This document shows, one piece after another, positions 1 through 40,050 of a stretch of 40,050 nucleotides of DNA. Numbering within the stretch: position 1 is the stretch's first letter; every line of letters starts with the position of its first letter. Origin of the DNA: a virus. Below the pieces are notes generated by a model, which worked only from the letters and a program-made list of their open reading frames with translations, had not been told where the DNA came from and searched no databases. The stretch lies in the IMG/VR virus record IMGVR_UViG_3300010167_000005, positions 1 through 40,050 of that record; one strand, written 5' to 3'. The position numbers were made by a program, and so were the translations under genes.

Positions 1-93
1 AGGTTTAATGATAAAGACGGCGCTCCATTTCCTTCTGCTTTACTGATATTTGGCACAAAAAAGATGCCGATCATAAGAACGTATGAGGTATGA
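1..93 (+). CDS. dam: C-terminal end of phage-type Dam N6-adenine DNA methyltransferase (duplicate of 39928-40020)
   Basis: Same sequence as the end of ORF 39763..40020 (...RLRFNDKDGAPFPSALLIFG...). The TGA stop at 91-93 overlaps the ATG at 90. Confidence 0.8.
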   Translation, partial: RFNDKDGAPFPSALLIFGTKKMPIIRTYEV

Positions 94-123
94 TCTTGAA
101 CGTTTTAGAGTTATTTTCTGGCA
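1..123. repeat. Terminal direct repeat / circular-closure overlap (1-123 identical to 39928-40050)
   Basis: Direct comparison of the two window ends. The first 123 nt recur verbatim at the 3' end, so the unit length is 39,927 bp. Confidence 0.95.
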
Positions 124-770
124 CTGAATGTATCTCTAACGCTTTCAGATCACGCGGTCATACTTGCTATACGTTGGATTATGAGGCGAGATTTAAACCG
201 ACGTTTTGCACGGACATAGCAGATTTTGACGTAAATAACCTCTCTCTCTCTCAAGGAGGTATTGACGTGATATGGGCCTCACCTGATTGCACAACTTTTT
301 CTGTTGCGGCGATATCTCACAATTGGGAATATTTGCACGATATACCCTTCCCGAAGCGTTCACAGGCAGTGAAAGGGTTTAGTAACATTCTACACGTTCT
401 GAGGATAATTCAACAGTTGAAGCCTAAATATTGGTTTATAGAAAATCCTATGGGAATGCTACGATCTATGCCGTGGATGAAATCATTGCCGAGAAAAGAG
501 GTCACATATTGTTCTTATGGCGATATAAGAATGAAGCCAACAGATATATGGACTAACTGCTCTCACTGGACGCCGCGTCCTAAATGCCATAATGGCAATA
601 AAGATTGTCATCACGAAAGAGCGCCTCGCGGGTCATCGACCGGCACGCAAGGTTTGAAAAATGCTGAGGAACGATCACGCATACCTCAACAATTATGTGA
701 AGAAATTGTTCTGGCTTGTGAAAATGATGGAGCAAAGGCTATAAGGCAAGTGAACTTATTAAAGTTCTAA
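90..770 (+). CDS. Compact C5-cytosine DNA methyltransferase-like protein (226 aa)
   Basis: ELFSGTE resembles motif I and ASPDCTTFS resembles the Pro-Cys catalytic motif IV. FIENPMG resembles the ENV motif VI and RSRIPQQL resembles motif X. The protein is very short for the family. Confidence 0.6.
   Translation: MILNVLELFSGTECISNAFRSRGHTCYTLDYEARFKPTFCTDIADFDVNNLSLSQGGIDVIWASPDCTTFSVAAISHNWEYLHDIPFPKRSQAVKGFSNILHVLRIIQQLKPKYWFIENPMGMLRSMPWMKSLPRKEVTYCSYGDIRMKPTDIWTNCSHWTPRPKCHNGNKDCHHERAPRGSSTGTQGLKNAEERSRIPQQLCEEIVLACENDGAKAIRQVNLLKF
240..252. repeat. (CT)6 dinucleotide microsatellite inside the methyltransferase-like CDS
   Basis: ctctctctctctc is read directly from the sequence. It encodes LSLS. 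Confidence 0.9.
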
Positions 771-834
771 TAGTAATGTTTATATATTACCGTCCTATAA
801 CTATACATAACAACTATGGGAGTAGTGGTTAGAA
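759..834 (+). promoter_or_regulatory. Promoter-leader cassette copy P1 (TTAAAGTTCTAATAGTAATGTTTATATA + conserved leader)
   Basis: The 28-nt box lies at 759-786, with TTTATATA at 779-786. Positions 769-838 are identical to 3405-3474. The box overlaps the last codons and stop of the upstream gene. Confidence 0.7.
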
Positions 835-996
835 ATGGACATAAAAACACTCAAAGAGGAACTCAACAGATTGCTCAAAGCCGAAACGGTTGCTAGCGGG
901 TCATTTGATGACTATGGCGCGGGTTACGACAACGGCTATGATGCGGGCCGCACTGCTACATTGGAAATGGTTCTAGAAATGCTTGAGGAGGCCTGA
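835..996 (+). CDS. Small hypothetical protein (53 aa), first gene behind P1
   Basis: ATG lies at the same position relative to the cassette as in P2. I translated the ORF manually (MDIKTLKEELNRLLK...LEEA). Its stop abuts the next gene. Confidence 0.55.
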   Translation: MDIKTLKEELNRLLKAETVASGSFDDYGAGYDNGYDAGRTATLEMVLEMLEEA

Positions 997-998
997 AA

Positions 999-1610
999 AT
1001 GACCGCAGAAACCTTGTATGAAATTTCAGAATGGTTTTATTTCAAGACAGACGCGGAACAGCAGTATTGCGGAATCAGAAGAGAGTTTACGTCATCACAG
1101 ATCGTGAAAGAGAGCGAGAAGGCAATGCAAGTTCTCTTCAAGTATGCGATATGGGTTCCTAAATCGCAGGTAACAGTGACCGGCGAGAGAGAAGTTGAAC
1201 ACAGAACCGAAGTGCGCGGAATCGAAGCAGGATTAAGGGGAGGATTCTGTATCTACTCATCTGGGTTGTCATACAGAGATTCATGGGGTCACTGGCAGAA
1301 GGGCACAAGGACAACCTCATACATGGAATTAGATAAAGCGAAGAAGCGCTGTCAGGACTTGCACAACAGAGGACTTTTCTTCCGTGCAATCAGGCGCAAC
1401 GTCAAGACAGGAGAGATACTGATATCTTTTGATTCCTACAAGAAGGACACGGAAGAGTACACAACGGACAAAATGCGCGACTGGACGTTCAAAGAAAGAT
1501 TATGCGAGCGCAGGGAAGTGTCAGACGACGAACAGCGGGAAGACAAAATCGAAGAAACGGTCGACAACGAAAAGGAAGTTCTGTTAGGCGTAATAAGCAG
1601 GAGATGGTAA
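999..1610 (+). CDS. Hypothetical protein (203 aa)
   Basis: Long ORF with a GGAGG Shine-Dalgarno-like site upstream of the ATG. No motif recognised. Confidence 0.65.
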   Translation: MTAETLYEISEWFYFKTDAEQQYCGIRREFTSSQIVKESEKAMQVLFKYAIWVPKSQVTVTGEREVEHRTEVRGIEAGLRGGFCIYSSGLSYRDSWGHWQKGTRTTSYMELDKAKKRCQDLHNRGLFFRAIRRNVKTGEILISFDSYKKDTEEYTTDKMRDWTFKERLCERREVSDDEQREDKIEETVDNEKEVLLGVISRRW

Positions 1611-1612
1611 AG

Positions 1613-1900
1613 ATGGACAAGGTTGAAGAAAGGACATATAACGTGCAAGCAGTGTTCACGCTGTTTCACGGTAAGCAAGTGACCGGTGGAGAGAATGATG
1701 AAAGGATAATAATCGGCGATTATGACGAGCAATGTGAGATAGATGTTGACGTCAAAGTATCGGCTAAAGCAGATCGTGAGGAAGTTATCCTTTATGCTAT
1801 TCGCAGTGAAGGGTATTATGCTGACATTGATGAATGGGATGACAATCTCGAATCAATTGATATAGATATGGACGATGTTATCGTCACGTGGATTGAGTGA
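1613..1900 (+). CDS. Acidic hypothetical protein (95 aa)
   Basis: The in-frame ATG at 1613 follows AGGAG, just after the upstream stop. The Arg-rich N-terminal extension from 1502 overlaps the previous gene and is unlikely to be real. Confidence 0.55.
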   Translation: MDKVEERTYNVQAVFTLFHGKQVTGGENDERIIIGDYDEQCEIDVDVKVSAKADREEVILYAIRSEGYYADIDEWDDNLESIDIDMDDVIVTWIE

Positions 1901-1901
1901 T

Positions 1902-2303
1902 ATGAGCAAATTGACTGAATTGTTGGAAGCACTGCTCGGCGATAAGGACACGGAAGTGCATGTTCGTGTCGTTGGCGCCGAAGTAGGTAGAGGGTATGAT
2001 GAAGGAACTGGCGAGAGATCAATAGTCACGACAGAAGCGTATGAGAACGCCAATATAGAAGAGTTGATGGCAAGGCAGGATATAACTGTTATTCTCAACT
2101 TCTTCAATTGGGCTATGGAAAATCATGGCAGAGATTTAGAGACGCTCGTGAAGATAACTCGCTCAGCAATGAAATGTGACTGCGAGAAATGCAAAACTTT
2201 CGTTAAGTGGAATCAAGAAACGCTTGCCGTAATAATCGGCGAGTACAGAAAGGAGCAAGAGCAAGTTTCAAAGATAAGTAAAGAGGTGAAAGGAAATGAG
2301 TAA
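1902..2303 (+). CDS. Hypothetical protein (133 aa)
   Basis: The ATG at 1902 lies directly after the upstream stop (1898-1900). Confidence 0.55.
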   Translation: MSKLTELLEALLGDKDTEVHVRVVGAEVGRGYDEGTGERSIVTTEAYENANIEELMARQDITVILNFFNWAMENHGRDLETLVKITRSAMKCDCEKCKTFVKWNQETLAVIIGEYRKEQEQVSKISKEVKGNE

Positions 2304-2733
2304 AATAAAGGATTATGCCCCGCACATCATCATGGCAGCGGTATTAATTGTACCGTTGATGTTTTGTGCGTGGATGATTGCACAGCCTGAGACGCCAGAT
2401 AATGGTGAGATAACAAGCGCATCATTTGCGCCGTGGGAATTGAATGAAAACGGAGTAATGGTTGTTCCGATAACAGTAACCGTTGACAATATAGATGTCA
2501 GCCGTGTCAGATCAGTGACGATAATAGCATACGATATCGGCAACAATGCCATCGGAACAGCAACGGCGAAGAGAACAGTTATTGTTGGCGGAGCGATATC
2601 ATGCCCGTTCTCGGCGGTAGCAGCATCGTTTGACGAATGGACATTCAGCGGAGCAACGTATCCTGCTATGCCCGATAAAATAACTGTTGAGATATTGATG
2701 CTTGCTGGTAATGTCATCAGTGCAACGACGTGA
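2296..2733 (+). CDS. Membrane-anchored or secreted hypothetical protein (145 aa)
   Basis: GAGGTGA Shine-Dalgarno site. N-terminal hydrophobic helix APHIIMAAVLIVPLMFCAWMIA. Confidence 0.6.
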   Translation: MSKIKDYAPHIIMAAVLIVPLMFCAWMIAQPETPDNGEITSASFAPWELNENGVMVVPITVTVDNIDVSRVRSVTIIAYDIGNNAIGTATAKRTVIVGGAISCPFSAVAASFDEWTFSGATYPAMPDKITVEILMLAGNVISATT

Positions 2734-2999
2734 TATTCATGGCTGAGAAAAGTAAAAGTAACATAGTTGCAGGATTGATATTCCTGTCACTGATCGTCGG
2801 AGCAGTTGGCGGGTTTGTGCTGGCAACAGAATGGCATGAGTGTGATGACTGCTCCCTTGACCATTACGAATGCGATAAGGAACACGCTATCTTATATAAC
2901 TGTACCTTTTGCAAAGATAACCGTGAGATCGTTGGCGTAGGGTATGACGCTGATGGGAGCATAAAGATGATATCCTTACCATGTCCGGAGTGTGGATGA
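2730..2999 (+). CDS. Small membrane protein with Cys-rich (zinc-ribbon-like) ectodomain
   Basis: Transmembrane segment IVAGLIFLSLIVGAVGGFVLA. Cys pairs CDDC, CxxC (CTFC) and CPEC. Start is GTG 2730 or ATG 2739. Confidence 0.55.
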   Translation: MIFMAEKSKSNIVAGLIFLSLIVGAVGGFVLATEWHECDDCSLDHYECDKEHAILYNCTFCKDNREIVGVGYDADGSIKMISLPCPECG

Positions 3000-3409
3000 T
3001 GTTAGGCTGTTTATCCGTCAAACCCTTTTACGCTTCAAAAATCTATCAAGGGTTGAAGACGATAGAGTTTAGGACAAAAGTGTTACCTGAAGGAGATTAC
3101 TTCATCTACTCCTCTGCACCAGATAAATCGGTCAACTGCATGTGCCATATCAATCTGATAGCAGGCGGAGAGGTCAACTTCGTCGATGATTGGCACGATA
3201 GCATATTCCGAAGTGGATGTATATCTCCTGCCGATCTTAAACAGTATCAAGGTAGCAAAAAAAGCATCTTTGCTCACAGGATTTCAAATGTGGTTAAGAT
3301 TAAGCCAGCGTTGAGTATTTACGATCTTATGCTTAATCGTCCGCCTCAATCATGGTGCTATGTCAACTTATCGCAGGTTGAAGTAGACGAATTGTTAAAG
3401 TTGGAATAG
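2981..3409 (+). CDS. ASCH / PUA-like domain protein
   Basis: LSVKPFYASKIYQGLKTIEFR matches the N-terminal ASCH signature (siKqPwa..I..G.KtiEiR). The true start is probably ATG 2996 or 2999. Confidence 0.55.
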   Translation: MSGVWMMLGCLSVKPFYASKIYQGLKTIEFRTKVLPEGDYFIYSSAPDKSVNCMCHINLIAGGEVNFVDDWHDSIFRSGCISPADLKQYQGSKKSIFAHRISNVVKIKPALSIYDLMLNRPPQSWCYVNLSQVEVDELLKLE

Positions 3410-3470
3410 TAATGTTTATATATTACCGTCCTATAACTATACATAACAACTATGGGAGTAGTGGTTAGAA
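3395..3470 (+). promoter_or_regulatory. Promoter-leader cassette copy P2
   Basis: TTAAAGTTGGAATAGTAATGTTTATATA lies at 3395-3422, with TTTATATA at 3415-3422. A 70-bp stretch is identical to P1. The box overlaps the LLKLE-stop of the ASCH gene. Confidence 0.7.
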
Positions 3471-3725
3471 ATGGTGACAAACAAAGCGGAAAAAGTGGTA
3501 GAAAAATATTTGGAAGATTGCGACGCGGCGACGTGGTTTGTGATTACCGAGAACGATAAAGTTATCGGAAAGACGTGGTCAAATGCTTTGGCATTTAGAG
3601 TTGTTGACAACCTGAAAGAAGTGAGGACTATTCTCCTCATGAAGGCTAAAATGAAAATATTTGAGTGCAGATACCTTCACAGCACAAATGAATGGGTGAT
3701 AAGTGAGGTGGCTTTAGATGCCTGA
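3471..3725 (+). CDS. Hypothetical protein (84 aa), first gene behind P2
   Basis: ORF with the ATG exactly 56 nt from the TATA start, as in P1. Confidence 0.6.
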   Translation: MVTNKAEKVVEKYLEDCDAATWFVITENDKVIGKTWSNALAFRVVDNLKEVRTILLMKAKMKIFECRYLHSTNEWVISEVALDA

Positions 3726-4044
3726 GCAGAAGATCAACCAGGTAACCGGAACGAGAACAAAGTTCCGCTACACCGGCTCCTATGCCGCTCAGAGCGGTCA
3801 CGGAACCCAGCGGTTCTATGAGAACAAAAAGGACAAAAGCAGCACGTATGAACGCGCGGTTAAATTGACTGCGACACGCAGGACAATTACGGGTATTCAG
3901 CAGGAGATAATCTGTATTCGTGAATCAGAATGCAAGAGTATGGCATCTTATAACATCACTGTTAAGAACACGATTGATGACCTTAGAAGACAAGGTTACG
4001 CCGCCGACAGAATCACGGAATCGCATTACATGGAGTGGTTGTGA
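3718..4044 (+). CDS. Hypothetical basic protein (108 aa)
   Basis: GAGGTGG Shine-Dalgarno site 6 nt upstream of the ATG. Overlaps the upstream stop. Confidence 0.6.
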   Translation: MPEQKINQVTGTRTKFRYTGSYAAQSGHGTQRFYENKKDKSSTYERAVKLTATRRTITGIQQEIICIRESECKSMASYNITVKNTIDDLRRQGYAADRITESHYMEWL

Positions 4045-4301
4045 TGGGTAAGACACAAGAGTGGATAAGACAGGTCACAATAGGAGCAGTGACGACGATA
4101 AAATACTTCGGCGATGACTGTAACAAGTGTTGGGAAGATGCACAGACGTATTGGGAAAATCTGACGGCAAAGGAAAAGGAACATACTGTCGTTGAATCAT
4201 GCCTGGCGGATATAACGATCAGTGATAAGGGTGTGAGGATAATCGGCGATATGTGGCAGGTTACGACACATAACGATGTGACAGGCGTAAGAGGGTGGTA
4301 A
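4044..4301 (+). CDS. Hypothetical protein (85 aa)
   Basis: The ATG at 4044 overlaps the upstream stop (TGATG) and is preceded by GGAGTGG. The ORF track start at 4035 is a GTG. Confidence 0.55.
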   Translation: MGKTQEWIRQVTIGAVTTIKYFGDDCNKCWEDAQTYWENLTAKEKEHTVVESCLADITISDKGVRIIGDMWQVTTHNDVTGVRGW

Positions 4302-4558
4302 ACGTGGACGGAAGGGTTAGACAGATACACGATTTGAGCGATTATGTCGCTATCGGTAAAGAGTTCATGGAAATGCAAGACGATTTAAGGGAAGCAAGAG
4401 ATAGCATAATATCAGCAGAAAACGTCCTTGCTATATACTGCGAGACGATCAACTCAAAGGTGCAGACAAGCATAGCAGAGAAGTTGATGGCAGCGTTATT
4501 TGCCTTAAAAGATGCAAAGGACAACCTTAGCAGTTTTTTGGGTGATGACGATGAGTGA
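4295..4558 (+). CDS. Hypothetical protein (about 85 aa)
   Basis: ORF with a GTG start at 4295 or 4304, the latter spaced 5 nt after GAGGGTGG. Confidence 0.5.
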   Translation: MVNVDGRVRQIHDLSDYVAIGKEFMEMQDDLREARDSIISAENVLAIYCETINSKVQTSIAEKLMAALFALKDAKDNLSSFLGDDDE

Positions 4559-4575
4559 AGTTGAAGAGATAATGC

Positions 4576-4812
4576 TTGAAGGCGATTGCGGAGATTGTGA
4601 CCATGATGTCTTCGAATGCCTACTTGAGGAAAGATGCTTCTATTGTTCAAAGGAGAGTGAAGGATGTGTCTGCAGCAGGCTGTGAACATTTGAACGTATT
4701 TATGAAATGGCAGAGGGATATCAAACGCTGGAAATGCGTTATGTGTGGCAAGGTGTTTACACCTGAGGAAACGGAGCAGTATATCATTGAAAGGAGCAGG
4801 CGATTAAAATGA
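4576..4812 (+). CDS. Small hypothetical protein with C-terminal CxxC
   Basis: ORF-track model. An alternative two-gene model exists: a Cys-rich 44-aa ORF at 4551-4685 plus a GTG-started short ORF ending at 4812. Confidence 0.4.
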   Translation: MKAIAEIVTMMSSNAYLRKDASIVQRRVKDVSAAGCEHLNVFMKWQRDIKRWKCVMCGKVFTPEETEQYIIERSRRLK

Positions 4813-5555
4813 TAGGCAATCCCTTTGCTTGCTACCCTTATGACTGGACGTATAACGTTCCGTTCCTGGAAGTGTTTAGCGACGGTGTTAGCACATACGT
4901 CTACATAGATGATAAACCGTGCTACTTCCCTTCAGATATGTCAATAGAGGACATAGAAGGGTATGCAAGATTCTTCTACAATATCGAGCAGGATGTTCGT
5001 TCTCCTCACAGATATTTAACCTCTAACTTCGACGTGTCTGAGGATGATGTCGTCGTTGATTGCGGAGCAGCGGAAGGATTTTTTGCCTTGAGTGTTGCAG
5101 ATCGTGTTAAAAAAGTGTACGTTTTTGAACCCGATGTGAGATGGCTTGAGGCTTTGAGGAAAACTTTCGCACCGTATGACAATGTGGAGATAGTGACGAA
5201 ATATGTTTCAGATCATACCGATAAATATACTTTATCGCTGGATGATTTCTTCTACAAAAAAGATAAACCGACGTTTATCAAGATGGATATAGAAGGCGAG
5301 GAAGAAAGAGCACTCATCGGAGCAAGCGTTTTGCTGGAGACAAGTGTTAAGAAACTTGTTACCGCTTGTTATCATAGAGCGAACGATCTTTACCGGTTGA
5401 GTAAATATGCACAGAGAGCAGGATTTTTAACCTCGACGTCTGAAGGGTTTATTCTGACCAATTTTGACAACTGTGAACCGTATGCGAGGCGATGCTTACT
5501 TCGTGGAGAAAAATTACCCGCAGAAGATCGGCAAAAGTATAGGCCTTTTGTGTAG
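4809..5555 (+). CDS. FkbM-family SAM-dependent methyltransferase
   Basis: VVVDCGAAEGFFALSVADRVKKVYVFEPD is a Rossmann SAM-binding motif, followed by IKMDIEGEE. Both are typical of the FkbM family. Confidence 0.7.
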   Translation: MIGNPFACYPYDWTYNVPFLEVFSDGVSTYVYIDDKPCYFPSDMSIEDIEGYARFFYNIEQDVRSPHRYLTSNFDVSEDDVVVDCGAAEGFFALSVADRVKKVYVFEPDVRWLEALRKTFAPYDNVEIVTKYVSDHTDKYTLSLDDFFYKKDKPTFIKMDIEGEEERALIGASVLLETSVKKLVTACYHRANDLYRLSKYAQRAGFLTSTSEGFILTNFDNCEPYARRCLLRGEKLPAEDRQKYRPFV

Positions 5556-5573
5556 CGCAGGGAGTGAAATGAT

Positions 5574-6269
5574 ATGCCAATTGATAAGATCGTCATAACA
5601 CTCGATCAGGACGAGTTTGTACCCGTTATTACGGGTAAATACCCGTTCGTCTTTCTCAGACGTGTGCCATACGATATGTTGCAAGGAGAGAAGTATGTCG
5701 TTGATATCGCCACACCGATTAAGGGCGGAGGGAGTGGGATGATTGACGGTTTTTTCCAAACTCACGATATAATACACTTAAGGAGTACTGATGAGATACA
5801 CTTGCTCTTTAACGAGCACTGGACAGATTATCATAGAGGGTATAATCATCTTAAATACGATATATCGTTGAGAGACCAGGAGCGCATACAGCGCTGGAAA
5901 GGTGCCTACGCTTTGCCAGTACATTACCCATATCACTCTATCAATATGGATGGCAGTATACAACCTGGCTTGAGTGATTTAAGCACATACGGCATAAAAT
6001 CGTTACCTATTAGAGGGATGTACGCATACGTAGAGGAGTTATCTTCCAACGGACAGAGATTAACTCCTGGCAGAATCAGAAGAGGGCCAAATTGTCCGTA
6101 TTGTATGGGTAGCGGGCAGGGTAGGAGAGATAACGATAACGATAAAGATAAACTGCCGATCAAATGCAACGTATGCGATGGCAGAGGCAGGGTTACAGAT
6201 AAGGCGAAGAGATATATCAAGTGGCTGGAGAGTGAGGCAAAAGATCAAAAAGATATACTTAAGTATTGA
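5574..6269 (+). CDS. Hypothetical protein with C-terminal DnaJ-type CxxCxGxG zinc finger
   Basis: CPYCMGSGQG ... CNVCDGRGRV, separated by a DNDNDKDK low-complexity linker. Confidence 0.6.
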   Translation: MPIDKIVITLDQDEFVPVITGKYPFVFLRRVPYDMLQGEKYVVDIATPIKGGGSGMIDGFFQTHDIIHLRSTDEIHLLFNEHWTDYHRGYNHLKYDISLRDQERIQRWKGAYALPVHYPYHSINMDGSIQPGLSDLSTYGIKSLPIRGMYAYVEELSSNGQRLTPGRIRRGPNCPYCMGSGQGRRDNDNDKDKLPIKCNVCDGRGRVTDKAKRYIKWLESEAKDQKDILKY

Positions 6270-6652
6270 TGAGAGGAAAGATGGCATAGGCATCCCTTTC
6301 TGCCAAAAACATCCCATAGTTGGCAAAGTGTTTTATCCATCCCTCAAATCATCATCCTCCGTTAAACCCTTTCCAAACTTTTTACTTTTAACACTACTTA
6401 AAAAGCCAAATCTCCAGTCGTAATGATGGTTTTTGCAGATCGTGAAAAACCGATAAGTTTTTAAAGGGTACGGTTTTCATTTTTCTACTCGTTTTACTAC
6501 TCTCCGGACTTCATATTTAAACGCTTGTAGTAAAATCAGTAGTAAAAAGAGTGAAGAATGAATAAAGTGCTAATAGTGGCGACCTACATTACGACTGCAA
6601 CCTTCGTGAAAATGTATGCTAGCGTACACTTTTCGATAGGTTTTGTATACAC

Positions 6653-6718
6653 GAGTAGTAAAATGAAAACCATTTTTCACTCCGTTCTTCTACTCGTTTT
6701 ACTACAAACAATTGTTAA
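6653..6718 (+). repeat. Long repeat element, copy A
   Basis: 6671-6718 is identical (48/48) to 26682-26729. 6653-6705 matches the reverse complement of 26527-26579 at 50 of 53 positions. Confidence 0.9.
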
Positions 6719-6787
6719 TAGTATATAATACCATATCTAAACATTGTTAAGTTTTTTCAAAGGTGTATATATATGTTTTGTAAGGGG

Positions 6788-6795
6788 TTTATATA
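6788..6795 (+). promoter_or_regulatory. Candidate TATA box (TTTATATA) for the late/morphogenesis operon
   Basis: Exact TTTATATA about 160 nt upstream of the small terminase ORF. A box copy at 6810-6820 would sit at the predicted transcription start. Confidence 0.35.
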
Positions 6796-6951
6796 GGACG
6801 TAGGAAAACGAGTAGTAAAATAGGCCCTGTCAAACTGCTAACAAAAATGAATTTTATAAAGTAATATTGAACGGTTTCATTTTACTACTCTAAGAAAATA
6901 GCAAATAGCAAAAATAGTAAAAAATGATTGTAAACACGGTTAAGGGATAAG

Positions 6952-7596
6952 ATGATCGTTTTATGGGTGAAAATGGACGAAAGATACAATAGTTTTATAT
7001 TTCTATATTTTTATATCTGTTTTGTGACACCCGCAGTTAAAGGAGCAGATCGTCCATATCGTCCGGTGAATTTAAACAAATTGTGGCGTGAGCCAAAAAG
7101 ACTGGAGTTATTAACCCACTGGGCCAGAATGGGTCACAGCATAAAGAAGATATCTGAGATGATAGGTATCGACCCTGCAACGCTTTATGCCTGGATTAAA
7201 CTTTATCCGGAAGTGAAAGAGGCGTTGGAACAAGGTTGTGAAAGTGCAGATGAAGCAGTTGAAAGCGCTTTATGGAAAAGAGCAAAGGGATACAGTTATG
7301 ACGAAGTGAGTGTGCAATATGATGCTGATGGTAAAATCATTGATAGACGGGTTGTGACAAAGGAACTGCCTCCGGAACCGTCACTGGCTAAATATTGGCA
7401 AACGGTTAGAAAGAAGGGAGATTGGAACGAACGAATTATACTCGACGCTAACGTTAACATGGACATGCAGGTTAATGAATATAGTATAATACAAACATCA
7501 TCTGAAGTATTAAAGATTTTAAAGGCGAAAGGACTGGATGTGAAAGATATTGTCGAAGTGCTTGCCGATATTGAAACAGGAACTGAATCTAACTGA
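6952..7596 (+). CDS. terS: Terminase small subunit (HTH)
   Basis: SIKKISEMIGIDPATLYAWIKLYPEVKEALEQG is an HTH typical of small terminases, and the gene lies directly upstream of terL. The first 30 or so codons look non-coding, so the start is uncertain. Confidence 0.7.
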   Translation: MIVLWVKMDERYNSFIFLYFYICFVTPAVKGADRPYRPVNLNKLWREPKRLELLTHWARMGHSIKKISEMIGIDPATLYAWIKLYPEVKEALEQGCESADEAVESALWKRAKGYSYDEVSVQYDADGKIIDRRVVTKELPPEPSLAKYWQTVRKKGDWNERIILDANVNMDMQVNEYSIIQTSSEVLKILKAKGLDVKDIVEVLADIETGTESN

Positions 7597-9109
7597 TCGT
7601 GAAACGGACGTGCTTGTCTGGGCCTTAAGGCAAGGGACGGCATTTACAACCTTCTACCGATACTTCAAGGAAACGATATTGTCAACACCAGATTGGATGG
7701 AAGCGCCTCATCATAAACAGTTATGTGACATATTACAGCAGGTTGCTGATGGCAAGATAAAAAAACTGATGGTATTCGCTCCTCCCAGGACTGGTAAGAC
7801 GATAATGGTTAGCCAGGCGTTTAGTTCCTGGTTCCTCAGTAGAAATCCTCAGAAGGAAGTGGTTATCGCATGCTACAATCAATCGTATGGAGCGCAGAAC
7901 GCCAACGGAACAAGGATGCAAATGGAACACCCGTTCCATGTCAAACTGTTCCCTGGCTTGTCTGGAGAGGAAGCGATGCGATATAGTAGGTCAGACGCAT
8001 GGGCATTCAGATGTAAAAGAGGGAAAGACCCTAATCTTCGTGGTGTTGGCATAGGAAGTGCGCTAACAGGAAGTGGAGCAAACCTTCTAATCATAGATGA
8101 TTATATCAAGGACCCGGAAGCAGCTCGTTCGGCAACGATAAGAGAAAATACATGGTTGTGGTATACTCAAGTGGCTAAGACAAGGTTGGACCCATTGGAC
8201 AATGCACAGATCATCATCGCCACGCCATGGCATCCTGACGATTTAGCGCACAGAATACTTAAACACGAGGGTGAGATAGGACAGGAGATGGAAGATGGTA
8301 GAGATGGTCAATGGTTGGTTATAAGGATTAGAGCGACAGACGAAGCAGGTCATTCGTTTTGGCCTCAACGGTTTAGCGATGATTTCTTCCAAGAAATGTT
8401 AAACGTCATGGGTCCTAACGTCTACTCCGCACTGTATCTATGCCGTCCAGTATCTGATTTAGGCAGGATATTTGACCCTGAATGGTGGAAGTATTATGAT
8501 GTTAATACACTTAAGGAAGATATTTTAACTCAATCAACTCATATTTACGCCAGTTGGGATACGGCAATGAAGGAGAAGGAACATAACGATTATACCGCCT
8601 GCTCCGTGTGGCTATCACTACCTAACGGTCATCATCTATTGGATACGTTTTATGAACGCGTACGTTTTACAGAGTTAAAGAAAGCGGTGTTGGATATGCA
8701 CAATAAATGGGGAGTTATGTACCATTTGATAGAGGATAAATCAAGCGGAACATCACTAATACAGGAGTTGCAAGATCAAACCACGCTAAACATCATACCC
8801 ATTAATCCAAAGGGACCAAAGTACGAAAGGATTAAGAACGCGTCCATTTATGTCCGTGGCGGGAATGTTTATCTTCCGGCGGAGTTCAGTCTGTACCAGG
8901 GCGGGTTGACTAAGACGCCAACGAGAAAAAGTAAGCAATTAATGGAAATGATGTCACTCTGGCCCATGGTTGACCATGACGATATGCAAGATTGTATCGC
9001 TCAATACCTTAACTATATAAATGACGGTGTTAATACAGTTAAGTATGCTGATATCGCCGATCTTATCCCTAACTTCACTGGCAATACCAACGGAACAGGG
9101 GTGTTCTGA
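7550..9109 (+). CDS. terL: Terminase large subunit
   Basis: Walker A-like FAPPRTGKT and Walker B LLIIDD. RNaseH-like nuclease motifs WDTAMKEKEHNDYTA, IEDKSSG and HDDMQD. The start is non-ATG (TTG 7550 or later). Confidence 0.9.
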   Translation: MSKCLPILKQELNLTDRETDVLVWALRQGTAFTTFYRYFKETILSTPDWMEAPHHKQLCDILQQVADGKIKKLMVFAPPRTGKTIMVSQAFSSWFLSRNPQKEVVIACYNQSYGAQNANGTRMQMEHPFHVKLFPGLSGEEAMRYSRSDAWAFRCKRGKDPNLRGVGIGSALTGSGANLLIIDDYIKDPEAARSATIRENTWLWYTQVAKTRLDPLDNAQIIIATPWHPDDLAHRILKHEGEIGQEMEDGRDGQWLVIRIRATDEAGHSFWPQRFSDDFFQEMLNVMGPNVYSALYLCRPVSDLGRIFDPEWWKYYDVNTLKEDILTQSTHIYASWDTAMKEKEHNDYTACSVWLSLPNGHHLLDTFYERVRFTELKKAVLDMHNKWGVMYHLIEDKSSGTSLIQELQDQTTLNIIPINPKGPKYERIKNASIYVRGGNVYLPAEFSLYQGGLTKTPTRKSKQLMEMMSLWPMVDHDDMQDCIAQYLNYINDGVNTVKYADIADLIPNFTGNTNGTGVF

Positions 9110-11226
9110 TGTCTGGTAAGGAAGTTGGCGAGGAGATAATCACAGAGTTATTTAACCCTCGTCCGGACATTACGATCAAGCACATTTTGGCATCACGCTC
9201 AAATTATCTGGTTGAGAGTAACTTAACTCAACTGTTATCCATAGTCTTTCCATCGGATATGACTTATGATGTGTTTAACGCTGATGGCACAAAAAATGAG
9301 GCTGCTACACAAATTTTAACCAATATGGCTAAAAAACCATCGACTAACTTATGGTACTTCATGCAACAGACATATGACGATATCTTCACGTATGGAGCGT
9401 TGGTAGCAAATAAGTTCTACCAGCAAGATGAGGGTGTGTGGGTGTTGCACTTGAGGCGATTACCGCCTGAAACATTCAGCGAAACGCCGAGTGAGGTTAA
9501 AGGTACATCGTCCATCTTTATGCCCGGACTTATCTCAACATCGAAAGGTATACGTGCTTTCCAAACTTCGACCGATGATACCGGCAATACTCACACGGTT
9601 GAAATCCCAGAAGACAGTTTGCTAATCTTCACAGACCCCAGATATGCAAGTAAGGTAGGGGGCGAGAGTAAACTCAAGTCCATCGTTCCCTTGTTACAAA
9701 ACCTAAACGACGGGTACGTTATGTTTAAACGTGCATCGAGGCGTGCTGGAGACCCGAAGGTTATGGTCAAACGCCCGGCGGATGTGGCTAAAAAGTTAAC
9801 ACCTGAGGAAAGGAACGATCTTAAAAAGTTCTTATCTGACCAAACTGAGAACGGTGCAGTACTGTTACCCGATGGAATGGACGCTCAAGGGGTTCCTATA
9901 AACGCTAACAATATGTGCGAACGGTACTTGACTGTATGTATCCAGCAGATAAAGGACTTCTTTAACCCTACGAGTTGGTTATCAAGTACAGGTACGGCGT
10001 TATCGGAAAGTGGTAAAGCACGGTTGGAGTTAATAAAATTAGCCGTAGCAGGACAGCAGTCTATGGTGGAAGACCATATCGAAGGTGTGTTGAATGAGTG
10101 GCTGGAGATAAATGGTTGGACTGGCTGTACCGTGACAATAACGATCAATAACGCTAACGTGTCAAATGAAGCAGCGCAGGCAAAAATCGTAGAAACGTTG
10201 AGGAAGGAGAAGTTATGTTTTATCAACGAAGGGAGACAGATAATGGGCTTGCCTGCACTTGATGAAGAACAACTTAAGTTATTAGAAGAGGAATATGGCT
10301 CATCAAACGACACATTAGCATCACTACTCACATTCGGCCCTGAAGGGAGACGGCTTCATTCCAACCATGCTGGCATTTCCTCCTTCGTTAATGTAGGCGA
10401 GGAGCACGAACCTAACAGAGCCGAAGCCATTCTTACTAAAGAGTTGGTCAACGTCGGTCAGGAAGTGACAGATAGTATAGTGTCAACGCTAACGGACACG
10501 GGTGTTGACAGGCAGCGGATAGATACAAGTATCGGCATGATGGAGAGAAGGACGGTTGTTAGTCTATCTCAAAATGCTGGCAGGCAATATGCCATCGGAA
10601 GTACTGAAGCGTATACTCGCATGCAAATGGTTCCTGATGGGTTATCTATCATGCAGAGAACGCAGGCATTTACGGAAGATTACGTCAATTTAGCGATAAA
10701 AGAGGGCGTGACGATCATCGACGGCGAGAAGAATAATTGGATATCTCGCTTCCAGGAAGAGCAAAGGGTAGATATATACGATATCATAACGAAAGGGATG
10801 GAAGAAGGCAAGTACCCTGGAGTAAAAGAAGGTGTTAGAGGCGGGTATGCGCAAAACACGATAGGTTACGATCTGCAAGAGTACTTTAATGATAGAAGGT
10901 CACACACCACAACCGTAGCAAGGACGGAGAGTGGTAGAATAATGAATATGGGACACCTTGAGACGTATGCTGAGATGGGTGTTACCCGTGTCCGCGTGCT
11001 CGATGGTGACGGAGCAAACTCGTGCGACGTGTGCAACATGATAAACGGTCAGGAATGGCCGGTAGATTATGCTATGGACCATACCCTTGAGCATCCTAAT
11101 TGCGTTAGGGATTTTATACCGATAAAGCCGAGAGGCGGGTATGCTGTTAACAATATCCCAGTTAAATTATTTAAGGAGAGACAGTTATTACTTAAAATGC
11201 CGTATCAATTTGTGGTGGGAAGATGA
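9109..11226 (+). CDS. Portal protein fused to a Mu F / SPP1 gp7-like head-morphogenesis domain (705 aa)
   Basis: Positioned directly after terL. The C-terminal RTESGRIMNMGH...CDVCNMINGQEW...EHPNCVRDF matches the Phage_Mu_F signature. Confidence 0.8.
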   Translation: MSGKEVGEEIITELFNPRPDITIKHILASRSNYLVESNLTQLLSIVFPSDMTYDVFNADGTKNEAATQILTNMAKKPSTNLWYFMQQTYDDIFTYGALVANKFYQQDEGVWVLHLRRLPPETFSETPSEVKGTSSIFMPGLISTSKGIRAFQTSTDDTGNTHTVEIPEDSLLIFTDPRYASKVGGESKLKSIVPLLQNLNDGYVMFKRASRRAGDPKVMVKRPADVAKKLTPEERNDLKKFLSDQTENGAVLLPDGMDAQGVPINANNMCERYLTVCIQQIKDFFNPTSWLSSTGTALSESGKARLELIKLAVAGQQSMVEDHIEGVLNEWLEINGWTGCTVTITINNANVSNEAAQAKIVETLRKEKLCFINEGRQIMGLPALDEEQLKLLEEEYGSSNDTLASLLTFGPEGRRLHSNHAGISSFVNVGEEHEPNRAEAILTKELVNVGQEVTDSIVSTLTDTGVDRQRIDTSIGMMERRTVVSLSQNAGRQYAIGSTEAYTRMQMVPDGLSIMQRTQAFTEDYVNLAIKEGVTIIDGEKNNWISRFQEEQRVDIYDIITKGMEEGKYPGVKEGVRGGYAQNTIGYDLQEYFNDRRSHTTTVARTESGRIMNMGHLETYAEMGVTRVRVLDGDGANSCDVCNMINGQEWPVDYAMDHTLEHPNCVRDFIPIKPRGGYAVNNIPVKLFKERQLLLKMPYQFVVGR

Positions 11227-12236
11227 CAGAGAAAAAAGCAAAGACGTTTATCAATCTGATATCGGATGAGAAGGTTACATCTCACGACGCTGTCTTACAT
11301 CGCTTAAACACGCAATATCGATATGGCGATATGTATCTCATGATGAATTCTGATGCTTTTGAAAAGAGTATCGGCGAGTGGCTTAACGCTAAGTTAATAT
11401 TCGGGATAGGACACCCGGATATGGACACGGCCTATTTTGCTCCAGGGCTTGCCGCAGCCGTGGACGGGAGTGTTGAGGTAGGTAAGATCACTAACGCATG
11501 GATTAACCCTGCTGATAACAAACTCATGGCAAACTTCGAGTTTAGCGGCGATTACACTGCAGAGATTGAAAATCTCATCAAGGAAGGCAAACTCTCCTTG
11601 TCTTCCGGCTTCCACTCCATAGATAGTATCGACGAAGAAACAGGCATGGTACGATTTGAAGAGGTCGTACCCAATCACGTATTACTCTTCGTTGAGAATG
11701 AATGGAACAGACCACGCGACCCAGCGAGTGGTATTGTTAATATCCTGGGAGGTACGAATATGGCGACATTGGAAGAAATGGCTAAAACAAATGCCGAATC
11801 CAAAGTCAAGATCGACGAAATGACTGCCAAAGTCAGTACATTGGAAGCGGAAAAGGCAAAGATCAATTCTGAGCTCACCGCAAAGACGAATGACCTTGCG
11901 GCAGCCGAAGAGAAGATCAGGTCTTTGGAAGCGGATAACGAAAAGTTCAAGACCGATGCGCTGGAGATAGAGTGGAACGGGATAGTATCTACTCTGCCTG
12001 CGGCGATAGCGAAGGACGCAACAAAACTGGAAGAGGCTAAAAAGGAATTTATGGCTGACCCGCTTGCGTTCTACAGAAAACAGGCTGTGGCGGCAAAGAC
12101 GTCACTCCAGGAGATGGCTGCAAAGACCTCGAAAGCAGGTTCGACAGACAACTCCGCCGGAACAGAAGAAGGGACAGTATCGTATAAGGGTAAAACTTAT
12201 ACTGAAAGTGAGTTCCTCAAGATCATAGGTGGTTAA
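11223..12236 (+). CDS. Prohead protease (HK97/S78-like) with C-terminal coiled-coil scaffold region
   Basis: GIGHPD ... LSLSSGFHS ... VPNHVLLFVEN follows the HK97 protease pattern. This is followed by Ala/Glu/Lys-rich coiled coil (TLEAEKAKINSEL...). Confidence 0.6.
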   Translation: MTEKKAKTFINLISDEKVTSHDAVLHRLNTQYRYGDMYLMMNSDAFEKSIGEWLNAKLIFGIGHPDMDTAYFAPGLAAAVDGSVEVGKITNAWINPADNKLMANFEFSGDYTAEIENLIKEGKLSLSSGFHSIDSIDEETGMVRFEEVVPNHVLLFVENEWNRPRDPASGIVNILGGTNMATLEEMAKTNAESKVKIDEMTAKVSTLEAEKAKINSELTAKTNDLAAAEEKIRSLEADNEKFKTDALEIEWNGIVSTLPAAIAKDATKLEEAKKEFMADPLAFYRKQAVAAKTSLQEMAAKTSKAGSTDNSAGTEEGTVSYKGKTYTESEFLKIIGG

Positions 12237-12237
12237 A

Positions 12238-12627
12238 ATGACACTCGATAGAACAGGTGTGCCGGGAGAGGTGAAGTTTGACGGGTTGTATTACGCGTTG
12301 AAGTTTCCCTTAATGGCAAACATCACAGCAGGGCAGGTATGCATCGTTGCCGATACGGGAGGGTTGATGGTGGCTTCGGCGGCGTCGACAGGTAAACCGG
12401 TAGTTCCGCTACAGCACGGTGCATCAGGCGAGGAAGTAACAGGGATGTTGGAAGGCGTTGTCCTGCTCAAGTCCACGGCAGTTGCAAAGAAAGGAACGAA
12501 GTGCATATTCGGTGCGGCTGGTGCAGTATCTCCGAAAGCAGGTACGCCTACATTCGATCAGTTTGTTGGATACTACGCTGAGGACTGTACTGATATCACA
12601 ATACCTGTAGCAGTGAGGGTGGTCTGA
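12238..12627 (+). CDS. DUF2190-like small head protein (decoration/cement candidate)
   Basis: Gly/Ala-rich 129-aa ORF between the scaffold and major capsid genes. The ATG at 12238 follows AGGTGG. Confidence 0.5.
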   Translation: MTLDRTGVPGEVKFDGLYYALKFPLMANITAGQVCIVADTGGLMVASAASTGKPVVPLQHGASGEEVTGMLEGVVLLKSTAVAKKGTKCIFGAAGAVSPKAGTPTFDQFVGYYAEDCTDITIPVAVRVV

Positions 12628-13502
12628 TGACTCAGCCAGGTCAGGGTGGCGCAGGTGCCACGCAGGTAATCAGCCTTCCGCCGTTCACAAGAGCGCAGAT
12701 GTTGCAGATAAGGGCAGATATGTACGAAGCGATGGCGTTGAACACGTCGTTCGATGTCATATCTGACAAGAACAATATCAATTTCGAGTGGCCTACTCTC
12801 AGCGAGGGTGCGGTTCACACCGACGTTGGCGAGTTTGAAACTGTAAACATCGAGAACGCAAAGTTTGGCTTGCAGTCCTTCAAGATCAAGAAGGACGTCG
12901 GTCATGTGATGGTATCAGACGAGGCAGCGATGATGGGTGCTACAGCATCTCAGAACATCATGGAAAGGCAAAGGGCACAGTTGGGTCCGGCGTTTGCAAA
13001 GGGTGTTGAAAAGAAGATGCTCACGGCGATCAAAAAGATACCTCAACTGTACACCGCGACCGTCAATTGGGCAGTGAGTGCAAACAACCCTCTGCTTGAC
13101 CTCGGAGCGGCATCGCTGATGCTTGAGACAGGCAACACAGATTCAATGAATCTTATCATGAACCCGCTCGACGCAATGAAGTTGATGTCGAACGAGTTCA
13201 TACTCAAGTATGTTGCGAGCGAGATGTTCTCTACGAGAAGGGACAAGTTGGCAGAGTTCAACCTGATAAAGGACAAAAACAACCTCATACCGTCCGGTAA
13301 AGCATATCTTACTTCCACAAAAGGAGTAGGGTATTGGGTCGACGGCAGAGAGTTCCAGGAGCCGTATCGAGACATCCAGAAGGGCGGCGATGGACATAAG
13401 GTGACGTACTTCAACGGTGTATCGGGTCCGTTAGAGCTCGTCGGCAAAGGCGCCACGGCGAAGAACGCTGGTGTTGTTGAGATAACCCTTGTTACAACCT
13501 GA
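12627..13502 (+). CDS. Major capsid protein
   Basis: A 291-aa ORF in the canonical position after the protease/scaffold. Its start is coupled to the upstream stop (TGATG). Confidence 0.75.
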   Translation: MTQPGQGGAGATQVISLPPFTRAQMLQIRADMYEAMALNTSFDVISDKNNINFEWPTLSEGAVHTDVGEFETVNIENAKFGLQSFKIKKDVGHVMVSDEAAMMGATASQNIMERQRAQLGPAFAKGVEKKMLTAIKKIPQLYTATVNWAVSANNPLLDLGAASLMLETGNTDSMNLIMNPLDAMKLMSNEFILKYVASEMFSTRRDKLAEFNLIKDKNNLIPSGKAYLTSTKGVGYWVDGREFQEPYRDIQKGGDGHKVTYFNGVSGPLELVGKGATAKNAGVVEITLVTT

Positions 13503-13511
13503 GGGTAAATC

Positions 13512-13910
13512 ATGGCCGAACTGAACGCGTCGCTATTCGCATCCTTCACAGGGATAGAAGTAAACGACCGTTCCTCAAACTCTTTCACAATTTCTATTTT
13601 CAAATCATTATTTGCCGTAGCGGAAGGCATGCTCAATAAGATGCTATCAGGCACGGCTATTACAGAAGATCTTCACAATTACGCATTAGCGCTGATGATA
13701 GCGCACTTATGGACGATACGAACAACGGATAATACACTTAAGTCCGAGAGTATTGGTACGTATTCCTATTCACGAGATACCGATAAATCAACAAAATACA
13801 TGGCTCAGTTAGAGGAAATGATAGCATCGCTCGGTGCAAGTGATTCTGTGATGTTTGTATCAGTTGAGGACACGAAAGAAGGAGATGTTGACGGATTGTT
13901 AAGGGTGTGA
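13512..13910 (+). CDS. Head-tail connector (gp6-like) protein
   Basis: Size and position immediately after the capsid gene. Confidence 0.55.
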   Translation: MAELNASLFASFTGIEVNDRSSNSFTISIFKSLFAVAEGMLNKMLSGTAITEDLHNYALALMIAHLWTIRTTDNTLKSESIGTYSYSRDTDKSTKYMAQLEEMIASLGASDSVMFVSVEDTKEGDVDGLLRV

Positions 13911-13914
13911 TTTT

Positions 13915-14217
13915 ATGATTTCACACTTTTTAAATCAGAATTGTGTCATCTACAACCGCATAGGGTTTGACGAAGAAGGACGGTCAACCTATGGCGAGGG
14001 ACATTGTGTCGATTGTCGAATAGAGTCTTCGAAGCTCAACGTAACCTCAAGTGATGGCAACGACACAGCGTCCGGTATTCGTATGTATATATCTGCTGAT
14101 ATAAAAATCGGTCCGGACGATAAGATTAAGATCAAAGACCGTACACTCCACGTTAACACTGTTATAGAACAGGTCGATGGGCAGGGAAGGATAACGTACA
14201 AAGAGGTGCACATATGA
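13915..14217 (+). CDS. Head closure / head-tail adaptor protein
   Basis: A 100-aa ORF in the conserved connector gene order. Confidence 0.5.
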   Translation: MISHFLNQNCVIYNRIGFDEEGRSTYGEGHCVDCRIESSKLNVTSSDGNDTASGIRMYISADIKIGPDDKIKIKDRTLHVNTVIEQVDGQGRITYKEVHI

Positions 14218-14552
14218 AGGTCAACATCGAGATAAAAGGGATGGACGATCTATTATCTGCACTTGACGAAAAGAAGGCTATAACAGGTCAAGTTTTCAAT
14301 ATCGTGTCTGATGAGTTGATAGATGCAGTTTTAGTCAAAGGCGGAGTTGACGCACCTGTTAGGACAGGATATTTACGCCGGTCACGGTACGTTTACCCAC
14401 ACATAACAGCCAATAGTTTTACTGTTGAAGCAGGGTTTAGAGCAAGTTATGCTGAAATAGTTGATAGGAGACACGGCACAAAAGCAGGGTTCTTTACCGG
14501 CAACGTGGTCGAGGCGATACATAACATTAAACGGAGAGTTAAGGCGTTATGA
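14214..14552 (+). CDS. HK97 gp10-like tail-completion/neck protein
   Basis: APVRTGYLRRS matches the vPv.TG.Lr.S signature of the HK97 gp10 family. Confidence 0.6.
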   Translation: MKVNIEIKGMDDLLSALDEKKAITGQVFNIVSDELIDAVLVKGGVDAPVRTGYLRRSRYVYPHITANSFTVEAGFRASYAEIVDRRHGTKAGFFTGNVVEAIHNIKRRVKAL

Positions 14553-14935
14553 TAATGGAAAAATCATCTCCGGCAATGTTTGTTCAATCACTGATAAGCA
14601 AGGCAGGCATCACGTCAACGATAGGACAAACGCCGATAGAGAACGATGTTTTTGCCATAATAGATACACCATCGCCAATAGCATCAAACGTCGGTAACGC
14701 AAAATATTTCTCAGTCAAGATCAAAACGGATAAATACCAAGCAGGGTATAAAATGATGAAGGAATTGGAAGAGATGTTATTTCCCGTCCGCAATATAGAA
14801 TCAGTAGACGCCGGAACCTTTGCATCATTTTCAGCAATTCAAGAGCCACGTATCGGAGGGTACGAGGAAGGGGATAAAGGTAAGTATGTAATTATATACC
14901 AGGATTACATTACTTATAACACGAAACCGAGGTAA
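14549..14935 (+). CDS. Tail terminator / tail completion protein
   Basis: Position immediately upstream of the tail tube gene. Size is 128 aa. Confidence 0.5.
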   Translation: MIMEKSSPAMFVQSLISKAGITSTIGQTPIENDVFAIIDTPSPIASNVGNAKYFSVKIKTDKYQAGYKMMKELEEMLFPVRNIESVDAGTFASFSAIQEPRIGGYEEGDKGKYVIIYQDYITYNTKPR

Positions 14936-14940
14936 GAAAT

Positions 14941-15369
14941 ATGGCAGATAGTCTATCGTCGCAAGGAATGCAAATAACGATCAATACGATCGAAATAGAC
15001 GGAGTAACAACCGTTACGCCGCCGGGGATAAGCAAGGATGAGAATGATGTCACTGTCCACAGTTCGAAAGGTTACAAGGAAGTAGCCGAGGGACTTGCAG
15101 ACAGTGGAACAATAACGTTAAACGGCAACGTTTGGCCCGATGATGCAGGACAGATTGAGTTGAGGAGATGTTCCAAACCCAATACAGGGTTGCATAACTT
15201 CGTTATCCAAACTCCTAACTTACCCGGAATAGTTCGCTTAAGTTGGGCGTTCCGCGGGTTTGTGAAAGAATACACAAACGAAGGTGGCGAAGTGGGTGGG
15301 ATTGTTAAGTTTAGCGCAACAATCCGCATATCTGGCGAAGTGACCGAAACAGTAATACCGCCGGTGTGA
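14941..15369 (+). CDS. Major tail (tube) protein
   Basis: A 142-aa ORF resembling TP901-1-type major tail proteins. It lies upstream of the chaperone pair and tape measure. GAGGT Shine-Dalgarno site. Confidence 0.7.
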   Translation: MADSLSSQGMQITINTIEIDGVTTVTPPGISKDENDVTVHSSKGYKEVAEGLADSGTITLNGNVWPDDAGQIELRRCSKPNTGLHNFVIQTPNLPGIVRLSWAFRGFVKEYTNEGGEVGGIVKFSATIRISGEVTETVIPPV

Positions 15370-15372
15370 TAG

Positions 15373-15834
15373 ATGACCGCCATTAACGGGTTTGAATATC
15401 CGCAGGTAGACGGGTACACGATACGCATAAGCATGAAACTGTCTGATGAGCTCAAACGAAAGTTTCCAGCAAGGACGGTCATGGCTATGGTTCCTCCTAA
15501 AGACGTAATAGACAAAAACGTCGAGATAATAGAGTGGAACAAAGAAAACCCGGACGATATGAAAAAGTTAATCGTTGCCGATTCAACGTTGCAGGAAGTT
15601 CAGATGCCTGCAGGGGCTATTAACTTCGATGTTGCGTCTGAATGCTGTCTGGCGTATGCGATGATTGTCAACTCGTCGATTGAAGTTAAGGCAAACACGA
15701 TGCCAACAATTCAACCCGATGTAATGATGGAACTCATGGACGCAGAAGACCATCCCGCTCTCGCTGAAAAAGTGGCGATGATGTTAGGGATCACAAAAGG
15801 CAAAAAAGTTGATGAGACCGACGAAAAAAACTGA
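15373..15834 (+). CDS. Tail assembly chaperone (G-like)
   Basis: Position between the tube and tape measure genes. Ends just after an A7 slippery run. Confidence 0.7.
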   Translation: MTAINGFEYPQVDGYTIRISMKLSDELKRKFPARTVMAMVPPKDVIDKNVEIIEWNKENPDDMKKLIVADSTLQEVQMPAGAINFDVASECCLAYAMIVNSSIEVKANTMPTIQPDVMMELMDAEDHPALAEKVAMMLGITKGKKVDETDEKN

Positions 15835-16175
15835 CACCGCTCACAGACACTGAATTGTGGGCCTATTGTCGAGTAACGCTGGGAATGACGCAGGAGGAAT
15901 ACGATAATTCGACGATGCAGGAGATAGACGCGTTAATCGTGCGAAGATATAACAATGATGTTGAGGACGTGAAACGTCAGGACATATTTACCGCTGCGAT
16001 TAACGCGACGCTAATTAACTGTCATCGTGGAAAAGATACGCCGTTGGTAGAGGTGAAAAACATGCTACTTTATCCTAAACTACATGATATTAACAATGTT
16101 AAAGGGATATCCATAAAAGATGTGGCACAGTTATCGGCGGCGTTGACAGCAGTATCGAGGCGAGTGAATGACTGA
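15373..16175 (+). CDS. Tail assembly chaperone frameshift fusion (GT-like; join at 15831)
   Basis: ORF 15855-16175 has no ATG start (the track uses TTG). It lies in the -1 frame relative to 15373-15834. This is the conserved G/GT arrangement upstream of tape measure genes. Confidence 0.65.
15825..15831 (+). promoter_or_regulatory. -1 programmed ribosomal frameshift slippery heptamer A_AAA_AAC
   Basis: In zero frame the sequence reads gaa aaa aac tga. The -1 frame is open from 15822 through the downstream ORF that ends at 16175. Confidence 0.7.
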
Positions 16176-25522: not shown

Positions 25523-25806
25523 GCGAAGGCGTCTTCAAAGTGATGCTGCCGAGTGATATCTCACTCAAGTTCAACGAAGCGATGGGCATCGGCATGGATG
25601 CAGGGAACATACTGTACGACATAACGGATGCCAATTCCATCAGAGTGATGGGATTGAGAGAATCTCTCAGAAGGATATCCGAAAGATCGGACGACGCAAT
25701 CGTCAAATCCGTATGTGACATGGCAGTGGCGAGTATCAACGATGCACTCGCAAAGATCGGCGCTCTTGAAGCAACGATTGCTGCCGCACAGCCGGTTGTT
25801 GAATGA
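25519..25806 (+). CDS. Hypothetical protein (95 aa)
   Basis: ATGA-coupled start. Last gene of the rightward late unit. Confidence 0.55.
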   Translation: MSEGVFKVMLPSDISLKFNEAMGIGMDAGNILYDITDANSIRVMGLRESLRRISERSDDAIVKSVCDMAVASINDALAKIGALEATIAAAQPVVE

Positions 25807-25824
25807 GAAGAGATATCATGACGA

Positions 25825-25856
25825 GCCAGGCGGAATCCTGGCAGAACTTTTGTTCT
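25825..25856. terminator. Bidirectional terminator candidate between convergent genes
   Basis: Hairpin GCCAGG-cggaat-CCTGGC lies at 25825-25842. It is followed by AGAAC-tttt-GTTCT at 25843-25856, which contains a T-run. Confidence 0.5.
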
Positions 25857-26062
25857 TAATGCTCATCTACATAATGTGCTATCCTTGCCGCTGATGCTTT
25901 AGAATAGCCGGCAGATCGTAATCCTGCATACGTGCGCCTACCCTTAGCAGTGTGGAGACCAAAGGGAACGATATAGTACCCTCTTTTACCTTTTACCACA
26001 TCGCGCTTCGGGTGGTGCAAACGTTTTGCTCTCTTCAGCGCTTTGCTATAACTTTCTGGCAT
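25856..26062 (-). CDS. Small highly basic protein (68 aa)
   Basis: Minus-strand ORF rich in Lys/Arg (KRAKRLHHPKRDVVKGKRGYY). It is the second gene of the only leftward unit. Confidence 0.55.
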   Translation of the reverse strand: MPESYSKALKRAKRLHHPKRDVVKGKRGYYIVPFGLHTAKGRRTYAGLRSAGYSKASAARIAHYVDEH

Positions 26063-26109
26063 ATATTAAAAAACAAAAGAGAAAATATAAAAAGTTTTTT
26101 AAAAAAGGT

Positions 26110-26439
26110 TTAAAAGCAAGGGTCGTAATACTTTTCTCTATACCCTACTACAAACCTCTGATCGTGTCCAACAACCTTCCATCCTCTCTTCGTTTTTATG
26201 AGTGTGAGTATTTCGCCGTCTGGGTTAGGCGTGTACTTATATTCCTGGTGCTCGCTCTGACAGGTTCCGCCTACGAGTTTTGCGTCGTCTTCCTGCACCC
26301 TTATCTTCTTCTGTGTGATGACTTCTATGACTGTGTACGGGTATCTGTCGCTCCACATGACCTTCGTCGCTCCCGTACCAACTTCTATCTTCTCTACGCC
26401 TGCTCCTTCCATCATTCTGTTCTGAACGCTTCCATACAT
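26110..26439 (-). CDS. Hypothetical protein (109 aa), first gene behind P5
   Basis: The ATG (MYGSVQ...) lies 9 nt after GGAGG in a leader resembling those of P1-P3. The track start is an upstream TTG at 26448. Confidence 0.6.
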   Translation of the reverse strand: MYGSVQNRMMEGAGVEKIEVGTGATKVMWSDRYPYTVIEVITQKKIRVQEDDAKLVGGTCQSEHQEYKYTPNPDGEILTLIKTKRGWKVVGHDQRFVVGYREKYYDPCF

Positions 26440-26511
26440 TTTTGCCAACCTCCATAGTTGATAGATATAGTATACAACTTAAGTATATAAATATTACTAT
26501 TAGAACTTTAA
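26440..26511 (-). promoter_or_regulatory. Promoter-leader cassette copy P5 (leftward)
   Basis: The reverse complement of 26484-26511 is TTAAAGTTCTAATAGTAATATTTATATA. The leader is caactatggaggttggcaaaaATG. Confidence 0.65.
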
Positions 26512-26526
26512 TGTAACAATAGTTAA

Positions 26527-26579
26527 GTAGTAAAACGAGTAGTAAATCGGAGTGAAAAATGGTTTTCATTTTACTACTC
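26527..26579 (-). repeat. 53-bp element, inverted copy
   Basis: The reverse complement matches 6653-6705 at 50 of 53 positions. Confidence 0.9.
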
Positions 26580-26681
26580 TCACGGTTGGAGGACCTAAAC
26601 AAAATTTAGGTGCAGAATTTTGGCTGATAAAAATAAATGTGACACCTTTACACCTGAGTAGTAAAACAACTCATTTTTACT

Positions 26682-26729
26682 CATTTTTCACTCCGTTCTT
26701 CTACTCGTTTTACTACAAACAATTGTTAA
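26682..26729 (+). repeat. 48-bp element, direct copy
   Basis: Identical to 6671-6718 (catttttcactccgttcttctactcgttttactacaaacaattgttaa). Confidence 0.95.
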
Positions 26730-26898
26730 GTATATTTATTGCTTACGTAAAAATAGATGATCATTTATATAATGTAGTAAAATGAAGGGTGGTTTCAAAC
26801 TGCGTATAAAAATCAAAATATATAATAATATGACAGGATTATTTGCTTCATTTTACTACTCACAACTTAATTGTATAATATTTCTATATATCCATATA

Positions 26899-26906
26899 TT
26901 TATATA
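26899..26906 (+). promoter_or_regulatory. Candidate TATA box for the rightward replication operon (probable leaderless first gene)
   Basis: TTTATATA starts 29 nt upstream of the ATG at 26928. No Shine-Dalgarno site lies between them. Confidence 0.45.
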
Positions 26907-26927
26907 ATTATATTTTAATATCATTCT

Positions 26928-27314
26928 ATGTACTTGCGGCTATGGACGGAAGCGTATACGAGCGTTGAGGAGTTCAACTTCGACCTGGCTGATCGGATGA
27001 AATGCTATATGGCGATGGTTGATATAGCGTTTGACACAGAGTATTTCGAGCAACGGTTGAATATGCTATCCGCTAAGTTTGACTGGTCGGCAGTAGGTAC
27101 GTTTGAGAGATATTGGTTGACAGTGAAGAAATACTTCTTTGAGATTGGCGGAGCAGCGATATTGAGAAAGATATTCAAGGGTACGGTTGACGATAAAGAT
27201 ATGCGGAAGGAGTTTGAGAAAAGAATAGGGTATGAGAATTTATCTTCTGCTTTAGACGAATTAGATTGCTCAGAGATAACAAGAGAAGAGTACAGGGAGT
27301 TGAACAAGGTATGA
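26928..27314 (+). CDS. Hypothetical protein (128 aa)
   Basis: First ORF of the rightward unit. Confidence 0.6.
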   Translation: MYLRLWTEAYTSVEEFNFDLADRMKCYMAMVDIAFDTEYFEQRLNMLSAKFDWSAVGTFERYWLTVKKYFFEIGGAAILRKIFKGTVDDKDMRKEFEKRIGYENLSSALDELDCSEITREEYRELNKV

Positions 27315-27472
27315 GAGGCAAAACTGAAATAATGTTCTCTGCATACGCAGATCGAAACCTCTACGCTGAATTATGCAAAGAAGCGATAGAGCGGGGCGTG
27401 AATCGTTCCATAATAATAGACGAAATGCTTGCGGAGAGATATCGTGCTAAAATTAATGCAACATCAGACTAA
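27311..27472 (+). CDS. Ribbon-helix-helix (CopG/Arc-like) DNA-binding protein (53 aa)
   Basis: ATGA-coupled start. IMFSAYADRNLYAELCKEAIERGVNRSIIIDEMLAERY fits the RHH pattern of a beta strand followed by two helices. Confidence 0.6.
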   Translation: MRGKTEIMFSAYADRNLYAELCKEAIERGVNRSIIIDEMLAERYRAKINATSD

Positions 27473-28808
27473 AACGGTCAAACTATCAGATCATGTAGAG
27501 CAGCACGCTCTTCTATGGACGATGGGTACGGGCAAAACTATCGCTACTTGGAGCATATTAGCAAATCTATTGCATCAAGGTAAGATAAAGAACGGGTTAA
27601 TCGTCTGTCCAATCCAGGTAATAGGGGCGTGGGAAGATGATCGTAAGCGGTTTGGCGAGAAAACTCAAGAATTGTTATCCGCAATAAAAATCATAAATTA
27701 TGAAAAACTCCATCGCCGAAAAGAGGCTTATGCCGCTGATTGGGATGCTATTGTAGTAGACGAGAGCCACATGATATCGAATAGAAAATCTCTCCGTTTC
27801 AAAACGTTGGGGATAATGGTACGGAAGGAGCAGTACCGCTTCATATTATCTGGCACGCCGATAGGTAATGCTCGAATGGAAGACTACTTCTCTCAATTTA
27901 AGTTTTTGTTGGGAGAGGAGTTTCCTTTCAAATCCTATAAATCATTTTTAGACGCATACTTTTCATACGATTTAAGTGAGAGTAGAGCCACGGGAGCGAG
28001 ATTTTATGACAGAGTTTATTGCAATAGAATTGATGAGTTATTACGCTGGATAGCGCCATACTCCTCTCGATATGATAAGTCCGTATTATCTGATTTATTG
28101 GAACCGTTGCCACCAACTGTTCACAAGGTTGAGTTGAGTGACAAAAACTTAGCGATTTACAAGCAGTTAAAGAAGAGCAAGGTAATAATATCTGATGATG
28201 GCTCCATAGTAGCAGATCGTGCGCTAACCTTGCTCATACGGTTGCGCCAGTTATCTTCACATATATTCTCAGCCGAAGAAGGGTACGTGGAGATAATCAG
28301 AGAAAAGGACAAGTTAACGCCTAAAATACAGGCGTTAGCGGACATATTAAGAAGTAAAAATATTATTGATGATGATAATATCTCAACTAAGCAAGGTAGC
28401 AAAATCGTGATATTTGTCGACTGGGTGGAGAGTATGGAGCAGATAACACGCTTCTTAAGATCGGCTGGCGTGAAATATGAGCAGATGGGCAATGGCGTGA
28501 CAGGGCATGAGCATTGGCAAAACTTCCAGGCGGATGATAACATTAAGGTTTTTGTTGGTAACTATCGCTCCATATCTCTCGGCGTGCAGTTATTTTCAGC
28601 AGATACTGCCATCTTCTTCGAACCGACGCTATCATCCCAGCAGGATACGCAGGCAAGATCAAGAATACATCGAAAGGGGCAGAAGGGGATTTGCAGTTAT
28701 ATTTACCTTATAGCAAAGGGTACAGTGGAAGAGGAGATATACAATAGACTGAAACATTTTGAAGATTTTTTTAATAAAATGTTCCTAAATTACCTTAAGT
28801 TGGAATAG
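27444..28808 (+). CDS. SNF2-family (SF2) DNA helicase / translocase
   Basis: Motifs MGTGKT (motif I), VVDESH (motif II), LSGTP (motif III) and a C-terminal QDTQARSRIHRKGQ (motif VI). The likely start is GTG 27444, 7 nt after GGAG. TTG 27429 and ATG 27456 are alternatives. Confidence 0.85.
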   Translation: MLKLMQHQTKTVKLSDHVEQHALLWTMGTGKTIATWSILANLLHQGKIKNGLIVCPIQVIGAWEDDRKRFGEKTQELLSAIKIINYEKLHRRKEAYAADWDAIVVDESHMISNRKSLRFKTLGIMVRKEQYRFILSGTPIGNARMEDYFSQFKFLLGEEFPFKSYKSFLDAYFSYDLSESRATGARFYDRVYCNRIDELLRWIAPYSSRYDKSVLSDLLEPLPPTVHKVELSDKNLAIYKQLKKSKVIISDDGSIVADRALTLLIRLRQLSSHIFSAEEGYVEIIREKDKLTPKIQALADILRSKNIIDDDNISTKQGSKIVIFVDWVESMEQITRFLRSAGVKYEQMGNGVTGHEHWQNFQADDNIKVFVGNYRSISLGVQLFSADTAIFFEPTLSSQQDTQARSRIHRKGQKGICSYIYLIAKGTVEEEIYNRLKHFEDFFNKMFLNYLKLE

Positions 28809-28856
28809 TAATATATTTATATAGAGATATTAATATATCAGACAGAGGTTACAAAA
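28795..28856 (+). promoter_or_regulatory. Promoter-leader cassette copy P4 (divergent copy)
   Basis: TTAAGTTGGAATAGTAATATATTTATATA lies at 28795-28823 and overlaps the YLKLE-stop of the SNF2 gene. The leader ends GAGGTTACAAAAATG. Confidence 0.55.
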
Positions 28857-29666
28857 ATGAACGAAGGAAAAACGCAGATGTCGCCGTATTTCCCACAAAT
28901 ACCAAAAGGCGGGATTATTGCGATATCGACATCGAAAGGGACGAAGCAATATGTGACAAAAGAGGGAATGTACTCTCTCGCTTTCACAGTAGGACAGAAA
29001 ATGCCGTATCGTATCGAATACGATCTATGCGAAAGAGAGATAGACGGTCATAGAGTTCTCATGTGCAAGGGTAGGCTGTACAAGACCGAATTATCGCAAG
29101 AAAAAAGTGCAGCGATGAATCTGCTGATGAATGAGAATGTTCTTAAAAACGCTCCACTTGTCGATATGTTAATGAGCATATTGGAAAAGCCAGACTGTGA
29201 AGATATCGCTGTTAAGCCGATGCCGATAGCACCAAAAGGAACGGTAGTTGACCCGAAAGAGATAGAGGCGCTGTACAAGAGGACAATAACAAACTGCAAG
29301 ATGAGAGTATTGTCCGAGTTTGTCGGAGCAGGGTATGCGATAGTATCTGACATGACAGATGAAGACGTTGAAGACGCATCGCCAGAAAGACAAATGGCTG
29401 CCGTTGAAGAAGGACTCAAGAAGTTCGAAGAGATGGATAAAAAGGAAGTGGCGTTGGAAACGAAGGCTGATTATATCCGCGCCATAAGTGAGATATGCAT
29501 CAGAAACCTCGGGTCAAATGACATCAAGGTTGCATACTTCAAAGACAAGGAGATAACTCGGAACAGCCAGTTGACAGACGATCAGGCAAAAGAACTCTAC
29601 GAACAGATCACAAAAAGTATAGGCCAAACGTGTAGCGCAACAGAAGAAACGGCAACAGAGGAATAA
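28857..29666 (+). CDS. Hypothetical protein (269 aa); recombination-module position
   Basis: ORF behind P4 and immediately upstream of the Cas4-like nuclease. No motif recognised, so a single-strand annealing role is only a positional guess. Confidence 0.55.
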   Translation: MNEGKTQMSPYFPQIPKGGIIAISTSKGTKQYVTKEGMYSLAFTVGQKMPYRIEYDLCEREIDGHRVLMCKGRLYKTELSQEKSAAMNLLMNENVLKNAPLVDMLMSILEKPDCEDIAVKPMPIAPKGTVVDPKEIEALYKRTITNCKMRVLSEFVGAGYAIVSDMTDEDVEDASPERQMAAVEEGLKKFEEMDKKEVALETKADYIRAISEICIRNLGSNDIKVAYFKDKEITRNSQLTDDQAKELYEQITKSIGQTCSATEETATEE

Positions 29667-29668
29667 GC

Positions 29669-30703
29669 ATGCCTGAGTACCATTACTCCGCTTTGCAGAC
29701 GTACGCAACGTGTCCACGGCAGGCGTATTACCGATATCGGAAAAGAATACAGCCTGCTCAAACTCCGCTTGCGCTGATAATGGGGATTGATATACACGAA
29801 GTGATAGCGGAGATGTTCCGCAATCCGCATGATGATGACAATAAAGCAAGGGTTGACGCAAAGATAGCGGAGATACAGTCTCACTACCCGGACAGCGATG
29901 AGATAATGAAGGTTGGATGGACGGAATACACTCGTGCAGAGTTAAGAGAAATGTTAGAGGTAACATTGGAACGATTCTACGAGACAAGACGGAAGCAGAT
30001 ACTCGATAACTATGATGTTATCGACGTAGAGAAGGACTTCCAGTTCGAGCATAATGGCGACATATATGGCGGGACTATCGACCTGGTAATAAGGCGAAAG
30101 ATGGACGGTAAACTATGCTTGCTGGATTGGAAGTCGATATCAAAGCAGATACAAGAAGGGTATCTGGAGTTGAACACGCAGAAATATATGTACGCTGTAG
30201 CGTGCTCCGTTCTGTATGGCGAGTATCCGTCAACATTCTACGTTGGCGGTGTTCTCAAACGCAAGATCAGATATCCAACGGTATTGAAGAACGGGACGAT
30301 ATCCTGCTCAGATTCTACACTCAAGGACTGCACATATGACTCGTTTATGTCAGTAATACGCTCGAACGAGTTAAGTGAAGAGCCTTATGCTGAGATATTG
30401 GCGAAACTGAAAGAGAAAGATTCTTACGATATCGTGAATCTGTTTCCGCTGGAGCATTTGGACTTGACGGAGAAGATGATAATCAACGGATGGGATAGAA
30501 TTGTGCAACTCAAGAGGTTGTGGCAGTTCAGTGTCGAAAGCGATGCCTGGCCCAAATGTGACGGCATGTCATGCTCCATGTGCAAAAACACATATCAAAA
30601 GTTGTGCGTAGCAGAGGAGATGGGAGCAGATATTGAAGAAGTGCTGTTGGACGATTATGTTGTCCGTGCCCCGAACGATCGTGCGGAGGCATGGGACCTA
30701 TAA
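29669..30703 (+). CDS. Cas4/RecB-like PD-(D/E)XK exonuclease with Fe-S Cys cluster
   Basis: N-terminal YATCPRQAYYRY. Nuclease core GTIDLVIRR...LLDWKS. C-terminal Cys cluster CDGMSCSMC...C. Confidence 0.75.
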   Translation: MPEYHYSALQTYATCPRQAYYRYRKRIQPAQTPLALIMGIDIHEVIAEMFRNPHDDDNKARVDAKIAEIQSHYPDSDEIMKVGWTEYTRAELREMLEVTLERFYETRRKQILDNYDVIDVEKDFQFEHNGDIYGGTIDLVIRRKMDGKLCLLDWKSISKQIQEGYLELNTQKYMYAVACSVLYGEYPSTFYVGGVLKRKIRYPTVLKNGTISCSDSTLKDCTYDSFMSVIRSNELSEEPYAEILAKLKEKDSYDIVNLFPLEHLDLTEKMIINGWDRIVQLKRLWQFSVESDAWPKCDGMSCSMCKNTYQKLCVAEEMGADIEEVLLDDYVVRAPNDRAEAWDL

Positions 30704-30747
30704 AAACATTTTTTAAAAAACTTTAAATAATTGAAGGAGAGAGAACA

Positions 30748-31380
30748 ATGGGAATAAACCTAACAAATGAGCAAAGAGCGGCGATCAAAAACAGTCCGGA
30801 TACCGGCGATGATTCGTCAATGCCGTACCCGTCATTAGGAACGCATAAGTTTGTGATAAGCAAAGCAGACGTAAAGCACGGTGACTATGCAGAGTTTCTG
30901 TCGCTAACAATCGTGTGCAAGTGCGTCGACGAGCCGGAAACAAGAGCGATGGCGATAACCTTCCGCAATGACGAAAAATCGGTCATTGATATGGGGCACT
31001 TCTACGCACGTCACGCATTGGGCAAGCCGTACGAAGACGAACCGATAGAAGAGACCGATTTACTCGGCGTGGAGATCATGGGCAAAGTGTACCAAAACCC
31101 TGGCAAAAACAGAGAAGGAGAGACGGTTCTGTATACCAACCTGTCAAAGTGGACATGGGTCCCGTCAGCAGATGCGGTGAAAGAAGTTCCGAAGCCAGCA
31201 GTTGAGGTCAAGAAGGAACCGCCGAAGGCAGCAGTGCCAACAGCAAAAGTTCCGCCAAAAACAAAACTGCCTGACCCTGCAACAAAACCTGCCGTTGCCG
31301 TAACGAAGGAAAAAGTTGAGGAAGCGAAGGACCCAACAGCACTGTCCGACGACGAGTTGGACGACCTACTCAACTCGTGA
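30748..31380 (+). CDS. Single-stranded DNA-binding protein candidate
   Basis: The globular N-terminal domain is followed by a Pro/Lys/Ala-rich linker and an acidic tail DDELDDLLNS, which is SSB-like architecture. AAGGAGAG Shine-Dalgarno site. Confidence 0.45.
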   Translation: MGINLTNEQRAAIKNSPDTGDDSSMPYPSLGTHKFVISKADVKHGDYAEFLSLTIVCKCVDEPETRAMAITFRNDEKSVIDMGHFYARHALGKPYEDEPIEETDLLGVEIMGKVYQNPGKNREGETVLYTNLSKWTWVPSADAVKEVPKPAVEVKKEPPKAAVPTAKVPPKTKLPDPATKPAVAVTKEKVEEAKDPTALSDDELDDLLNS

Positions 31381-31384
31381 TAAG

Positions 31385-31738
31385 ATGGACTTCCCTAAGC
31401 AGGAGAACGACAAACCACTTAAACTCATTCCTTATGAGTCAGATATACGCAAAAGATGCGACAATCTGATGAAAAAAAGGGGTGCGTATATCTGTCCTGT
31501 CAATCAGGACGAAAGAGGTTCGTCGGGCGCTCCGGACAGAGTGTACTGCTACAAGGGAATGTTTATCGCCGTTGAGTATAAGAGAAGCGCGAGCGAAAAG
31601 GCATCAAGACTGCAACTGCACCATAAGGACATGATAAGATCAGCGGGTGGCAAATGGTATCTGATATGGAGTAGCGAGCAGTTAGAATTGGAAATGCACA
31701 TATTAGAAGGGACGATCAATGCCGAAAAGAAAAAATGA
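31385..31738 (+). CDS. VRR-NUC / Holliday-junction-resolvase-like PD-(D/E)XK nuclease
   Basis: GAPDRVYCYKGMFIAVEYK gives the D...E.K catalytic pattern. The ATG at 31385 lies just after the upstream stop. Confidence 0.65.
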   Translation: MDFPKQENDKPLKLIPYESDIRKRCDNLMKKRGAYICPVNQDERGSSGAPDRVYCYKGMFIAVEYKRSASEKASRLQLHHKDMIRSAGGKWYLIWSSEQLELEMHILEGTINAEKKK

Positions 31739-33704
31739 CTTTACACAATTCAACGAATGCTTTAACGCATCCGATTCACGTTGCTACGTGATTTGCGATG
31801 CGAATAAGCAACGAAGGAATAGTGAAGTGTACAGTTATCAAGAAGCAAAGGAGTACCTTGAGAAAGGTGCTCTCATAGGGTTCATTTTACCGAAAAACAT
31901 TATCGTTATGGACTTTGATAAAACTGTTTCACAATACATCTTAAGTCTAACGAAATGGGATACAAACCCTAACGATATAACCCATTCCACAACGCCGAAC
32001 GGAATGCACGTTTGGCTTAAATCTGAAGAGGAATATGCTAGCGATATATTGACAATGTGCGGTATATCTGCACGTGTCTATCGTGAAGGGAAATATGTCA
32101 TTCTTCCTTATGGGTGTGATGATAGAGAATTTGTTCAGATGGACGCGTTGAAAGGGTATGATTTCTACCCGATGCTTAAACCGTTGGAATATACTTCGCG
32201 TCCTATATTTAACATACCTATTCCTACTGATGCCTATATAGACACGCTGAAAAGATATGTTCAGATATTAGAAAATGAAGGCTACGATCAGATAGGCATC
32301 GGTGTAGCGTTGACATGGATTAATGATAAGTTAGCTGAAGAGTCAATTCCTCGTGATGTGCTAATTAACAGTGTTATCGGCGATGCCAGAGATATCTCAT
32401 TCATGGACGGAAATAAATTCGACCATGTCAAAATGGTGGATTTTTTCATAGCCAGGTATCCGATGGTTGTCCGCAATGATAGAGTATTTGTCTATTTCGA
32501 CGGCGTGTACAAAGAAGCGGAGAAGTTTATCGAGAATATGACAGTGTACCATCATCCGCCGATTAAGATGGCACAGCGTAAAGAGGTTATCGAAACGTTG
32601 CGGATTAAGGTTAGATCAAAAGAAAAGAAGATGGCGATGAGTAAAAATGTTGTCAACTTTAAGAACGGTACCGTATCGGTTGAAAAATACGGTCAACTTA
32701 ACCCTCATCTACCTGAAACGGTTCTATTCCAGCAGATATCTGCCAATTTTGATTCACAATGGCAGTCTAAAGAGATGCTGGATGTAGACAGATATTTTAA
32801 AGATGTTACGCAAGGCGATGAGCAGTTAGAGAAATTCCTCTATCAATTAATCGGGTACTGCTTAATACCTAACCTGGTATGGGATAAGGCGTTTATCTTA
32901 TGGGGACCCACAGCGGATAACGGTAAGTCCACATTCCTCAAGGTTCTAACAGCAGTAGTAGGTAAAGATAATGTGTCATCGGTATCGTTAAAGCAGATAG
33001 TTGACGATAAGTTCTCACTGGTTAAGACGAATCACAAACTTGTCAATTTGCAAGGAGAGACGTCAACAGCATATTTAGAAGATATCGCTATTTTTAAACA
33101 AATTGTTACCGGAGACGATATTTTAGTGCAGGAGAAAAATCAGCCAGCGTTCATGATGACACCGAGTTGCAAACATATCTTTGCAACAAACGAGTTCCCG
33201 AAGATAAGGGATAAATCAAACGGATTTTATCGACGTGTTTTTGCTGTTGAGTTTAAGGCGAAATTTAGCGAGGAACAGAAGGCTAAATTCAGCATTGATA
33301 ATATCACGCACCAGCAGGCGCTGGACTATATCGCCAGTCGTGCCATATATGAGTATAGCGAAGTTGTGAGGACAAGGACCTGGGCCAAATCCGATGCTTC
33401 TGATATGCTCGTAAATCAGATCAAAATAACCTCATCAAGTGTTGCAGAGTTTTGGTCGAAAGAGATATTAGAAGGGGAGCACATAAACCGTCCGGAATTA
33501 TACACTCGCTATCAAGCCTTTTGCGATGCTGAGGCGGTGAAACATGTGACTGGAAAGAAATCTTTTTATAATGAGTTAAGATTATTTTATCCAGACGAGT
33601 ATAAAGAGTACGGTTCCAACGGGCAGATTTACATAGAAAAAGTTAAGAAGGAAGAAAAGAAACAAGAGGAAGAGAAAAATGAGGTTCTATACAAGCTCTT
33701 TTGA
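31719..33704 (+). CDS. Bifunctional primase-polymerase (prim-pol) + D5/P4-type SF3 helicase
   Basis: The N-terminal part has IVMDFDK (DxD) and TPNGMHVW (sGxH). The helicase part has Walker A WGPTADNGKST and a P4/D5-type C-terminal region. Confidence 0.85.
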   Translation: MPKRKNDFTQFNECFNASDSRCYVICDANKQRRNSEVYSYQEAKEYLEKGALIGFILPKNIIVMDFDKTVSQYILSLTKWDTNPNDITHSTTPNGMHVWLKSEEEYASDILTMCGISARVYREGKYVILPYGCDDREFVQMDALKGYDFYPMLKPLEYTSRPIFNIPIPTDAYIDTLKRYVQILENEGYDQIGIGVALTWINDKLAEESIPRDVLINSVIGDARDISFMDGNKFDHVKMVDFFIARYPMVVRNDRVFVYFDGVYKEAEKFIENMTVYHHPPIKMAQRKEVIETLRIKVRSKEKKMAMSKNVVNFKNGTVSVEKYGQLNPHLPETVLFQQISANFDSQWQSKEMLDVDRYFKDVTQGDEQLEKFLYQLIGYCLIPNLVWDKAFILWGPTADNGKSTFLKVLTAVVGKDNVSSVSLKQIVDDKFSLVKTNHKLVNLQGETSTAYLEDIAIFKQIVTGDDILVQEKNQPAFMMTPSCKHIFATNEFPKIRDKSNGFYRRVFAVEFKAKFSEEQKAKFSIDNITHQQALDYIASRAIYEYSEVVRTRTWAKSDASDMLVNQIKITSSSVAEFWSKEILEGEHINRPELYTRYQAFCDAEAVKHVTGKKSFYNELRLFYPDEYKEYGSNGQIYIEKVKKEEKKQEEEKNEVLYKLF

Positions 33705-34608
33705 CGCAATGACATGCCATGTCCACGGCGTCGTATTATCGCCGGTCCACTTAGAGAGTAATTTTGATGCAAGTAATTACAAAGTATTCATCGACAGCGG
33801 AGGGTTTACCGACGTTCATGCTCACAAAAGATTGACGTATCGAGAGGCGTTGGACAGACAGATAAAAATAGCAGGAAGATTAAACGCTACTCCGGAGATG
33901 CTGGCAGGGTACGACCTTATCTCTCCGCTATGCTTCCCATCGTCAACTCGCAAATTTAAATCGCCAGAAAACGATCATGCGATAGAAACGACAATCAAGG
34001 CAGCGGAGTGGTTTGATAAACATCGTGATGAGATGCTCGGTGCAAGTCCAATGTTCATTCTCCAGGGTGCATGGCCGAGTGATTTCATGCACTGTTTGGA
34101 ACACATCGTCCCTCTACTTGAAGAAGGAGATACTATCGGCTTCGGGTCGTCGGCGTCAAACAACGACAAAATAAAGCAGAGACTAAGAGAAATAACTGCT
34201 GGTACTTGCGCTAAACTGCAAGGCACAGCCTGCAATAAAGTTCATTATTTAGGGCTATCGCCAATCAACGATCTCTGCCAGTTTGACACATATTGCAGAC
34301 AGAGAGGGATTGACCCCTCATATGACACTTCATCGTATATCAGAAGGTGCGCTTTCGGAGACATCAGTGCACCGCCAGACTTCAACGAAACGGTTGATGC
34401 CTTGTCTAAGTTAGACAAGCAGAGAAGATGGACGTATTTTAATATATCCGTCGGTTCAGTGCAGGCGTTTTGGGACCATTGGAATTTTTATTTCGATGAC
34501 TTGAGTTTGGACGAATATAACTTTGAAGAATTTAAAACCAAGAATGACATCAAGTATGACGAGTTCATGGCTGGACAAAACGCTTTAGACAAATGGGTGA
34601 AAAAATGA
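33679..34608 (+). CDS. dpdA: DpdA-like DNA/tRNA-guanine transglycosylase family protein
   Basis: FIDSGGF matches the TGT catalytic DSGGF motif. HYLGLS ... YDTSSY matches the second TGT/DpdA motif block. Size is DpdA-like (309 aa). An alternative start is ATG 33709. Confidence 0.7.
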   Translation: MRFYTSSFDAMTCHVHGVVLSPVHLESNFDASNYKVFIDSGGFTDVHAHKRLTYREALDRQIKIAGRLNATPEMLAGYDLISPLCFPSSTRKFKSPENDHAIETTIKAAEWFDKHRDEMLGASPMFILQGAWPSDFMHCLEHIVPLLEEGDTIGFGSSASNNDKIKQRLREITAGTCAKLQGTACNKVHYLGLSPINDLCQFDTYCRQRGIDPSYDTSSYIRRCAFGDISAPPDFNETVDALSKLDKQRRWTYFNISVGSVQAFWDHWNFYFDDLSLDEYNFEEFKTKNDIKYDEFMAGQNALDKWVKK

Positions 34609-35339
34609 TAGATTTAGGTGTAGAGAAAAAATTAGGTTCGGACACCGTGAAGCACATCTATATTGGGTTGATGGTTATGGCTTTGCTCATTTCCAACATC
34701 ATCGCAATGAGGATGATTCACGTGGGTGAACTGTTTGGATTGGAGATATATGTCACGGGTGCGGTATTCACATACTTCATCTGCTTTTTGATGACAGATA
34801 TTCTCTCAGAGAAGTTTGGAAAGAAGGTTGCAAAGGATGCCATTAAGGCGGGTGTTGTAGCACAGTTGATAGCATTTGCGCTGATAATGATCGTCGTATT
34901 CGTCGTTCCGGTTGGACCGACTGACTGGGACGTTGATATGCTAGCGGCGTATAAGATGATATTCACTGTCAACGGATTCATAATAGCAGGAAGCATAACT
35001 GCTTTCTACATATCGCAGAATCTGGACGTGAAGATATTCCATGTGTTAAGGCATAAGTTCCGAGACAAGAAATGGGTCAGGTCATCGTCGACAATACTGT
35101 CACAGTTAGTTGACACGCTGATAATGACGTTCATAGCGTTCGTCATCCCGATGTGGCTCGGACTTGAAGGGTCGTTACCGTTCATCATATTGCTCGGCAT
35201 GCTGGCCGGAGAGTATATGCTCAAGGTTGCTTTGGCGGCGTTGGACACTCCGATATTCTACCTGCTAACAGGCGGTAGAAGAACGCAGGAAAACTTCGAC
35301 GATGCGAACAAACAGATAGAGGAGACAAAAAATGGCTAA
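34605..35339 (+). CDS. yhhQ: YhhQ/Vut-family queuosine-precursor (preQ0) transporter
   Basis: FTYFICFLMTDILSEKFGKKVAK and ISQNLDVKIFHVLRHKFRDKKWVRSSSTILSQLVDTLIMTFIAF align closely with E. coli YhhQ blocks. The protein is multi-pass. ATGA-coupled start (ATG 34593 is the alternative). Confidence 0.85.
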   Translation: MIDLGVEKKLGSDTVKHIYIGLMVMALLISNIIAMRMIHVGELFGLEIYVTGAVFTYFICFLMTDILSEKFGKKVAKDAIKAGVVAQLIAFALIMIVVFVVPVGPTDWDVDMLAAYKMIFTVNGFIIAGSITAFYISQNLDVKIFHVLRHKFRDKKWVRSSSTILSQLVDTLIMTFIAFVIPMWLGLEGSLPFIILLGMLAGEYMLKVALAALDTPIFYLLTGGRRTQENFDDANKQIEETKNG

Positions 35340-35724
35340 AAGTGAAGAAAGAACAGAGGAGAAAGTGACAAAGATCGGCGACGTAATGTACGCCGTTTCT
35401 TCTGAGCGTGTCACGTGTCCGTTCTGCAAGGGTACAGAGAAGTTGGACCGAACGATATTCATACCGGCGGTGTTGCAAGGCAACGTCAAATGTGTATGCA
35501 ATGGCGGGTGGTTCTTTGCTCCGTATCGTGTCGTTGAAGGGAAAGTCGCAGAGATAATCCTGCGTGAAACGGCAGAAGGAGTGCAGAAGAAATACGTCAT
35601 GGACTTCGGGCAAAGAAACGAGGAAAGAGATGAACGTCTGTATTCAAACAAAAAGGACGCCGAAGGATTGGCAGCGGAACTGAACGATCAGTATGACAAA
35701 CTCGAGGTGGTCCTTCGTGCGTAA
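35332..35724 (+). CDS. Hypothetical zinc-binding protein (130 aa)
   Basis: CPFC ... CVC Cys pairs. Confidence 0.55.
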   Translation: MAKSEERTEEKVTKIGDVMYAVSSERVTCPFCKGTEKLDRTIFIPAVLQGNVKCVCNGGWFFAPYRVVEGKVAEIILRETAEGVQKKYVMDFGQRNEERDERLYSNKKDAEGLAAELNDQYDKLEVVLRA

Positions 35725-35956
35725 AAGCATAGACGTTCGTTCGCTCAGCCTGACAAACGAGGAAAAAGATGACCTTCTCTCCCTTATCTATTTTCACAGA
35801 GCAGGTCCGGGTAGAGCGATAGTGCTCATACTTAACGATAGGGGCAAAACGTGTGAACAGATAGCGGATATCGTCGGCGTTGAGCGTTCAACGGTCTATG
35901 AATCTCGCAGAATAGGACGTAAGAGGAGAAGTGAAACAGATGAAGACAGCATTTGA
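35717..35956 (+). CDS. HTH DNA-binding protein (sigma-70 region-4 / LuxR-like)
   Basis: LTNEEKDDLLSLIY...GKTCEQIADIVGVERSTVYESRR. The GTG at 35717 lies 6 nt after GAGGTGG. The track ATG at 35693 overlaps the previous gene. Confidence 0.6.
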   Translation: MRKSIDVRSLSLTNEEKDDLLSLIYFHRAGPGRAIVLILNDRGKTCEQIADIVGVERSTVYESRRIGRKRRSETDEDSI

Positions 35957-36260
35957 GGACGTCATGGCGGTCAAACTGTCAGGCGAGCAGTTGAAGAGAG
36001 CGATGTTCGTTCAACAATTTACCAAATATGATATTGTTGACAGCATCGTTATTGCAACGCTCTACTGCGATTTCGGCGATGAAGTGCATCTCAAGACGTT
36101 GTCGAAAAGAATCAATATGCATGGCGAAGATGTTCGAGCAAAACTGAACGTTCTTCGGTCAAGGCTGGATAATCAGCAGACACTTGACGAAGGCGTGACG
36201 TATGGACAGCAGTTGTGCAAGGCGATGAATTGCAAGCCGTTTGACTTCAAGGATGTGTGA
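35931..36260 (+). CDS. Hypothetical protein (109 aa)
   Basis: ORF in the operon. Confidence 0.5.
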   Translation: MKQMKTAFEDVMAVKLSGEQLKRAMFVQQFTKYDIVDSIVIATLYCDFGDEVHLKTLSKRINMHGEDVRAKLNVLRSRLDNQQTLDEGVTYGQQLCKAMNCKPFDFKDV

Positions 36261-37063
36261 CCATGGCGGATACGACAGTATTGATAACCGGAAAGAACAA
36301 AATACTCAGAGAAGCGTTCACAATCGGCAGTATCGTCAGAACATCGCTCGACGCGATAAGAATGACGATAGAGGAAGATAAGATAGAACTGTTAGGACTG
36401 GATGCGGCGAAGGCGATCGTTATCGAATATGTCCTTGAGTCAGATACAGCAAAAGGATTGAAGATAACGTCAACAATCGGCGATTCTCCAGGCAAAGACC
36501 CTAACGGCGAAGTTATCCCTGGTAATGTGATGCAGATAGACCCGAGAGAGATACTTGAAGGTTTAAAGAAGGGCGATGCCAGCGATGATGCAAGCATATC
36601 TTTCGGCAAGGAGAACACGGTCGTCAAGACAGGAAGGATAACGAGGAAGTACAGAACAAAATCTGCAATTCTCATTCCGTCAGCGTGGAAAGTGCCAAAC
36701 TTACCGATGACAGCGGCGGCAGTGATGAAGAAGGAACTGTTCCAGTCCTTATTCCGTCCGTTGGACGATCTCGAGCAGATACGCGTCAAGTTCTCGCCGG
36801 AAGGGATAGATGTACGAGCGGAAGAAGAGCACATCATTAAAGGAGAGACGTATGTCAAGGTGGCAGAATGTAGCAAATTTGTTTCAAAAGAAACGTTTGA
36901 CGTTCTGTTCGGAACGGAGTACTTCGTCGGAATAGCGAATTATATCCCTTCAGATATCGTTGACGTGACCTTGAAGATGGCTGCTAACATGCCTGCGTAT
37001 GTGTTTTTCGGTTCTGTTCGCTGTATATTGGCACCGAGAATCGATGATCAGCCAATGGAGTGA
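36257..37063 (+). CDS. pcn: PCNA-type DNA sliding clamp
   Basis: The size is PCNA-like (268 aa). The N-terminal pattern ...IVRTSLDAIRMTIEEDKIELLGLDAAKAIVIEYVL parallels archaeal PCNA (LIDEAAFKVTEDGISMRAMDPSRVVLIDL). The C-terminal ...FGSVRCILAPRIDD parallels ...GRLTFLLAPRVEE. Confidence 0.75.
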   Translation: MTMADTTVLITGKNKILREAFTIGSIVRTSLDAIRMTIEEDKIELLGLDAAKAIVIEYVLESDTAKGLKITSTIGDSPGKDPNGEVIPGNVMQIDPREILEGLKKGDASDDASISFGKENTVVKTGRITRKYRTKSAILIPSAWKVPNLPMTAAAVMKKELFQSLFRPLDDLEQIRVKFSPEGIDVRAEEEHIIKGETYVKVAECSKFVSKETFDVLFGTEYFVGIANYIPSDIVDVTLKMAANMPAYVFFGSVRCILAPRIDDQPME

Positions 37064-37092
37064 TAAACATTTTACCATTTTTCTTTTTCATA

Positions 37093-37165
37093 TTAAAGTT
37101 AGAATAGTAATGTTTATATACAACTTAAGTATTACTACTATTACAACTATGGGAAGTGGTTAAAA
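37093..37165 (+). promoter_or_regulatory. Promoter-leader cassette copy P3
   Basis: TTAAAGTTAGAATAGTAATGTTTATATA lies at 37093-37120, preceded by oligo-T tracts. The leader is caactatgggaagtggttaaaaATG. Confidence 0.65.
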
Positions 37166-37408
37166 ATGGACGGAAAATATTGGTTGAAGAAAATAGAGGA
37201 ACTGGACGTAAACAAAATATGCTATGTCAACGTGTTGAGAGACACGCTAGAAGTCAGAGCGTGCGCAAACAAGACATATCTCATCAGAATACAGGGTCCA
37301 GACGCAGTATTTACGATGGCGTGCGATAAGATAGAGGCAACAAAGAACGAGTTATCGTTTATCTTTGCTGGAACCATAATAGCAAGATTCAAAGAAAAGG
37401 TGGAATAA
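37166..37408 (+). CDS. Hypothetical protein (80 aa), first gene behind P3
   Basis: ORF directly behind the cassette. Confidence 0.6.
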   Translation: MDGKYWLKKIEELDVNKICYVNVLRDTLEVRACANKTYLIRIQGPDAVFTMACDKIEATKNELSFIFAGTIIARFKEKVE

Positions 37409-37588
37409 ATGCCTTCCTGCTACTATTGCAACCGGAGAGCAGAGCCAGAAAACAGCATTCTTAGACCAAATGGCAACGTTTGGCACTTTTGCGATGAGTG
37501 CTGGGGTGAAAGAAAAAGCGAAGAAGCGCACGCAAAGATCGTAGACGGTATGACGCTAACTGAAATGGCAAACGCAGGAGTGTTGTGA
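37409..37588 (+). CDS. Zinc-ribbon miniprotein (59 aa)
   Basis: Manual translation gives MPSCYYCNRRAEP...WHFCDECWGERK... The ATG abuts the upstream stop, and the stop lies 1 nt before the next ATG. Confidence 0.55.
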   Translation: MPSCYYCNRRAEPENSILRPNGNVWHFCDECWGERKSEEAHAKIVDGMTLTEMANAGVL

Positions 37589-37589
37589 G

Positions 37590-38240
37590 ATGTCTGAAAA
37601 GAGCGGCATGATGAGAGTGAACGGCATGATAAATGAAGTCGCTGATGCGATGATCGTGAAAATGTTCAAAGATTTTCCCGTCGGCAATGTTGGACTAACA
37701 TTTCACAGGCACAAGAAGGCTTATGGGTGTTTCTACGTTGATAAGAACTGGAAGATAGGCGAAGATGGCTTTCATGAGATAAACATCAGCGAGCACGCAA
37801 TCAGAGCAGGAAAGACACAGATGTTCTGCACCATTGCTCATGAGTTGGTTCACGCAGCCAATACGCAAATGGGGATAAAGGATACAGACAAAACCCTTCG
37901 CCGTCACAACAAGAAGTTTAAGGCAGGATTGGAGAAGGTTGGCATGAAAGCGTTCGACACTGGCGGTCCAGGAGGGTGGGACGACGTAGTCGAATGGTAT
38001 CCTGTCTTTGAGGAGATCGTTGCTGAGTTGAGCGATGATGCCAAATATGTCCTGGAAAATGTGGACGTATTGTTGCAGTTTAAGAGCGGCGGAAGTAACA
38101 CGCAAAACTTATCCGTTTTTATCTGTCCGAATTGCGGGCAGAAGGCAAGGGCAAAGCAGGGAGCAAAACTGATATGCGGGAACGACTGCTGCCTGCCTGA
38201 CGATACGGAAGGCATGGTAACAATGGAGTTGGTAGGGTGA
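37590..38240 (+). CDS. SprT-like zinc metalloprotease with C-terminal zinc ribbon
   Basis: HExxH motif within TIAHELVHAAN, followed by RRHNKKFK. Both are SprT-like. The C-terminal Cys pattern is CPNCGQ...CGNDCC. Confidence 0.7.
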   Translation: MSEKSGMMRVNGMINEVADAMIVKMFKDFPVGNVGLTFHRHKKAYGCFYVDKNWKIGEDGFHEINISEHAIRAGKTQMFCTIAHELVHAANTQMGIKDTDKTLRRHNKKFKAGLEKVGMKAFDTGGPGGWDDVVEWYPVFEEIVAELSDDAKYVLENVDVLLQFKSGGSNTQNLSVFICPNCGQKARAKQGAKLICGNDCCLPDDTEGMVTMELVG

Positions 38241-38662
38241 CGATACAAACCTTTGCGCTTGTGCGCGCTACGTGTGCGTGCTGTGGGATAAAACATGATG
38301 TTTTATTACAGCACGGCGGCAAGATGCAACACGATCAGATGCAAGGTTGCATAGAGTTGAAAAAACGTGGATGGCACTGCTATACAAGGAAGGTGTTCAC
38401 TTATAACGAGCCAGGCGGCGAAGAGTATAATGACAAGAAGATCAAAAAGGTTACATGGGTATGTAAAACGTGCAAATCGAAAGCGGATATCATAATGAAC
38501 ACAAAATTCATGTGCAAGTTTGACCCAAGGGACAATGAGTGTGTGATACAGTATTGCAAAGGTCAAGATGCTTGCTATAAATGTGCACATTTCAACCCTT
38601 TTACATTAAAATGTGAAGATGTGAGAGATACAATACCGTATATTGTGAGTGTGGTAGAATGA
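38237..38662 (+). CDS. Cys-rich hypothetical protein (141 aa)
   Basis: Multiple CxxC pairs (CACC, CKTC, CYKC). GTGA-coupled start. Confidence 0.55.
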   Translation: MTIQTFALVRATCACCGIKHDVLLQHGGKMQHDQMQGCIELKKRGWHCYTRKVFTYNEPGGEEYNDKKIKKVTWVCKTCKSKADIIMNTKFMCKFDPRDNECVIQYCKGQDACYKCAHFNPFTLKCEDVRDTIPYIVSVVE

Positions 38663-38943
38663 AACGCCACGCAATATATCGTCCGGACGGCGGAGTTGAC
38701 TATTATGTCAACTCTGACCTTTCGTGCAAAGAGTTTGGATGCAAAACAACCTCGCAGGGTCACGGTAAAAACTGCTGCACAATACTCACTGTCAGTGACA
38801 TAGAACAGTGGGTGAGGGAGAAGAAGGAGGAGATAGAAACTCACAGAATATATCCGCCATGGTATGGTTATTATATACAGACTGGAGAAGTGAAAATCCT
38901 CGACGAAATCCTCGACATCATCGAGAAGAACAAGGAGGGATAA
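38659..38943 (+). CDS. Hypothetical protein (94 aa)
   Basis: ATGA-coupled ORF. Confidence 0.55.
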   Translation: MKRHAIYRPDGGVDYYVNSDLSCKEFGCKTTSQGHGKNCCTILTVSDIEQWVREKKEEIETHRIYPPWYGYYIQTGEVKILDEILDIIEKNKEG

Positions 38944-38944
38944 C

Positions 38945-39553
38945 ATGAGAGATGACGTGATAAAATATACATGGGAACAATGTGAAGAGATGATAGAGCA
39001 GATAATGGAGCGCTTGTTATCTCAAGGTAAAGAGATATCAGGTGTGTACGGCATACCCAGGAGTGGTATAATCCCTGCAGTGCTTATCGCTTATCAATAT
39101 GATATGCCTTTATTGGCAGGTCCTCACAAAAACTGCATCATCATAGATGGAGACTGCTGGAGTGGCAAGCAGTTATCTCACTATGCACGATCTGACGAGC
39201 AAGAATGGGAATATCATATCTGTGCCCTCATCGACCGGAGTGAGGCAAACACTGGTAAGCCATCGTTGGTGCAATATGCTGGCATAACTCTCAACGAAGT
39301 AATACCGTTGATAGTTTTTCCGTGGAATGCAAAAGTATCTCCATATGCAGAGCCGTGGCTGTTCTTTACATCGCCTGAGGAACATATTGCTAAGGGCGAT
39401 TGTAAAAAATGTGTCTGGGATGTGGATATATGCACTGATGAAGAGCAATGCTACGCTGATTATATCAAGTTGAGAAGAGATTGTCCTCTTTGCCACGGGA
39501 AAAGCAACCACGAATCGTGTCCAAACTGCAAAACTCTATCAGTGAAGAGGTAA
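38945..39553 (+). CDS. Gpt-like type I phosphoribosyltransferase domain fused to a Cys-rich zinc-ribbon tail
   Basis: VIKYTWEQCEEMIEQIMERLL...GVYGIPRSGIIPAVLIAYQY parallels E. coli Gpt (YIVTWDMLQIHARKLASRL...IIAVSRGGLVPGALLAREL). CIIIDGDCWSGKQL lies at the PRPP-loop position. IVFPWN parallels IEQPWD. The tail reads CKKC...C...CPLC...CPNC. Confidence 0.6.
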   Translation: MRDDVIKYTWEQCEEMIEQIMERLLSQGKEISGVYGIPRSGIIPAVLIAYQYDMPLLAGPHKNCIIIDGDCWSGKQLSHYARSDEQEWEYHICALIDRSEANTGKPSLVQYAGITLNEVIPLIVFPWNAKVSPYAEPWLFFTSPEEHIAKGDCKKCVWDVDICTDEEQCYADYIKLRRDCPLCHGKSNHESCPNCKTLSVKR

Positions 39554-39554
39554 T

Positions 39555-40020
39555 ATGACTAACTTAAGTGTGCATTTTTCATCCGATAGCGTTGAGCGGG
39601 CAACTCCGCAAGATATCTTTGACAAGTTGAATGAAGAGTTCGACTTTCAATTGGACGTTTGCGCTACCGATACAAATGCTAAGTGCGATATGTATTACAC
39701 AAAAGCAGAGAACGGATTGGAACAAGACTGGAGCGGTTATCGTTGCTGGATGAATCCTCCTTATGGACGTGAGATCGGCAAATGGGGTCAAAAAGGCAGC
39801 AGATGCCTTTGCTGATAACACACAGAAAGGGTTGTGTGTTTGCCTTGTGCCTTGCAGAACAGATACGCGCTGGTGGCAGGATGATGCTATGAGATGCACG
39901 GAGATCAGGCTGATAAAGGGACGATTAAGGTTTAATGATAAAGACGGCGCTCCATTTCCTTCTGCTTTACTGATATTTGGCACAAAAAAGATGCCGATCA
40001 TAAGAACGTATGAGGTATGA
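39555..40020 (+). pseudogene. dam: Phage-type Dam N6-adenine DNA methyltransferase, split by a 1-nt frameshift
   Basis: ORF 39555-39815 carries ATPQDIF...FDFQLDVCA...NPPYG. ORF 39763-40020 in the +1 frame carries the rest (VKKAADAF...LVPCRTDTRWW...GRLRF). Removing one G from GGGG at 39784-39787 restores ...GKWVKKAADAF... Confidence 0.8.
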
Positions 40021-40050
40021 TCTTGAACGTTTTAGAGTTATTTTCTGGCA
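39928..40050. repeat. Second copy of the terminal overlap
   Basis: Identical to 1-123. Confidence 0.95.

Follow-up and report, generated by a model that had tools for sequence, protein, structure and literature searches.

The class I intergenic repeats of HF2 (Haloferacalesvirus), for which transcription starts have been mapped and reporter activity and mutational sensitivity demonstrated (Russ, Pfeiffer and Dyall-Smith 2021, PMC8707807), are seven copies of a 50-60-bp element unique to promoter sites. Each comprises an upstream motif (alpha), a TATA motif (beta), and a start-site motif (gamma) with variable positions between them, and the position of the repeats is conserved across a genus. 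A consensus early-gene regulatory sequence has also been described for SIRV2 and other Sulfolobales viruses (Bhoobalan-Chitty et al. 2024, PMC11065993), in which a near-identical strong BRE and TTTAWATA box precedes unrelated, mostly small unannotated genes. SIRV2 is a rod-shaped crenarchaeal virus whose copies each serve one small gene at an end of the genome; early expression of these genes was shown by transcriptomics, and the logic of marking genes by a conserved promoter has been validated for Sulfolobus viruses (PMC11065993). In T4-type phages (Arbiol et al. 2010, PMC2839356), the variable accessory genes are interspersed with short and highly similar regulatory units, the PeSL (promoter-early stem-loop) cassettes; each consists of a bacterial sigma-70 promoter and a stem-loop terminator.

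The window analysed here, the whole stretch of 40,050 nucleotides, represents a circular genome of 39,927 bp that is tightly packed, with few intergenic gaps, and that most likely belongs to a tailed virus of a methanogen-like archaeon. A promoter-plus-leader cassette recurs in it five times. We consider it probable (roughly 0.72) that the five copies form one archaeal-type promoter class, used by TBP, TFB, and RNA polymerase. The cassette is a new example of a known viral strategy, with the HF2 repeats and the SIRV2 consensus as its closest counterparts, and not a new mechanism.

The layout of the cassette equals that of the HF2 repeats, with upstream, TATA, and start-site motifs separated by variable positions, and HF2 is an archaeal tailed virus, as the present one most likely is. 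The copies are likewise unique to promoter sites and, as in HF2, head long co-directional modules; both genomes also have a bidirectional promoter region of complex make-up that contains direct repeats, and just as a second repeat class drives the morphogenesis genes of HF2, a different promoter type would serve the structural genes here. However, there is no sequence similarity between the two elements; in the HF2 repeats, which have a GC-rich haloarchaeal background, the motifs are CTTTAAGT and CGTCTNNTAGAG. In addition, the HF2 repeats lie between genes, whereas three of the five cassette copies overlap the end of an upstream open reading frame (ORF), and HF2 activity was measured, whereas the cassette is known here from sequence alone.

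As in SIRV2, a conserved promoter contrasts with unconserved genes. The genes directly behind four of the cassettes (835-996, 3471-3725, 37166-37408, and 26439-26110) are small and unannotated, the proteins downstream of the cassettes are unrelated to each other, and no paralogs occur in the genome. For both viruses, a small viral DNA-binding protein is suggested as the coordinating regulator. Unlike the SIRV2 sequence, the cassette heads multi-gene modules that include replication genes, and a clear palindromic operator was not seen; symmetry by inspection was imperfect, with 6 of 9 positions palindromic (ATTAAAGTT / AATAGTAAT). PeSLs and the cassette share their size, similarity, and placement between variable genes, and both are possible recombination substrates, one cassette-headed module being missing in a relative. 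The cassette would, however, be archaeal-type, and it lacks a stem-loop, with no significant fold and no terminator-like hairpin at any copy.

Five copies of one cassette

The cassette opens with a 28-nt box, TTAAAGTT-NN-AATAGTAAT-N-TTTATATA, which is present in four exact copies, compared to 0 expected, and one near copy. Exact matches to TTAAAGTTNNAATAGTAATNTTTATATA were located at 759-786(+), 3395-3422(+), 37093-37120(+), and 26484-26511(-), and none of 100 dinucleotide-preserving shuffles matched this pattern. The fifth copy reads CTTAAGTTGGAATAGTAAT-ATA-TTTATATA (28794-28823), with one substitution and a linker 2 nt longer. A profile derived from the sequences of the five copies alone recovered exactly those five, at 40.5-75.5 bits, and exact occurrences of the core AATAGTAAT are confined to the five boxes. 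The next profile match (33556-33602), at 12 bits, is TATA-like and is separated from the next ATG by more than 100 nt; it was not counted as a sixth copy. The five-copy box proposed in a first-pass annotation of this DNA was thus borne out.

Copy 1 (759-834, plus strand; 75.5 bits) has its TATA octamer at 779-786, a 24-nt spacer, and the motif CAACTATGG at 811-819, from which the leader runs to the ATG at 835. Copy 2 (3395-3470, plus strand; 75.5 bits) has the octamer at 3415-3422, CAACTATGG at 3447-3455, and the ATG at 3471. In copy 3 (37093-37165, plus strand; 64.4 bits), which is wholly intergenic and preceded by T-rich sequence at 37064-37092, the corresponding positions are 37113-37120, 37144-37152, and 37166. 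Copy 4, the divergent one (28794-28856, plus strand; 40.5 bits), has a short leader, CAGACAGAGGTTACAAAA, before the ATG at 28857. Copy 5 (26440-26511, minus strand; 61.7 bits), with its box at 26511-26484, octamer at 26491-26484, CAACTATGG at 26460-26452, and ATG at 26439, precedes a leftward gene of 109 amino acids (26439-26110) and adjoins a noncoding region designated hub B.

CAACTATGG starts 23 to 24 nt past the TATA octamer in four of the five copies, even though the spacers differ in sequence. The related leader postulated earlier therefore stands for these four copies but not for copy 4, in which CAGACAGAGG takes the place of CAACTATGG and the distance from TATA to ATG also differs. Counted from the end of the octamer, the ATG follows after 48, 48, 45, 44, and 33 nt in copies 1, 2, 3, 5, and 4, respectively, and the range of 41-56 nt past the box given previously has to be replaced by 33-48 nt. 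Shine-Dalgarno-like sequences are present before all five downstream genes.

A run of 70 nt is identical in copies 1 and 2 (769-838 = 3405-3474), as had been noted in the first-pass annotation. The identical run includes the otherwise variable spacer and its flanks are unrelated; the spacers of copies 3, 4, and 5 have diverged. Among independent copies, conservation was 0.82-0.90 in the box, 0.94-1.0 in the TATA octamer, and 0.70-0.79 in the leader, compared to 0.52 in the flank, 0.54-0.57 in coding sequence, and 0.58-0.65 in the spacer, with sharp drops at the block edges. All five cassettes lie at module boundaries, each co-oriented with the downstream gene, and occupy five of the few intergenic gaps of at least 40 nt. 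The orientation, the placement, and the restriction of conservation to promoter-like blocks uphold the earlier view of one dedicated promoter class.

Reading frames that end within the box

ORF 90-770 ends with TTA AAG TTC TAA (LKF*), and its stop codon (768-770) lies within the box of copy 1. ORF 2981-3409 and the SNF2 gene (27429-28808) both end in LKLE*, with the terminal codons TTA/CTT AAG TTG GAA TAG and with stops at 3407-3409, within the box of copy 2, and 28806-28808, within that of copy 4. Hence three ORFs do take their last codons and their stops from the box, as claimed before, although the first stop is TAA rather than TAG. In each case the preceding ORF would read on, in one frame throughout (L-K-x), to a stop contained in the box. 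The nearest homolog of the 2981-3409 protein stops 13 residues earlier, so that the C-terminal tail of this protein is an add-on. The label ASCH once given to it was not retained, as there was no Pfam match at E<=0.01 and the only match was to PHROG 3136, of unknown function.

Overlap of three cassettes with the 3' ends of preceding ORFs can be attributed to the packing of the genome. In the primary transcriptome of T. kodakarensis, about 90 start sites of downstream genes have the BRE-TATA inside the preceding ORF (PMC4247193), and promoter overlap with an ORF C-terminus is thus common in archaea. Since these three copies leave no space for an upstream terminator, read-through from the preceding unit is expected, so that the split of the plus strand into units by the boxes, as previously described, is not a clean one.

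A probable archaeal-type promoter

The octamer TTTATATA, invariant in all five copies, is the canonical box-A TATA (consensus TTTAWATA). It is found 10 times genome-wide, 4-fold more often than the 2.4 ± 1.6 sites expected, and 8 of the 10 sites are intergenic and aimed at a gene. Directly upstream of it, AGTAAT(G/A) is also invariant. This element is a candidate BRE; it fits a loose RNWAAW-type consensus. TBP would bind TTTATATA, and TFB would contact the A/T-rich AGTAAT(G/A) just upstream. Farther upstream, TTAAAGTT-NN-AAT would be the class-specific element, most likely a site for a viral or host regulator that would switch the five units on or off together. Cellular promoters have a short core consensus only, without the 28-nt identical box and the start-site/leader block of the cassette.

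Transcription initiates about 23 bp downstream of TATA in T. kodakarensis (PMC4247193), with the BRE farther upstream, and the BRE/TATA of the methanogen Methanolobus lies 19-22 nt from the start site (PMC5378194). The putative starts of the cassette would have the T. kodakarensis arrangement, about 20-25 nt past TATA and at or adjoining the conserved (A/T)CAACTATGG. The starts predicted in the first-pass annotation, 22-27 nt past TTTATATA, are consistent with this archaeal geometry (PMC4247193), and CAACTATGG begins there. The leader would be short (about 12-25 nt) and unstructured, with a Shine-Dalgarno sequence (GAGGT/GTGGT) located 4-7 nt before the ATG. No leader RNA folded better than its shuffles, and no common fold emerged (z from -1.9 to +1.1). 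A structured leader was therefore rejected, and selection on the structure of the leader RNA found no support. Two genes without a Shine-Dalgarno sequence have TATA 21 and 23 nt before the ATG, a leaderless arrangement. The choice between TBP/TFB and sigma-70, left open before, is one in which the evidence favours TBP/TFB.

A methanogen virus offers a partial parallel. In vir515 (BK063672.1), TTTATATA occurs 4 times, versus 0.2 expected, and two copies of an extended box, AAGGATAAG-TTTATATA-CAATCG, lie ahead of the capsid and terminase modules. To our knowledge, this extended box has not been described in the literature. Both tailed viruses repeat the same octamer before modules with virus-specific conserved flanks. 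The flanks in vir515 (AAGGATAAG ... CAATCG) differ from the ones in the cassette, however, and vir515 has just two copies, at the head of structural modules, in a genome of 57% GC.

Evidence on the host

The assignment to an archaeal host is suggested by distant structural homologies together with sequence signals. Compared with 50,697 phage records, five structural proteins matched viruses of methanogenic archaea best or exclusively. The portal, a scaffold-like protein, and the capsid each matched only vir524 (host Methanomicrobiales), with which the head module is collinear; the tail protein 17442-18926 matched vir515 (Methanosarcinales) best (E=6e-31; next record, 5e-6); and the sole match of the protein 23038-24075 was vir335 (host Methanomassiliicoccales). 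These homologies to methanogen viruses are distant, at 25-30% identity. For the large terminase and the D5 primase-helicase, the top matches were proteins of bacterial phages, at about 30% identity.

No archaea-specific replication protein (PCNA, MCM, or Cdc6) was detected in the genome, nor was a murein/peptidoglycan hydrolase. Scans for sigma-70-like sites gave 43 versus 42.4 expected and 55 versus 40.6, with no excess reported, and scans for hairpin terminators gave 12 versus 14.5 expected and 18 versus 14.9, with no excess and none at module ends. No direct link to a host was obtained from CRISPR spacers, proviruses, or tRNAs. Two proviral loci (L138 and L140) did not reveal their hosts, the surrounding sequence still being provirus, and a search of 185,579 species genomes (GTDB) with the capsid yielded no relative. 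If confirmed, the cassette would serve as an independent, sequence-based pointer to the host domain of an uncultivated virus.

Modules and control regions

The non-structural modules are all headed by a cassette, except one that is fired from hub B. Copy 4 heads the replication/recombination module (28857-37063; 8 kb), a position that is in general more typical of early or middle genes; the immediate-early timing put forward in the first-pass annotation found no support. The unit behind copy 3 crosses the circular junction and ends at position 770. The structural operon spans 6952-25806, and the largest ORF, of 705 amino acids, is a portal-MuF fusion. Hub B (26512-26927) is noncoding and has GAGTAGTAAAA iterons and two further TTTATATA boxes (26764 and 26899), and the one at 26899-26906 lies 21 nt before the ATG at 26928, in leaderless geometry, as that gene has no Shine-Dalgarno sequence. 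The hub B TATA would be of a promoter class other than the cassette. Hub A (6270-6951) precedes the structural operon and partly duplicates hub B, with which it shares the iterons and a 57-nt block (6671-6727 = 26682-26738); it has TTTATATA at 6788 but no cassette, and is presumed to be a late-promoter/control region. The structural operon and the hub B unit would be served by different TATA promoters, embedded in iteron arrays. An extra CAACTATGGGA in hub A, at 6312-6322(-), was considered as a decayed leftward cassette, and the alignment gave no support for this.

Relatives and database searches

Close relatives were limited to three (L117, L118, and L120), which cover structural genes and lack the box. 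One of them, L120, is 32-64% identical to the genome and has TTTAWATA 7 times, versus 0.9 expected. The module behind copy 2 (3471-6269) is missing from it, and its homolog of 2981-3409 adjoins the hub directly. Searches of IMG/VR with the terminase and SNF2 proteins returned no relatives, and with the primase-helicase, identities did not exceed 29% and no relative of the early region was found. Sequence searches of the PDB with three unannotated proteins of the replication module gave nothing useful.

The full box had no match in IMG/VR. Its 17-base core had more than 116 single, unrelated matches there, in AT-rich contigs, which we attribute to chance. The box pattern was found at 14 loci in JGI metagenomes and one locus in GTDB (a Ferruginibacter MAG), none with protein homology to the window, and neither Rfam nor tRNA scans of them gave a hit. 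Three JAESGV01 contigs carry a common AT-rich repeat that is unrelated to the box.

Alternative explanations

The alternative that survives best, although we regard it as unlikely, is that the cassette serves chiefly as a regulatory module that is mobile or prone to recombination, the archaeal-virus counterpart of the T4-type PeSLs (a documented precedent; PMC2839356), with the promoter as a carried function. Recombination or gene conversion would then maintain identity while gene blocks are inserted, deleted, or swapped. This would fit the identity of copies 1 and 2 between unrelated flanks, the absence of the copy 2 module from L120, and the 13-residue extension that reads into the box. However, the stem-loop/terminator half is absent, and the diverged spacers of copies 3, 4, and 5 speak against ongoing homogenisation of all copies. 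Furthermore, L120 provides a single indel comparison, and at its level of identity many events separate the two genomes. Mobility would, in any case, add to the promoter reading and not replace it.

Slightly less probable again, and speculative, is a portable, lineage-specific promoter-leader module whose copies recombine to capture, delete, or swap gene blocks and whose upstream half is the operator of a viral regulator. With stops in two of the three frames, such a module could land on any ORF 3' end and leave the ORF translatable, which would explain the common LK(F/L)(E)* tails, and a newly acquired block would join the regulon at once through the operator.

Improbable in our view is a sigma-70-type early promoter of a bacterial phage, with TTAAAG as -35 and TATATA as -10, 16 nt apart, a start about 7 nt past the box, and a leader of about 40 nt. 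The hexamers are partly consensus-like (3/6 and 4/6), all five genes are preceded by Shine-Dalgarno-like sequences, and bacterial phages hold many homologs of the large terminase and the primase. Yet a permissive scan called none of the five boxes on its own strand and found no overall enrichment, the -10 candidate lacks the near-invariant final T, and sigma-70 recognition leaves the whole invariant "spacer" AATAGTAAT unexplained. The conserved motif at a fixed 23-24 nt past the box fits archaeal rather than bacterial geometry. The methanogen-virus matches of the structural proteins, the module ends free of hairpin terminators, and the missing murein hydrolase argue against this reading as well.

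It is very improbable that the upstream half is an operator array for a virus DNA-binding protein, acting in repression, partition, or packaging and not as a promoter. The 19 nt upstream of TATA are conserved beyond the needs of a BRE alone, small candidate proteins are present (RHH-like, 27266-27472; HTH, 35693-35956), and the SIRV2 early promoters bear an Aca8 operator (PMC11065993). The element is nevertheless always tied, at a fixed distance and in one orientation, to the invariant TATA octamer and a gene start; its symmetry is poor, the repeat scan reported no inverted repeats within the box, and the obvious protein-binding arrays are the separate GAGTAGTAAAA iterons. An operator overlapping the promoter would be compatible with the archaeal-type promoter class.

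A promoter for a virus-encoded RNA polymerase (T7/N4-like) was rejected because Pfam and PHROG scans revealed no RNA polymerase domain. Non-functional remnants of recent duplications, or coincidence in AT-rich sequence of the kind that yields similar strings in unrelated AT-rich contigs, are effectively refuted by the zero shuffle matches, the sharp block edges, the unduplicated flanking genes, and the consistent orientation and distance to the gene start.

Putative promoter classes of the genome

Very few viruses of methanogen-like archaea have a transcriptional map, and here sequence alone partitions a complete 40-kb genome among no fewer than three promoter classes, namely the cassette in its five copies, the promoters of the iteron hubs, and a T6A6/TATA element that is present twice. 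If the archaeal-type promoter class is confirmed, the small genes behind copies 1, 2, 3, and 5 would be candidate early host-takeover or anti-defence genes, and genetic tools for methanogens would gain in the cassette a self-contained part, compact and strong, that combines promoter and leader.

The leftward unit, described in the first-pass annotation as the only one and as driven by the cassette, probably gives rise to two transcripts, because a separate TATA lies at leaderless distance before its second gene (26062-25856); copy 5 drives 26439-26110. That TATA belongs to the first copy of the second promoter-like element (26083-26111, minus strand), in which a T6A6 run is followed by TTTTTATA (26093-26086), with 23 nt between it and the ATG at 26062 of a gene without a Shine-Dalgarno sequence. 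The other copy, AAACATTTTTTAAAAAACTTTAAATAATT (30704-30732, plus strand), comes directly after the stop at 30703 and before the gene at 30748.

Five copies of a promoter-like cassette

The 28-nt pattern TTAAAGTTNNAATAGTAATNTTTATATA (the box, which includes the TATA octamer TTTATATA) had exact matches at 759-786 (+), 3395-3422 (+), 37093-37120 (+) and 26484-26511 (-), referred to as copies 1, 2, 3 and 5, and no matches in 100 dinucleotide-preserving shuffles. Copy 4 (CTTAAGTTGGAATAGTAAT-ATA-TTTATATA, 28794-28823) differs from this pattern by one substitution and a linker that is 2 nt longer. An unfiltered search of both strands with a profile that was based on sequence alone and made from the five copies recovered exactly those five (40.5 to 75.5 bits; next best, 12 bits), and exact occurrences of the core AATAGTAAT were confined to the five boxes. 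The five copies listed in the first-pass annotation, four exact and one variant, were thus recovered, as was the reported 70-nt identity between copies 1 and 2 (769-838 = 3405-3474).

Conservation was evaluated as the mean pairwise identity of aligned independent copies. The 30 nt of upstream flank (0.52) and the first 30 nt of coding sequence (0.54 to 0.57) gave the baseline for AT-rich sequence with the aligner used. Identity was 0.82 to 0.90 in the box upstream of the TATA octamer, 0.94 to 1.0 in the TATA octamer, 0.58 to 0.65 in the spacer, and 0.70 to 0.79 in the start-site motif plus leader. The sequence of the spacer varies among copies 1/2, 3, and 5 and its length is kept, so that the motif CAACTATGG begins 23 to 24 nt after the TATA box. 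By analogy, this would be where archaeal transcription starts: in T. kodakarensis the TATA box is upstream of the start at a median distance of 23 bp (PMC4247193), and in Methanolobus the BRE/TATA lies 19 to 22 nt from the start (PMC5378194). CAACTATGG, previously assigned to all five copies, was found in four of them and is absent from copy 4.

GAGGT or GTGGT is present in the leader, 4 to 7 nt before the ATG. The distances from TATA to ATG were 48, 48, 45, 44, and 33 nt rather than the 41 to 56 nt estimated earlier. A structured leader RNA was not supported: none of the leaders exceeded its shuffled controls in folding, and the copies had no fold in common (z, -1.9 to +1.1). The five downstream proteins (53, 84, 80, 269, and 109 amino acids) are mutually unrelated, which indicates that the conservation is that of the element itself and not the result of duplication along with the genes.

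Overlap with the ends of upstream genes

The stops of three upstream ORFs lie inside the box, in the same box frame in all three. ORF 90-770 ends TTA AAG TTC TAA, ORF 2981-3409 ends TTA AAG TTG GAA TAG, and ORF 27429-28808 ends CTT AAG TTG GAA TAG. The endings were therefore as first described, except that the first stop is TAA and not TAG. The protein encoded by 2981-3409, for which the label ASCH was not confirmed, aligned to residue 129 with its homolog on L120 (IMGVR_UViG_3300010167_000122, a contig of a relative). The homolog ends one residue later, whereas the 2981-3409 protein has 13 further residues ending in LKLE*. The box contributes the final four codons together with the stop. This extension supports the part of the earlier interpretation in which the promoter supplies the C terminus. 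A promoter inside the preceding ORF would be ordinary in archaea, judging from T. kodakarensis, in which the BRE-TATA lies within the preceding ORF for ∼90 primary starts of downstream genes (PMC4247193).

A T7 run (28766-28772) is located near the 3' end of the SNF2 gene, within its final 45 nt and ∼20 nt ahead of cassette 4. Should transcription in the host terminate at oligo-T, this run would end transcripts before the SNF2 stop codon.

Gene content and host domain

The ends of the window are identical (1-123 = 39928-40050), and the source contig (MEGAHIT k141) is 40,068 bp; less 141, this gives 39,927 bp for the genome, which is circularly closed. The genome is that of a tailed virus. Recognized head and tail genes encode small terminase (6952-7596), large terminase (7550-9109), a portal-MuF fusion (9109-11226), a cement-like protein, capsid (12627-13502), tail tube (14941-15369), and a tape-measure-like protein (16168-17445). 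The portal and MuF-like head-morphogenesis domain form a single 705-amino-acid ORF; in vir524 and the proviral relatives, each has a gene of its own. Other recognized products are an SNF2 helicase (27429-28808), a PD-(D/E)XK exonuclease (29669-30703), a D5/P4-type primase-helicase (31719-33704), a SprT-like protein, methyltransferases, and a queuosine-precursor transporter (34593-35339). The transporter belongs to the preQ0/preQ1 family YhhQ/Vut_1 (TIGR00697, E = 4e-33), has homologs in Haloarcula tailed viruses and Firmicutes phages, and may point to modification of the DNA with 7-deazaguanine. A Dam-type N6-adenine methyltransferase is spread over two overlapping frames (39555-39815 and 39763-40020; Pfam Dam positions 13-72 and 76-125); a frameshift, a pseudogene, or an assembly error may account for this. 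The genome contained no tRNA genes or internal paralogs, and there was no close relative in GenBank. Among 5.8 billion proteins, only two lineage relatives were found, with terminase identities of 71% (L118) and 61% (L117/L120); their contigs carry structural genes only.

How the TTTATATA box is read depends on the domain of the host, which is quite likely an archaeon. Of 50,697 phage and archaeal-virus records, only Caudoviricetes sp. vir524 (host, Methanomicrobiales) was matched by each of the portal, the scaffold-like protein, and the capsid, and it is collinear with the window over the whole head module. The best match of the tail protein encoded by 17442-18926 was to vir515 (BK063672.1; host, Methanosarcinales; E = 6e-31), followed by a Thermoanaerobacterium phage (5e-6), and the 23038-24075 protein matched only vir335 (host, Methanomassiliicoccales). 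TTTATATA occurred 10 times in the genome versus 2.4 ± 1.6 expected, and 8 of the 10 were intergenic and pointed at a gene. It also occurred four times in vir515, a recognized methanogen virus (0.2 expected), with two of the four in a repeated box preceding the capsid and terminase modules, and TTTAWATA occurred seven times in L120 (0.9 expected). Two genes lacking a Shine-Dalgarno sequence have TATA boxes 21 nt (26899-26906 to ATG 26928) and 23 nt (26093-26086 to ATG 26062) upstream, which is how archaeal leaderless mRNAs are arranged. Hairpin terminators were not enriched (12 versus 14.5 and 18 versus 14.9 expected), with none at a module end, and the genome yielded neither a peptidoglycan hydrolase nor a cell-wall-binding domain. 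Against an archaeal host, the large terminase and primase have bacterial-phage homologs (∼30% identity), archaea-specific replication proteins were not detected, and the searches gave no direct link to a host.

Placement of the cassettes

Genes are closely packed, and intergenic gaps of at least 40 nt are confined to the five cassettes, two large noncoding hubs (A, 6270..6951; B, 26512..26927), the two copies of a T6A6/TATA element, and three places in the tail/lysis region. Cassettes head the units 835-3409, 3471-6269, 28857-37063 (the recombination and replication module), and, from cassette 3, 37166 across the circular junction to 770, as well as the leftward gene 26439-26110. No room for a terminator exists upstream of three cassettes, and read-through from the preceding unit is therefore expected. 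In L120, the homolog of 2981-3409 directly adjoins the hub and small terminase gene and the module 3471-6269 is absent, so that this copy 2 module represents an insertion or deletion difference between lineages. The equivalent L120 hub (960-1260), upstream of the small terminase gene, has iterons of another kind (CCAGGAAAAA-type repeats).

Downstream of hub A lies the structural operon (6952-25806), and downstream of hub B the unit 26928-28808. The hubs are partial duplicates with a common 57-nt block (6671-6727 = 26682-26738), and together contain GAGTAGTAAAA iterons in both orientations, 11 in all versus 0.95 expected. They probably serve as an origin and/or as operator arrays for the late operon and the divergent hub B promoters. 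Their TATA boxes are other than those of the cassettes, indicating at least three promoter classes in the virus. At the left edge of hub A (6312-6322 (-)) there is one further exact occurrence of CAACTATGGGA, the 11-nt form present in copies 1 to 3. No box lies upstream of it, and aligning the region to the hub B side did not point to a decayed cassette.

The two-copy element AAAC-N-TTTTTTAAAAAACTTT(T/A)(T/A)ATA, at 26083-26111 (-) and 30704-30732 (+), directly follows a stop codon and precedes the next gene. Its T6 run resembles an oligo-T terminator of the archaeal kind, linked to a TATA box.

A probable virus-specific promoter class

The first-pass observation held up, and its interpretation did so in part. 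The cassettes are best read as a virus-specific class of TBP/TFB promoters (probability, roughly 0.7). TBP would bind TTTATATA and TFB AGTAAT(G/A), the upstream TTAAAGTT-NN-AAT block would be the site of a class-specific regulator, and initiation at or beside CAACTATGG would produce a short open leader. It is possible, though rather improbable, that the cassette has an additional recombinogenic role like that of PeSLs, the bacterial counterpart (PMC2839356): the identity of copies 1 and 2 and the L120 difference are in its favor, but there is no stem-loop and the comparison is a single one. A bacterial sigma-70 promoter seems unlikely, as none of the boxes passed the sigma-70 scan, the geometry and host evidence are opposed, and sigma-70-like sites were not enriched in the genome (43 versus 42.4 and 55 versus 40.6 expected). 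An element acting only as an operator is very unlikely, nonfunctional repeats are hardly credible, and a promoter for a virus-encoded polymerase was excluded because the genome has no such gene.

The cassette is not a new mechanism but a known type of system with a new sequence. Its closest counterpart is the halovirus HF2 class I intergenic repeat, with seven copies composed of alpha, beta (TATA), and gamma (start-site) blocks, for which activity and start sites were demonstrated experimentally; HF2 morphogenesis genes have a separate repeat class (PMC8707807). The SIRV2-type early consensus of crenarchaeal viruses, a strong BRE plus TTTAWATA before unrelated small genes, embodies the same idea (PMC11065993). 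Architecture and logic, but no sequence similarity, are common to the cassette and the HF2, SIRV2, and PeSL elements; unlike them, the cassette overlaps ORF ends and heads multigene modules. It provides a promoter map that is clean and testable, for a group of viruses in which transcription data are almost lacking, and is possibly a useful genetic part.

Three JAESGV01 contigs (28 to 32% GC) have a common ∼300-nt repeat with TAAGTTATAATAGTAAT(G/A)TTTATATA (L123, 7649; L125, 6212 (-); L127, 3817 (-)); the repeat is unrelated to the virus, and its resemblance to the box is coincidental. vir515 has a promoter-like two-copy box of its own, AAGGATAAG-TTTATATA-CAATCG, at 11674 and 29338, ahead of the capsid and terminase modules.

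Follow-up and report, generated by a model that had tools for sequence, protein, structure and literature searches.

The 40,050-nt window, the whole stretch of viral DNA analyzed here, carries an 11-base box, GAGTAGTAAAA, that is repeated in both orientations within two gene-free regions (W1 and W2), and the analysis supports the view that these boxes are virus-specific protein-binding sites confined to the two non-coding regions. The assembly is circular at 39,927 bp, and W1 and W2, which together make up 3% of the genome, lie about half a turn apart, separated by 20,011 and 19,916 bp on the circle. The same genome is present in two assemblies, both circular with different break points, and both show only one arrangement. 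The host of the virus is probably archaeal. The two regions are as follows.

6270 to 7023, no strand: gene-free region W1, 754 nt, 32% GC versus 44% for the genome, with the last early/middle gene on one side and terS on the other
26449 to 26927, no strand: gene-free region W2, 479 nt, 26% GC, with the only minus-strand gene on one side and the early/replication operon on the other

The original prediction of a repeated 11-mer is well founded, with seven exact copies of GAGTAGTAAAA versus 0.03 expected. Allowing one mismatch gives 11 copies versus 0.95 expected, all of them at 6480-6890 or 26525-26861, and the proposed genome scan thus places every such copy in W1 or W2; with up to two mismatches, 18 of the 29 genome-wide matches are still inside the two regions. 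A position weight matrix for the box finds no site outside W1 and W2 above 10.5 bits; 17 inside sites score 12 to 17 bits, but these built the matrix and only the outside maximum is informative. An extended 19-mer, GGTTTTCATTTTACTACTC, occurs four times with up to three mismatches (0.02 expected). There are approximately 19 sites altogether, about 10 boxes in W1 and about 8 in W2, where the eight strong boxes span 26525-26861. To the extent tested, the boxes point to no known motif family, as had been stated. Partial matches that had been reported in three promoter leaders (P1 to P3) do not count as independent boxes, as what they share is a TAGTAA or AGTAGT hexamer within one repeated promoter sequence.

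A gene-free region of 600 to 750 nt 5' of terS is also present in two relatives, in line with the suggestion that related viruses be searched for the boxes. The closer relative (relative C) has the same box type as the window, and the more distant one (relative B; L125, 13.4 kb) has another box, CCAGGAAAAA, in a like layout; these relatives keep the region but change the box, which strengthens the general box claim. W2 and relative B have a [3+1]-70/76 nt-[1+3] layout in common, although their boxes differ. The arrays in relative B are seen 5' of terS only, as far as its sequence goes, and in relative C a TATA-like element followed by a doublet was recognized by eye at 437-481. A metagenome scan yielded one close relative, L125, and the sole match to the portal among GenBank phages is a Methanomicrobiales virus (vir524), whose 377-nt gap before terS holds only one small ACGTAGA doublet. 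A few of about 35 distant TerL relatives (L172, L177, L153, and L167) have large gaps 5' of terS, and the two gaps that were read, in L172 and L177, hold no arrays comparable to these. In IMG/VR, an exact 15-mer scan gave at least 120 single chance matches and no array, and TerL and SNF2 searches returned no close relative; GTDB genomes scanned with TerL yielded no match, and blastn of positions 6000-9200 against GenBank phages gave no match.

The boxes are organized at several levels. There are six doublets, tandem direct repeats of about 11 nt that all have an exact 12-nt period; the doublets had been described before and are real, with the period now corrected to exactly 12 nt and with some running on into a degenerate third box. 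The doublets or triplets are grouped as inverted sets, a layout common to W1 and W2, and the parts are as follows.

6472 to 6502, minus strand: reverse box doublet (boxes 6480-6490 and 6492-6502), the first box extending into the 19-mer
6510 to 6522, no strand: TATA-like ATATTTAAA between outward-facing arrays, a predicted element read by eye
6525 to 6559, plus strand: forward array with boxes at 6525 and 6537 and a degenerate third box at 6549 (GAGTGAAGAA)
6653 to 6707, no strand: unit U, a forward 19-mer box (6653-6671) and then a reverse array (a degenerate box at about 6672-6682, then 6685-6695 and 6697-6707)
6705 to 6718, no strand: palindromic element CAAACAATTGTTAA with core AACAATTGTT, present again at 26716-26729 and in relative C
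6708 to 6797, no strand: AT-rich stretch, 90 nt at 23% GC, with a reverse doublet (6685-6707) on one side and a forward doublet on the other
6798 to 6820, plus strand: forward doublet between a TATA box and the predicted transcription start, the place expected for the operator of an archaeal repressor
6872 to 6890, minus strand: reverse box with 19-mer extension
6912 to 6922, plus strand: weak forward box AAATAGTAAAA, 9.4 bits
26525 to 26579, no strand: inverted unit U, with forward boxes at 26525 and 26537, a degenerate box at 26549, and a reverse 19-mer box at 26561-26579
26656 to 26718, no strand: unit U, 76 nt from the inverted unit, with a forward box (26656-26666) and then a reverse array (a degenerate box at about 26682-26693, then 26696-26706 and 26708-26718)
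26851 to 26861, minus strand: reverse box

Two long repeats that had been reported between the regions are also present: a 48-bp perfect direct repeat (6671-6718 is identical to 26682-26729) and a 53-nt inverted element (6653-6705 versus 26527-26579, 94% complementary). Such long near-identical repeats in both orientations, 20 kb apart, might be substrates for inversion or resolution, and the predicted fold of 6541-6720 has a z-score of -3.98, as that of a structured noncoding RNA might; we nonetheless give very little credence to recombination, RNA, or small peptide genes as the explanation of these regions. The scanned proteins include no integrase or invertase, and the single arrangement in both assemblies also speaks against recombination. 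The fold, the only significant one, simply pairs the inverted box arrays with each other, among them the third box at 6549 with 6685-6695, and the predicted transcription starts fall 3' of the 5' arms; the leader at 6815-7023 is predicted to be unstructured (z = +1.69), and W1 contains no tRNA and no Rfam family at or above the gathering score. The view that W1 has no convincing open reading frame was upheld, as no translated match to its short frames is found in the two relatives (E > 0.01 throughout; TerS, as a positive control, gives 4e-55 and 3e-34), and the frames of W1 and W2 read the same 48-nt repeat in different frames. The gene-free stretch is thus real, but its end is more probably at 7023 than at 6951, and the assigned TerS start at 6952 is probably wrong; the relatives align only from the GTG at 7024, which fits better.

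Both regions contain predicted promoters, and the consensus TATA box TTTATATA is confirmed where the original prediction had placed it, at 6788-6795 on the plus strand. The elements are as follows.

6788 to 6795, plus strand: TTTATATA, proposed box-controlled distal promoter of the late operon
6994 to 7001, plus strand: TATA box 26.5 nt 5' of the GTG at 7024, proposed leaderless terS promoter
26484 to 26508, minus strand: copy of the repeated promoter sequence, facing the minus-strand gene at 26110-26439
26764 to 26782, plus strand: TTTATATA at 26764-26771 with a forward box directly after it at 26772-26782
26899 to 26906, plus strand: consensus TATA TTTATATA 25.5 nt 5' of the ATG at 26928, proposed leaderless early-operon promoter

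There are seven plus-strand copies of TTTATATA genome-wide, all intergenic, four of which belong to the one repeated promoter sequence. At two of the remaining copies, 6788 and 26764, forward boxes follow within 0 to 2 nt, and in relative B the only plus-strand TTTATATA (984) is directly followed by that virus's own forward array of three boxes. The spacing of 25.5 to 26.5 nt before the first genes, which recurs before terS in both relatives (L124 and L125), fits archaeal-type promoter logic.

We tentatively favor, at somewhat less than an even chance, a role for the boxes as operator arrays for a virus-encoded regulator at the late and early operon promoters. Three roles had been offered, and the operator gains the most direct sequence support, a packaging (pac/cos) site is weakened, and a replication origin stays a serious rival. 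The operator role is favored because forward boxes lie directly after a consensus TATA at 6788, at 26764, and at 984 in relative B; W1 and W2 each being at the start of one of two large co-oriented gene blocks is also counted for it. One virus-encoded sequence-specific DNA-binding protein would recognize all of the boxes, which would act as operator arrays on archaeal-type promoters at the early-to-late boundary (W1) and the late-to-early boundary (W2). Each box would accommodate one protein unit, neighboring units on the 12-nt doublets and triplets would bind cooperatively, and inverted sets 70 to 110 nt apart would permit a looped or wrapped complex. The forward boxes at TTTATATA-6788 and TTTATATA-26764 would lie between the TATA and the expected start, so that on occupied boxes TBP and TFB could still bind and RNA polymerase would be kept out. 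The same protein would set promoter activity for the late operon (terS and the structural genes) and for the early operon, and could in this way act either as a temporal switch or as a carrier-state repressor. What the sequences show is the box statistics, the geometry, the place of boxes beside TATA boxes, and a region and layout kept in relatives; from these we infer that the TATA boxes fire, where transcripts begin, that control is repressive, and which protein is involved.

Several observations do not sit easily with operators. Ten boxes over 440 nt with no intervening gene exceed what most operators need, and the predicted box-controlled promoters would generate leaders of 135 to 410 nt, yet a second TATA stands directly before each first gene. 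DNA of about 30% GC often contains TATA-like strings, and the starts here are predicted. In a further relative (B'; L208), only about 117 nt precede the homologous early operon and they contain no box array, so the arrays are dispensable for early-operon control in that virus.

The short list of candidate box binders encoded by the virus is as follows.

7024 to 7596, plus strand: TerS, small terminase subunit, with an N-terminal helix-turn-helix and the revised start codon
27311 to 27472, plus strand: ribbon-helix-helix (RHH)-like protein of 53 aa, candidate box binder, encoded by the second gene of the early operon that adjoins W2
31719 to 33704, plus strand: primase-helicase (D5_N, DUF5906, and Pox_D5), candidate box binder if the boxes are an origin
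35693 to 35956, plus strand: candidate DNA-binding helix-turn-helix protein, 87 aa

The RHH-like protein is the most plausible of these. Its match to RHH_1 (E = 0.001, 19.4 bits) is just under the 20.5-bit Pfam cut-off, and its model, at low confidence (pLDDT 65), has an extended N-terminus and two helices. Proteins of the ribbon-helix-helix class bind tandem 11-nt repeats as cooperating dimers, and the fold reads DNA with its N-terminal strand region; between the RHH-like protein and its counterpart in B' the helices align and the N-terminal strand region does not. The minus-strand gene beside W2 (112 aa) was also weighed as a CI-like repressor but dismissed, as it has no DNA-binding signature; its homologues are at the end of the structural module in an unrelated archaeal provirus and also in Enterococcus, locations that make it look accessory.

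The closest parallel to such operators is in SSV1, where the RHH protein F55 binds two tandem 11-nt repeats overlapping the start and the BRE at T5, T6, Tind, and Tlys (PMC5569661). The two systems have in common the 11-nt tandem doublets, a box shared by several promoters, a small RHH-like gene nearby, sites between the TATA/BRE and the start (predicted here), and an archaeal virus (probably so here). They differ in that the window has about 19 sites with inverted sets and a palindromic superstructure, its virus is tailed and SSV1 is a fusellovirus, the box sequences are unrelated, and binding here is predicted.

The position of W1 also invites comparison with terminase recognition sites, such as lambda cosB (R1-R3), SPP1 pacL/pacR, and the hexamer sets of P1 pac. 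The TerS helix-turn-helix would bind the box sets and TerL would cut the center at about 6560-6652, where headful packaging would start. As in those systems, boxes in both orientations lie directly 5' of terS and flank a unique center, TerS has an N-terminal helix-turn-helix (its recognition helix varies between viruses), and in each of the three viruses the region immediately precedes terS. A Terminase_6-type TerL and a Mu-like portal are encoded, a combination typical of headful packaging, and the different break points of the two circular assemblies fit permuted ends. Unlike those systems, however, there is no box within terS, and a full box unit (26525-26718) lies 20 kb away in the layout common with relative B; with this second array so far from terS, we consider a pac site quite unlikely. 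TerS is not supported as the box reader either, since likeness of the recognition helix does not track likeness of the box among the three viruses: 4 of 12 residues are alike between the window and relative C, with the same box type, and 6 of 12 between the window and relative B, with different boxes.

Binding by a host factor, either Orc1/Cdc6 at origin recognition boxes or a recruited chromatin protein, seems to us very improbable. The inverted sets do adjoin AT-rich DNA, and the boxes of relative B (TTCCAGG and CTGGAAAAA), judged by eye, loosely recall the archaeal mini-ORB core, TTCC...GAA (PMC1904270). That core is absent from the window box, no Orc1/Cdc6-like match was found among the scanned window proteins, and viruses of the same samples differ in box sequence. 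The resemblance to origin boxes is too loose to use.

The more serious rival is that the boxes are iterons of one or more replication origins, bound by the C-terminal winged-helix domain of the primase-helicase, a reading we regard as possible rather than probable. Two hexamers would load on the inverted box sets and melt the neighboring AT-rich DNA, with W1 and W2 being two origins, or one origin and an auxiliary site. The encoded protein matches an iteron-binding, self-loading helicase, SaPI5 PriRep5 (PDB 7OLA; E = 1e-31, residues 257-626); the match runs to chain residue 748, inside the C-terminal domain (676-790), and the Pox_D5 match is at residues 572-655. The next gene overlaps the end of 31719-33704, and the homologue in B' is cut at residue 453 in all contigs, so that its C-terminal domain is missing. 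Other observations consistent with an origin are the opposed box sets around the 90 nt at 23% GC (6685-6820), with a parallel arrangement in W2, the layout kept between W2 and relative B with different boxes, the lack of any further repeat array in the genome that might serve as an origin, and a placement of the arrays that varies (in W1 and W2 in the window; only upstream of terS in B, as far as its sequence goes), which fits a self-contained module.

SaPI-family origins have 6 to 12 short iteron copies in two opposed sets around an AT-rich center and are bound by a C-terminal winged helix (PMC9371898). The window resembles them in its homologous primase-helicase, its short element-specific repeats in opposed sets around AT-rich DNA, and a similar copy number. 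It departs from them in box length (11 nt rather than 5 to 6 nt), in having two loci and a coupling to TATA boxes, in its probably archaeal host, and in location: SaPI origins are directly downstream of rep, but the nearest arrays here are 4.8 kb upstream or 12.5 kb downstream of the primase-helicase gene. An origin also would not require the tight coupling of arrays to a consensus TATA that is seen in two viruses, and the center between the inverted units is not AT-rich (37 to 40% GC). GC3 and AT3 skew per gene gives neither an origin nor a terminus signal. The AT-rich 6708-6797 is among the genome's least stable duplex segments; in a genome scan of duplex stability, the minima are simply the promoters.

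The same short repeats at two loci kilobases apart are familiar from P4 (ori/crr) and SPP1 (oriL/oriR), and the P4 repeats are bound by a D5-type primase-helicase. The two candidate loci of the window are like these, but relative B apparently has one locus. A version that joins both functions, which we think improbable, is that the palindromic eight-box unit, [3+1], 70-76 nt, [1+3], present twice here, would serve a PriRep-like, self-loading SF3 helicase as a portable origin among the tailed viruses of methanogen-related archaea; it would be wired directly to consensus promoters, and a single nucleoprotein complex would couple the start of replication with control of the early and late operons.

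Almost nothing is known of the origins, packaging signals, and regulation circuits of tailed viruses of methanogen-related archaea, and the region described here is a concrete cis-element with a defined 11-nt box, a conserved higher-order layout, and a short list of candidate binding proteins. The three related viruses keep the region and differ in the box, and they constitute a natural specificity-swap series. Repeated protein-binding sites in viral control regions are a well-known principle, and although the motif is new the mechanism is not; the value is in a fresh example and an experimental handle. Should the boxes prove to be operators, they would define a switch, temporal or for a carrier state, in a virus of this sort; should they prove to be iterons, a PriRep-type helicase would for the first time have an origin assigned to it outside bacterial satellites.

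The window ends with the same 123 bases with which it begins, and the genome is therefore 39,927 bp long and assembled as a circle; a second assembly of the same genome (L121) has another break point and matches base for base in the region of interest. Every gene except one is on the plus strand, and the genes form two blocks:

terS to ~25.8 kb: structural block, coding for TerS, TerL (Terminase_6N/6C), and a Mu-like portal
26,928 to 6,269, through the assembly junction: early/replication block, coding for a ribbon-helix-helix-like protein, an SNF2 helicase, a PD-(D/E)XK nuclease, and a D5-type primase-helicase

The two block boundaries are the exact sites of both large gene-free stretches, W1 upstream of terS and W2 upstream of the early operon. 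W1 is 754 nt long with a GC content of 32%, compared with 44% genome-wide. The original prediction ended this region at 6951 and started terS at 6952, but TerS aligns with its relatives only from the GTG at 7024, which has a TATA box 26.5 nt upstream, and we thus place the gene-free stretch at 6270-7023. Elsewhere in the genome, 34593-35339 codes for a queuosine-precursor transporter homologue (TIGR00697, E=4e-33; Pfam Vut_1), and the upstream, overlapping 309-aa gene (33679-34608) has no family match; a 7-deazaguanine DNA-modification module here is no more than a guess. Several genes carry short repeats at or close to their ends, including CGCysAATAyCwTAACTATATAAA near the TerL end and at the end of gene 19650-20117 (8998-9021 and 20095-20118), and a 35-nt repeat (5525-5559 and 29605-29639; 80% identity) at the ends of genes 4809-5555 and 28857-29666. 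These may be terminators or internal signals.

The 11-mer box, GAGTAGTAAAA, is present in seven exact copies (0.03 expected), and all 11 copies with no more than one mismatch (0.95 expected) are within 6480-6890 or 26525-26861. Allowing two mismatches, these two regions (3% of the genome) hold 18 of the 29 genome-wide matches, and sites outside them all score ≤10.5 bits with a position weight matrix built from the boxes; the 19-mer has four copies (0.02 expected). The enrichment is real and far beyond chance, and the predicted restriction of the repeated 11-mer to two noncoding regions holds for all strong copies in the genome scan. The 48-bp perfect direct repeat (6671-6718 and 26682-26729) and the 53-nt inverted element (6653-6705 and 26527-26579, 94% complementary) are also as described. 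W1 has no match to tRNA or Rfam families, even at E values up to 1, its short open reading frames (ORFs) lack translated counterparts in relatives, whereas TerS has one, and the shared repeat is read in different frames by the ORFs of W1 and W2. By these comparisons, no gene or known RNA accounts for the region. We note that the 48-nt repeat copies are almost exactly opposite each other on the circle (20,011 and 19,916 bp apart), and recombination between them would give two near-equal circles, one with the structural genes and one with the early genes; such forms are seen in neither of the two assemblies.

Boxes are called forward when, on the plus strand, their GAGTAGT core comes ahead of the A-run. 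The six doublets all repeat with a period of exactly 12 nt and match the 23-nt composite GTAGTAAAAC-GAGTAG(T/A)AAAA, and several are extended by a degenerate third box, a weaker call because it is identified from register and pairing in a predicted fold. A 53-nt unit, in which a reverse array comes after a single forward 19-mer box, is found at three places:

6653-6707: unit in W1
26656-26718: unit in W2
26525-26579: inverted unit in W2

W2 thus reads as three forward boxes and one reverse, 76 nt, then one forward and three reverse. W1 begins with two reverse boxes, 22 nt, three forward boxes, 93 nt, and one forward and three reverse boxes, and continues with a 90-nt stretch (23% GC), a forward doublet, and, 59 nt further on, a single reverse box and then a weak forward one. 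The palindrome CAAACAATTGTTAA, present at 6705 and 26716 and in weaker form at 6737 and 26513, is a second conserved element.

Only two close TerL relatives are found among 5.8 billion proteins, with gene-free stretches upstream of terS of at least 750 nt in relative C (L124; TerL 71% identical) and ~600 nt in relative B (L123/L125; 61%). These regions are not alignable as sequence, yet they are built alike. All five window-type boxes scoring ≥9.7 bits in the 3.5-kb contig of C are within its gene-free stretch (461-645), and C shares the palindrome and the 14-mer TGTTAAGTATATTT with the window. B carries a different box, CCAGGAAAAA, with all eight copies (≤1 mismatch) in 13.4 kb at 995-1167, arranged as three forward and one reverse, 70 nt, then one forward and two to three reverse; this is seen as 56-nt inverted arms (80% complementary) and matches the W2 layout. 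The proposal that the boxes are protein-binding sites is supported, and comparative evidence now stands behind it. A different 14-mer, AATGTCTGATAATA, is common to L125 (1068-1105) and L124 (305-340) inside a local inverted repeat upstream of terS, and has no copy in the window. In a distant TerL relative (L172; 25% identical), the 974 nt upstream of terS (2238-3211) are gene-free and contain GC-rich segments that may be structured as well as AT-rich tandem motifs, unlike the window arrays.

A contig carrying a relative's early operon (L208; SNF2 55% identical) comes from the same samples as B and is therefore probably B itself. It has only ~117 nt before the early operon and the box array is absent there, so that the terS-upstream site is the conserved array location; the window's second copy looks like a recent duplication or concerted evolution. 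Three independent assemblies of this early operon (L208, L209, and a 6315-bp JGI contig) stop at the same two places, one ~65 nt inside the minus-strand gene and the other just behind primase-helicase residue 453. This points to a conserved segment of 6.3 kb between stretches of strain-variable DNA; the variable DNA would include the C-terminal DNA-binding part of the helicase. The leaderless first early gene (26928-27314, 128 aa) has no detectable similarity to its positional equivalent in L208 (183-581, 132 aa), whereas neighboring replication genes are 38 to 55% identical; this has the look of an early function that evolves quickly or has been replaced.

TATA boxes are 25.5 to 26.5 nt ahead of the start codons of terS and the first early gene, with similar distances before terS in B and C (by eye), which fits archaeal promoters and leaderless transcripts. 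The portal matches just one of 50,697 GenBank phage records, that of a Methanomicrobiales virus. A provirus carried by an archaeal contig of the same sample encodes a 63% identical homologue of the lone minus-strand gene, and the archaeal-type AdoMet synthetase of that contig is 84 to 85% identical to enzymes of termite-gut Methanomassiliicoccales genomes. By association, the host is likely archaeal and perhaps a member of the Methanomassiliicoccales; such genes do travel, as shown by 52% identical homologues in Enterococcus. On the Methanomassiliicoccales-like contig, the homologue (L211 5413-5751) of that gene (26110-26439, 109 to 112 aa, no family) closes the structural module of the provirus, which is unrelated to this virus. 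The Enterococcus homologues are widespread (31 member sequences, 897 contigs), and the gene is possibly an accessory one common to archaeal and bacterial viruses.

TTTATATA has only seven plus-strand copies in the window, each intergenic; four are part of a single repeated promoter sequence, and one is the predicted promoter of the first early gene. At 6788 and 26764 forward boxes follow it within 0 to 2 nt, in B the sole plus-strand copy in 13.4 kb (984) is directly followed by the three-box forward array, and in C a TATA-like element precedes a doublet (437-481). This box-promoter coupling is the most specific clue to function, and boxes between a TATA box and the expected transcription start sit where an archaeal repressor classically has its operator. 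A promoter-like sequence, AAAGTTnnAATAGTAATGTTTATATA, occurs five times (plus strand, 756-845, 3392-3481, 28797-28822, and 37091-37137; minus strand, 26471-26512), preceding four early/middle gene groups and the minus-strand gene. Two copies have 90 nt in common at 93% identity, leader included, and the conserved 20 nt upstream of its TATA box suggest that a second regulator binds there. The hexamer TAGTAA is common to this sequence and the boxes.

Among the operator, origin, and pac roles originally offered, the main rival to operators is that the boxes are iteron origins for the encoded primase-helicase, which we consider rather unlikely, with a dual role possible. The match of the primase-helicase (31719-33704) to the structure of SaPI5 PriRep5 (7OLA, E=1e-31) extends into the C-terminal domain, and in the SaPI family a C-terminal winged helix binds 6 to 12 short iterons in two opposite groups with an AT-rich center (PMC9371898). 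At 6685-6820, a reverse and a forward doublet separated by 90 AT-rich nt agree with that layout; the portable eight-box unit also agrees with it, and the genome has no other repeat array. However, the arrays are not adjacent to the primase-helicase gene, the center between the inverted units is not AT-rich, skew gives no origin signal, and an origin does not need TATA coupling. A pac site bound by TerS fits the position upstream of terS and the TerS helix-turn-helix but is improbable, and is contradicted by the full array 20 kb away, the lack of a box inside terS, and recognition-helix similarity that does not track box type. Host-factor sites, RNA genes, and recombination substrates find little support as explanations of the boxes.

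The closest described case to boxes between TATA and start is SSV1 F55, a ribbon-helix-helix protein that binds, at each of four promoters, two tandem 11-nt repeats overlapping BRE and transcription start (PMC5569661). Early operon gene 2 codes for a small ribbon-helix-helix-like protein (Pfam E=0.001, just below the cutoff) with a low-confidence model of an extended N terminus and two helices. The N-terminal strand region reads DNA in this fold; between this protein and its L208 counterpart only the helices align, and the N-terminal strand region does not. From the box-promoter coupling, the F55 case, and this encoded protein, we tentatively favor operator arrays for a virus-encoded regulator governing the late and early operon promoters, with the identity of the protein and the direction of control being inferred. 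Although the box motif and the way it is laid out are new, this is a familiar kind of element.

Follow-up and report, generated by a model that had tools for sequence, protein, structure and literature searches.

What is the function of the intergenic DNA that separates the only leftward unit of this virus genome from its rightward replication genes? The original prediction described positions 26440-26927 as a divergent control region with inverted protein-binding-type repeat arrays, and suggested that it serves either as a replication origin or as a genetic switch. The question has some general interest, in that very few viruses of methanogenic archaea have been characterised and almost nothing is known about gene timing and replication start in archaeal tailed viruses. 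As described below, the region is a real, conserved and well-defined cis-regulatory or iteron module in a probable methanogen virus, and it is a variant of known viral control regions, not a new kind of element. With regard to its function, we place an operator first, with some hesitation, and a replication origin of the P4 type second, as the less probable of the two. A terminase site is improbable and is ranked third because the module precedes terS in three viruses, and an origin of the Orc1 type, ranked last, is very improbable indeed.

The genome and its probable host

The window analysed here (the whole stretch of 40,050 nucleotides) represents a genome of about 39,927 bp that was assembled as a circle, with the terminal 123 bases identical at both ends. 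A second copy of the genome exists as a MEGAHIT contig of 40,068 bp (ENA ERZ27257304), and a partial copy is present in Logan SRR10512951. Nearly all genes are carried on the + strand, and the sole leftward unit consists of 26439-26110 plus 26062-25856. The blocks and genes that matter for the argument are the following:

0.1-6.3 kb and 35.3-40 kb: small genes
7024 to ~25800, + strand: terS-terL-portal-capsid-tail block
26062-25856, - strand: second leftward gene, after the 109-aa gene
26110-26439, - strand: leftward gene of 109 aa, function unknown, from the ORF list and gene calls on the ENA copy; matches phrog_33370 (function unknown)
from 26928, + strand: replication/recombination block (gp128, RHH-like, SNF2 helicase, PD-(D/E)XK exonuclease, nuclease, P4-family primase-helicase, DpdA-like, YhhQ)
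27311-27472, + strand: candidate ribbon-helix-helix (RHH) protein of 53 aa, second gene of the operon after region B, called on the ENA copy; Pfam RHH_1 E = 0.001, 19.4 bits against a cut-off of 20.5
31719-33704, + strand: P4-family primase-helicase of 661 aa with C-terminal Pox_D5, candidate origin-binding initiator; TIGR01613 165.6 bits against a cut-off of 108.7
35693-35956, + strand: helix-turn-helix (HTH) protein of 87 aa, alternative candidate binder; Pfam HTH_23 5.7e-05, 23.2 bits against a cut-off of 24.6

The host is probably a methanogenic archaeon, as judged from the portal and capsid matches, the shared leftward gene and the BRE-like plus TATA cassettes discussed below. The portal and the major capsid protein each match a single one of 50,697 phage records, and in both cases this is BK063669.1, a virus assigned to Methanomicrobiales. 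Homologues of the leftward 109-aa protein occur in a Methanomassiliicoccaceae provirus (63% identity) and in Enterococcus (52%). The provirus comes from the same sample and is integrated in a Methanomassiliicoccaceae contig, where its neighbours are an integrase and an AdoMet synthetase of archaeal type; the 90% cluster of the latter includes a Methanomassiliicoccaceae protein. An archaeal host is in turn consistent with the TATA/BRE reading of the promoters. YhhQ was rejected as a host marker, its homologues being of mixed taxonomy.

No close cultured relatives were found. Megablast and blastn against phage records returned no close relative, and neither IMG/VR scans with gp128, SNF2 and the primase nor a GTDB scan with TerL gave a match. 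The Methanomicrobiales virus vir524 (BK063669) was rejected as a comparator, being too distant and without a comparable module. Comparisons were therefore made with two relatives, both partial genomes recovered outside the replication half: L073/L070 (TerL ~60% identical) and L069 (TerL ~72% identical). The Pfam scan took in 38 proteins, namely those of the non-structural genes, the lysis-region ORFs and terS, a subset of which was also scanned with NCBIfam; neither a lysogeny function (integrase, cI-like) nor an Orc1/Cdc6 or Cdc6/AAA+ initiator was found among them. The genome contains no Rfam families or tRNAs, and the predicted structure of a 268-aa PCNA-like protein was unusable (pLDDT 30.6).

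Two colinear modules built from one box

The region is built from copies of a short box, GAGTAGTAAAA, which is the most over-represented word in the genome and is confined to two intergenic regions, A (6472-6925) and B (26525-26861). With up to one mismatch allowed, AGTAGTAAAA has 18 matches where 3.0 are expected (maximum 7 in 100 shuffles), 16 of them inside regions A and B, and all 13 copies of the commonest 9-mer in the genome, GTAGTAAAA, fall within the same two regions, which are the only local repeat clusters that the genome contains. The box is an asymmetric site of 11-12 bp that is present in both orientations. Its 12-bp units are position-specific, in that the third unit of every triple array reads GGAGTGAA(A/G)AATG. 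In region B the units form two inverted composite arms, each made of three tandem 12-bp units plus one inverted unit ('3+1'), and the arms pair over 35 nt with 91% complementarity. The elements of region B and its flanks, in order, are:

26484-26500, - strand: class-I promoter cassette (BRE-like ATAGTAAT + N + TTTATATA), written ATAGTAATATTTATATA; predicted driver of the leftward gene
26514-26525: imperfect palindrome TAACAATAGTTA, flanking the left arm on its outside, with counterparts at 26717-26728, 6706-6717 and 6738-6749 and in L069 (AACAATTGTT, AACACTGTT)
26525-26579, + strand: left composite arm, AAGTAGTAAAAC GAGTAGTAAATC GGAGTGAAAAAT, 8-bp link GGTTTTCA, inverted unit TTTTACTACTC
26580-26655: spacer of 76 nt, not conserved between A and B, with a 7-bp hairpin inside
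26656-26718, - strand: right composite arm, with one + unit, a duplicated ACTCATTTTT link and three tandem - units
26682-26729, + strand: 48-bp block identical to 6671-6718, with three minus-orientation units and the palindrome AAACAATTGTTAA
26730-26739, + strand: TATA-like element GTATATTTAT, abutting the right palindrome AAACAATTGTTA; conserved in L069 as TGTTAAGTATATTT, with TTATATTTAAAA at the equivalent position of L073
26764-26782, + strand: TTTATATA (26764) followed directly by a + box at 26772-26782 (ATGTAGTAAAA); same pairing at 6788-6820 and at L073 1206-1233
26851-26861, - strand: single box, converging on the 26772 box with 68 nt between cores
26899-26930, + strand: predicted proximal class-II promoter; TTTATATA (26899-26906) starts 29 nt before ATG 26928, no Shine-Dalgarno

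Much of the original prediction is borne out by this list, and the elements that it named lie where it placed them. The inverted arrays are present with boxes far above chance, as are the leftward cassette, the outlying boxes at 26772-26782 and 26851-26861 and the TTTATATA at 26899-26906, and the 48-bp identity with 6671-6718 is exact, this being the longest exact match between regions A and B.

What was said of the spacer fared differently. It had been described as AT-rich and easily melted, but its GC content is 36.8%, against 26% for the whole of region B, of which it is the most GC-rich and most stable part; its 40-bp stacking energy (-46 to -51 kcal/mol) lies near the genome mean of -52.3. 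The 7-bp hairpin within it (ACCTAAA-caaaa-TTTAGGT, 26593-26611) does exist, as does the 76-bp length, but the hairpin is marginal, since 4% of shuffles yield a stem of at least 7 bp, and the spacer of region A has no counterpart. The short ORFs within the two spacers show no conservation from A to B. The spacer is not a melting or unwinding element. The genome-wide minimum of stability is found instead at 26874-26925, in the proximal promoter just upstream of ATG 26928 and 12 nt from the last box, and other stability minima coincide with promoter cassettes.

Region A, which precedes terS, is a paralogous module:

6472-6925, + strand: module A, with arrays at 6472-6502 (-), 6525-6560 (+) and 6653-6707 (one plus unit, three minus units)
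6788-6925: right part of module A, with TTTATATA at 6788 leading into boxes at 6800-6820, one further box at 6880-6890 (-) and, at 6900-6925, degenerate units
6994-7026, + strand: proximal TATA TTTATATT of terS and its start codon GTG 7024, corrected by alignment with the L069 and L073 terS proteins

The two modules are colinear over about 400 bp: 6440-6960 aligns with 26490-26940, with order and orientation the same, and the alignment covers the 48-bp identical block, the TTTATATA-then-box pair, the conserved word TCAAACTGC (which in region B lies between the + box at 26772 and the - box at 26851), the final inverted box and the TATA elements. Regions A and B head the two largest rightward operons. 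Considering this colinearity, it is very probable that one factor acts at both loci (6270-7023 included), as originally proposed. An apparently equal distance of 164 nt from TATA to ATG in A and B was dropped after the terS start had been corrected to 7024.

Related modules lie upstream of terS in both relatives. The full layout is kept in L073/L070, where inverted arms of 56 nt, 80% complementary, flank a 70-nt spacer, and each arm again consists of three tandem units plus one inverted unit, the box being CCAGGAAAAA at a spacing of 10-11 bp. TATA-like elements abut the outer ends of both arms in L073; further on, TTTAAATA at 1206 is followed directly by a box, TTCCAGGCGCTGGAAAAAT, a converging pair of boxes lies 64 nt apart, and the terS GTG has a TATA at -29. 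The arms of L069 are shorter and carry related boxes (GGTGTAAAAT, CAGTGAAAATG, AGTAGAAAAAATTGAAAAC), and this genome keeps the palindrome with its adjoining element TGTTAAGTATATTT and the -29 TATA before terS. The box thus varies among relatives (GTAGTAAAA, AGTAGAAAAA/GTGTAAAAT, CCAGGAAAAA) while the layout persists. A conserved layout with a drifting box speaks for a virus-encoded binder that evolves in step with its sites, and against an unchanging host factor. For the L073 virus, a further module sharing its arm was also sought, and scans of the metagenome and of IMG/VR gave the known locus plus chance matches only.

Promoters, and a possible operator or origin

As judged from sequence, the virus appears to have two promoter classes. 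The class-I cassette, ATAGTAAT-N(1-3)-TTTATATA, combines a BRE-like element with the methanogen 'box A' TATA and occurs in five intergenic copies (770+, 3406+, 26500-, 28805+ and 37104+), all of them followed after 33-48 nt by an ATG that has a Shine-Dalgarno motif. A bacterial sigma-70 reading of these promoters was rejected: matches were weak, and the conserved 17-bp cassette misfits the -35/-10 spacing. In the other class, a TATA stands at -29 or -30 before four first genes, namely those of the operon after region B (26899 -> 26928), of window terS (6994->7024, where TTTATATT begins 30 nt upstream of the GTG), of L073 (1365->1394) and of L069 (722->751). The ATAGTAAT element is absent from all four of these promoters and present in the five others, and it is on this difference that the division into classes is based. 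The gene at ATG 26928 has a predicted leaderless start. More generally, the gp128-RHH-SNF2 operon and the terS/structural operon both appear to have leaderless starts at class-II promoters, each preceded by a box module.

How might the boxes relate to these promoters? Our preferred reading, held tentatively, is that regions A and B are shared operator modules which control the second promoter class, and that the virus itself supplies the binder, in the form of the RHH candidate or of an HTH protein. Several observations point this way. The boxes are confined to two regions that head the largest rightward operons, and A and B are colinear with their TATA elements included. Whole promoter regions have been duplicated in the same orientation before two class-II operons. 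The sites adjoin predicted TATA elements: a box follows TTTATATA directly at 26764 and at 6788, and follows TTTAAATA in L073, a pairing kept in all three places despite the changed box sequence. The outer arm ends abut TATA-like elements in the window and in L073, and the palindrome in the window and in L069; the palindrome occupies the BRE position of the TATA-like element at 26730. To these may be added the two promoter classes at the four first genes and the five other promoters, the turnover of the box within a fixed layout, which would be expected for a co-evolving virus binder, and the finding that the spacer is not an unwinding element. Finally, an RHH-like gene lies within the operon downstream of region B, and there is a precedent in the archaeal plasmid pRN1, in which one transcript carries a repressor gene together with the gene of the prim-pol/helicase (PMC4234260).

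If the operator reading is correct, one virus-encoded sequence-specific protein would bind the arrays of the asymmetric 11-12-bp site in both A and B. It would most likely be the small RHH candidate (27311-27472), the alternative being the 87-aa HTH protein (35693-35956), which has weak PHROG matches to terS HTH. The class-I promoters would be read by the host TBP, TFB and RNA polymerase alone. The protein would fill both '3+1' arms cooperatively, along with the boxes directly downstream of TTTATATA, and the AACAATTGTT palindrome at the BRE position may be the target of a second factor. With these sites occupied, the upstream and divergent promoters would be closed and the timing of both class-II operons determined, such that the replication-module genes and the packaging and structural genes would be co-regulated. 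The sites, their layout and duplication, their conservation with altered sequence in the relatives and their placement relative to TATA elements are observed; the identity of the binder, the direction of control (repression or activation) and the real transcription start sites are what we infer here. The bidirectional operator of the original prediction is retained in this form, with conserved boxes beside TATA elements, but its suggestion of a lysis/carrier-state decision found no support, no integrase or cI-like protein having been found among those scanned.

Other features fit an operator less well. The RHH match scores under the Pfam threshold, and the two candidate regulators are both of generic types. 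There is no fixed activator geometry, since the spacing between the last box and the proximal TATA varies (37, 103 and 59 nt). An asymmetric box suits monomeric winged-helix or HTH proteins, such as the origin-binding domains of initiators, better than symmetric RHH dimers. In region A and in L073, no convincing leftward gene follows the left-facing TATA-like elements, so transcription alone does not account for the two-fold symmetry. The failure to find a second module with the same arm for the L073 virus also counts against shared operators, as does the presence of an initiator-type helicase that should need iterons, in a genome with no repeat cluster other than A and B to provide them.

This last point leads to the main competing explanation, in which the region is an iteron origin of the P4/SaPI type and the boxes serve as the iterons to which the virus primase-helicase (31719-33704) binds by its C-terminal origin-binding domain. 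Two hexamers would load on the inverted '3+1' arms, and region A would be a second origin or a cis site resembling crr. Several features of the protein fit such a role: it meets TIGR01613, has the Pfam order D5_N, DUF5906, Pox_D5 found in P4 alpha (Pox_D5 24.8 bits against 21.4), aligns with P4 alpha through the C-terminal domain (BLASTP 3e-15) and matches SaPI5 PriRep5 (PDB 7OLA, 1e-31), although its C-terminal domain alone has no PDB sequence match. In SaPI5 the C-terminal winged helix of PriRep5 binds iterons that flank the origin in opposite directions (PMC9371898), a precedent for the box arms. In the annotated P4 record, three tandem type-1 repeats at 10-11 bp spacing, plus one inverted repeat 13 bp away, lie in a divergent control region, and a second locus with the same repeats, crr, is found some 5 kb away; we regard this '3+1' arrangement at two loci as a real precedent for both the arms and the two modules. 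The boxes of B, A and L073 are likewise iteron-like, being asymmetric, present in both orientations and clustered to either side of a centre. Only 12 nt separate the last box from the genome's least stable DNA. On the other side, the centre between the arms is the most stable and GC-rich part of region B, without the AT-rich character of SaPI and P4 origins (in the P4 record, an AT-rich stretch lies at 9361-9395). The module and the initiator gene are not adjacent, the gene lying 4.8 kb further downstream, and the cumulative GC skew and the 4-fold-site skew, both weakly informative, show no change at A or B. An origin requires neither the pairing of TATA with box nor the orientation-preserving duplication of promoter regions, and the related archaeal replicon pRN1 is without iterons (PMC4234260). 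All in all, we consider a P4-type origin a possible but somewhat doubtful alternative, and it is the form in which the origin-like architecture of the original prediction survives.

The other form proposed there, ORB elements flanking a duplex-unwinding element, does not. In a host Orc1/Cdc6-dependent archaeal origin, the boxes would be ORB or mini-ORB elements around the unwinding element, and the box tail AAATGAA(G)GG at 26779-26788 does bear a superficial resemblance to a segment of the M. intestinalis ORB, GGAAATGAAGGGGT (PMC4153887). Published ORB sequences of Methanomassiliicoccales allow a direct comparison (PMC4153887): against five of them the closest box is still 6 edits away over 22 nt, a score that unrelated sites in the window equal. 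Cdc6 binding depends on a TTCC...GGAA dyad or TTCC/GAA core (PMC1904270), and the dyad is absent from the boxes. Furthermore, related viruses differ in the sequence of the box, no orc1/cdc6 product turned up among the 38 scanned proteins, and the spacer is stable and not AT-rich. The extended 18-mer box is absent from the archaeal genomes of the GTDB set. Chromosomal copies of the box in a host were also considered and rejected, the 18-mer having 24 single scattered matches in bacterial genomes, at chance level, and 0 in archaeal ones. The Orc1/Cdc6 reading is largely refuted. A pac- or cos-type terminase site, in which phased A-tract boxes would wrap a TerS ring via its HTH domains and the cut would fall in the spacer, has rather more in its favour: terS is immediately preceded by the module in L069, in L073 and, as region A, in the window; an HTH lies at the N-terminus of TerS; the units carry A-tracts and recur in phase every 10-12 bp; and the assembly is circular or permuted. 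Repeated sites flank or adjoin the cut in P1 pac and lambda cosB. Only region A adjoins terS, however; region B, which would be a second, regulatory or decoy copy, stands at the head of the replication operon, 20 kb away from terS. We know of no precedent for a 40-kb genome with a pair of equivalent pac sites placed opposite each other. We regard this explanation as improbable.

The operator and the P4-type origin are compatible, not exclusive, since the P4 origin itself sits inside a divergent control region; under the origin reading, promoters would be interspersed with origin elements and might be controlled by the bound initiator as well. The origins of SV40 and the papillomaviruses also lie inside control regions. 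Modules A and B are nearly opposite on the circle (20,011 bp apart in a 39,927-bp genome). A P4-like bipartite origin in an archaeal tailed virus, in which the virus's own primase-helicase binds opposed iteron modules and the resulting complexes double as a switch for the timing of the replication-module and packaging/structural operons, is perhaps conceivable but unlikely. If true, origin and promoter control would be fused in a methanogen virus much as they are in SV40.

Comparison with known systems

Whichever function applies, the module offers a defined 11-bp site, an exact architecture, three or four candidate binders and two predicted promoter classes. The combination of a conserved layout with a changing site makes it a natural system for the study of specificity co-evolution, and it could supply orthogonal regulatory or replication parts for methanogen genetics.

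The satellite phage P4, with its ori and crr iterons bound by the alpha primase-helicase, is one of the closest known systems. The initiator family is shared (TIGR01613; D5_N-DUF5906-Pox_D5), and P4 likewise has short asymmetric repeats, three tandem and one inverted, in a divergent control region, with a second repeat locus nearly half-way round the circle. The P4 repeats, however, are 8 bp long, spaced at 10-11 bp, and surround an AT-rich stretch, whereas here the units measure 11-12 bp and enclose a centre with more GC than the DNA around it. There is also a difference in the N-terminal primase domain, Pfam finding no Toprim or zinc ribbon in the window protein, and the host of P4 is bacterial whereas the host here is probably archaeal and binding is predicted from sequence. 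The SaPI system has a homologous helicase (7OLA, 1e-31) and iterons on both sides of a centre in opposite directions, but its iterons are 5-6 bp, its centre is AT-rich, and its single ori locus is immediately downstream of rep, unlike the situation here. An archaeal oriC also has inverted repeat elements on either side of an intergenic spacer, together with an ORB consensus, a DUE between the arms and an orc1/cdc6 gene, none of which is found here.

The small repressors of archaeal viruses and plasmids provide the comparison for the preferred operator reading. SSV1 F55 and SIRV1 SvtR are small repressors of archaeal viruses that act at operators, and in such systems, as is predicted here, repeated sites lie at or beside TATA/BRE elements and one regulator serves several promoters. 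In the pRN1 pair ORF56/ORF904, as with the RHH candidate of the window, a small repressor-type gene belongs to the same operon as replication genes or lies near them. The module described here differs from these operators in having far more sites (about 10 per module), set in two-fold symmetric '3+1' arms 70-93 bp apart, in the duplication of the whole 400-bp module, and in an RHH assignment that is sub-threshold.

Promoter cassettes and the start of terS

A 17-bp promoter cassette, ATAGTAAT-N-TTTATATA, occurs five times in the window, at the following positions:

770-786, promoter cassette
3406-3422, promoter cassette
26484-26500 (-), promoter cassette
28805-28823, promoter cassette
37104-37120, promoter cassette

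Four of the five are followed, after about 25 nt, by a conserved leader, CAACTATGG(G)AG, that lies directly 5' of the start codon. Judged from its sequence, the combination of cassette and leader looks like a virus-specific unit, predicted to consist of a strong archaeal promoter plus 5'UTR.

The longest terS ORF starts at 6952 (window 6952-7026); alignment with relatives places the real start at GTG 7024. A TATA element begins 30 nt before this GTG, a spacing which suggests that the terS mRNA would be leaderless. The same -29 TATA geometry is also found at 26928, the ATG of the replication operon, and in the partial genomes of two relatives, at 1394 in L073 and 751 in L069.

Paired modules and control regions in other viruses

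The box modules upstream of terS (module A) and of the replication operon (region B) share an identical 48-bp block, at 6671-6718 and 26682-26729. The two copies run in the same direction, at a distance of 20,011 bp on the 39,927-bp circle. They are thus at most 48 bp from lying exactly opposite each other, an arrangement with a chance of about 0.5%, as judged post hoc. One Logan contig of 19,889 bp has an end inside region B, and its size is that expected if it spans from module to module.

In region A, the leftward leader also recurs in decayed form at 6311-6400 (-), where it reads CAACTATGGGAT and then ATG with a 17-codon ORF; a degenerate BRE/TATA-like stretch lies about 50 nt upstream of it. 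Together, these remnants suggest that module A may formerly have driven a leftward gene as well.

In L073, the module spacer (1068-1106) holds an alternating series, TGTCT-N6-AGACA-N6-TGTCT-N6-AGACA, a second kind of repeated site; this series is absent from the window's spacers. A Methanomassiliicoccaceae provirus from the same sample (L001/L071) has its own divergent control region (about 5030-5190 in L071), with repeated TATACCATAA-type boxes around TATA-like elements, flanked by a small HTH gene and an operon that includes a homologue of the 109-aa leftward protein.

Spread of the leftward gene

26110-26439 (-), 109-aa leftward protein

This protein matches phrog_33370, of unknown function. 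The provirus homologue is 63% identical, and homologues with 52% identity occur in Enterococcus genomes and plasmids (897 contigs). The spread of the gene is cross-domain, and unusually wide for a small accessory gene.

DNA modification and a PCNA-like protein

33679-35339, 90-770, 39555-40020 and 4809-5555, DNA-modification toolkit
36257-37063, 268-aa protein

Within the toolkit, a weak DpdA/tRNA-guanine-transglycosylase-like protein adjoins a YhhQ queuosine-precursor transporter, a pairing that hints at 7-deazaguanine modification. The toolkit also includes a C5-cytosine methylase, an FkbM/RrnaAD-like methyltransferase, and a Dam-like methylase in two overlapping frames, with the Pfam match limited to the first, an 86-aa ORF. 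For the 268-aa protein, the sole match is a weak one to the beta-clamp C-terminal domain, and AlphaFold, run on the single sequence, gave no usable structure (pLDDT 31). The PCNA of methanogen virus vir524 ends in LAPRIE, which the C-terminus of the 268-aa protein, ILAPRIDDQ, resembles.

Follow-up and report, generated by a model that had tools for sequence, protein, structure and literature searches.

We identified two overlapping genes in a viral genome, coding for a putative DpdA-like guanine transglycosylase and a YhhQ/Vut_1 membrane transporter, which probably form a salvage-type cassette for the modification of DNA with 7-deazaguanine. The window, by which we mean the whole stretch of 40,050 nucleotides analysed (IMGVR_UViG_3300010167_000005), is the complete 39.9-kb genome of a tailed virus, with a direct terminal repeat of 123 bp, and an identical copy of the 40-kb region was independently assembled in an ENA sample. 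The salvage-type reading had been put forward in a preliminary description of the sequence and is now well supported computationally by the fold and the aspartates of the enzyme, by the YhhQ gene, by the lack of synthesis genes and by relatives of the enzyme flanked by DpdC-like proteins, QueD-QueE-QueC or Vut_1. As the genome is without genes to make the base, a scavenged precursor for DNA modification is probable.

The first gene of the pair (33679..34608, plus strand, 309 aa) was assigned to the TGT superfamily from structure, profiles and gene neighbourhoods. Its 5′ end overlaps that of the preceding primase-helicase gene at the 3′ side by 26 nt, and a Shine-Dalgarno-like sequence, GAGGAAGAG (33668..33676, plus strand), lies 5′ of the ATG at 33679. 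We preferred this start to that of the 299-aa JGI call because the N-terminus, MRFY..., is conserved among relatives. The reading frame and both TGT-type motif blocks noticed earlier were found in place, namely KVFIDSGGFTDV at residues 35-46, KVHYLGLS at 187-194 and PSYDTSSY at 213-220, with the catalytic aspartates kept. The putative catalytic set comprises D39 (DSGGF, general acid/base), F43, D79 (base recognition), Q129-G130, H189 and D216 (YDTSS, nucleophile). The three aspartates are invariant among 43 aligned family members, and all 13 invariant columns, these three included, are kept in the window enzyme. Three other columns, nearly invariant in the family, show a substitution relative to the consensus (A42G, Y136F and G157S). 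The CxCxxC Zn site, present in E. coli TGT (C302-C307), is absent from the window enzyme and all 43 aligned relatives, as it is from 9g DpdA1 and phi19:2 DpdA3; a structural Zn site is conserved in bacterial DpdA (bDpdA) and TGT (PMC10164549). Pfam revealed no extra domain in the 309 residues.

Sequence searches with the enzyme resulted in very few hits. It had no match in Pfam (E ≤ 0.1), NCBIfam or PADLOC, and the PADLOC DpdA model matched neither the window enzyme nor four relatives. Searches against PDB sequences with phmmer and with the family profile returned nothing, and the sole weak match in PHROG was phrog_887 (E 0.0019), named queuine tRNA-ribosyltransferase. The TGT profile PF01702 was weakly matched by two of the 43 relatives (best E 4.6e-4) and not by the window enzyme. 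Using tblastn with the window enzyme and the relative P0003, we recovered no match among 50,697 cultured-phage records, and a scan of IMG/VR with the window enzyme gave no close relative. A word-indexed protein search returned only the enzyme itself; its 64 relatives (best E 1.7e-24) surfaced by exhaustive phmmer. The family comprises about 240 proteins, all unannotated.

The structure predicted by AlphaFold (AF2) is a TIM barrel (pLDDT 81, pTM 0.81) with the conserved residues placed at the C-terminal ends of successive beta strands. In a Foldseek search of the PDB, the top match was bacterial DpdA (7ui4, E 2.8e-8), followed by TGTs (2ash, 6h42, 3bll and 7ovo). DpdA and TGTs occupied ranks 1-6 (E 2.8e-8 to 4.4e-7, TMq 0.46-0.59) and outscored other TIM barrels, which begin at E 6.7e-5, by a factor of about 1000. 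In BFVD there were 32 structural matches at E ≤ 0.001, and the best-ranked named ones were phage DpdA/TGT-type proteins ('queuine tRNA-ribosyltransferase'); the matches include R9TGF0 of Vibrio phage nt-1 (E 2.1e-8) and a protein of mycobacteriophage Bella96.

With hhalign, the motifs of the enzyme (D39 and F43 in DSGGF, D79, Q129-G130 and D216 in YDTSS) corresponded to DNGAG/PLD/PQG/STDS of DpdA3 and were in register with HGFG...CDSSS of 9g DpdA1. D216 aligns with D264 (MFDCV) of E. coli TGT and with CDSSS of DpdA1, and in DpdA3 the motifs opposite D39 and D79 are DNGAG and PLD; the equivalence of D79 rests on register and spacing because alignments of the N-terminal half had low probability. 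The counterparts of the active-site residues in bDpdA are D95/F99/D130/H181/D256 (PMC10164549). In the comparison of DpdA and TGT profiles suggested earlier, hhalign probability reached 88 % for DpdA1, a remote similarity confined to the C-terminal half, 28 % for DpdA3 and 0.2 % for DUF6610, and neither the Pfam TGT nor the PADLOC DpdA model was matched. On the predicted model, the enzyme is a very divergent TIM barrel of the TGT/DpdA superfamily with its catalytic aspartates retained.

The next gene (34593..35339, plus strand, 248 aa, or 244 aa from the ATG at 34605) codes for a YhhQ/Vut_1 (COG1738) membrane transporter. It matched PF02592 (Vut_1) with E 8.9e-35 (120.7 bits, cut-off 27.2) over profile positions 1-151 of 152, and TIGR00697, 'queuosine precursor transporter', with E 4.2e-33 (114.8 bits, cut-off 50.95), and it scored 36.7 bits against the cut-off of 252 of the E. 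coli-type equivalog NF008406. Hydrophobic segments at about residues 19-45, 47-72, 82-114, 122-140 and 166-217 (Kyte-Doolittle, 19-residue window) point to a polytopic protein. We recovered 104 homologues, and those with a named source were annotated as queuosine precursor transporters. The nearest relative on a long contig (37 % identity) belongs to another phage, where it adjoins QueC and a radical-SAM gene. Upstream of the closest YhhQ relative (L031) lies a protein of 318 aa that was considered as a member of the enzyme family and rejected; it carries the radical-SAM motif CxxxCxxC. The open reading frame that follows yhhQ (35332-35724) gave matches to KMP11, Lar and TMEM106 in Pfam, all below the cut-off, which we regard as noise.

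The transporter gene had been described as coupled to the enzyme gene, and the overlap of the two frames bears this out. With the ATG at 34593 it amounts to 16 nt (GACAAATGGGTGAAAAAATGATAG, 34593..34608, plus strand); the alternative ATG at 34605, preceded by the SD-like motif GGTGA, overlaps the enzyme stop codon TGA (34606-34608) as ATGA. The predicted cargo, judging from homology, is preQ0 or a related 7-deazaguanine base. Substrates vary within the YhhQ family, being preQ0/preQ1 in E. coli and queuine in Chlamydia, and homology therefore does not fix the imported base.

Precursor-synthesis genes were sought in two ways. Pfam scans of the 63 plus-strand open reading frames of at least 70 aa recovered no GTP_cyclohydroI, PTPS, QueC or radical-SAM domain, and tblastn of phage FolE, QueD, QueE and QueC against the window gave nothing, which agrees with the earlier statement that the genome lacks all four genes. 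Moreover, neither ParB/DndB-like (DpdB) nor other dpd genes were detected in the Pfam scans of the window reading frames, and no tRNA genes were found in the window. Directly upstream of the pair, and outside the two-gene module, lies a D5/P4-type primase-helicase (31719..33704, plus strand; TIGR01613 1.1e-48, DUF5906/D5_N/Pox_D5, phrog_864 8.2e-77), for which a scan of IMG/VR gave no close relative. The pair closes a string of replication and recombination genes (SNF2 helicase, PD-(D/E)XK nuclease, endonuclease and primase-helicase), in line with the place directly after the primase-helicase described earlier.

As to the host, terminase and primase matches came from diverse bacterial phages at about 25-31 % identity, and the best named matches of YhhQ were a mixture of Bacillaceae, Halobacteriales and Methanotrichaceae (31-37 % identity). 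The genome had been described as that of a probable archaeal virus; its head module shows weak similarity, with conserved synteny, to that of one Methanomicrobiales virus, which weakly suggests an archaeal (methanogen) host.

The neighbourhoods of relatives in other, uncultured viruses point to DNA modification. At L011/L098 the gene order is QueD-QueE-QueC-DUF6884-73 aa ORF-family gene-Mom. DUF6884, which is the DpdC domain (PMC11888242), lies directly upstream of the family gene in 9 of the 56 protein clusters, and this neighbour matches the PADLOC DpdC model (1.6e-6). In 8 further clusters the family gene is followed at once (-4 to +12 nt) by Vut_1, which is counted in 9 of the 56, and every Vut_1 match across 95 family-gene loci adjoins the family gene. 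The flanks of the viral relatives include DNA-specific partners: DpdC-like proteins, Mom and DNA methyltransferases. The window YhhQ belongs to a full-length Vut_1 lineage with 25 % identity (E 5e-4) to the short Vut_1 proteins of the relatives, and since the lineages differ, the pairing of enzyme and transporter arose more than once. The window enzyme is itself a long-branch singleton with at most 27 % identity to any relative, placed outside the clade with DpdC, Que and Vut neighbours. Slightly closer to it than the others (27 %) are cellular copies whose neighbours are a UvrD helicase and a PD-(D/E)XK nuclease, and not Que, DpdC or Vut. As a separate observation, these cellular relatives form with the helicase and the nuclease a conserved triad in archaeal defence islands.

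This position in the family bears on a second reading, in which the enzyme exchanges or removes DNA bases in another role. It would insert preQ1, queuine, CDG or some purine analogue not yet known, or would remove or replace host-type modified guanines in repair or counter-defence related to the cellular triad. The highest identities, to copies in defence islands lacking Que, DpdC and Vut, speak for it, as do the PD-(D/E)XK nuclease and SNF2 helicase in the gene string of the window itself and the different specificities of YhhQ proteins between organisms. The bases inserted by DpdA3 are also presumed to differ from preQ0 (PMC10516641). However, the immediate neighbour is a queuosine-precursor transporter of the TIGR00697 class, QueCDE and DpdC, which act on preQ0, accompany other branches of the family, and the aspartates for recognition of guanine or 7-deazaguanine are kept. 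Such a role is rather unlikely.

A tRNA-guanine transglycosylase that remodels host tRNA (queuosine- or archaeosine-type) with imported precursor, tuning translation and leaving DNA untouched, is a poor candidate. Its fold and catalytic residues would be the same, the nearest PHROG family bears the name of a tRNA enzyme, and in bacteria YhhQ serves the salvage of queuosine for tRNA. Nevertheless, the protein is short, lacks the Zn subdomain of TGT and bDpdA and has no added Pfam domain, structurally it comes closest to DpdA, a DNA enzyme, the flanking genes of its relatives are DNA-specific, and tRNA genes are absent from the virus. Every TGT homologue of viral origin examined to date acts on DNA (PMC10516641). 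We give hardly any credence to a decaying moron, with an inactive enzyme and a meaningless adjacency to YhhQ, as the extreme divergence, the three substitutions and the missing close relatives in IMG/VR and cultured phages are set against two intact, tightly packed reading frames with SD-like motifs, 13 of 13 invariant columns, a confident model, the independently assembled identical copy and the recurrence of the same gene order in unrelated viruses.

For the salvage cassette, we infer DNA rather than tRNA as the target and preQ0 as the substrate. During infection, YhhQ would insert in the host membrane and import preQ0 or a close 7-deazaguanine base, supplementing the precursor made by the host. 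The DpdA-like enzyme would swap guanines in replicated viral dsDNA for the imported base, with D216 as the nucleophile giving a covalent deoxyribosyl-enzyme intermediate and D39 as the general acid/base, a mechanism known from bacterial DpdA and TGT. Since DpdC, QueF and ArcS are absent from the genome, the reaction would stop at dPreQ0. Together with the C5 and N6 DNA methyltransferases that the viral genome encodes, the base modification may protect viral DNA from host restriction. The long branch outside the DpdC/Que/Vut clade, the slightly closer kinship with the UvrD-linked cellular copies, the three substitutions at nearly invariant columns, the missing Zn site, the lack of a Pfam TGT or PADLOC DpdA match, the varied substrates of YhhQ proteins and the unaltered modification of phage CAjan after loss of yhhQ count against this cassette.

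The concept of salvage is already in print, both for DpdA-only phages using host-made or imported preQ0 and for phage-encoded YhhQ (PMC6884629, PMC7544227, PMC8651126). DpdA-only viruses (Salmonella phage 7-11, Mycobacterium phage Orion and halovirus HRTV-29) resemble the window in having a DpdA-type enzyme without preQ0 synthesis genes, and the DNA of phage 7-11 is modified with DpdA alone and precursor made by the host (PMC6884629, PMC8651126). Their enzymes, however, fall into known subfamilies that BLAST or Pfam can detect, and a transporter partner is described for none of them, whereas the window enzyme is coupled to YhhQ and had no tblastn match in the 50,697 phage records. Viral YhhQ occurs in the dpdA clusters of Escherichia phage CAjan (folE-queD-queE-queC-yhhQ-dpdA) and haloviruses HCTV-1 and HCTV-16, but there it stands beside a full de novo pathway, and deletion of yhhQ in CAjan left the modification unchanged, showing it to be dispensable (PMC7544227, PMC10484667, PMC8651126). 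In the window, YhhQ is the only precursor-supply gene and overlaps the transglycosylase gene. The novelty is lowered because DpdA-only phages and the yhhQ of CAjan anticipated the idea; what looks new is that a DpdA-like family of its own is repeatedly paired with a transporter.

Bacterial Dpd (DpdA/DpdB/DpdC, Salmonella Montevideo, PDB 7ui4), the best structural match, shares the three aspartates and the proposed double-displacement mechanism, and its DpdC (DUF6884) also partners viral members of the present family. About 9 % of dpd islands carry YhhQ (PMC10164549, PMC11888242). Missing from the window, by contrast, are a DpdB ATPase partner, restriction genes and the Zn site (CXCX2CX22H), and the enzyme is without the insertions specific to DpdA (309 against 413 aa). 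DpdA1 (9g), DpdA3 (Cellulophaga phiST group) and DpdA4/DUF6610 (HVTV-1) are, like the window enzyme, short Zn-less TGT-like TIM barrels encoded beside replication genes, and the motif register is common to DpdA1 and DpdA3. Membership in DpdA4 was ruled out, as there was no profile similarity to the DUF6610 protein, and DpdA2 was compared by fold only (R9TGF0). Since the profile similarity to DpdA1 and DpdA3 is remote, the family looks like a separate branch.

A possibility, rather less likely than not, is that the window enzyme and its roughly 240 relatives make up a fifth DpdA-like family that has had no name so far. In viruses, its members would depend on an importer for salvage (DpdC-like/DpdA-like/Vut_1 cassette), hypermodifying DNA with environmental 7-deazaguanine, here in a probable methanogen virus, and its cellular members, with UvrD and PD-(D/E)XK in archaeal defence islands, would be a minimal Dpd-like modification/restriction system. 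Among the means by which phages evade restriction, modification of DNA with 7-deazaguanine is a major one, and DpdA is taken as the gene that marks it. The whole family is missed by current Pfam, NCBIfam, PADLOC and PHROG models, and for this reason modified viral genomes are likely undercounted in surveys. Behind the cellular branch linked to UvrD and PD-(D/E)XK there may be a system of defence or repair in archaea that is as yet unexplored. Some viruses may bring their own importer, neither synthesising the base nor relying solely on the tRNA pathway of the host, and if true, this route would tie the protection of their DNA to environmental preQ0-type bases.

Two ORFs on the + strand, at 33679-34608 (309 aa) and 34593-35339 (248 aa), were found in the window as outlined in the preliminary description, which had taken them for a DpdA-like enzyme with a TGT-family signature and a YhhQ/Vut transporter. 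The start of the enzyme ORF falls within the 3′ terminus of the gene for a D5/P4-type primase-helicase (TIGR01613, 1.1e-48), in agreement with the described position directly after such a gene, and is preceded by the motif GAGGAAGAG. Relatives in the family alignment keep its N-terminus MRFY..., which makes the 299-aa gene call of JGI too short. The enzyme and YhhQ ORFs share 16 nt; a further ATG in frame, at 34605, lies across the enzyme's TGA stop as ATGA and comes after GGTGA. The gene following YhhQ overlaps it by 8 nt, and together these genes are packed into one tight translational unit. Many small ORFs lie between 35332 and 38943, several of them encoding small cysteine-rich (CxxC) proteins without annotation.

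The enzyme had no match in Pfam, NCBIfam, PADLOC or PDB sequence searches and only grazed phrog_887 in the PHROG search. Exhaustive phmmer searches recovered 64 relatives (best E 1.7e-24) and a profile search about 240, all without a Pfam domain and named in the sources only as "hypothetical protein". The family alignment contains 13 invariant columns, among them D39-S40, Y78-D79, Q129-G130, G156, H189 and G192, and D216 is nearly invariant. AlphaFold produced a confident model from this alignment (pLDDT 81, pTM 0.81), an alternating beta/alpha barrel with every conserved residue at the C-terminal end of a strand. Foldseek placed bacterial DpdA (bDpdA, 7ui4) first (E 2.8e-8), followed by five TGT structures, with unrelated TIM barrels about three orders of magnitude behind. 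Among viral models, the top named matches were phage "queuine tRNA-ribosyltransferase"/DpdA proteins and R9TGF0 of Vibrio phage nt-1. Profile alignments registered the DSGGF, YD, QG, HYLG and YDTSS motifs against three references: DpdA3 gp042 of phi19:2 (DNGAG, PLD, PQG, HFLG, STDS), DpdA1 of 9g (HGFG...CDSSS) and E. coli TGT (YLMGVG...MFDCV, with D264). The fold matches and these alignments support the proposed TGT-family assignment. The aligned positions correspond to D95/F99, D130, H181 and D256 of bDpdA, where D95 and D256 are essential by mutagenesis (PMC10164549).

The downstream gene encodes a full-length Vut_1/YhhQ protein with multiple hydrophobic segments (Pfam 8.9e-35; TIGR00697 "queuosine precursor transporter" 4.2e-33, well over the cut-off), as expected from the earlier assignment, and it scores below the E. 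coli-type equivalog NF008406 (36.7 bits vs a cut-off of 252). Its homologues reach identities of about 40 % at most, and the named ones are scattered across Bacillaceae, Halobacteriales and Methanotrichaceae. The closest relative on a long contig (37 % identity) belongs to a temperate phage, where QueC and a radical-SAM gene immediately precede it, so this branch of YhhQ is linked with 7-deazaguanine genes in another genome as well. The described lack of preQ0 synthesis genes also held: Pfam scans covering every + strand ORF of at least 70 aa (63 in total) found no FolE, QueD, QueE, QueC, QueF or DpdC-type domain, and phage Que proteins had no tblastn match in the window. A 202-aa ORF at 38945-39553 with the motif GIPRSG...IIIDGDCWSGKQL weakly matches phrog_8995 "phosphoribosyl transferase" (E 2.4e-4); its product might return the released guanine to use or activate an imported base, and a phosphoribosyltransferase gene is also present in the DpdA3 phage phi19:2.

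We examined 95 loci from IMG/VR, GTDB genomes, JGI metagenomes and other assemblies, which form 56 protein clusters at 90 % identity. One viral clade of the family is associated with 7-deazaguanine genes. Along the genome of a 152-kb virus (L011/L098), QueD is followed in order by a QueE-like radical SAM protein, QueC (Pfam 5.9e-77), DUF6884, a 73-aa ORF, the family gene and Mom. DUF6884, the DpdC domain (PMC11888242; PADLOC DpdC 1.6e-6), is encoded directly upstream of the family gene in 9 of the 56 clusters, and DpdC converts preQ0-DNA to ADG-DNA (PMC10164549). The 142-aa stand-alone DUF6884 proteins upstream of viral DpdA-like genes (L007 9568-9996; equivalents in L008-L012 and L028) match the PADLOC candidate-system protein PDC-M57A (1.5e-41) far better than bacterial DpdC, the latter in the N-terminal region only. 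A short Vut_1 protein (171-173 aa) is encoded directly downstream of the family gene, at -4 to +12 nt, in eight clusters, one of them a Paenibacillus chromosomal locus that is possibly a prophage; all Vut_1 matches within the 95 loci adjoin the family gene. Members of a second phage clade stand amid other modification genes, including DNA methyltransferases; one locus (L018) gave a weak Mom-family match below threshold, and another (L017) carries a radical-SAM gene, an acetyltransferase and a DUF6610 (DpdA4-type) gene. On this contig of about 115 kb the family member, the QueE-like radical SAM, the acetyltransferase and DUF6610 are consecutive at 8001-10646 beside ThyX, and the cluster thus holds two different TGT-like genes.

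The largest clade is cellular (L013-L016, L025, L027, L029, L035, L046, L051-L055, L060, L063, L065, L076, L082 and L088). In its 23 of the 56 clusters the gene adjoins a UvrD/GajB-like helicase of about 780 aa and/or a PD-(D/E)XK nuclease of 250-394 aa. Carriers include Methanosarcina mazei, Methanoplasma, Thermoplasmata MAGs and other archaeal MAGs, and the gene lies there in defence islands that hold restriction-modification, pAgo and Dnd-associated genes. The DpdA-like component of this triad matched no PADLOC system, and the triad may represent a so far uncharacterised Dpd-like system of archaea for modification/restriction or repair. By neighbour-joining, the window enzyme is a long-branch singleton that falls outside each of the three clades, with a top identity of 27 % to a Methanosarcina copy. 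Its proposed link to 7-deazaguanine is therefore not based on phylogenetic membership of the viral clade; it rests on its own YhhQ neighbour, the active-site residues and analogy with that clade.

The window is a complete viral genome, identical over its first and last 123 bases. GC skew is positive over the whole length and all convincing genes lie on the + strand. The gene for a Dam-type N6-adenine methyltransferase (Pfam Dam 1.9e-24) is divided between two frames, with ORFs at 39555-39815 and 39763-40020; through the terminal repeat, the stop of the second (40018-40020) equals 91-93 and overlaps, as ATGA, the ATG that opens the gene for a C5 cytosine methyltransferase (90-770). Genes thus cross the contig ends, which makes the genome either circular or circularly permuted. 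A third methyltransferase, of FkbM type, lies at 4809-5555 (Pfam Methyltransf_21/RrnaAD-like; phrog_8156 3.3e-16). The scans also identified a terminase, a Mu-type portal, a major head protein, an SNF2 helicase, a PD-(D/E)XK nuclease, a VRR-NUC-like endonuclease and a SprT-like protein.

Regarding the host, the virus had been described as probably archaeal. The terminase and primase show 25-31 % identity to proteins from many bacterial phages. The major head protein had one match in 50,697 phage records, Caudoviricetes sp. vir524 (L034, BK063669), assigned to Methanomicrobiales. Seven head-module genes (small and large terminase, portal, head-morphogenesis domain, a 337-aa protein, major head protein and adaptor) are syntenic between 6952-13910 of the window and 10140-19230 of vir524, with 22-46 % identity. 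Identical or related contigs share an ENA assembly series with the Methanosarcina-like contigs. Judging from these sequence relationships, a methanogen host is plausible. In the replication region, a 268-aa ORF without family match (36257-37063) occupies the position of the vir524 PCNA gene, to which we found no similarity.

The analysis confirms the gene pair as first described and supports its interpretation: we consider a salvage-type dPreQ0 modification cassette the most likely reading of the pair and a reasonably probable one. YhhQ would import the base and the DpdA-like enzyme would exchange guanine in replicated viral DNA for it, by double displacement via D216 and D39. Use of a different base, or a role in repair or counter-defence, is unlikely. 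A tRNA target is improbable; the zinc-binding CxCxxC...H site that TGT and bDpdA have was found nowhere in the family, is likewise missing from 9g DpdA1 and DpdA3, and no tRNA gene was found in the window. The window YhhQ shares 25 % identity with the short Vut_1 proteins (E 5e-4), is full length and belongs to a different Vut_1 lineage, so the pairing has at least two origins, an argument for a functional link. That the two are a decaying gene pair is very improbable.

Salvage of this kind has been put forward before: published work proposed that DpdA-only phages draw on preQ0 from the host or from import, as phage 7-11 does, and yhhQ stands beside full pathways in CAjan and two haloviruses (PMC6884629, PMC7544227, PMC8651126), whereas in the window YhhQ is the only precursor-supply gene. 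What appears to be new is an enzyme family that, by sequence, is not a member of the phage subfamilies DpdA1, DpdA3 and DpdA4 or of bDpdA, and a transporter that appears as its fixed, immediately downstream partner and the sole supplier of precursor encoded by this viral genome.

What the first reader, a model, noticed from the sequence alone, without database searches (positions are those of the whole stretch)
36257..37063. PCNA-type clamp plus archaeal-style expression signals point to an archaeal host
The 268-aa protein has archaeal/eukaryotic PCNA architecture, including the C-terminal LAPRIDD (Pyrococcus PCNA ends LAPRVEE). It is not a bacterial beta-clamp. Supporting signals:
- The repeated promoters carry an exact TTTATATA box, matching the archaeal TATA consensus TTTAWATA.
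- Gene 26928 has such a box 29 nt upstream of its ATG and no Shine-Dalgarno site, which suggests a leaderless mRNA.
- Zinc-ribbon miniproteins are unusually common.
- The genome has a prim-pol/SF3 helicase, a Cas4-like nuclease and an Hjc/VRR-NUC-like resolvase.
- There is no peptidoglycan hydrolase or holin-like pair.
The host lineage cannot be named from sequence alone. If the inference is correct, this is a compact archaeal siphovirus-like genome with moderate AT-richness (judged by eye).
Basis: partly seen in the sequence, partly recalled or inferred. Interest (0 to 1): 0.6.

Follow-up and report, generated by a model that had tools for sequence, protein, structure and literature searches.

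The report
Divergent PCNA clamp in archaeal virus
The gene is a real but very divergent PCNA-type DNA sliding clamp in a complete 40-kb tailed virus, and the evidence points to an archaeal host, probably a methanogen; such viruses are already known to carry PCNA, so this is a new member of a familiar kind.

Summary
The ORF at 36257-37063 is real; its likely start is the ATG at 36263. It belongs to the PCNA family, but only profile methods show this. Pfam, PHROGs and a single-sequence PDB search find nothing. Evidence for PCNA:
- a full-length phmmer hit to a cellular archaeal PCNA (E 3.5e-4 against 1.84 billion proteins);
- hhalign probability 96.7% (E 3.3e-10);
- KVPNL and LAPRI motifs in register;
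- an AlphaFold model (pLDDT 88) whose top PDB matches are all PCNAs.
It is neither a three-domain beta-clamp nor a T4 gp45 clamp.

The archaeal-host reading also holds:
- A canonical PCNA query hits 22 of 50,697 phage records, all of them archaeal viruses.
- The portal and capsid proteins match only a Methanomicrobiales virus (vir524).
- A tail protein best matches a Methanosarcinales virus (vir515).
- Exact TTTATATA occurs 10 times against 2.3 expected, and all seven plus-strand copies lie between genes. vir515 shows the same pattern; two bacterial phages do not.

No CRISPR spacer or provirus link was found, so the host is not proven. Other agents in this scan had already called this genome a probable methanogen virus.

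The parts
36263..37063 (+). PCNA-family sliding clamp gene. It gives 266 aa from the ATG at 36263; the ORF is also open from the GTG at 36257, giving 268 aa.
   Evidence: ORF. Full-length phmmer hit to canonical PCNA P0004, E 3.5e-4. hhalign against 33 cellular PCNAs: 96.7%, E 3.3e-10. AF2 model pLDDT 88, with archaeal PCNAs as top PDB folds, TM 0.74-0.84.
36250..36254 (+). Shine-Dalgarno-like AAGGA, 8 nt before the ATG at 36263
   Evidence: Sequence read.
36470..36526 (+). Codons for residues 72-90 (numbered from the GTG). This is a 17-19-residue insertion absent from cellular PCNAs and conserved in the one close homologue.
   Evidence: Alignments.
37070..37089 (+). T-rich tract just after the clamp's stop codon, with no hairpin. 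It resembles an archaeal oligo-T terminator closing the replication operon.
   Evidence: Sequence. No intrinsic-terminator hit on the + strand here. Function is inferred.
37093..37120 (+). Copy of the repeated promoter cassette, ending in TTTATATA (37113-37120), for the next gene block
28796..28823 (+). Copy of the promoter cassette, with TTTATATA at 28816-28823, upstream of the gene run 28857-37063 that ends with the clamp
   Evidence: Operon membership is inferred from tight or overlapping gene spacing.
26899..26906 (+). TTTATATA box starting 29 nt before the ATG at 26928. It fits a leaderless transcript.
31719..33704 (+). Primase-helicase (D5_N, DUF5906, Pox_D5). It is the only other replisome enzyme; no DNA polymerase gene was found in the genome.
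   Evidence: ORF inventory.
34576..34599 (+). Codons for QNALDKWV, followed by KK and the stop. This is a canonical PIP-box-like motif at the extreme C-terminus of the DpdA-like enzyme. It is a lead only.
   Evidence: The control weakens its significance.

Best explanation
The gene encodes a highly divergent member of the archaeal/eukaryotic PCNA family. It is carried by a complete 40-kb, non-integrating, siphovirus-like member of Caudoviricetes that infects an archaeon, most likely a methanogen of the Methanomicrobia/Methanosarcinia type or a Thermoplasmatota relative.

Shown here: family membership at profile level, the two-domain clamp fold, and conserved inter-domain-loop (KVPNL) and C-terminal (LAPRI) motifs that form the partner-binding pocket in known PCNAs.

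Inferred: the protein forms a homotrimeric ring. The host's RFC clamp loader places it on primed viral DNA made by the virus's own primase-helicase. The ring then holds the host replicative polymerase (PolB or PolD) and the maturation enzymes on viral DNA, because the virus has no polymerase or loader of its own. The gene is the last in a replication operon that starts at an archaeal-type TATA promoter cassette and ends at an oligo-T tract.
For: PCNA family:
- phmmer against 1.84 billion representatives gives only 3 hits: a 56%-identical metagenomic homologue, one short local match to a 1990-aa protein (E 6.4e-05, residues 216-252) that was not followed up, and a full-length match (residues 18-264 to 13-245) to P0004, E 3.5e-4.
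- P0004 is a canonical PCNA with PCNA_N and PCNA_C domains. Its close relative P0006 sits beside gyrase, primase and PolB in an archaeal contig.
- Pairwise BLASTP: 26% identity over 267 columns, E 5e-13.
- hhalign of the 2-sequence profile against 33 cellular PCNAs: 96.7%, E 3.3e-10, 231 columns.
- The same 2-sequence profile ranks only PCNAs in the PDB, weakly (E 0.34 and 0.57).
- Residues invariant across all 35 aligned sequences include P147 of KVPNL and A259-P260-R261.
- AF2 model: pLDDT 88, pTM 0.81. All top 50 PDB matches are PCNAs, best TM 0.74-0.84. The best viral match is a haloarchaeal virus protein.
- pI 5.2. Basic residues K13, K15, R18, R97, K104, K105, K158, K159 and R167 fall in or beside the predicted inner helices.
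- The homologue's contig L002 has genes of similar sizes flanking the clamp.

Archaeal host:
- PCNA hits in the phage database are 22 of 22 archaeal viruses. This matches Kazlauskas et al. 2016, PMC4889955: at family level PCNA is found in archaeal and eukaryotic viruses and PolIII-beta only in bacteriophages, and stand-alone PCNA without a polymerase occurs.
- The portal (3e-13) and capsid protein (2e-5) hit only vir524, host Methanomicrobiales. Six collinear morphogenesis genes are shared, and vir524 also carries a PCNA with no polymerase annotated.
- The 494-aa tail protein best hits vir515, host Methanosarcinales, at 6e-31.
- TTTATATA is enriched about 4-fold and all 7 plus-strand copies are intergenic. 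In vir515 all 3 plus-strand copies are intergenic, two of them ahead of the structural and terminase gene blocks. Two bacterial phages have 0 intergenic copies.
- Sigma-70-like promoters and intrinsic terminators are not clearly above shuffle expectation. Promoters: 43 against 42.4 in one half, and 55 against 40.5 (sd 6.3) in the other. Terminators: 12 against 14.5, and 18 against 15.4. None coincides with the cassette.
- The nearest labelled TerL is from a Thermoplasmatota genome.
Against: - Pfam PCNA_N and PCNA_C do not hit the protein even at E 10, and single-sequence PDB and PHROG searches are empty.
- AF2 with only the two close sequences failed (pLDDT 31). The confident model therefore depends on an alignment made mostly of cellular PCNAs.
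- Fold alone does not separate PCNA from beta-clamp domains; BFVD lists both.
- Trimer formation, loading and partner binding were not tested.

Host:
- No CRISPR spacer or provirus match in 401 Thermoplasmatota genomes. Other archaeal phyla and bacteria could not be searched in the same way.
- TerL, primase-helicase and the nuclease/helicase module have bacterial-phage relatives at 25-33% identity.
- Links to vir524 and vir515 are distant (22-46% identity), and their hosts are database labels.
- The TerL neighbour sits on a long branch.
Confidence: 0.8

Rival explanations
1. The clamp is mainly a landing pad for the virus's own DNA-modifying enzymes, not a processivity factor for the host polymerase. 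It would tether the DpdA-like 7-deazaguanine transglycosylase, and perhaps the C5-methyltransferase-like protein and the 231-aa zinc-finger protein, to newly made viral DNA through C-terminal PIP-box tails.
For: - Three proteins end in Qxx[LIVM]xx[FYW] within their last 10 residues: DpdA-like (...GQNALDKWVKK), methyltransferase-like 90-770 (...RQVNLLKF) and 5574-6269 (...DQKDILKY).
- Residue shuffles expect 0.15 such proteins, P about 0.001.
- The DpdA tail fits the full 8-residue canonical form, follows a charged linker, and lies about 2 kb upstream in the same operon.
- Kazlauskas et al. note that the role of stand-alone viral PCNA is an open question.
Against: - A real bacterial phage proteome (Proteus phage, 80 ORFs) also has 3 such C-terminal motifs. 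The shuffle P-value therefore overstates the signal.
- The methanogen virus vir524, which also has a stand-alone PCNA, has none.
- No homologues of the DpdA-like protein could be fetched to test whether the tail is conserved.
Confidence: 0.12
2. The virus infects a bacterium, and the PCNA-like gene is a horizontally acquired or gp45-like clamp working with some unrecognised phage-encoded partner.
For: - TerL, the primase-helicase and the SNF2/Cas4/VRR-NUC module have many bacterial-phage relatives at 25-33% identity.
- Most genes have Shine-Dalgarno-like sites, 38 of 58.
- No direct host link was found.
Against: - No bacterial phage among 50,697 records carries a PCNA-family gene.
- No gp45 family hit.
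- No polymerase or clamp loader in the genome for such a clamp to serve.
- Portal, capsid and tail proteins match only or best methanogen viruses.
- TATA boxes are enriched and sigma-70 sites are not clearly so.
- Shine-Dalgarno sites are also normal in methanogens (general knowledge).
Confidence: 0.07

Closest known systems
Stand-alone PCNA genes of archaeal tailed viruses: HFTV1 gp63, HSTV-1, HHTV-1, CGphi46, phiCh1/phiH pcnA, and Caudoviricetes sp. vir524 pcn
   Same: - A PCNA-family clamp in a 30-60-kb tailed archaeal virus.
- In vir524 the clamp sits in a genome with no polymerase annotated and with related head genes.
- HFTV1 PCNA is expressed early and is presumed to serve viral DNA amplification (PMC12542753).
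- PCNA is shared among haloarchaeal tailed viruses (PMC3950731).
   Different: - The sequence is far more divergent. tblastn with this protein finds none of these viruses, and BLASTP against the vir524 clamp gives E 0.19.
- Pfam does not recognise it.
- It carries a conserved 17-19-residue insertion (residues 72-90) and lacks a short hairpin loop near the C-terminus.
- Only one close homologue exists in public data.
Cellular archaeal PCNA (for example Haloferax volcanii 3IFV, Thermococcus 5A6D, Thermoplasmata PCNAs such as P0004)
   Same: Two-domain fold, length, KVPNL inter-domain loop start, LAPRI C-terminal motif, acidic pI and basic inner helices.
   Different: About 25% identity. It is virus-encoded and stands alone, without neighbouring replication genes of cellular type.
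Bacterial beta-clamp (DnaN) and T4 gp45 clamps of bacteriophages
   Same: Same clamp superfold. Foldseek also lists beta-clamps at lower rank.
   Different: - Beta-clamps have three domains and about 370 aa.
- The only Pfam signal (16 bits, below the cut-off of 27) is equally present in a true PCNA.
- No gp45 family hit.
- gp45-type clamps always co-occur with their own polymerase (PMC4889955), and this genome has none.

Membership tests
PCNA (archaeal/eukaryotic sliding clamp) | Passes the curated Pfam models PCNA_N (PF00705) and PCNA_C (PF02747) | tested here: not met
   No hit even at E 10. PF00705 searched across the whole genome also gave nothing.
PCNA (archaeal/eukaryotic sliding clamp) | Significant full-length sequence or profile similarity to bona fide PCNAs | tested here: met
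   phmmer E 3.5e-4 against 1.84 billion proteins, full length. BLASTP E 5e-13. hhalign 96.7%, E 3.3e-10 over 231 columns.
PCNA (archaeal/eukaryotic sliding clamp) | Two topologically similar domains of about 120 aa joined by an inter-domain connecting loop | tested here: met
   AF2 model pLDDT 88. All top 50 PDB matches are PCNAs, TM up to 0.84. Caveat: the alignment used was mostly cellular PCNAs, and a 2-sequence run failed.
PCNA (archaeal/eukaryotic sliding clamp) | Conserved partner-pocket motifs: the inter-domain loop start (KVPNL) and the C-terminal LAPR[IV] motif | tested here: met
   P147 and A259-P260-R261 are invariant in 35 sequences. Motifs align in register.
PCNA (archaeal/eukaryotic sliding clamp) | Homotrimeric (or heterotrimeric) closed ring around DNA | not tested
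Basic residues on the predicted inner helices are consistent with a ring.
PCNA (archaeal/eukaryotic sliding clamp) | Loaded by RFC; binds PIP-box partners (polymerase, Fen1, ligase) | not testable with these tools
   Needs biochemistry. No RFC or polymerase gene is present in the virus.
Bacterial beta-clamp (DnaN) | Three clamp domains, about 360-380 aa, passing the DNA_pol3_beta_1/2/3 models | tested here: not met
   268 aa and two domains. Only DNA_pol3_beta_3 hits, at 16 bits against a cut-off of 27, and canonical PCNA P0004 gives the same weak hit.
T4 gp45-type clamp | Match to gp45 families; encoded with its own polymerase and clamp loader | tested here: not met
   No gp45 Pfam or PHROG hit. 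No polymerase or loader in the genome.
Archaeal tailed virus (Caudoviricetes with an archaeal host) | Archaeal-type promoters (TATA box TTTAWATA about 25 nt upstream of the transcription start) | tested here: met
   10 copies against 2.3 expected. All 7 plus-strand copies are intergenic. Transcription starts were not mapped.
Archaeal tailed virus (Caudoviricetes with an archaeal host) | Direct host link (CRISPR spacer, provirus, isolate) | tested here: inconclusive
   None in 401 Thermoplasmatota genomes.
Archaeal tailed virus (Caudoviricetes with an archaeal host) | Structural genes related to viruses with assigned archaeal hosts | tested here: met
   Portal and capsid protein match only vir524/Methanomicrobiales. 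The tail protein best matches vir515/Methanosarcinales. The relationships are distant.

The most novel reading that the evidence does not exclude
The stand-alone viral PCNA is a docking ring for the virus's DNA-modification enzymes. The DpdA-like guanine-exchange enzyme ends in a canonical PIP-box (QNALDKWV-KK), and two other proteins carry similar tails. 7-deazaguanine insertion and methylation would then be coupled to the replication fork, as DNMT1 is coupled to PCNA in eukaryotes.
Probability: 0.12. Interest if true: 0.6.

Novelty: new member of a known kind. Interest (0 to 1): 0.35.

Why it matters
- It gives a sound host-domain call for an uncultured virus. In the 50,697-record phage collection, PCNA-family genes occur only in archaeal viruses, which makes them a clean marker.
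- It adds a very divergent PCNA lineage that standard annotation misses. This could improve profile models and the detection of archaeal, especially methanogen, viruses in metagenomes.
- It is one more case of the unexplained stand-alone viral clamp without a polymerase.
- It does not reveal a new mechanism.

Tried and rejected
- Single-sequence searches (Pfam, PHROGs, PDB, phage tblastn) gave no usable hit.
- AF2 with only the window protein and its one close homologue gave an unusable model, pLDDT 31.
- Searches for close relatives found nothing in viral contigs with TerL, the DpdA-like protein or the clamp. They also found nothing in metagenome contigs or in genome contigs with TerL.
- The genome-contig scan with the clamp alignment returned only three cellular Thermoplasmata PCNAs.
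- The contig of the 61%-identical TerL homologue could not be fetched as DNA.
- Provirus search in 401 Thermoplasmatota genomes: TerL gave 7 genomes at 22-37% identity, but none shares further genes with the window. The portal gave nothing meaningful.
- DNA search for spacers in the same genomes: short hits at 27/28 to 35-nt length were inspected and none lies in a repeat array.
- Complex prediction of the clamp with the DpdA-like tail returned no verdict. It is neither support nor evidence against binding.
- The C-terminal PIP-motif enrichment looked significant against shuffles, but a real bacterial phage proteome showed the same count, so it is kept only as a lead.
- The TerL tree does not separate archaeal from bacterial labels (13 changes, shuffled mean 13.5). 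It carries little weight.
- The Nature Microbiology paper on methanogen viruses, which I recall as the probable source of vir524 and vir515, is not held in the library.
Full report
WHAT THE WINDOW IS. The 40,050-bp window is one complete IMG/VR virus record with a 123-bp direct terminal repeat. About 58 of 65-67 ORFs lie on the plus strand, and GC is about 44%.

Recognisable genes:
- small and large terminase, and a portal fused to a Mu-F-like domain;
- major capsid protein and a tape-measure-like protein;
- SNF2 helicase and a D5-type primase-helicase;
- Cas4-like PD-(D/E)XK exonuclease, a YhhQ/Vut_1 transporter and an SprT-like protein;
- a small endonuclease, phrog_93;
- several methyltransferases.

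No ORF has a polymerase, clamp-loader or integrase signature, and the only ORFs above 400 aa are accounted for. There are no tRNA genes.

THE OBSERVATION. The ORF at 36257-37063 exists as described and ends ...LAPRIDDQPME. The likely start is the ATG at 36263. An AAGGA site lies 8 nt upstream, the database gene call is 266 aa, and the homologue starts at the aligned residue. The stop is followed by a 20-nt T-rich tract and then by a copy of the repeated promoter cassette.

IS IT PCNA? Direct searches say nothing.
- Pfam gives only DNA_pol3_beta_3 at 16 bits, below its cut-off of 27.
- PHROGs, a single-sequence PDB search and tblastn against 50,697 phage records find nothing.

The exhaustive phmmer search of 1.84 billion representatives returned three hits:
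- P0002, 56% identical, on a 2.3-kb metagenome contig whose flanking genes have similar sizes;
- a short local match to a 1990-aa protein (E 6.4e-05, residues 216-252), which I did not follow up;
- P0004, matched over the full length at E 3.5e-4.

P0004 is a textbook PCNA with PCNA_N and PCNA_C domains. Its 89%-identical relative P0006 lies beside gyrase, TFIIS, both primase subunits and PolB on a 43.5-kb archaeal contig.

I kept the test non-circular by building a profile from the window protein and P0002 alone.
- Against the PDB it ranks only two chains, both PCNAs, but weakly: E 0.34 and 0.57.
- Against an alignment of 33 cellular PCNAs, hhalign gives 96.7% probability, E 3.3e-10, over 231 columns from end to end.
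- Pairwise BLASTP against P0004 gives E 5e-13.

The KVPNL start of the inter-domain loop and the C-terminal LAPR motif align in register and are invariant in all 35 sequences.

AlphaFold with the two close sequences failed (pLDDT 31). With the 35-row alignment it gave pLDDT 88 and pTM 0.81, with the expected alternation of helices and sheets in two domains. All top 50 PDB neighbours by Foldseek are PCNAs, led by Thermococcus, Haloferax and Archaeoglobus (TM 0.74-0.84). The best viral neighbour is a haloarchaeal virus protein. The model depends on the PCNA-rich alignment, so I treat it as consistent with the profile result, not independent of it.

The weak beta-clamp Pfam hit appears equally in P0004, so it says nothing for a beta-clamp. 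At 268 aa with two domains, the protein cannot be a three-domain DnaN. No gp45 family is hit.

Differences from cellular PCNAs:
- a 17-19-residue insertion (residues 72-90), well conserved in P0002;
- a missing short hairpin before the C-terminal strand.

HOST DOMAIN.

1. PCNA as a marker. A canonical PCNA used as a tblastn query against the phage collection hits 22 records, and every one is a virus of archaea: haloarchaeal viruses and vir524. No bacterial phage is hit. This agrees with Kazlauskas et al. 2016 (PMC4889955). They report that at family level PCNA and RFC occur in archaeal and eukaryotic viruses and PolIII-beta only in bacteriophages. They also report that cellular-type clamps are sometimes encoded without a polymerase.

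2. Structural genes. In the same collection the window's portal (E 3e-13) and capsid protein (E 2e-5) match one record only, BK063669.1, Caudoviricetes sp. vir524, host field Methanomicrobiales. Local tblastn shows six collinear morphogenesis genes shared with it. vir524 also carries a pcn gene with no polymerase annotated. The 494-aa protein after the tape measure best matches BK063672.1, vir515, host field Methanosarcinales (E 6e-31). The next hit is a Thermoanaerobacterium phage at 5e-6.

3. Expression signals. Exact TTTATATA occurs 10 times against 2.33 expected. All seven plus-strand copies lie in or at intergenic gaps, which total only about 2.4 kb. Five copies (four plus-strand, one minus-strand at 26484) sit in a repeated cassette about 56 nt before start codons, with a Shine-Dalgarno-bearing leader. 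One copy lies 29 nt before the ATG at 26928 with no ribosome site, as expected for a leaderless message.

Controls for the TATA signal:
- In vir515 (57% GC) all three plus-strand copies are intergenic, two of them ahead of the structural and terminase gene blocks.
- In a Proteus phage and an Idiomarinaceae phage there are 3 and 2 copies, none intergenic.
- Sigma-70-type sites and hairpin terminators are not clearly above shuffle expectation. Promoters: 43 against 42.4 in the first half and 55 against 40.5 (sd 6.3) in the second. Terminators: 12 against 14.5 and 18 against 15.4. None overlaps the cassette.

4. TerL. This is less informative. The best bacterial-phage and prophage relatives are 28-33% identical. 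Thermoplasmatota genomes contain TerL genes at 22-37% identity over partial alignments. In a quick tree the window clade joins one of them, but on a long branch, and the labels do not cluster overall.

WHAT DID NOT WORK FOR THE HOST. No close relatives were found in IMG/VR, metagenome contigs or GTDB genomes by pattern scans. The Thermoplasmatota proviruses share no further genes with the window. No short DNA hit lies in a CRISPR-like array. Only Thermoplasmatota could be sampled, because the only genome handles I could obtain came from the clamp scan. The host is therefore inferred to be archaeal and probably a methanogen, but it is not demonstrated.

- The primase-helicase, Cas4-like nuclease and VRR-NUC-like endonuclease are real. 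However, the same module (VRR nuclease, ATP-dependent helicase, Cas4-domain exonuclease, primase-helicase) is annotated in the bacterial Idiomarinaceae phage 1N2-2. It does not argue for an archaeal host.
- Zinc-ribbon-like proteins are somewhat more frequent here (6 of 65) and in vir524 (4 of 54) than in two bacterial phages (2 of 80 and 1 of 52). The sample is small.
- No peptidoglycan hydrolase or holin family was hit in the ORFs scanned, unlike phage 1N2-2 with its amidase, holin and Rz. Absence is weak evidence.

HOW IT PROBABLY WORKS. The virus makes its own primase-helicase but has no polymerase and no clamp loader. The conserved partner-pocket motifs suggest the clamp still binds PIP-type partners. 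The most economical reading has three steps. Host RFC loads a homotrimeric viral ring on primed viral DNA. The ring recruits the host polymerase and the Okazaki-fragment enzymes. This raises clamp supply or biases it toward viral templates early in infection. HFTV1's PCNA gene is likewise expressed early and is presumed to serve genome amplification (PMC12542753). All steps after fold and family are inference.

A MORE NOVEL LEAD. The DpdA-like enzyme encoded about 2 kb upstream ends in QNALDKWV-KK, a canonical PIP-box form at the extreme C-terminus. Two other proteins end in Qxx[LIVM]xx[FYW]. Residue shuffles expect 0.15 such proteins, P about 0.001. But the real proteome of a bacterial Proteus phage has three as well, and vir524 has none. 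The statistic therefore does not hold against a biological control. I keep it as a testable idea at about 12%.

COMPARISON AND NOVELTY. PCNA genes in 30-60-kb archaeal tailed viruses, often without a polymerase, are established (PMC3950731). This gene is a new and unusually divergent member, invisible to Pfam and with one close homologue in public data. It sits in a virus lineage only distantly tied to catalogued methanogen viruses. Other agents of this scan, working on other parts of the same genome, had already called it a probable methanogen or archaeal virus. My tests agree with that and add the database-wide PCNA and structural-gene evidence.

Noticed in passing
window 39555-40020: The Dam-type N6-adenine methyltransferase is split into two overlapping ORFs in different frames: 39555-39815 matches Dam profile positions 13-72 and 39763-40020 matches positions 76-125. 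This could be a frameshift, a sequencing error or programmed slippage.
   Followed up: no
window 33679-34608, 90-770, 5574-6269: Three proteins end in PIP-box-like Qxx[LIVM]xx[FYW] motifs (QNALDKWVKK, QVNLLKF, QKDILKY). The primase-helicase ends in NEVLYKLF. They are enriched against shuffles but not against a real bacterial phage proteome.
   Followed up: partly
window 28813-28840 vs G016:C27:2856-2883 (L036): A 27/28-nt match between the promoter-cassette region (ATATTTATATAGAGATATTAATATA...) and an intergenic, promoter-like stretch of a 1.7-Mb Thermoplasmatota genome. It is not in a CRISPR array and could be chance in AT-rich DNA or shared promoter architecture.
   Followed up: partly
window 36470-36526 (clamp residues 72-90): An insertion of 17-19 residues (STIGDSPGKDPNGEVIPGN) absent from cellular PCNAs. 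It is more conserved between the window and its one homologue than the rest of the protein. Its function is unknown.
   Followed up: partly
window 27429-33704 vs L028 (Idiomarinaceae phage 1N2-2) 26032-34202: The replication and recombination gene set (SNF2-type helicase, Cas4-domain exonuclease, VRR-type nuclease, primase-helicase) is also annotated in a bacterial siphophage. The module crosses the domain boundary while the clamp does not.
   Followed up: partly
L041 (vir515) 8517, 11674, 29338: In this Methanosarcinales-assigned virus (57% GC), all three plus-strand TTTATATA copies lie in intergenic gaps, two of them ahead of the structural and terminase gene blocks. It is a useful positive control for archaeal TATA boxes in viral genomes.
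   Followed up: yes
window 23440-23479 vs G157:C50:27077-27212 (L031): The Gly/His/Cys-rich 345-aa protein gene matches a tandemly repeated GGC/CCG-rich coding repeat in a Thermoplasmatota genome at 88% over 40 nt, twice, 96 nt apart. This is low-complexity similarity, not a spacer.
   Followed up: partly
window 37590-38240: An SprT-like metalloprotease with a C-terminal zinc ribbon lies two small genes downstream of the clamp. From memory, eukaryotic SPRTN is a PCNA-associated SprT protease. No test was made.
   Followed up: no
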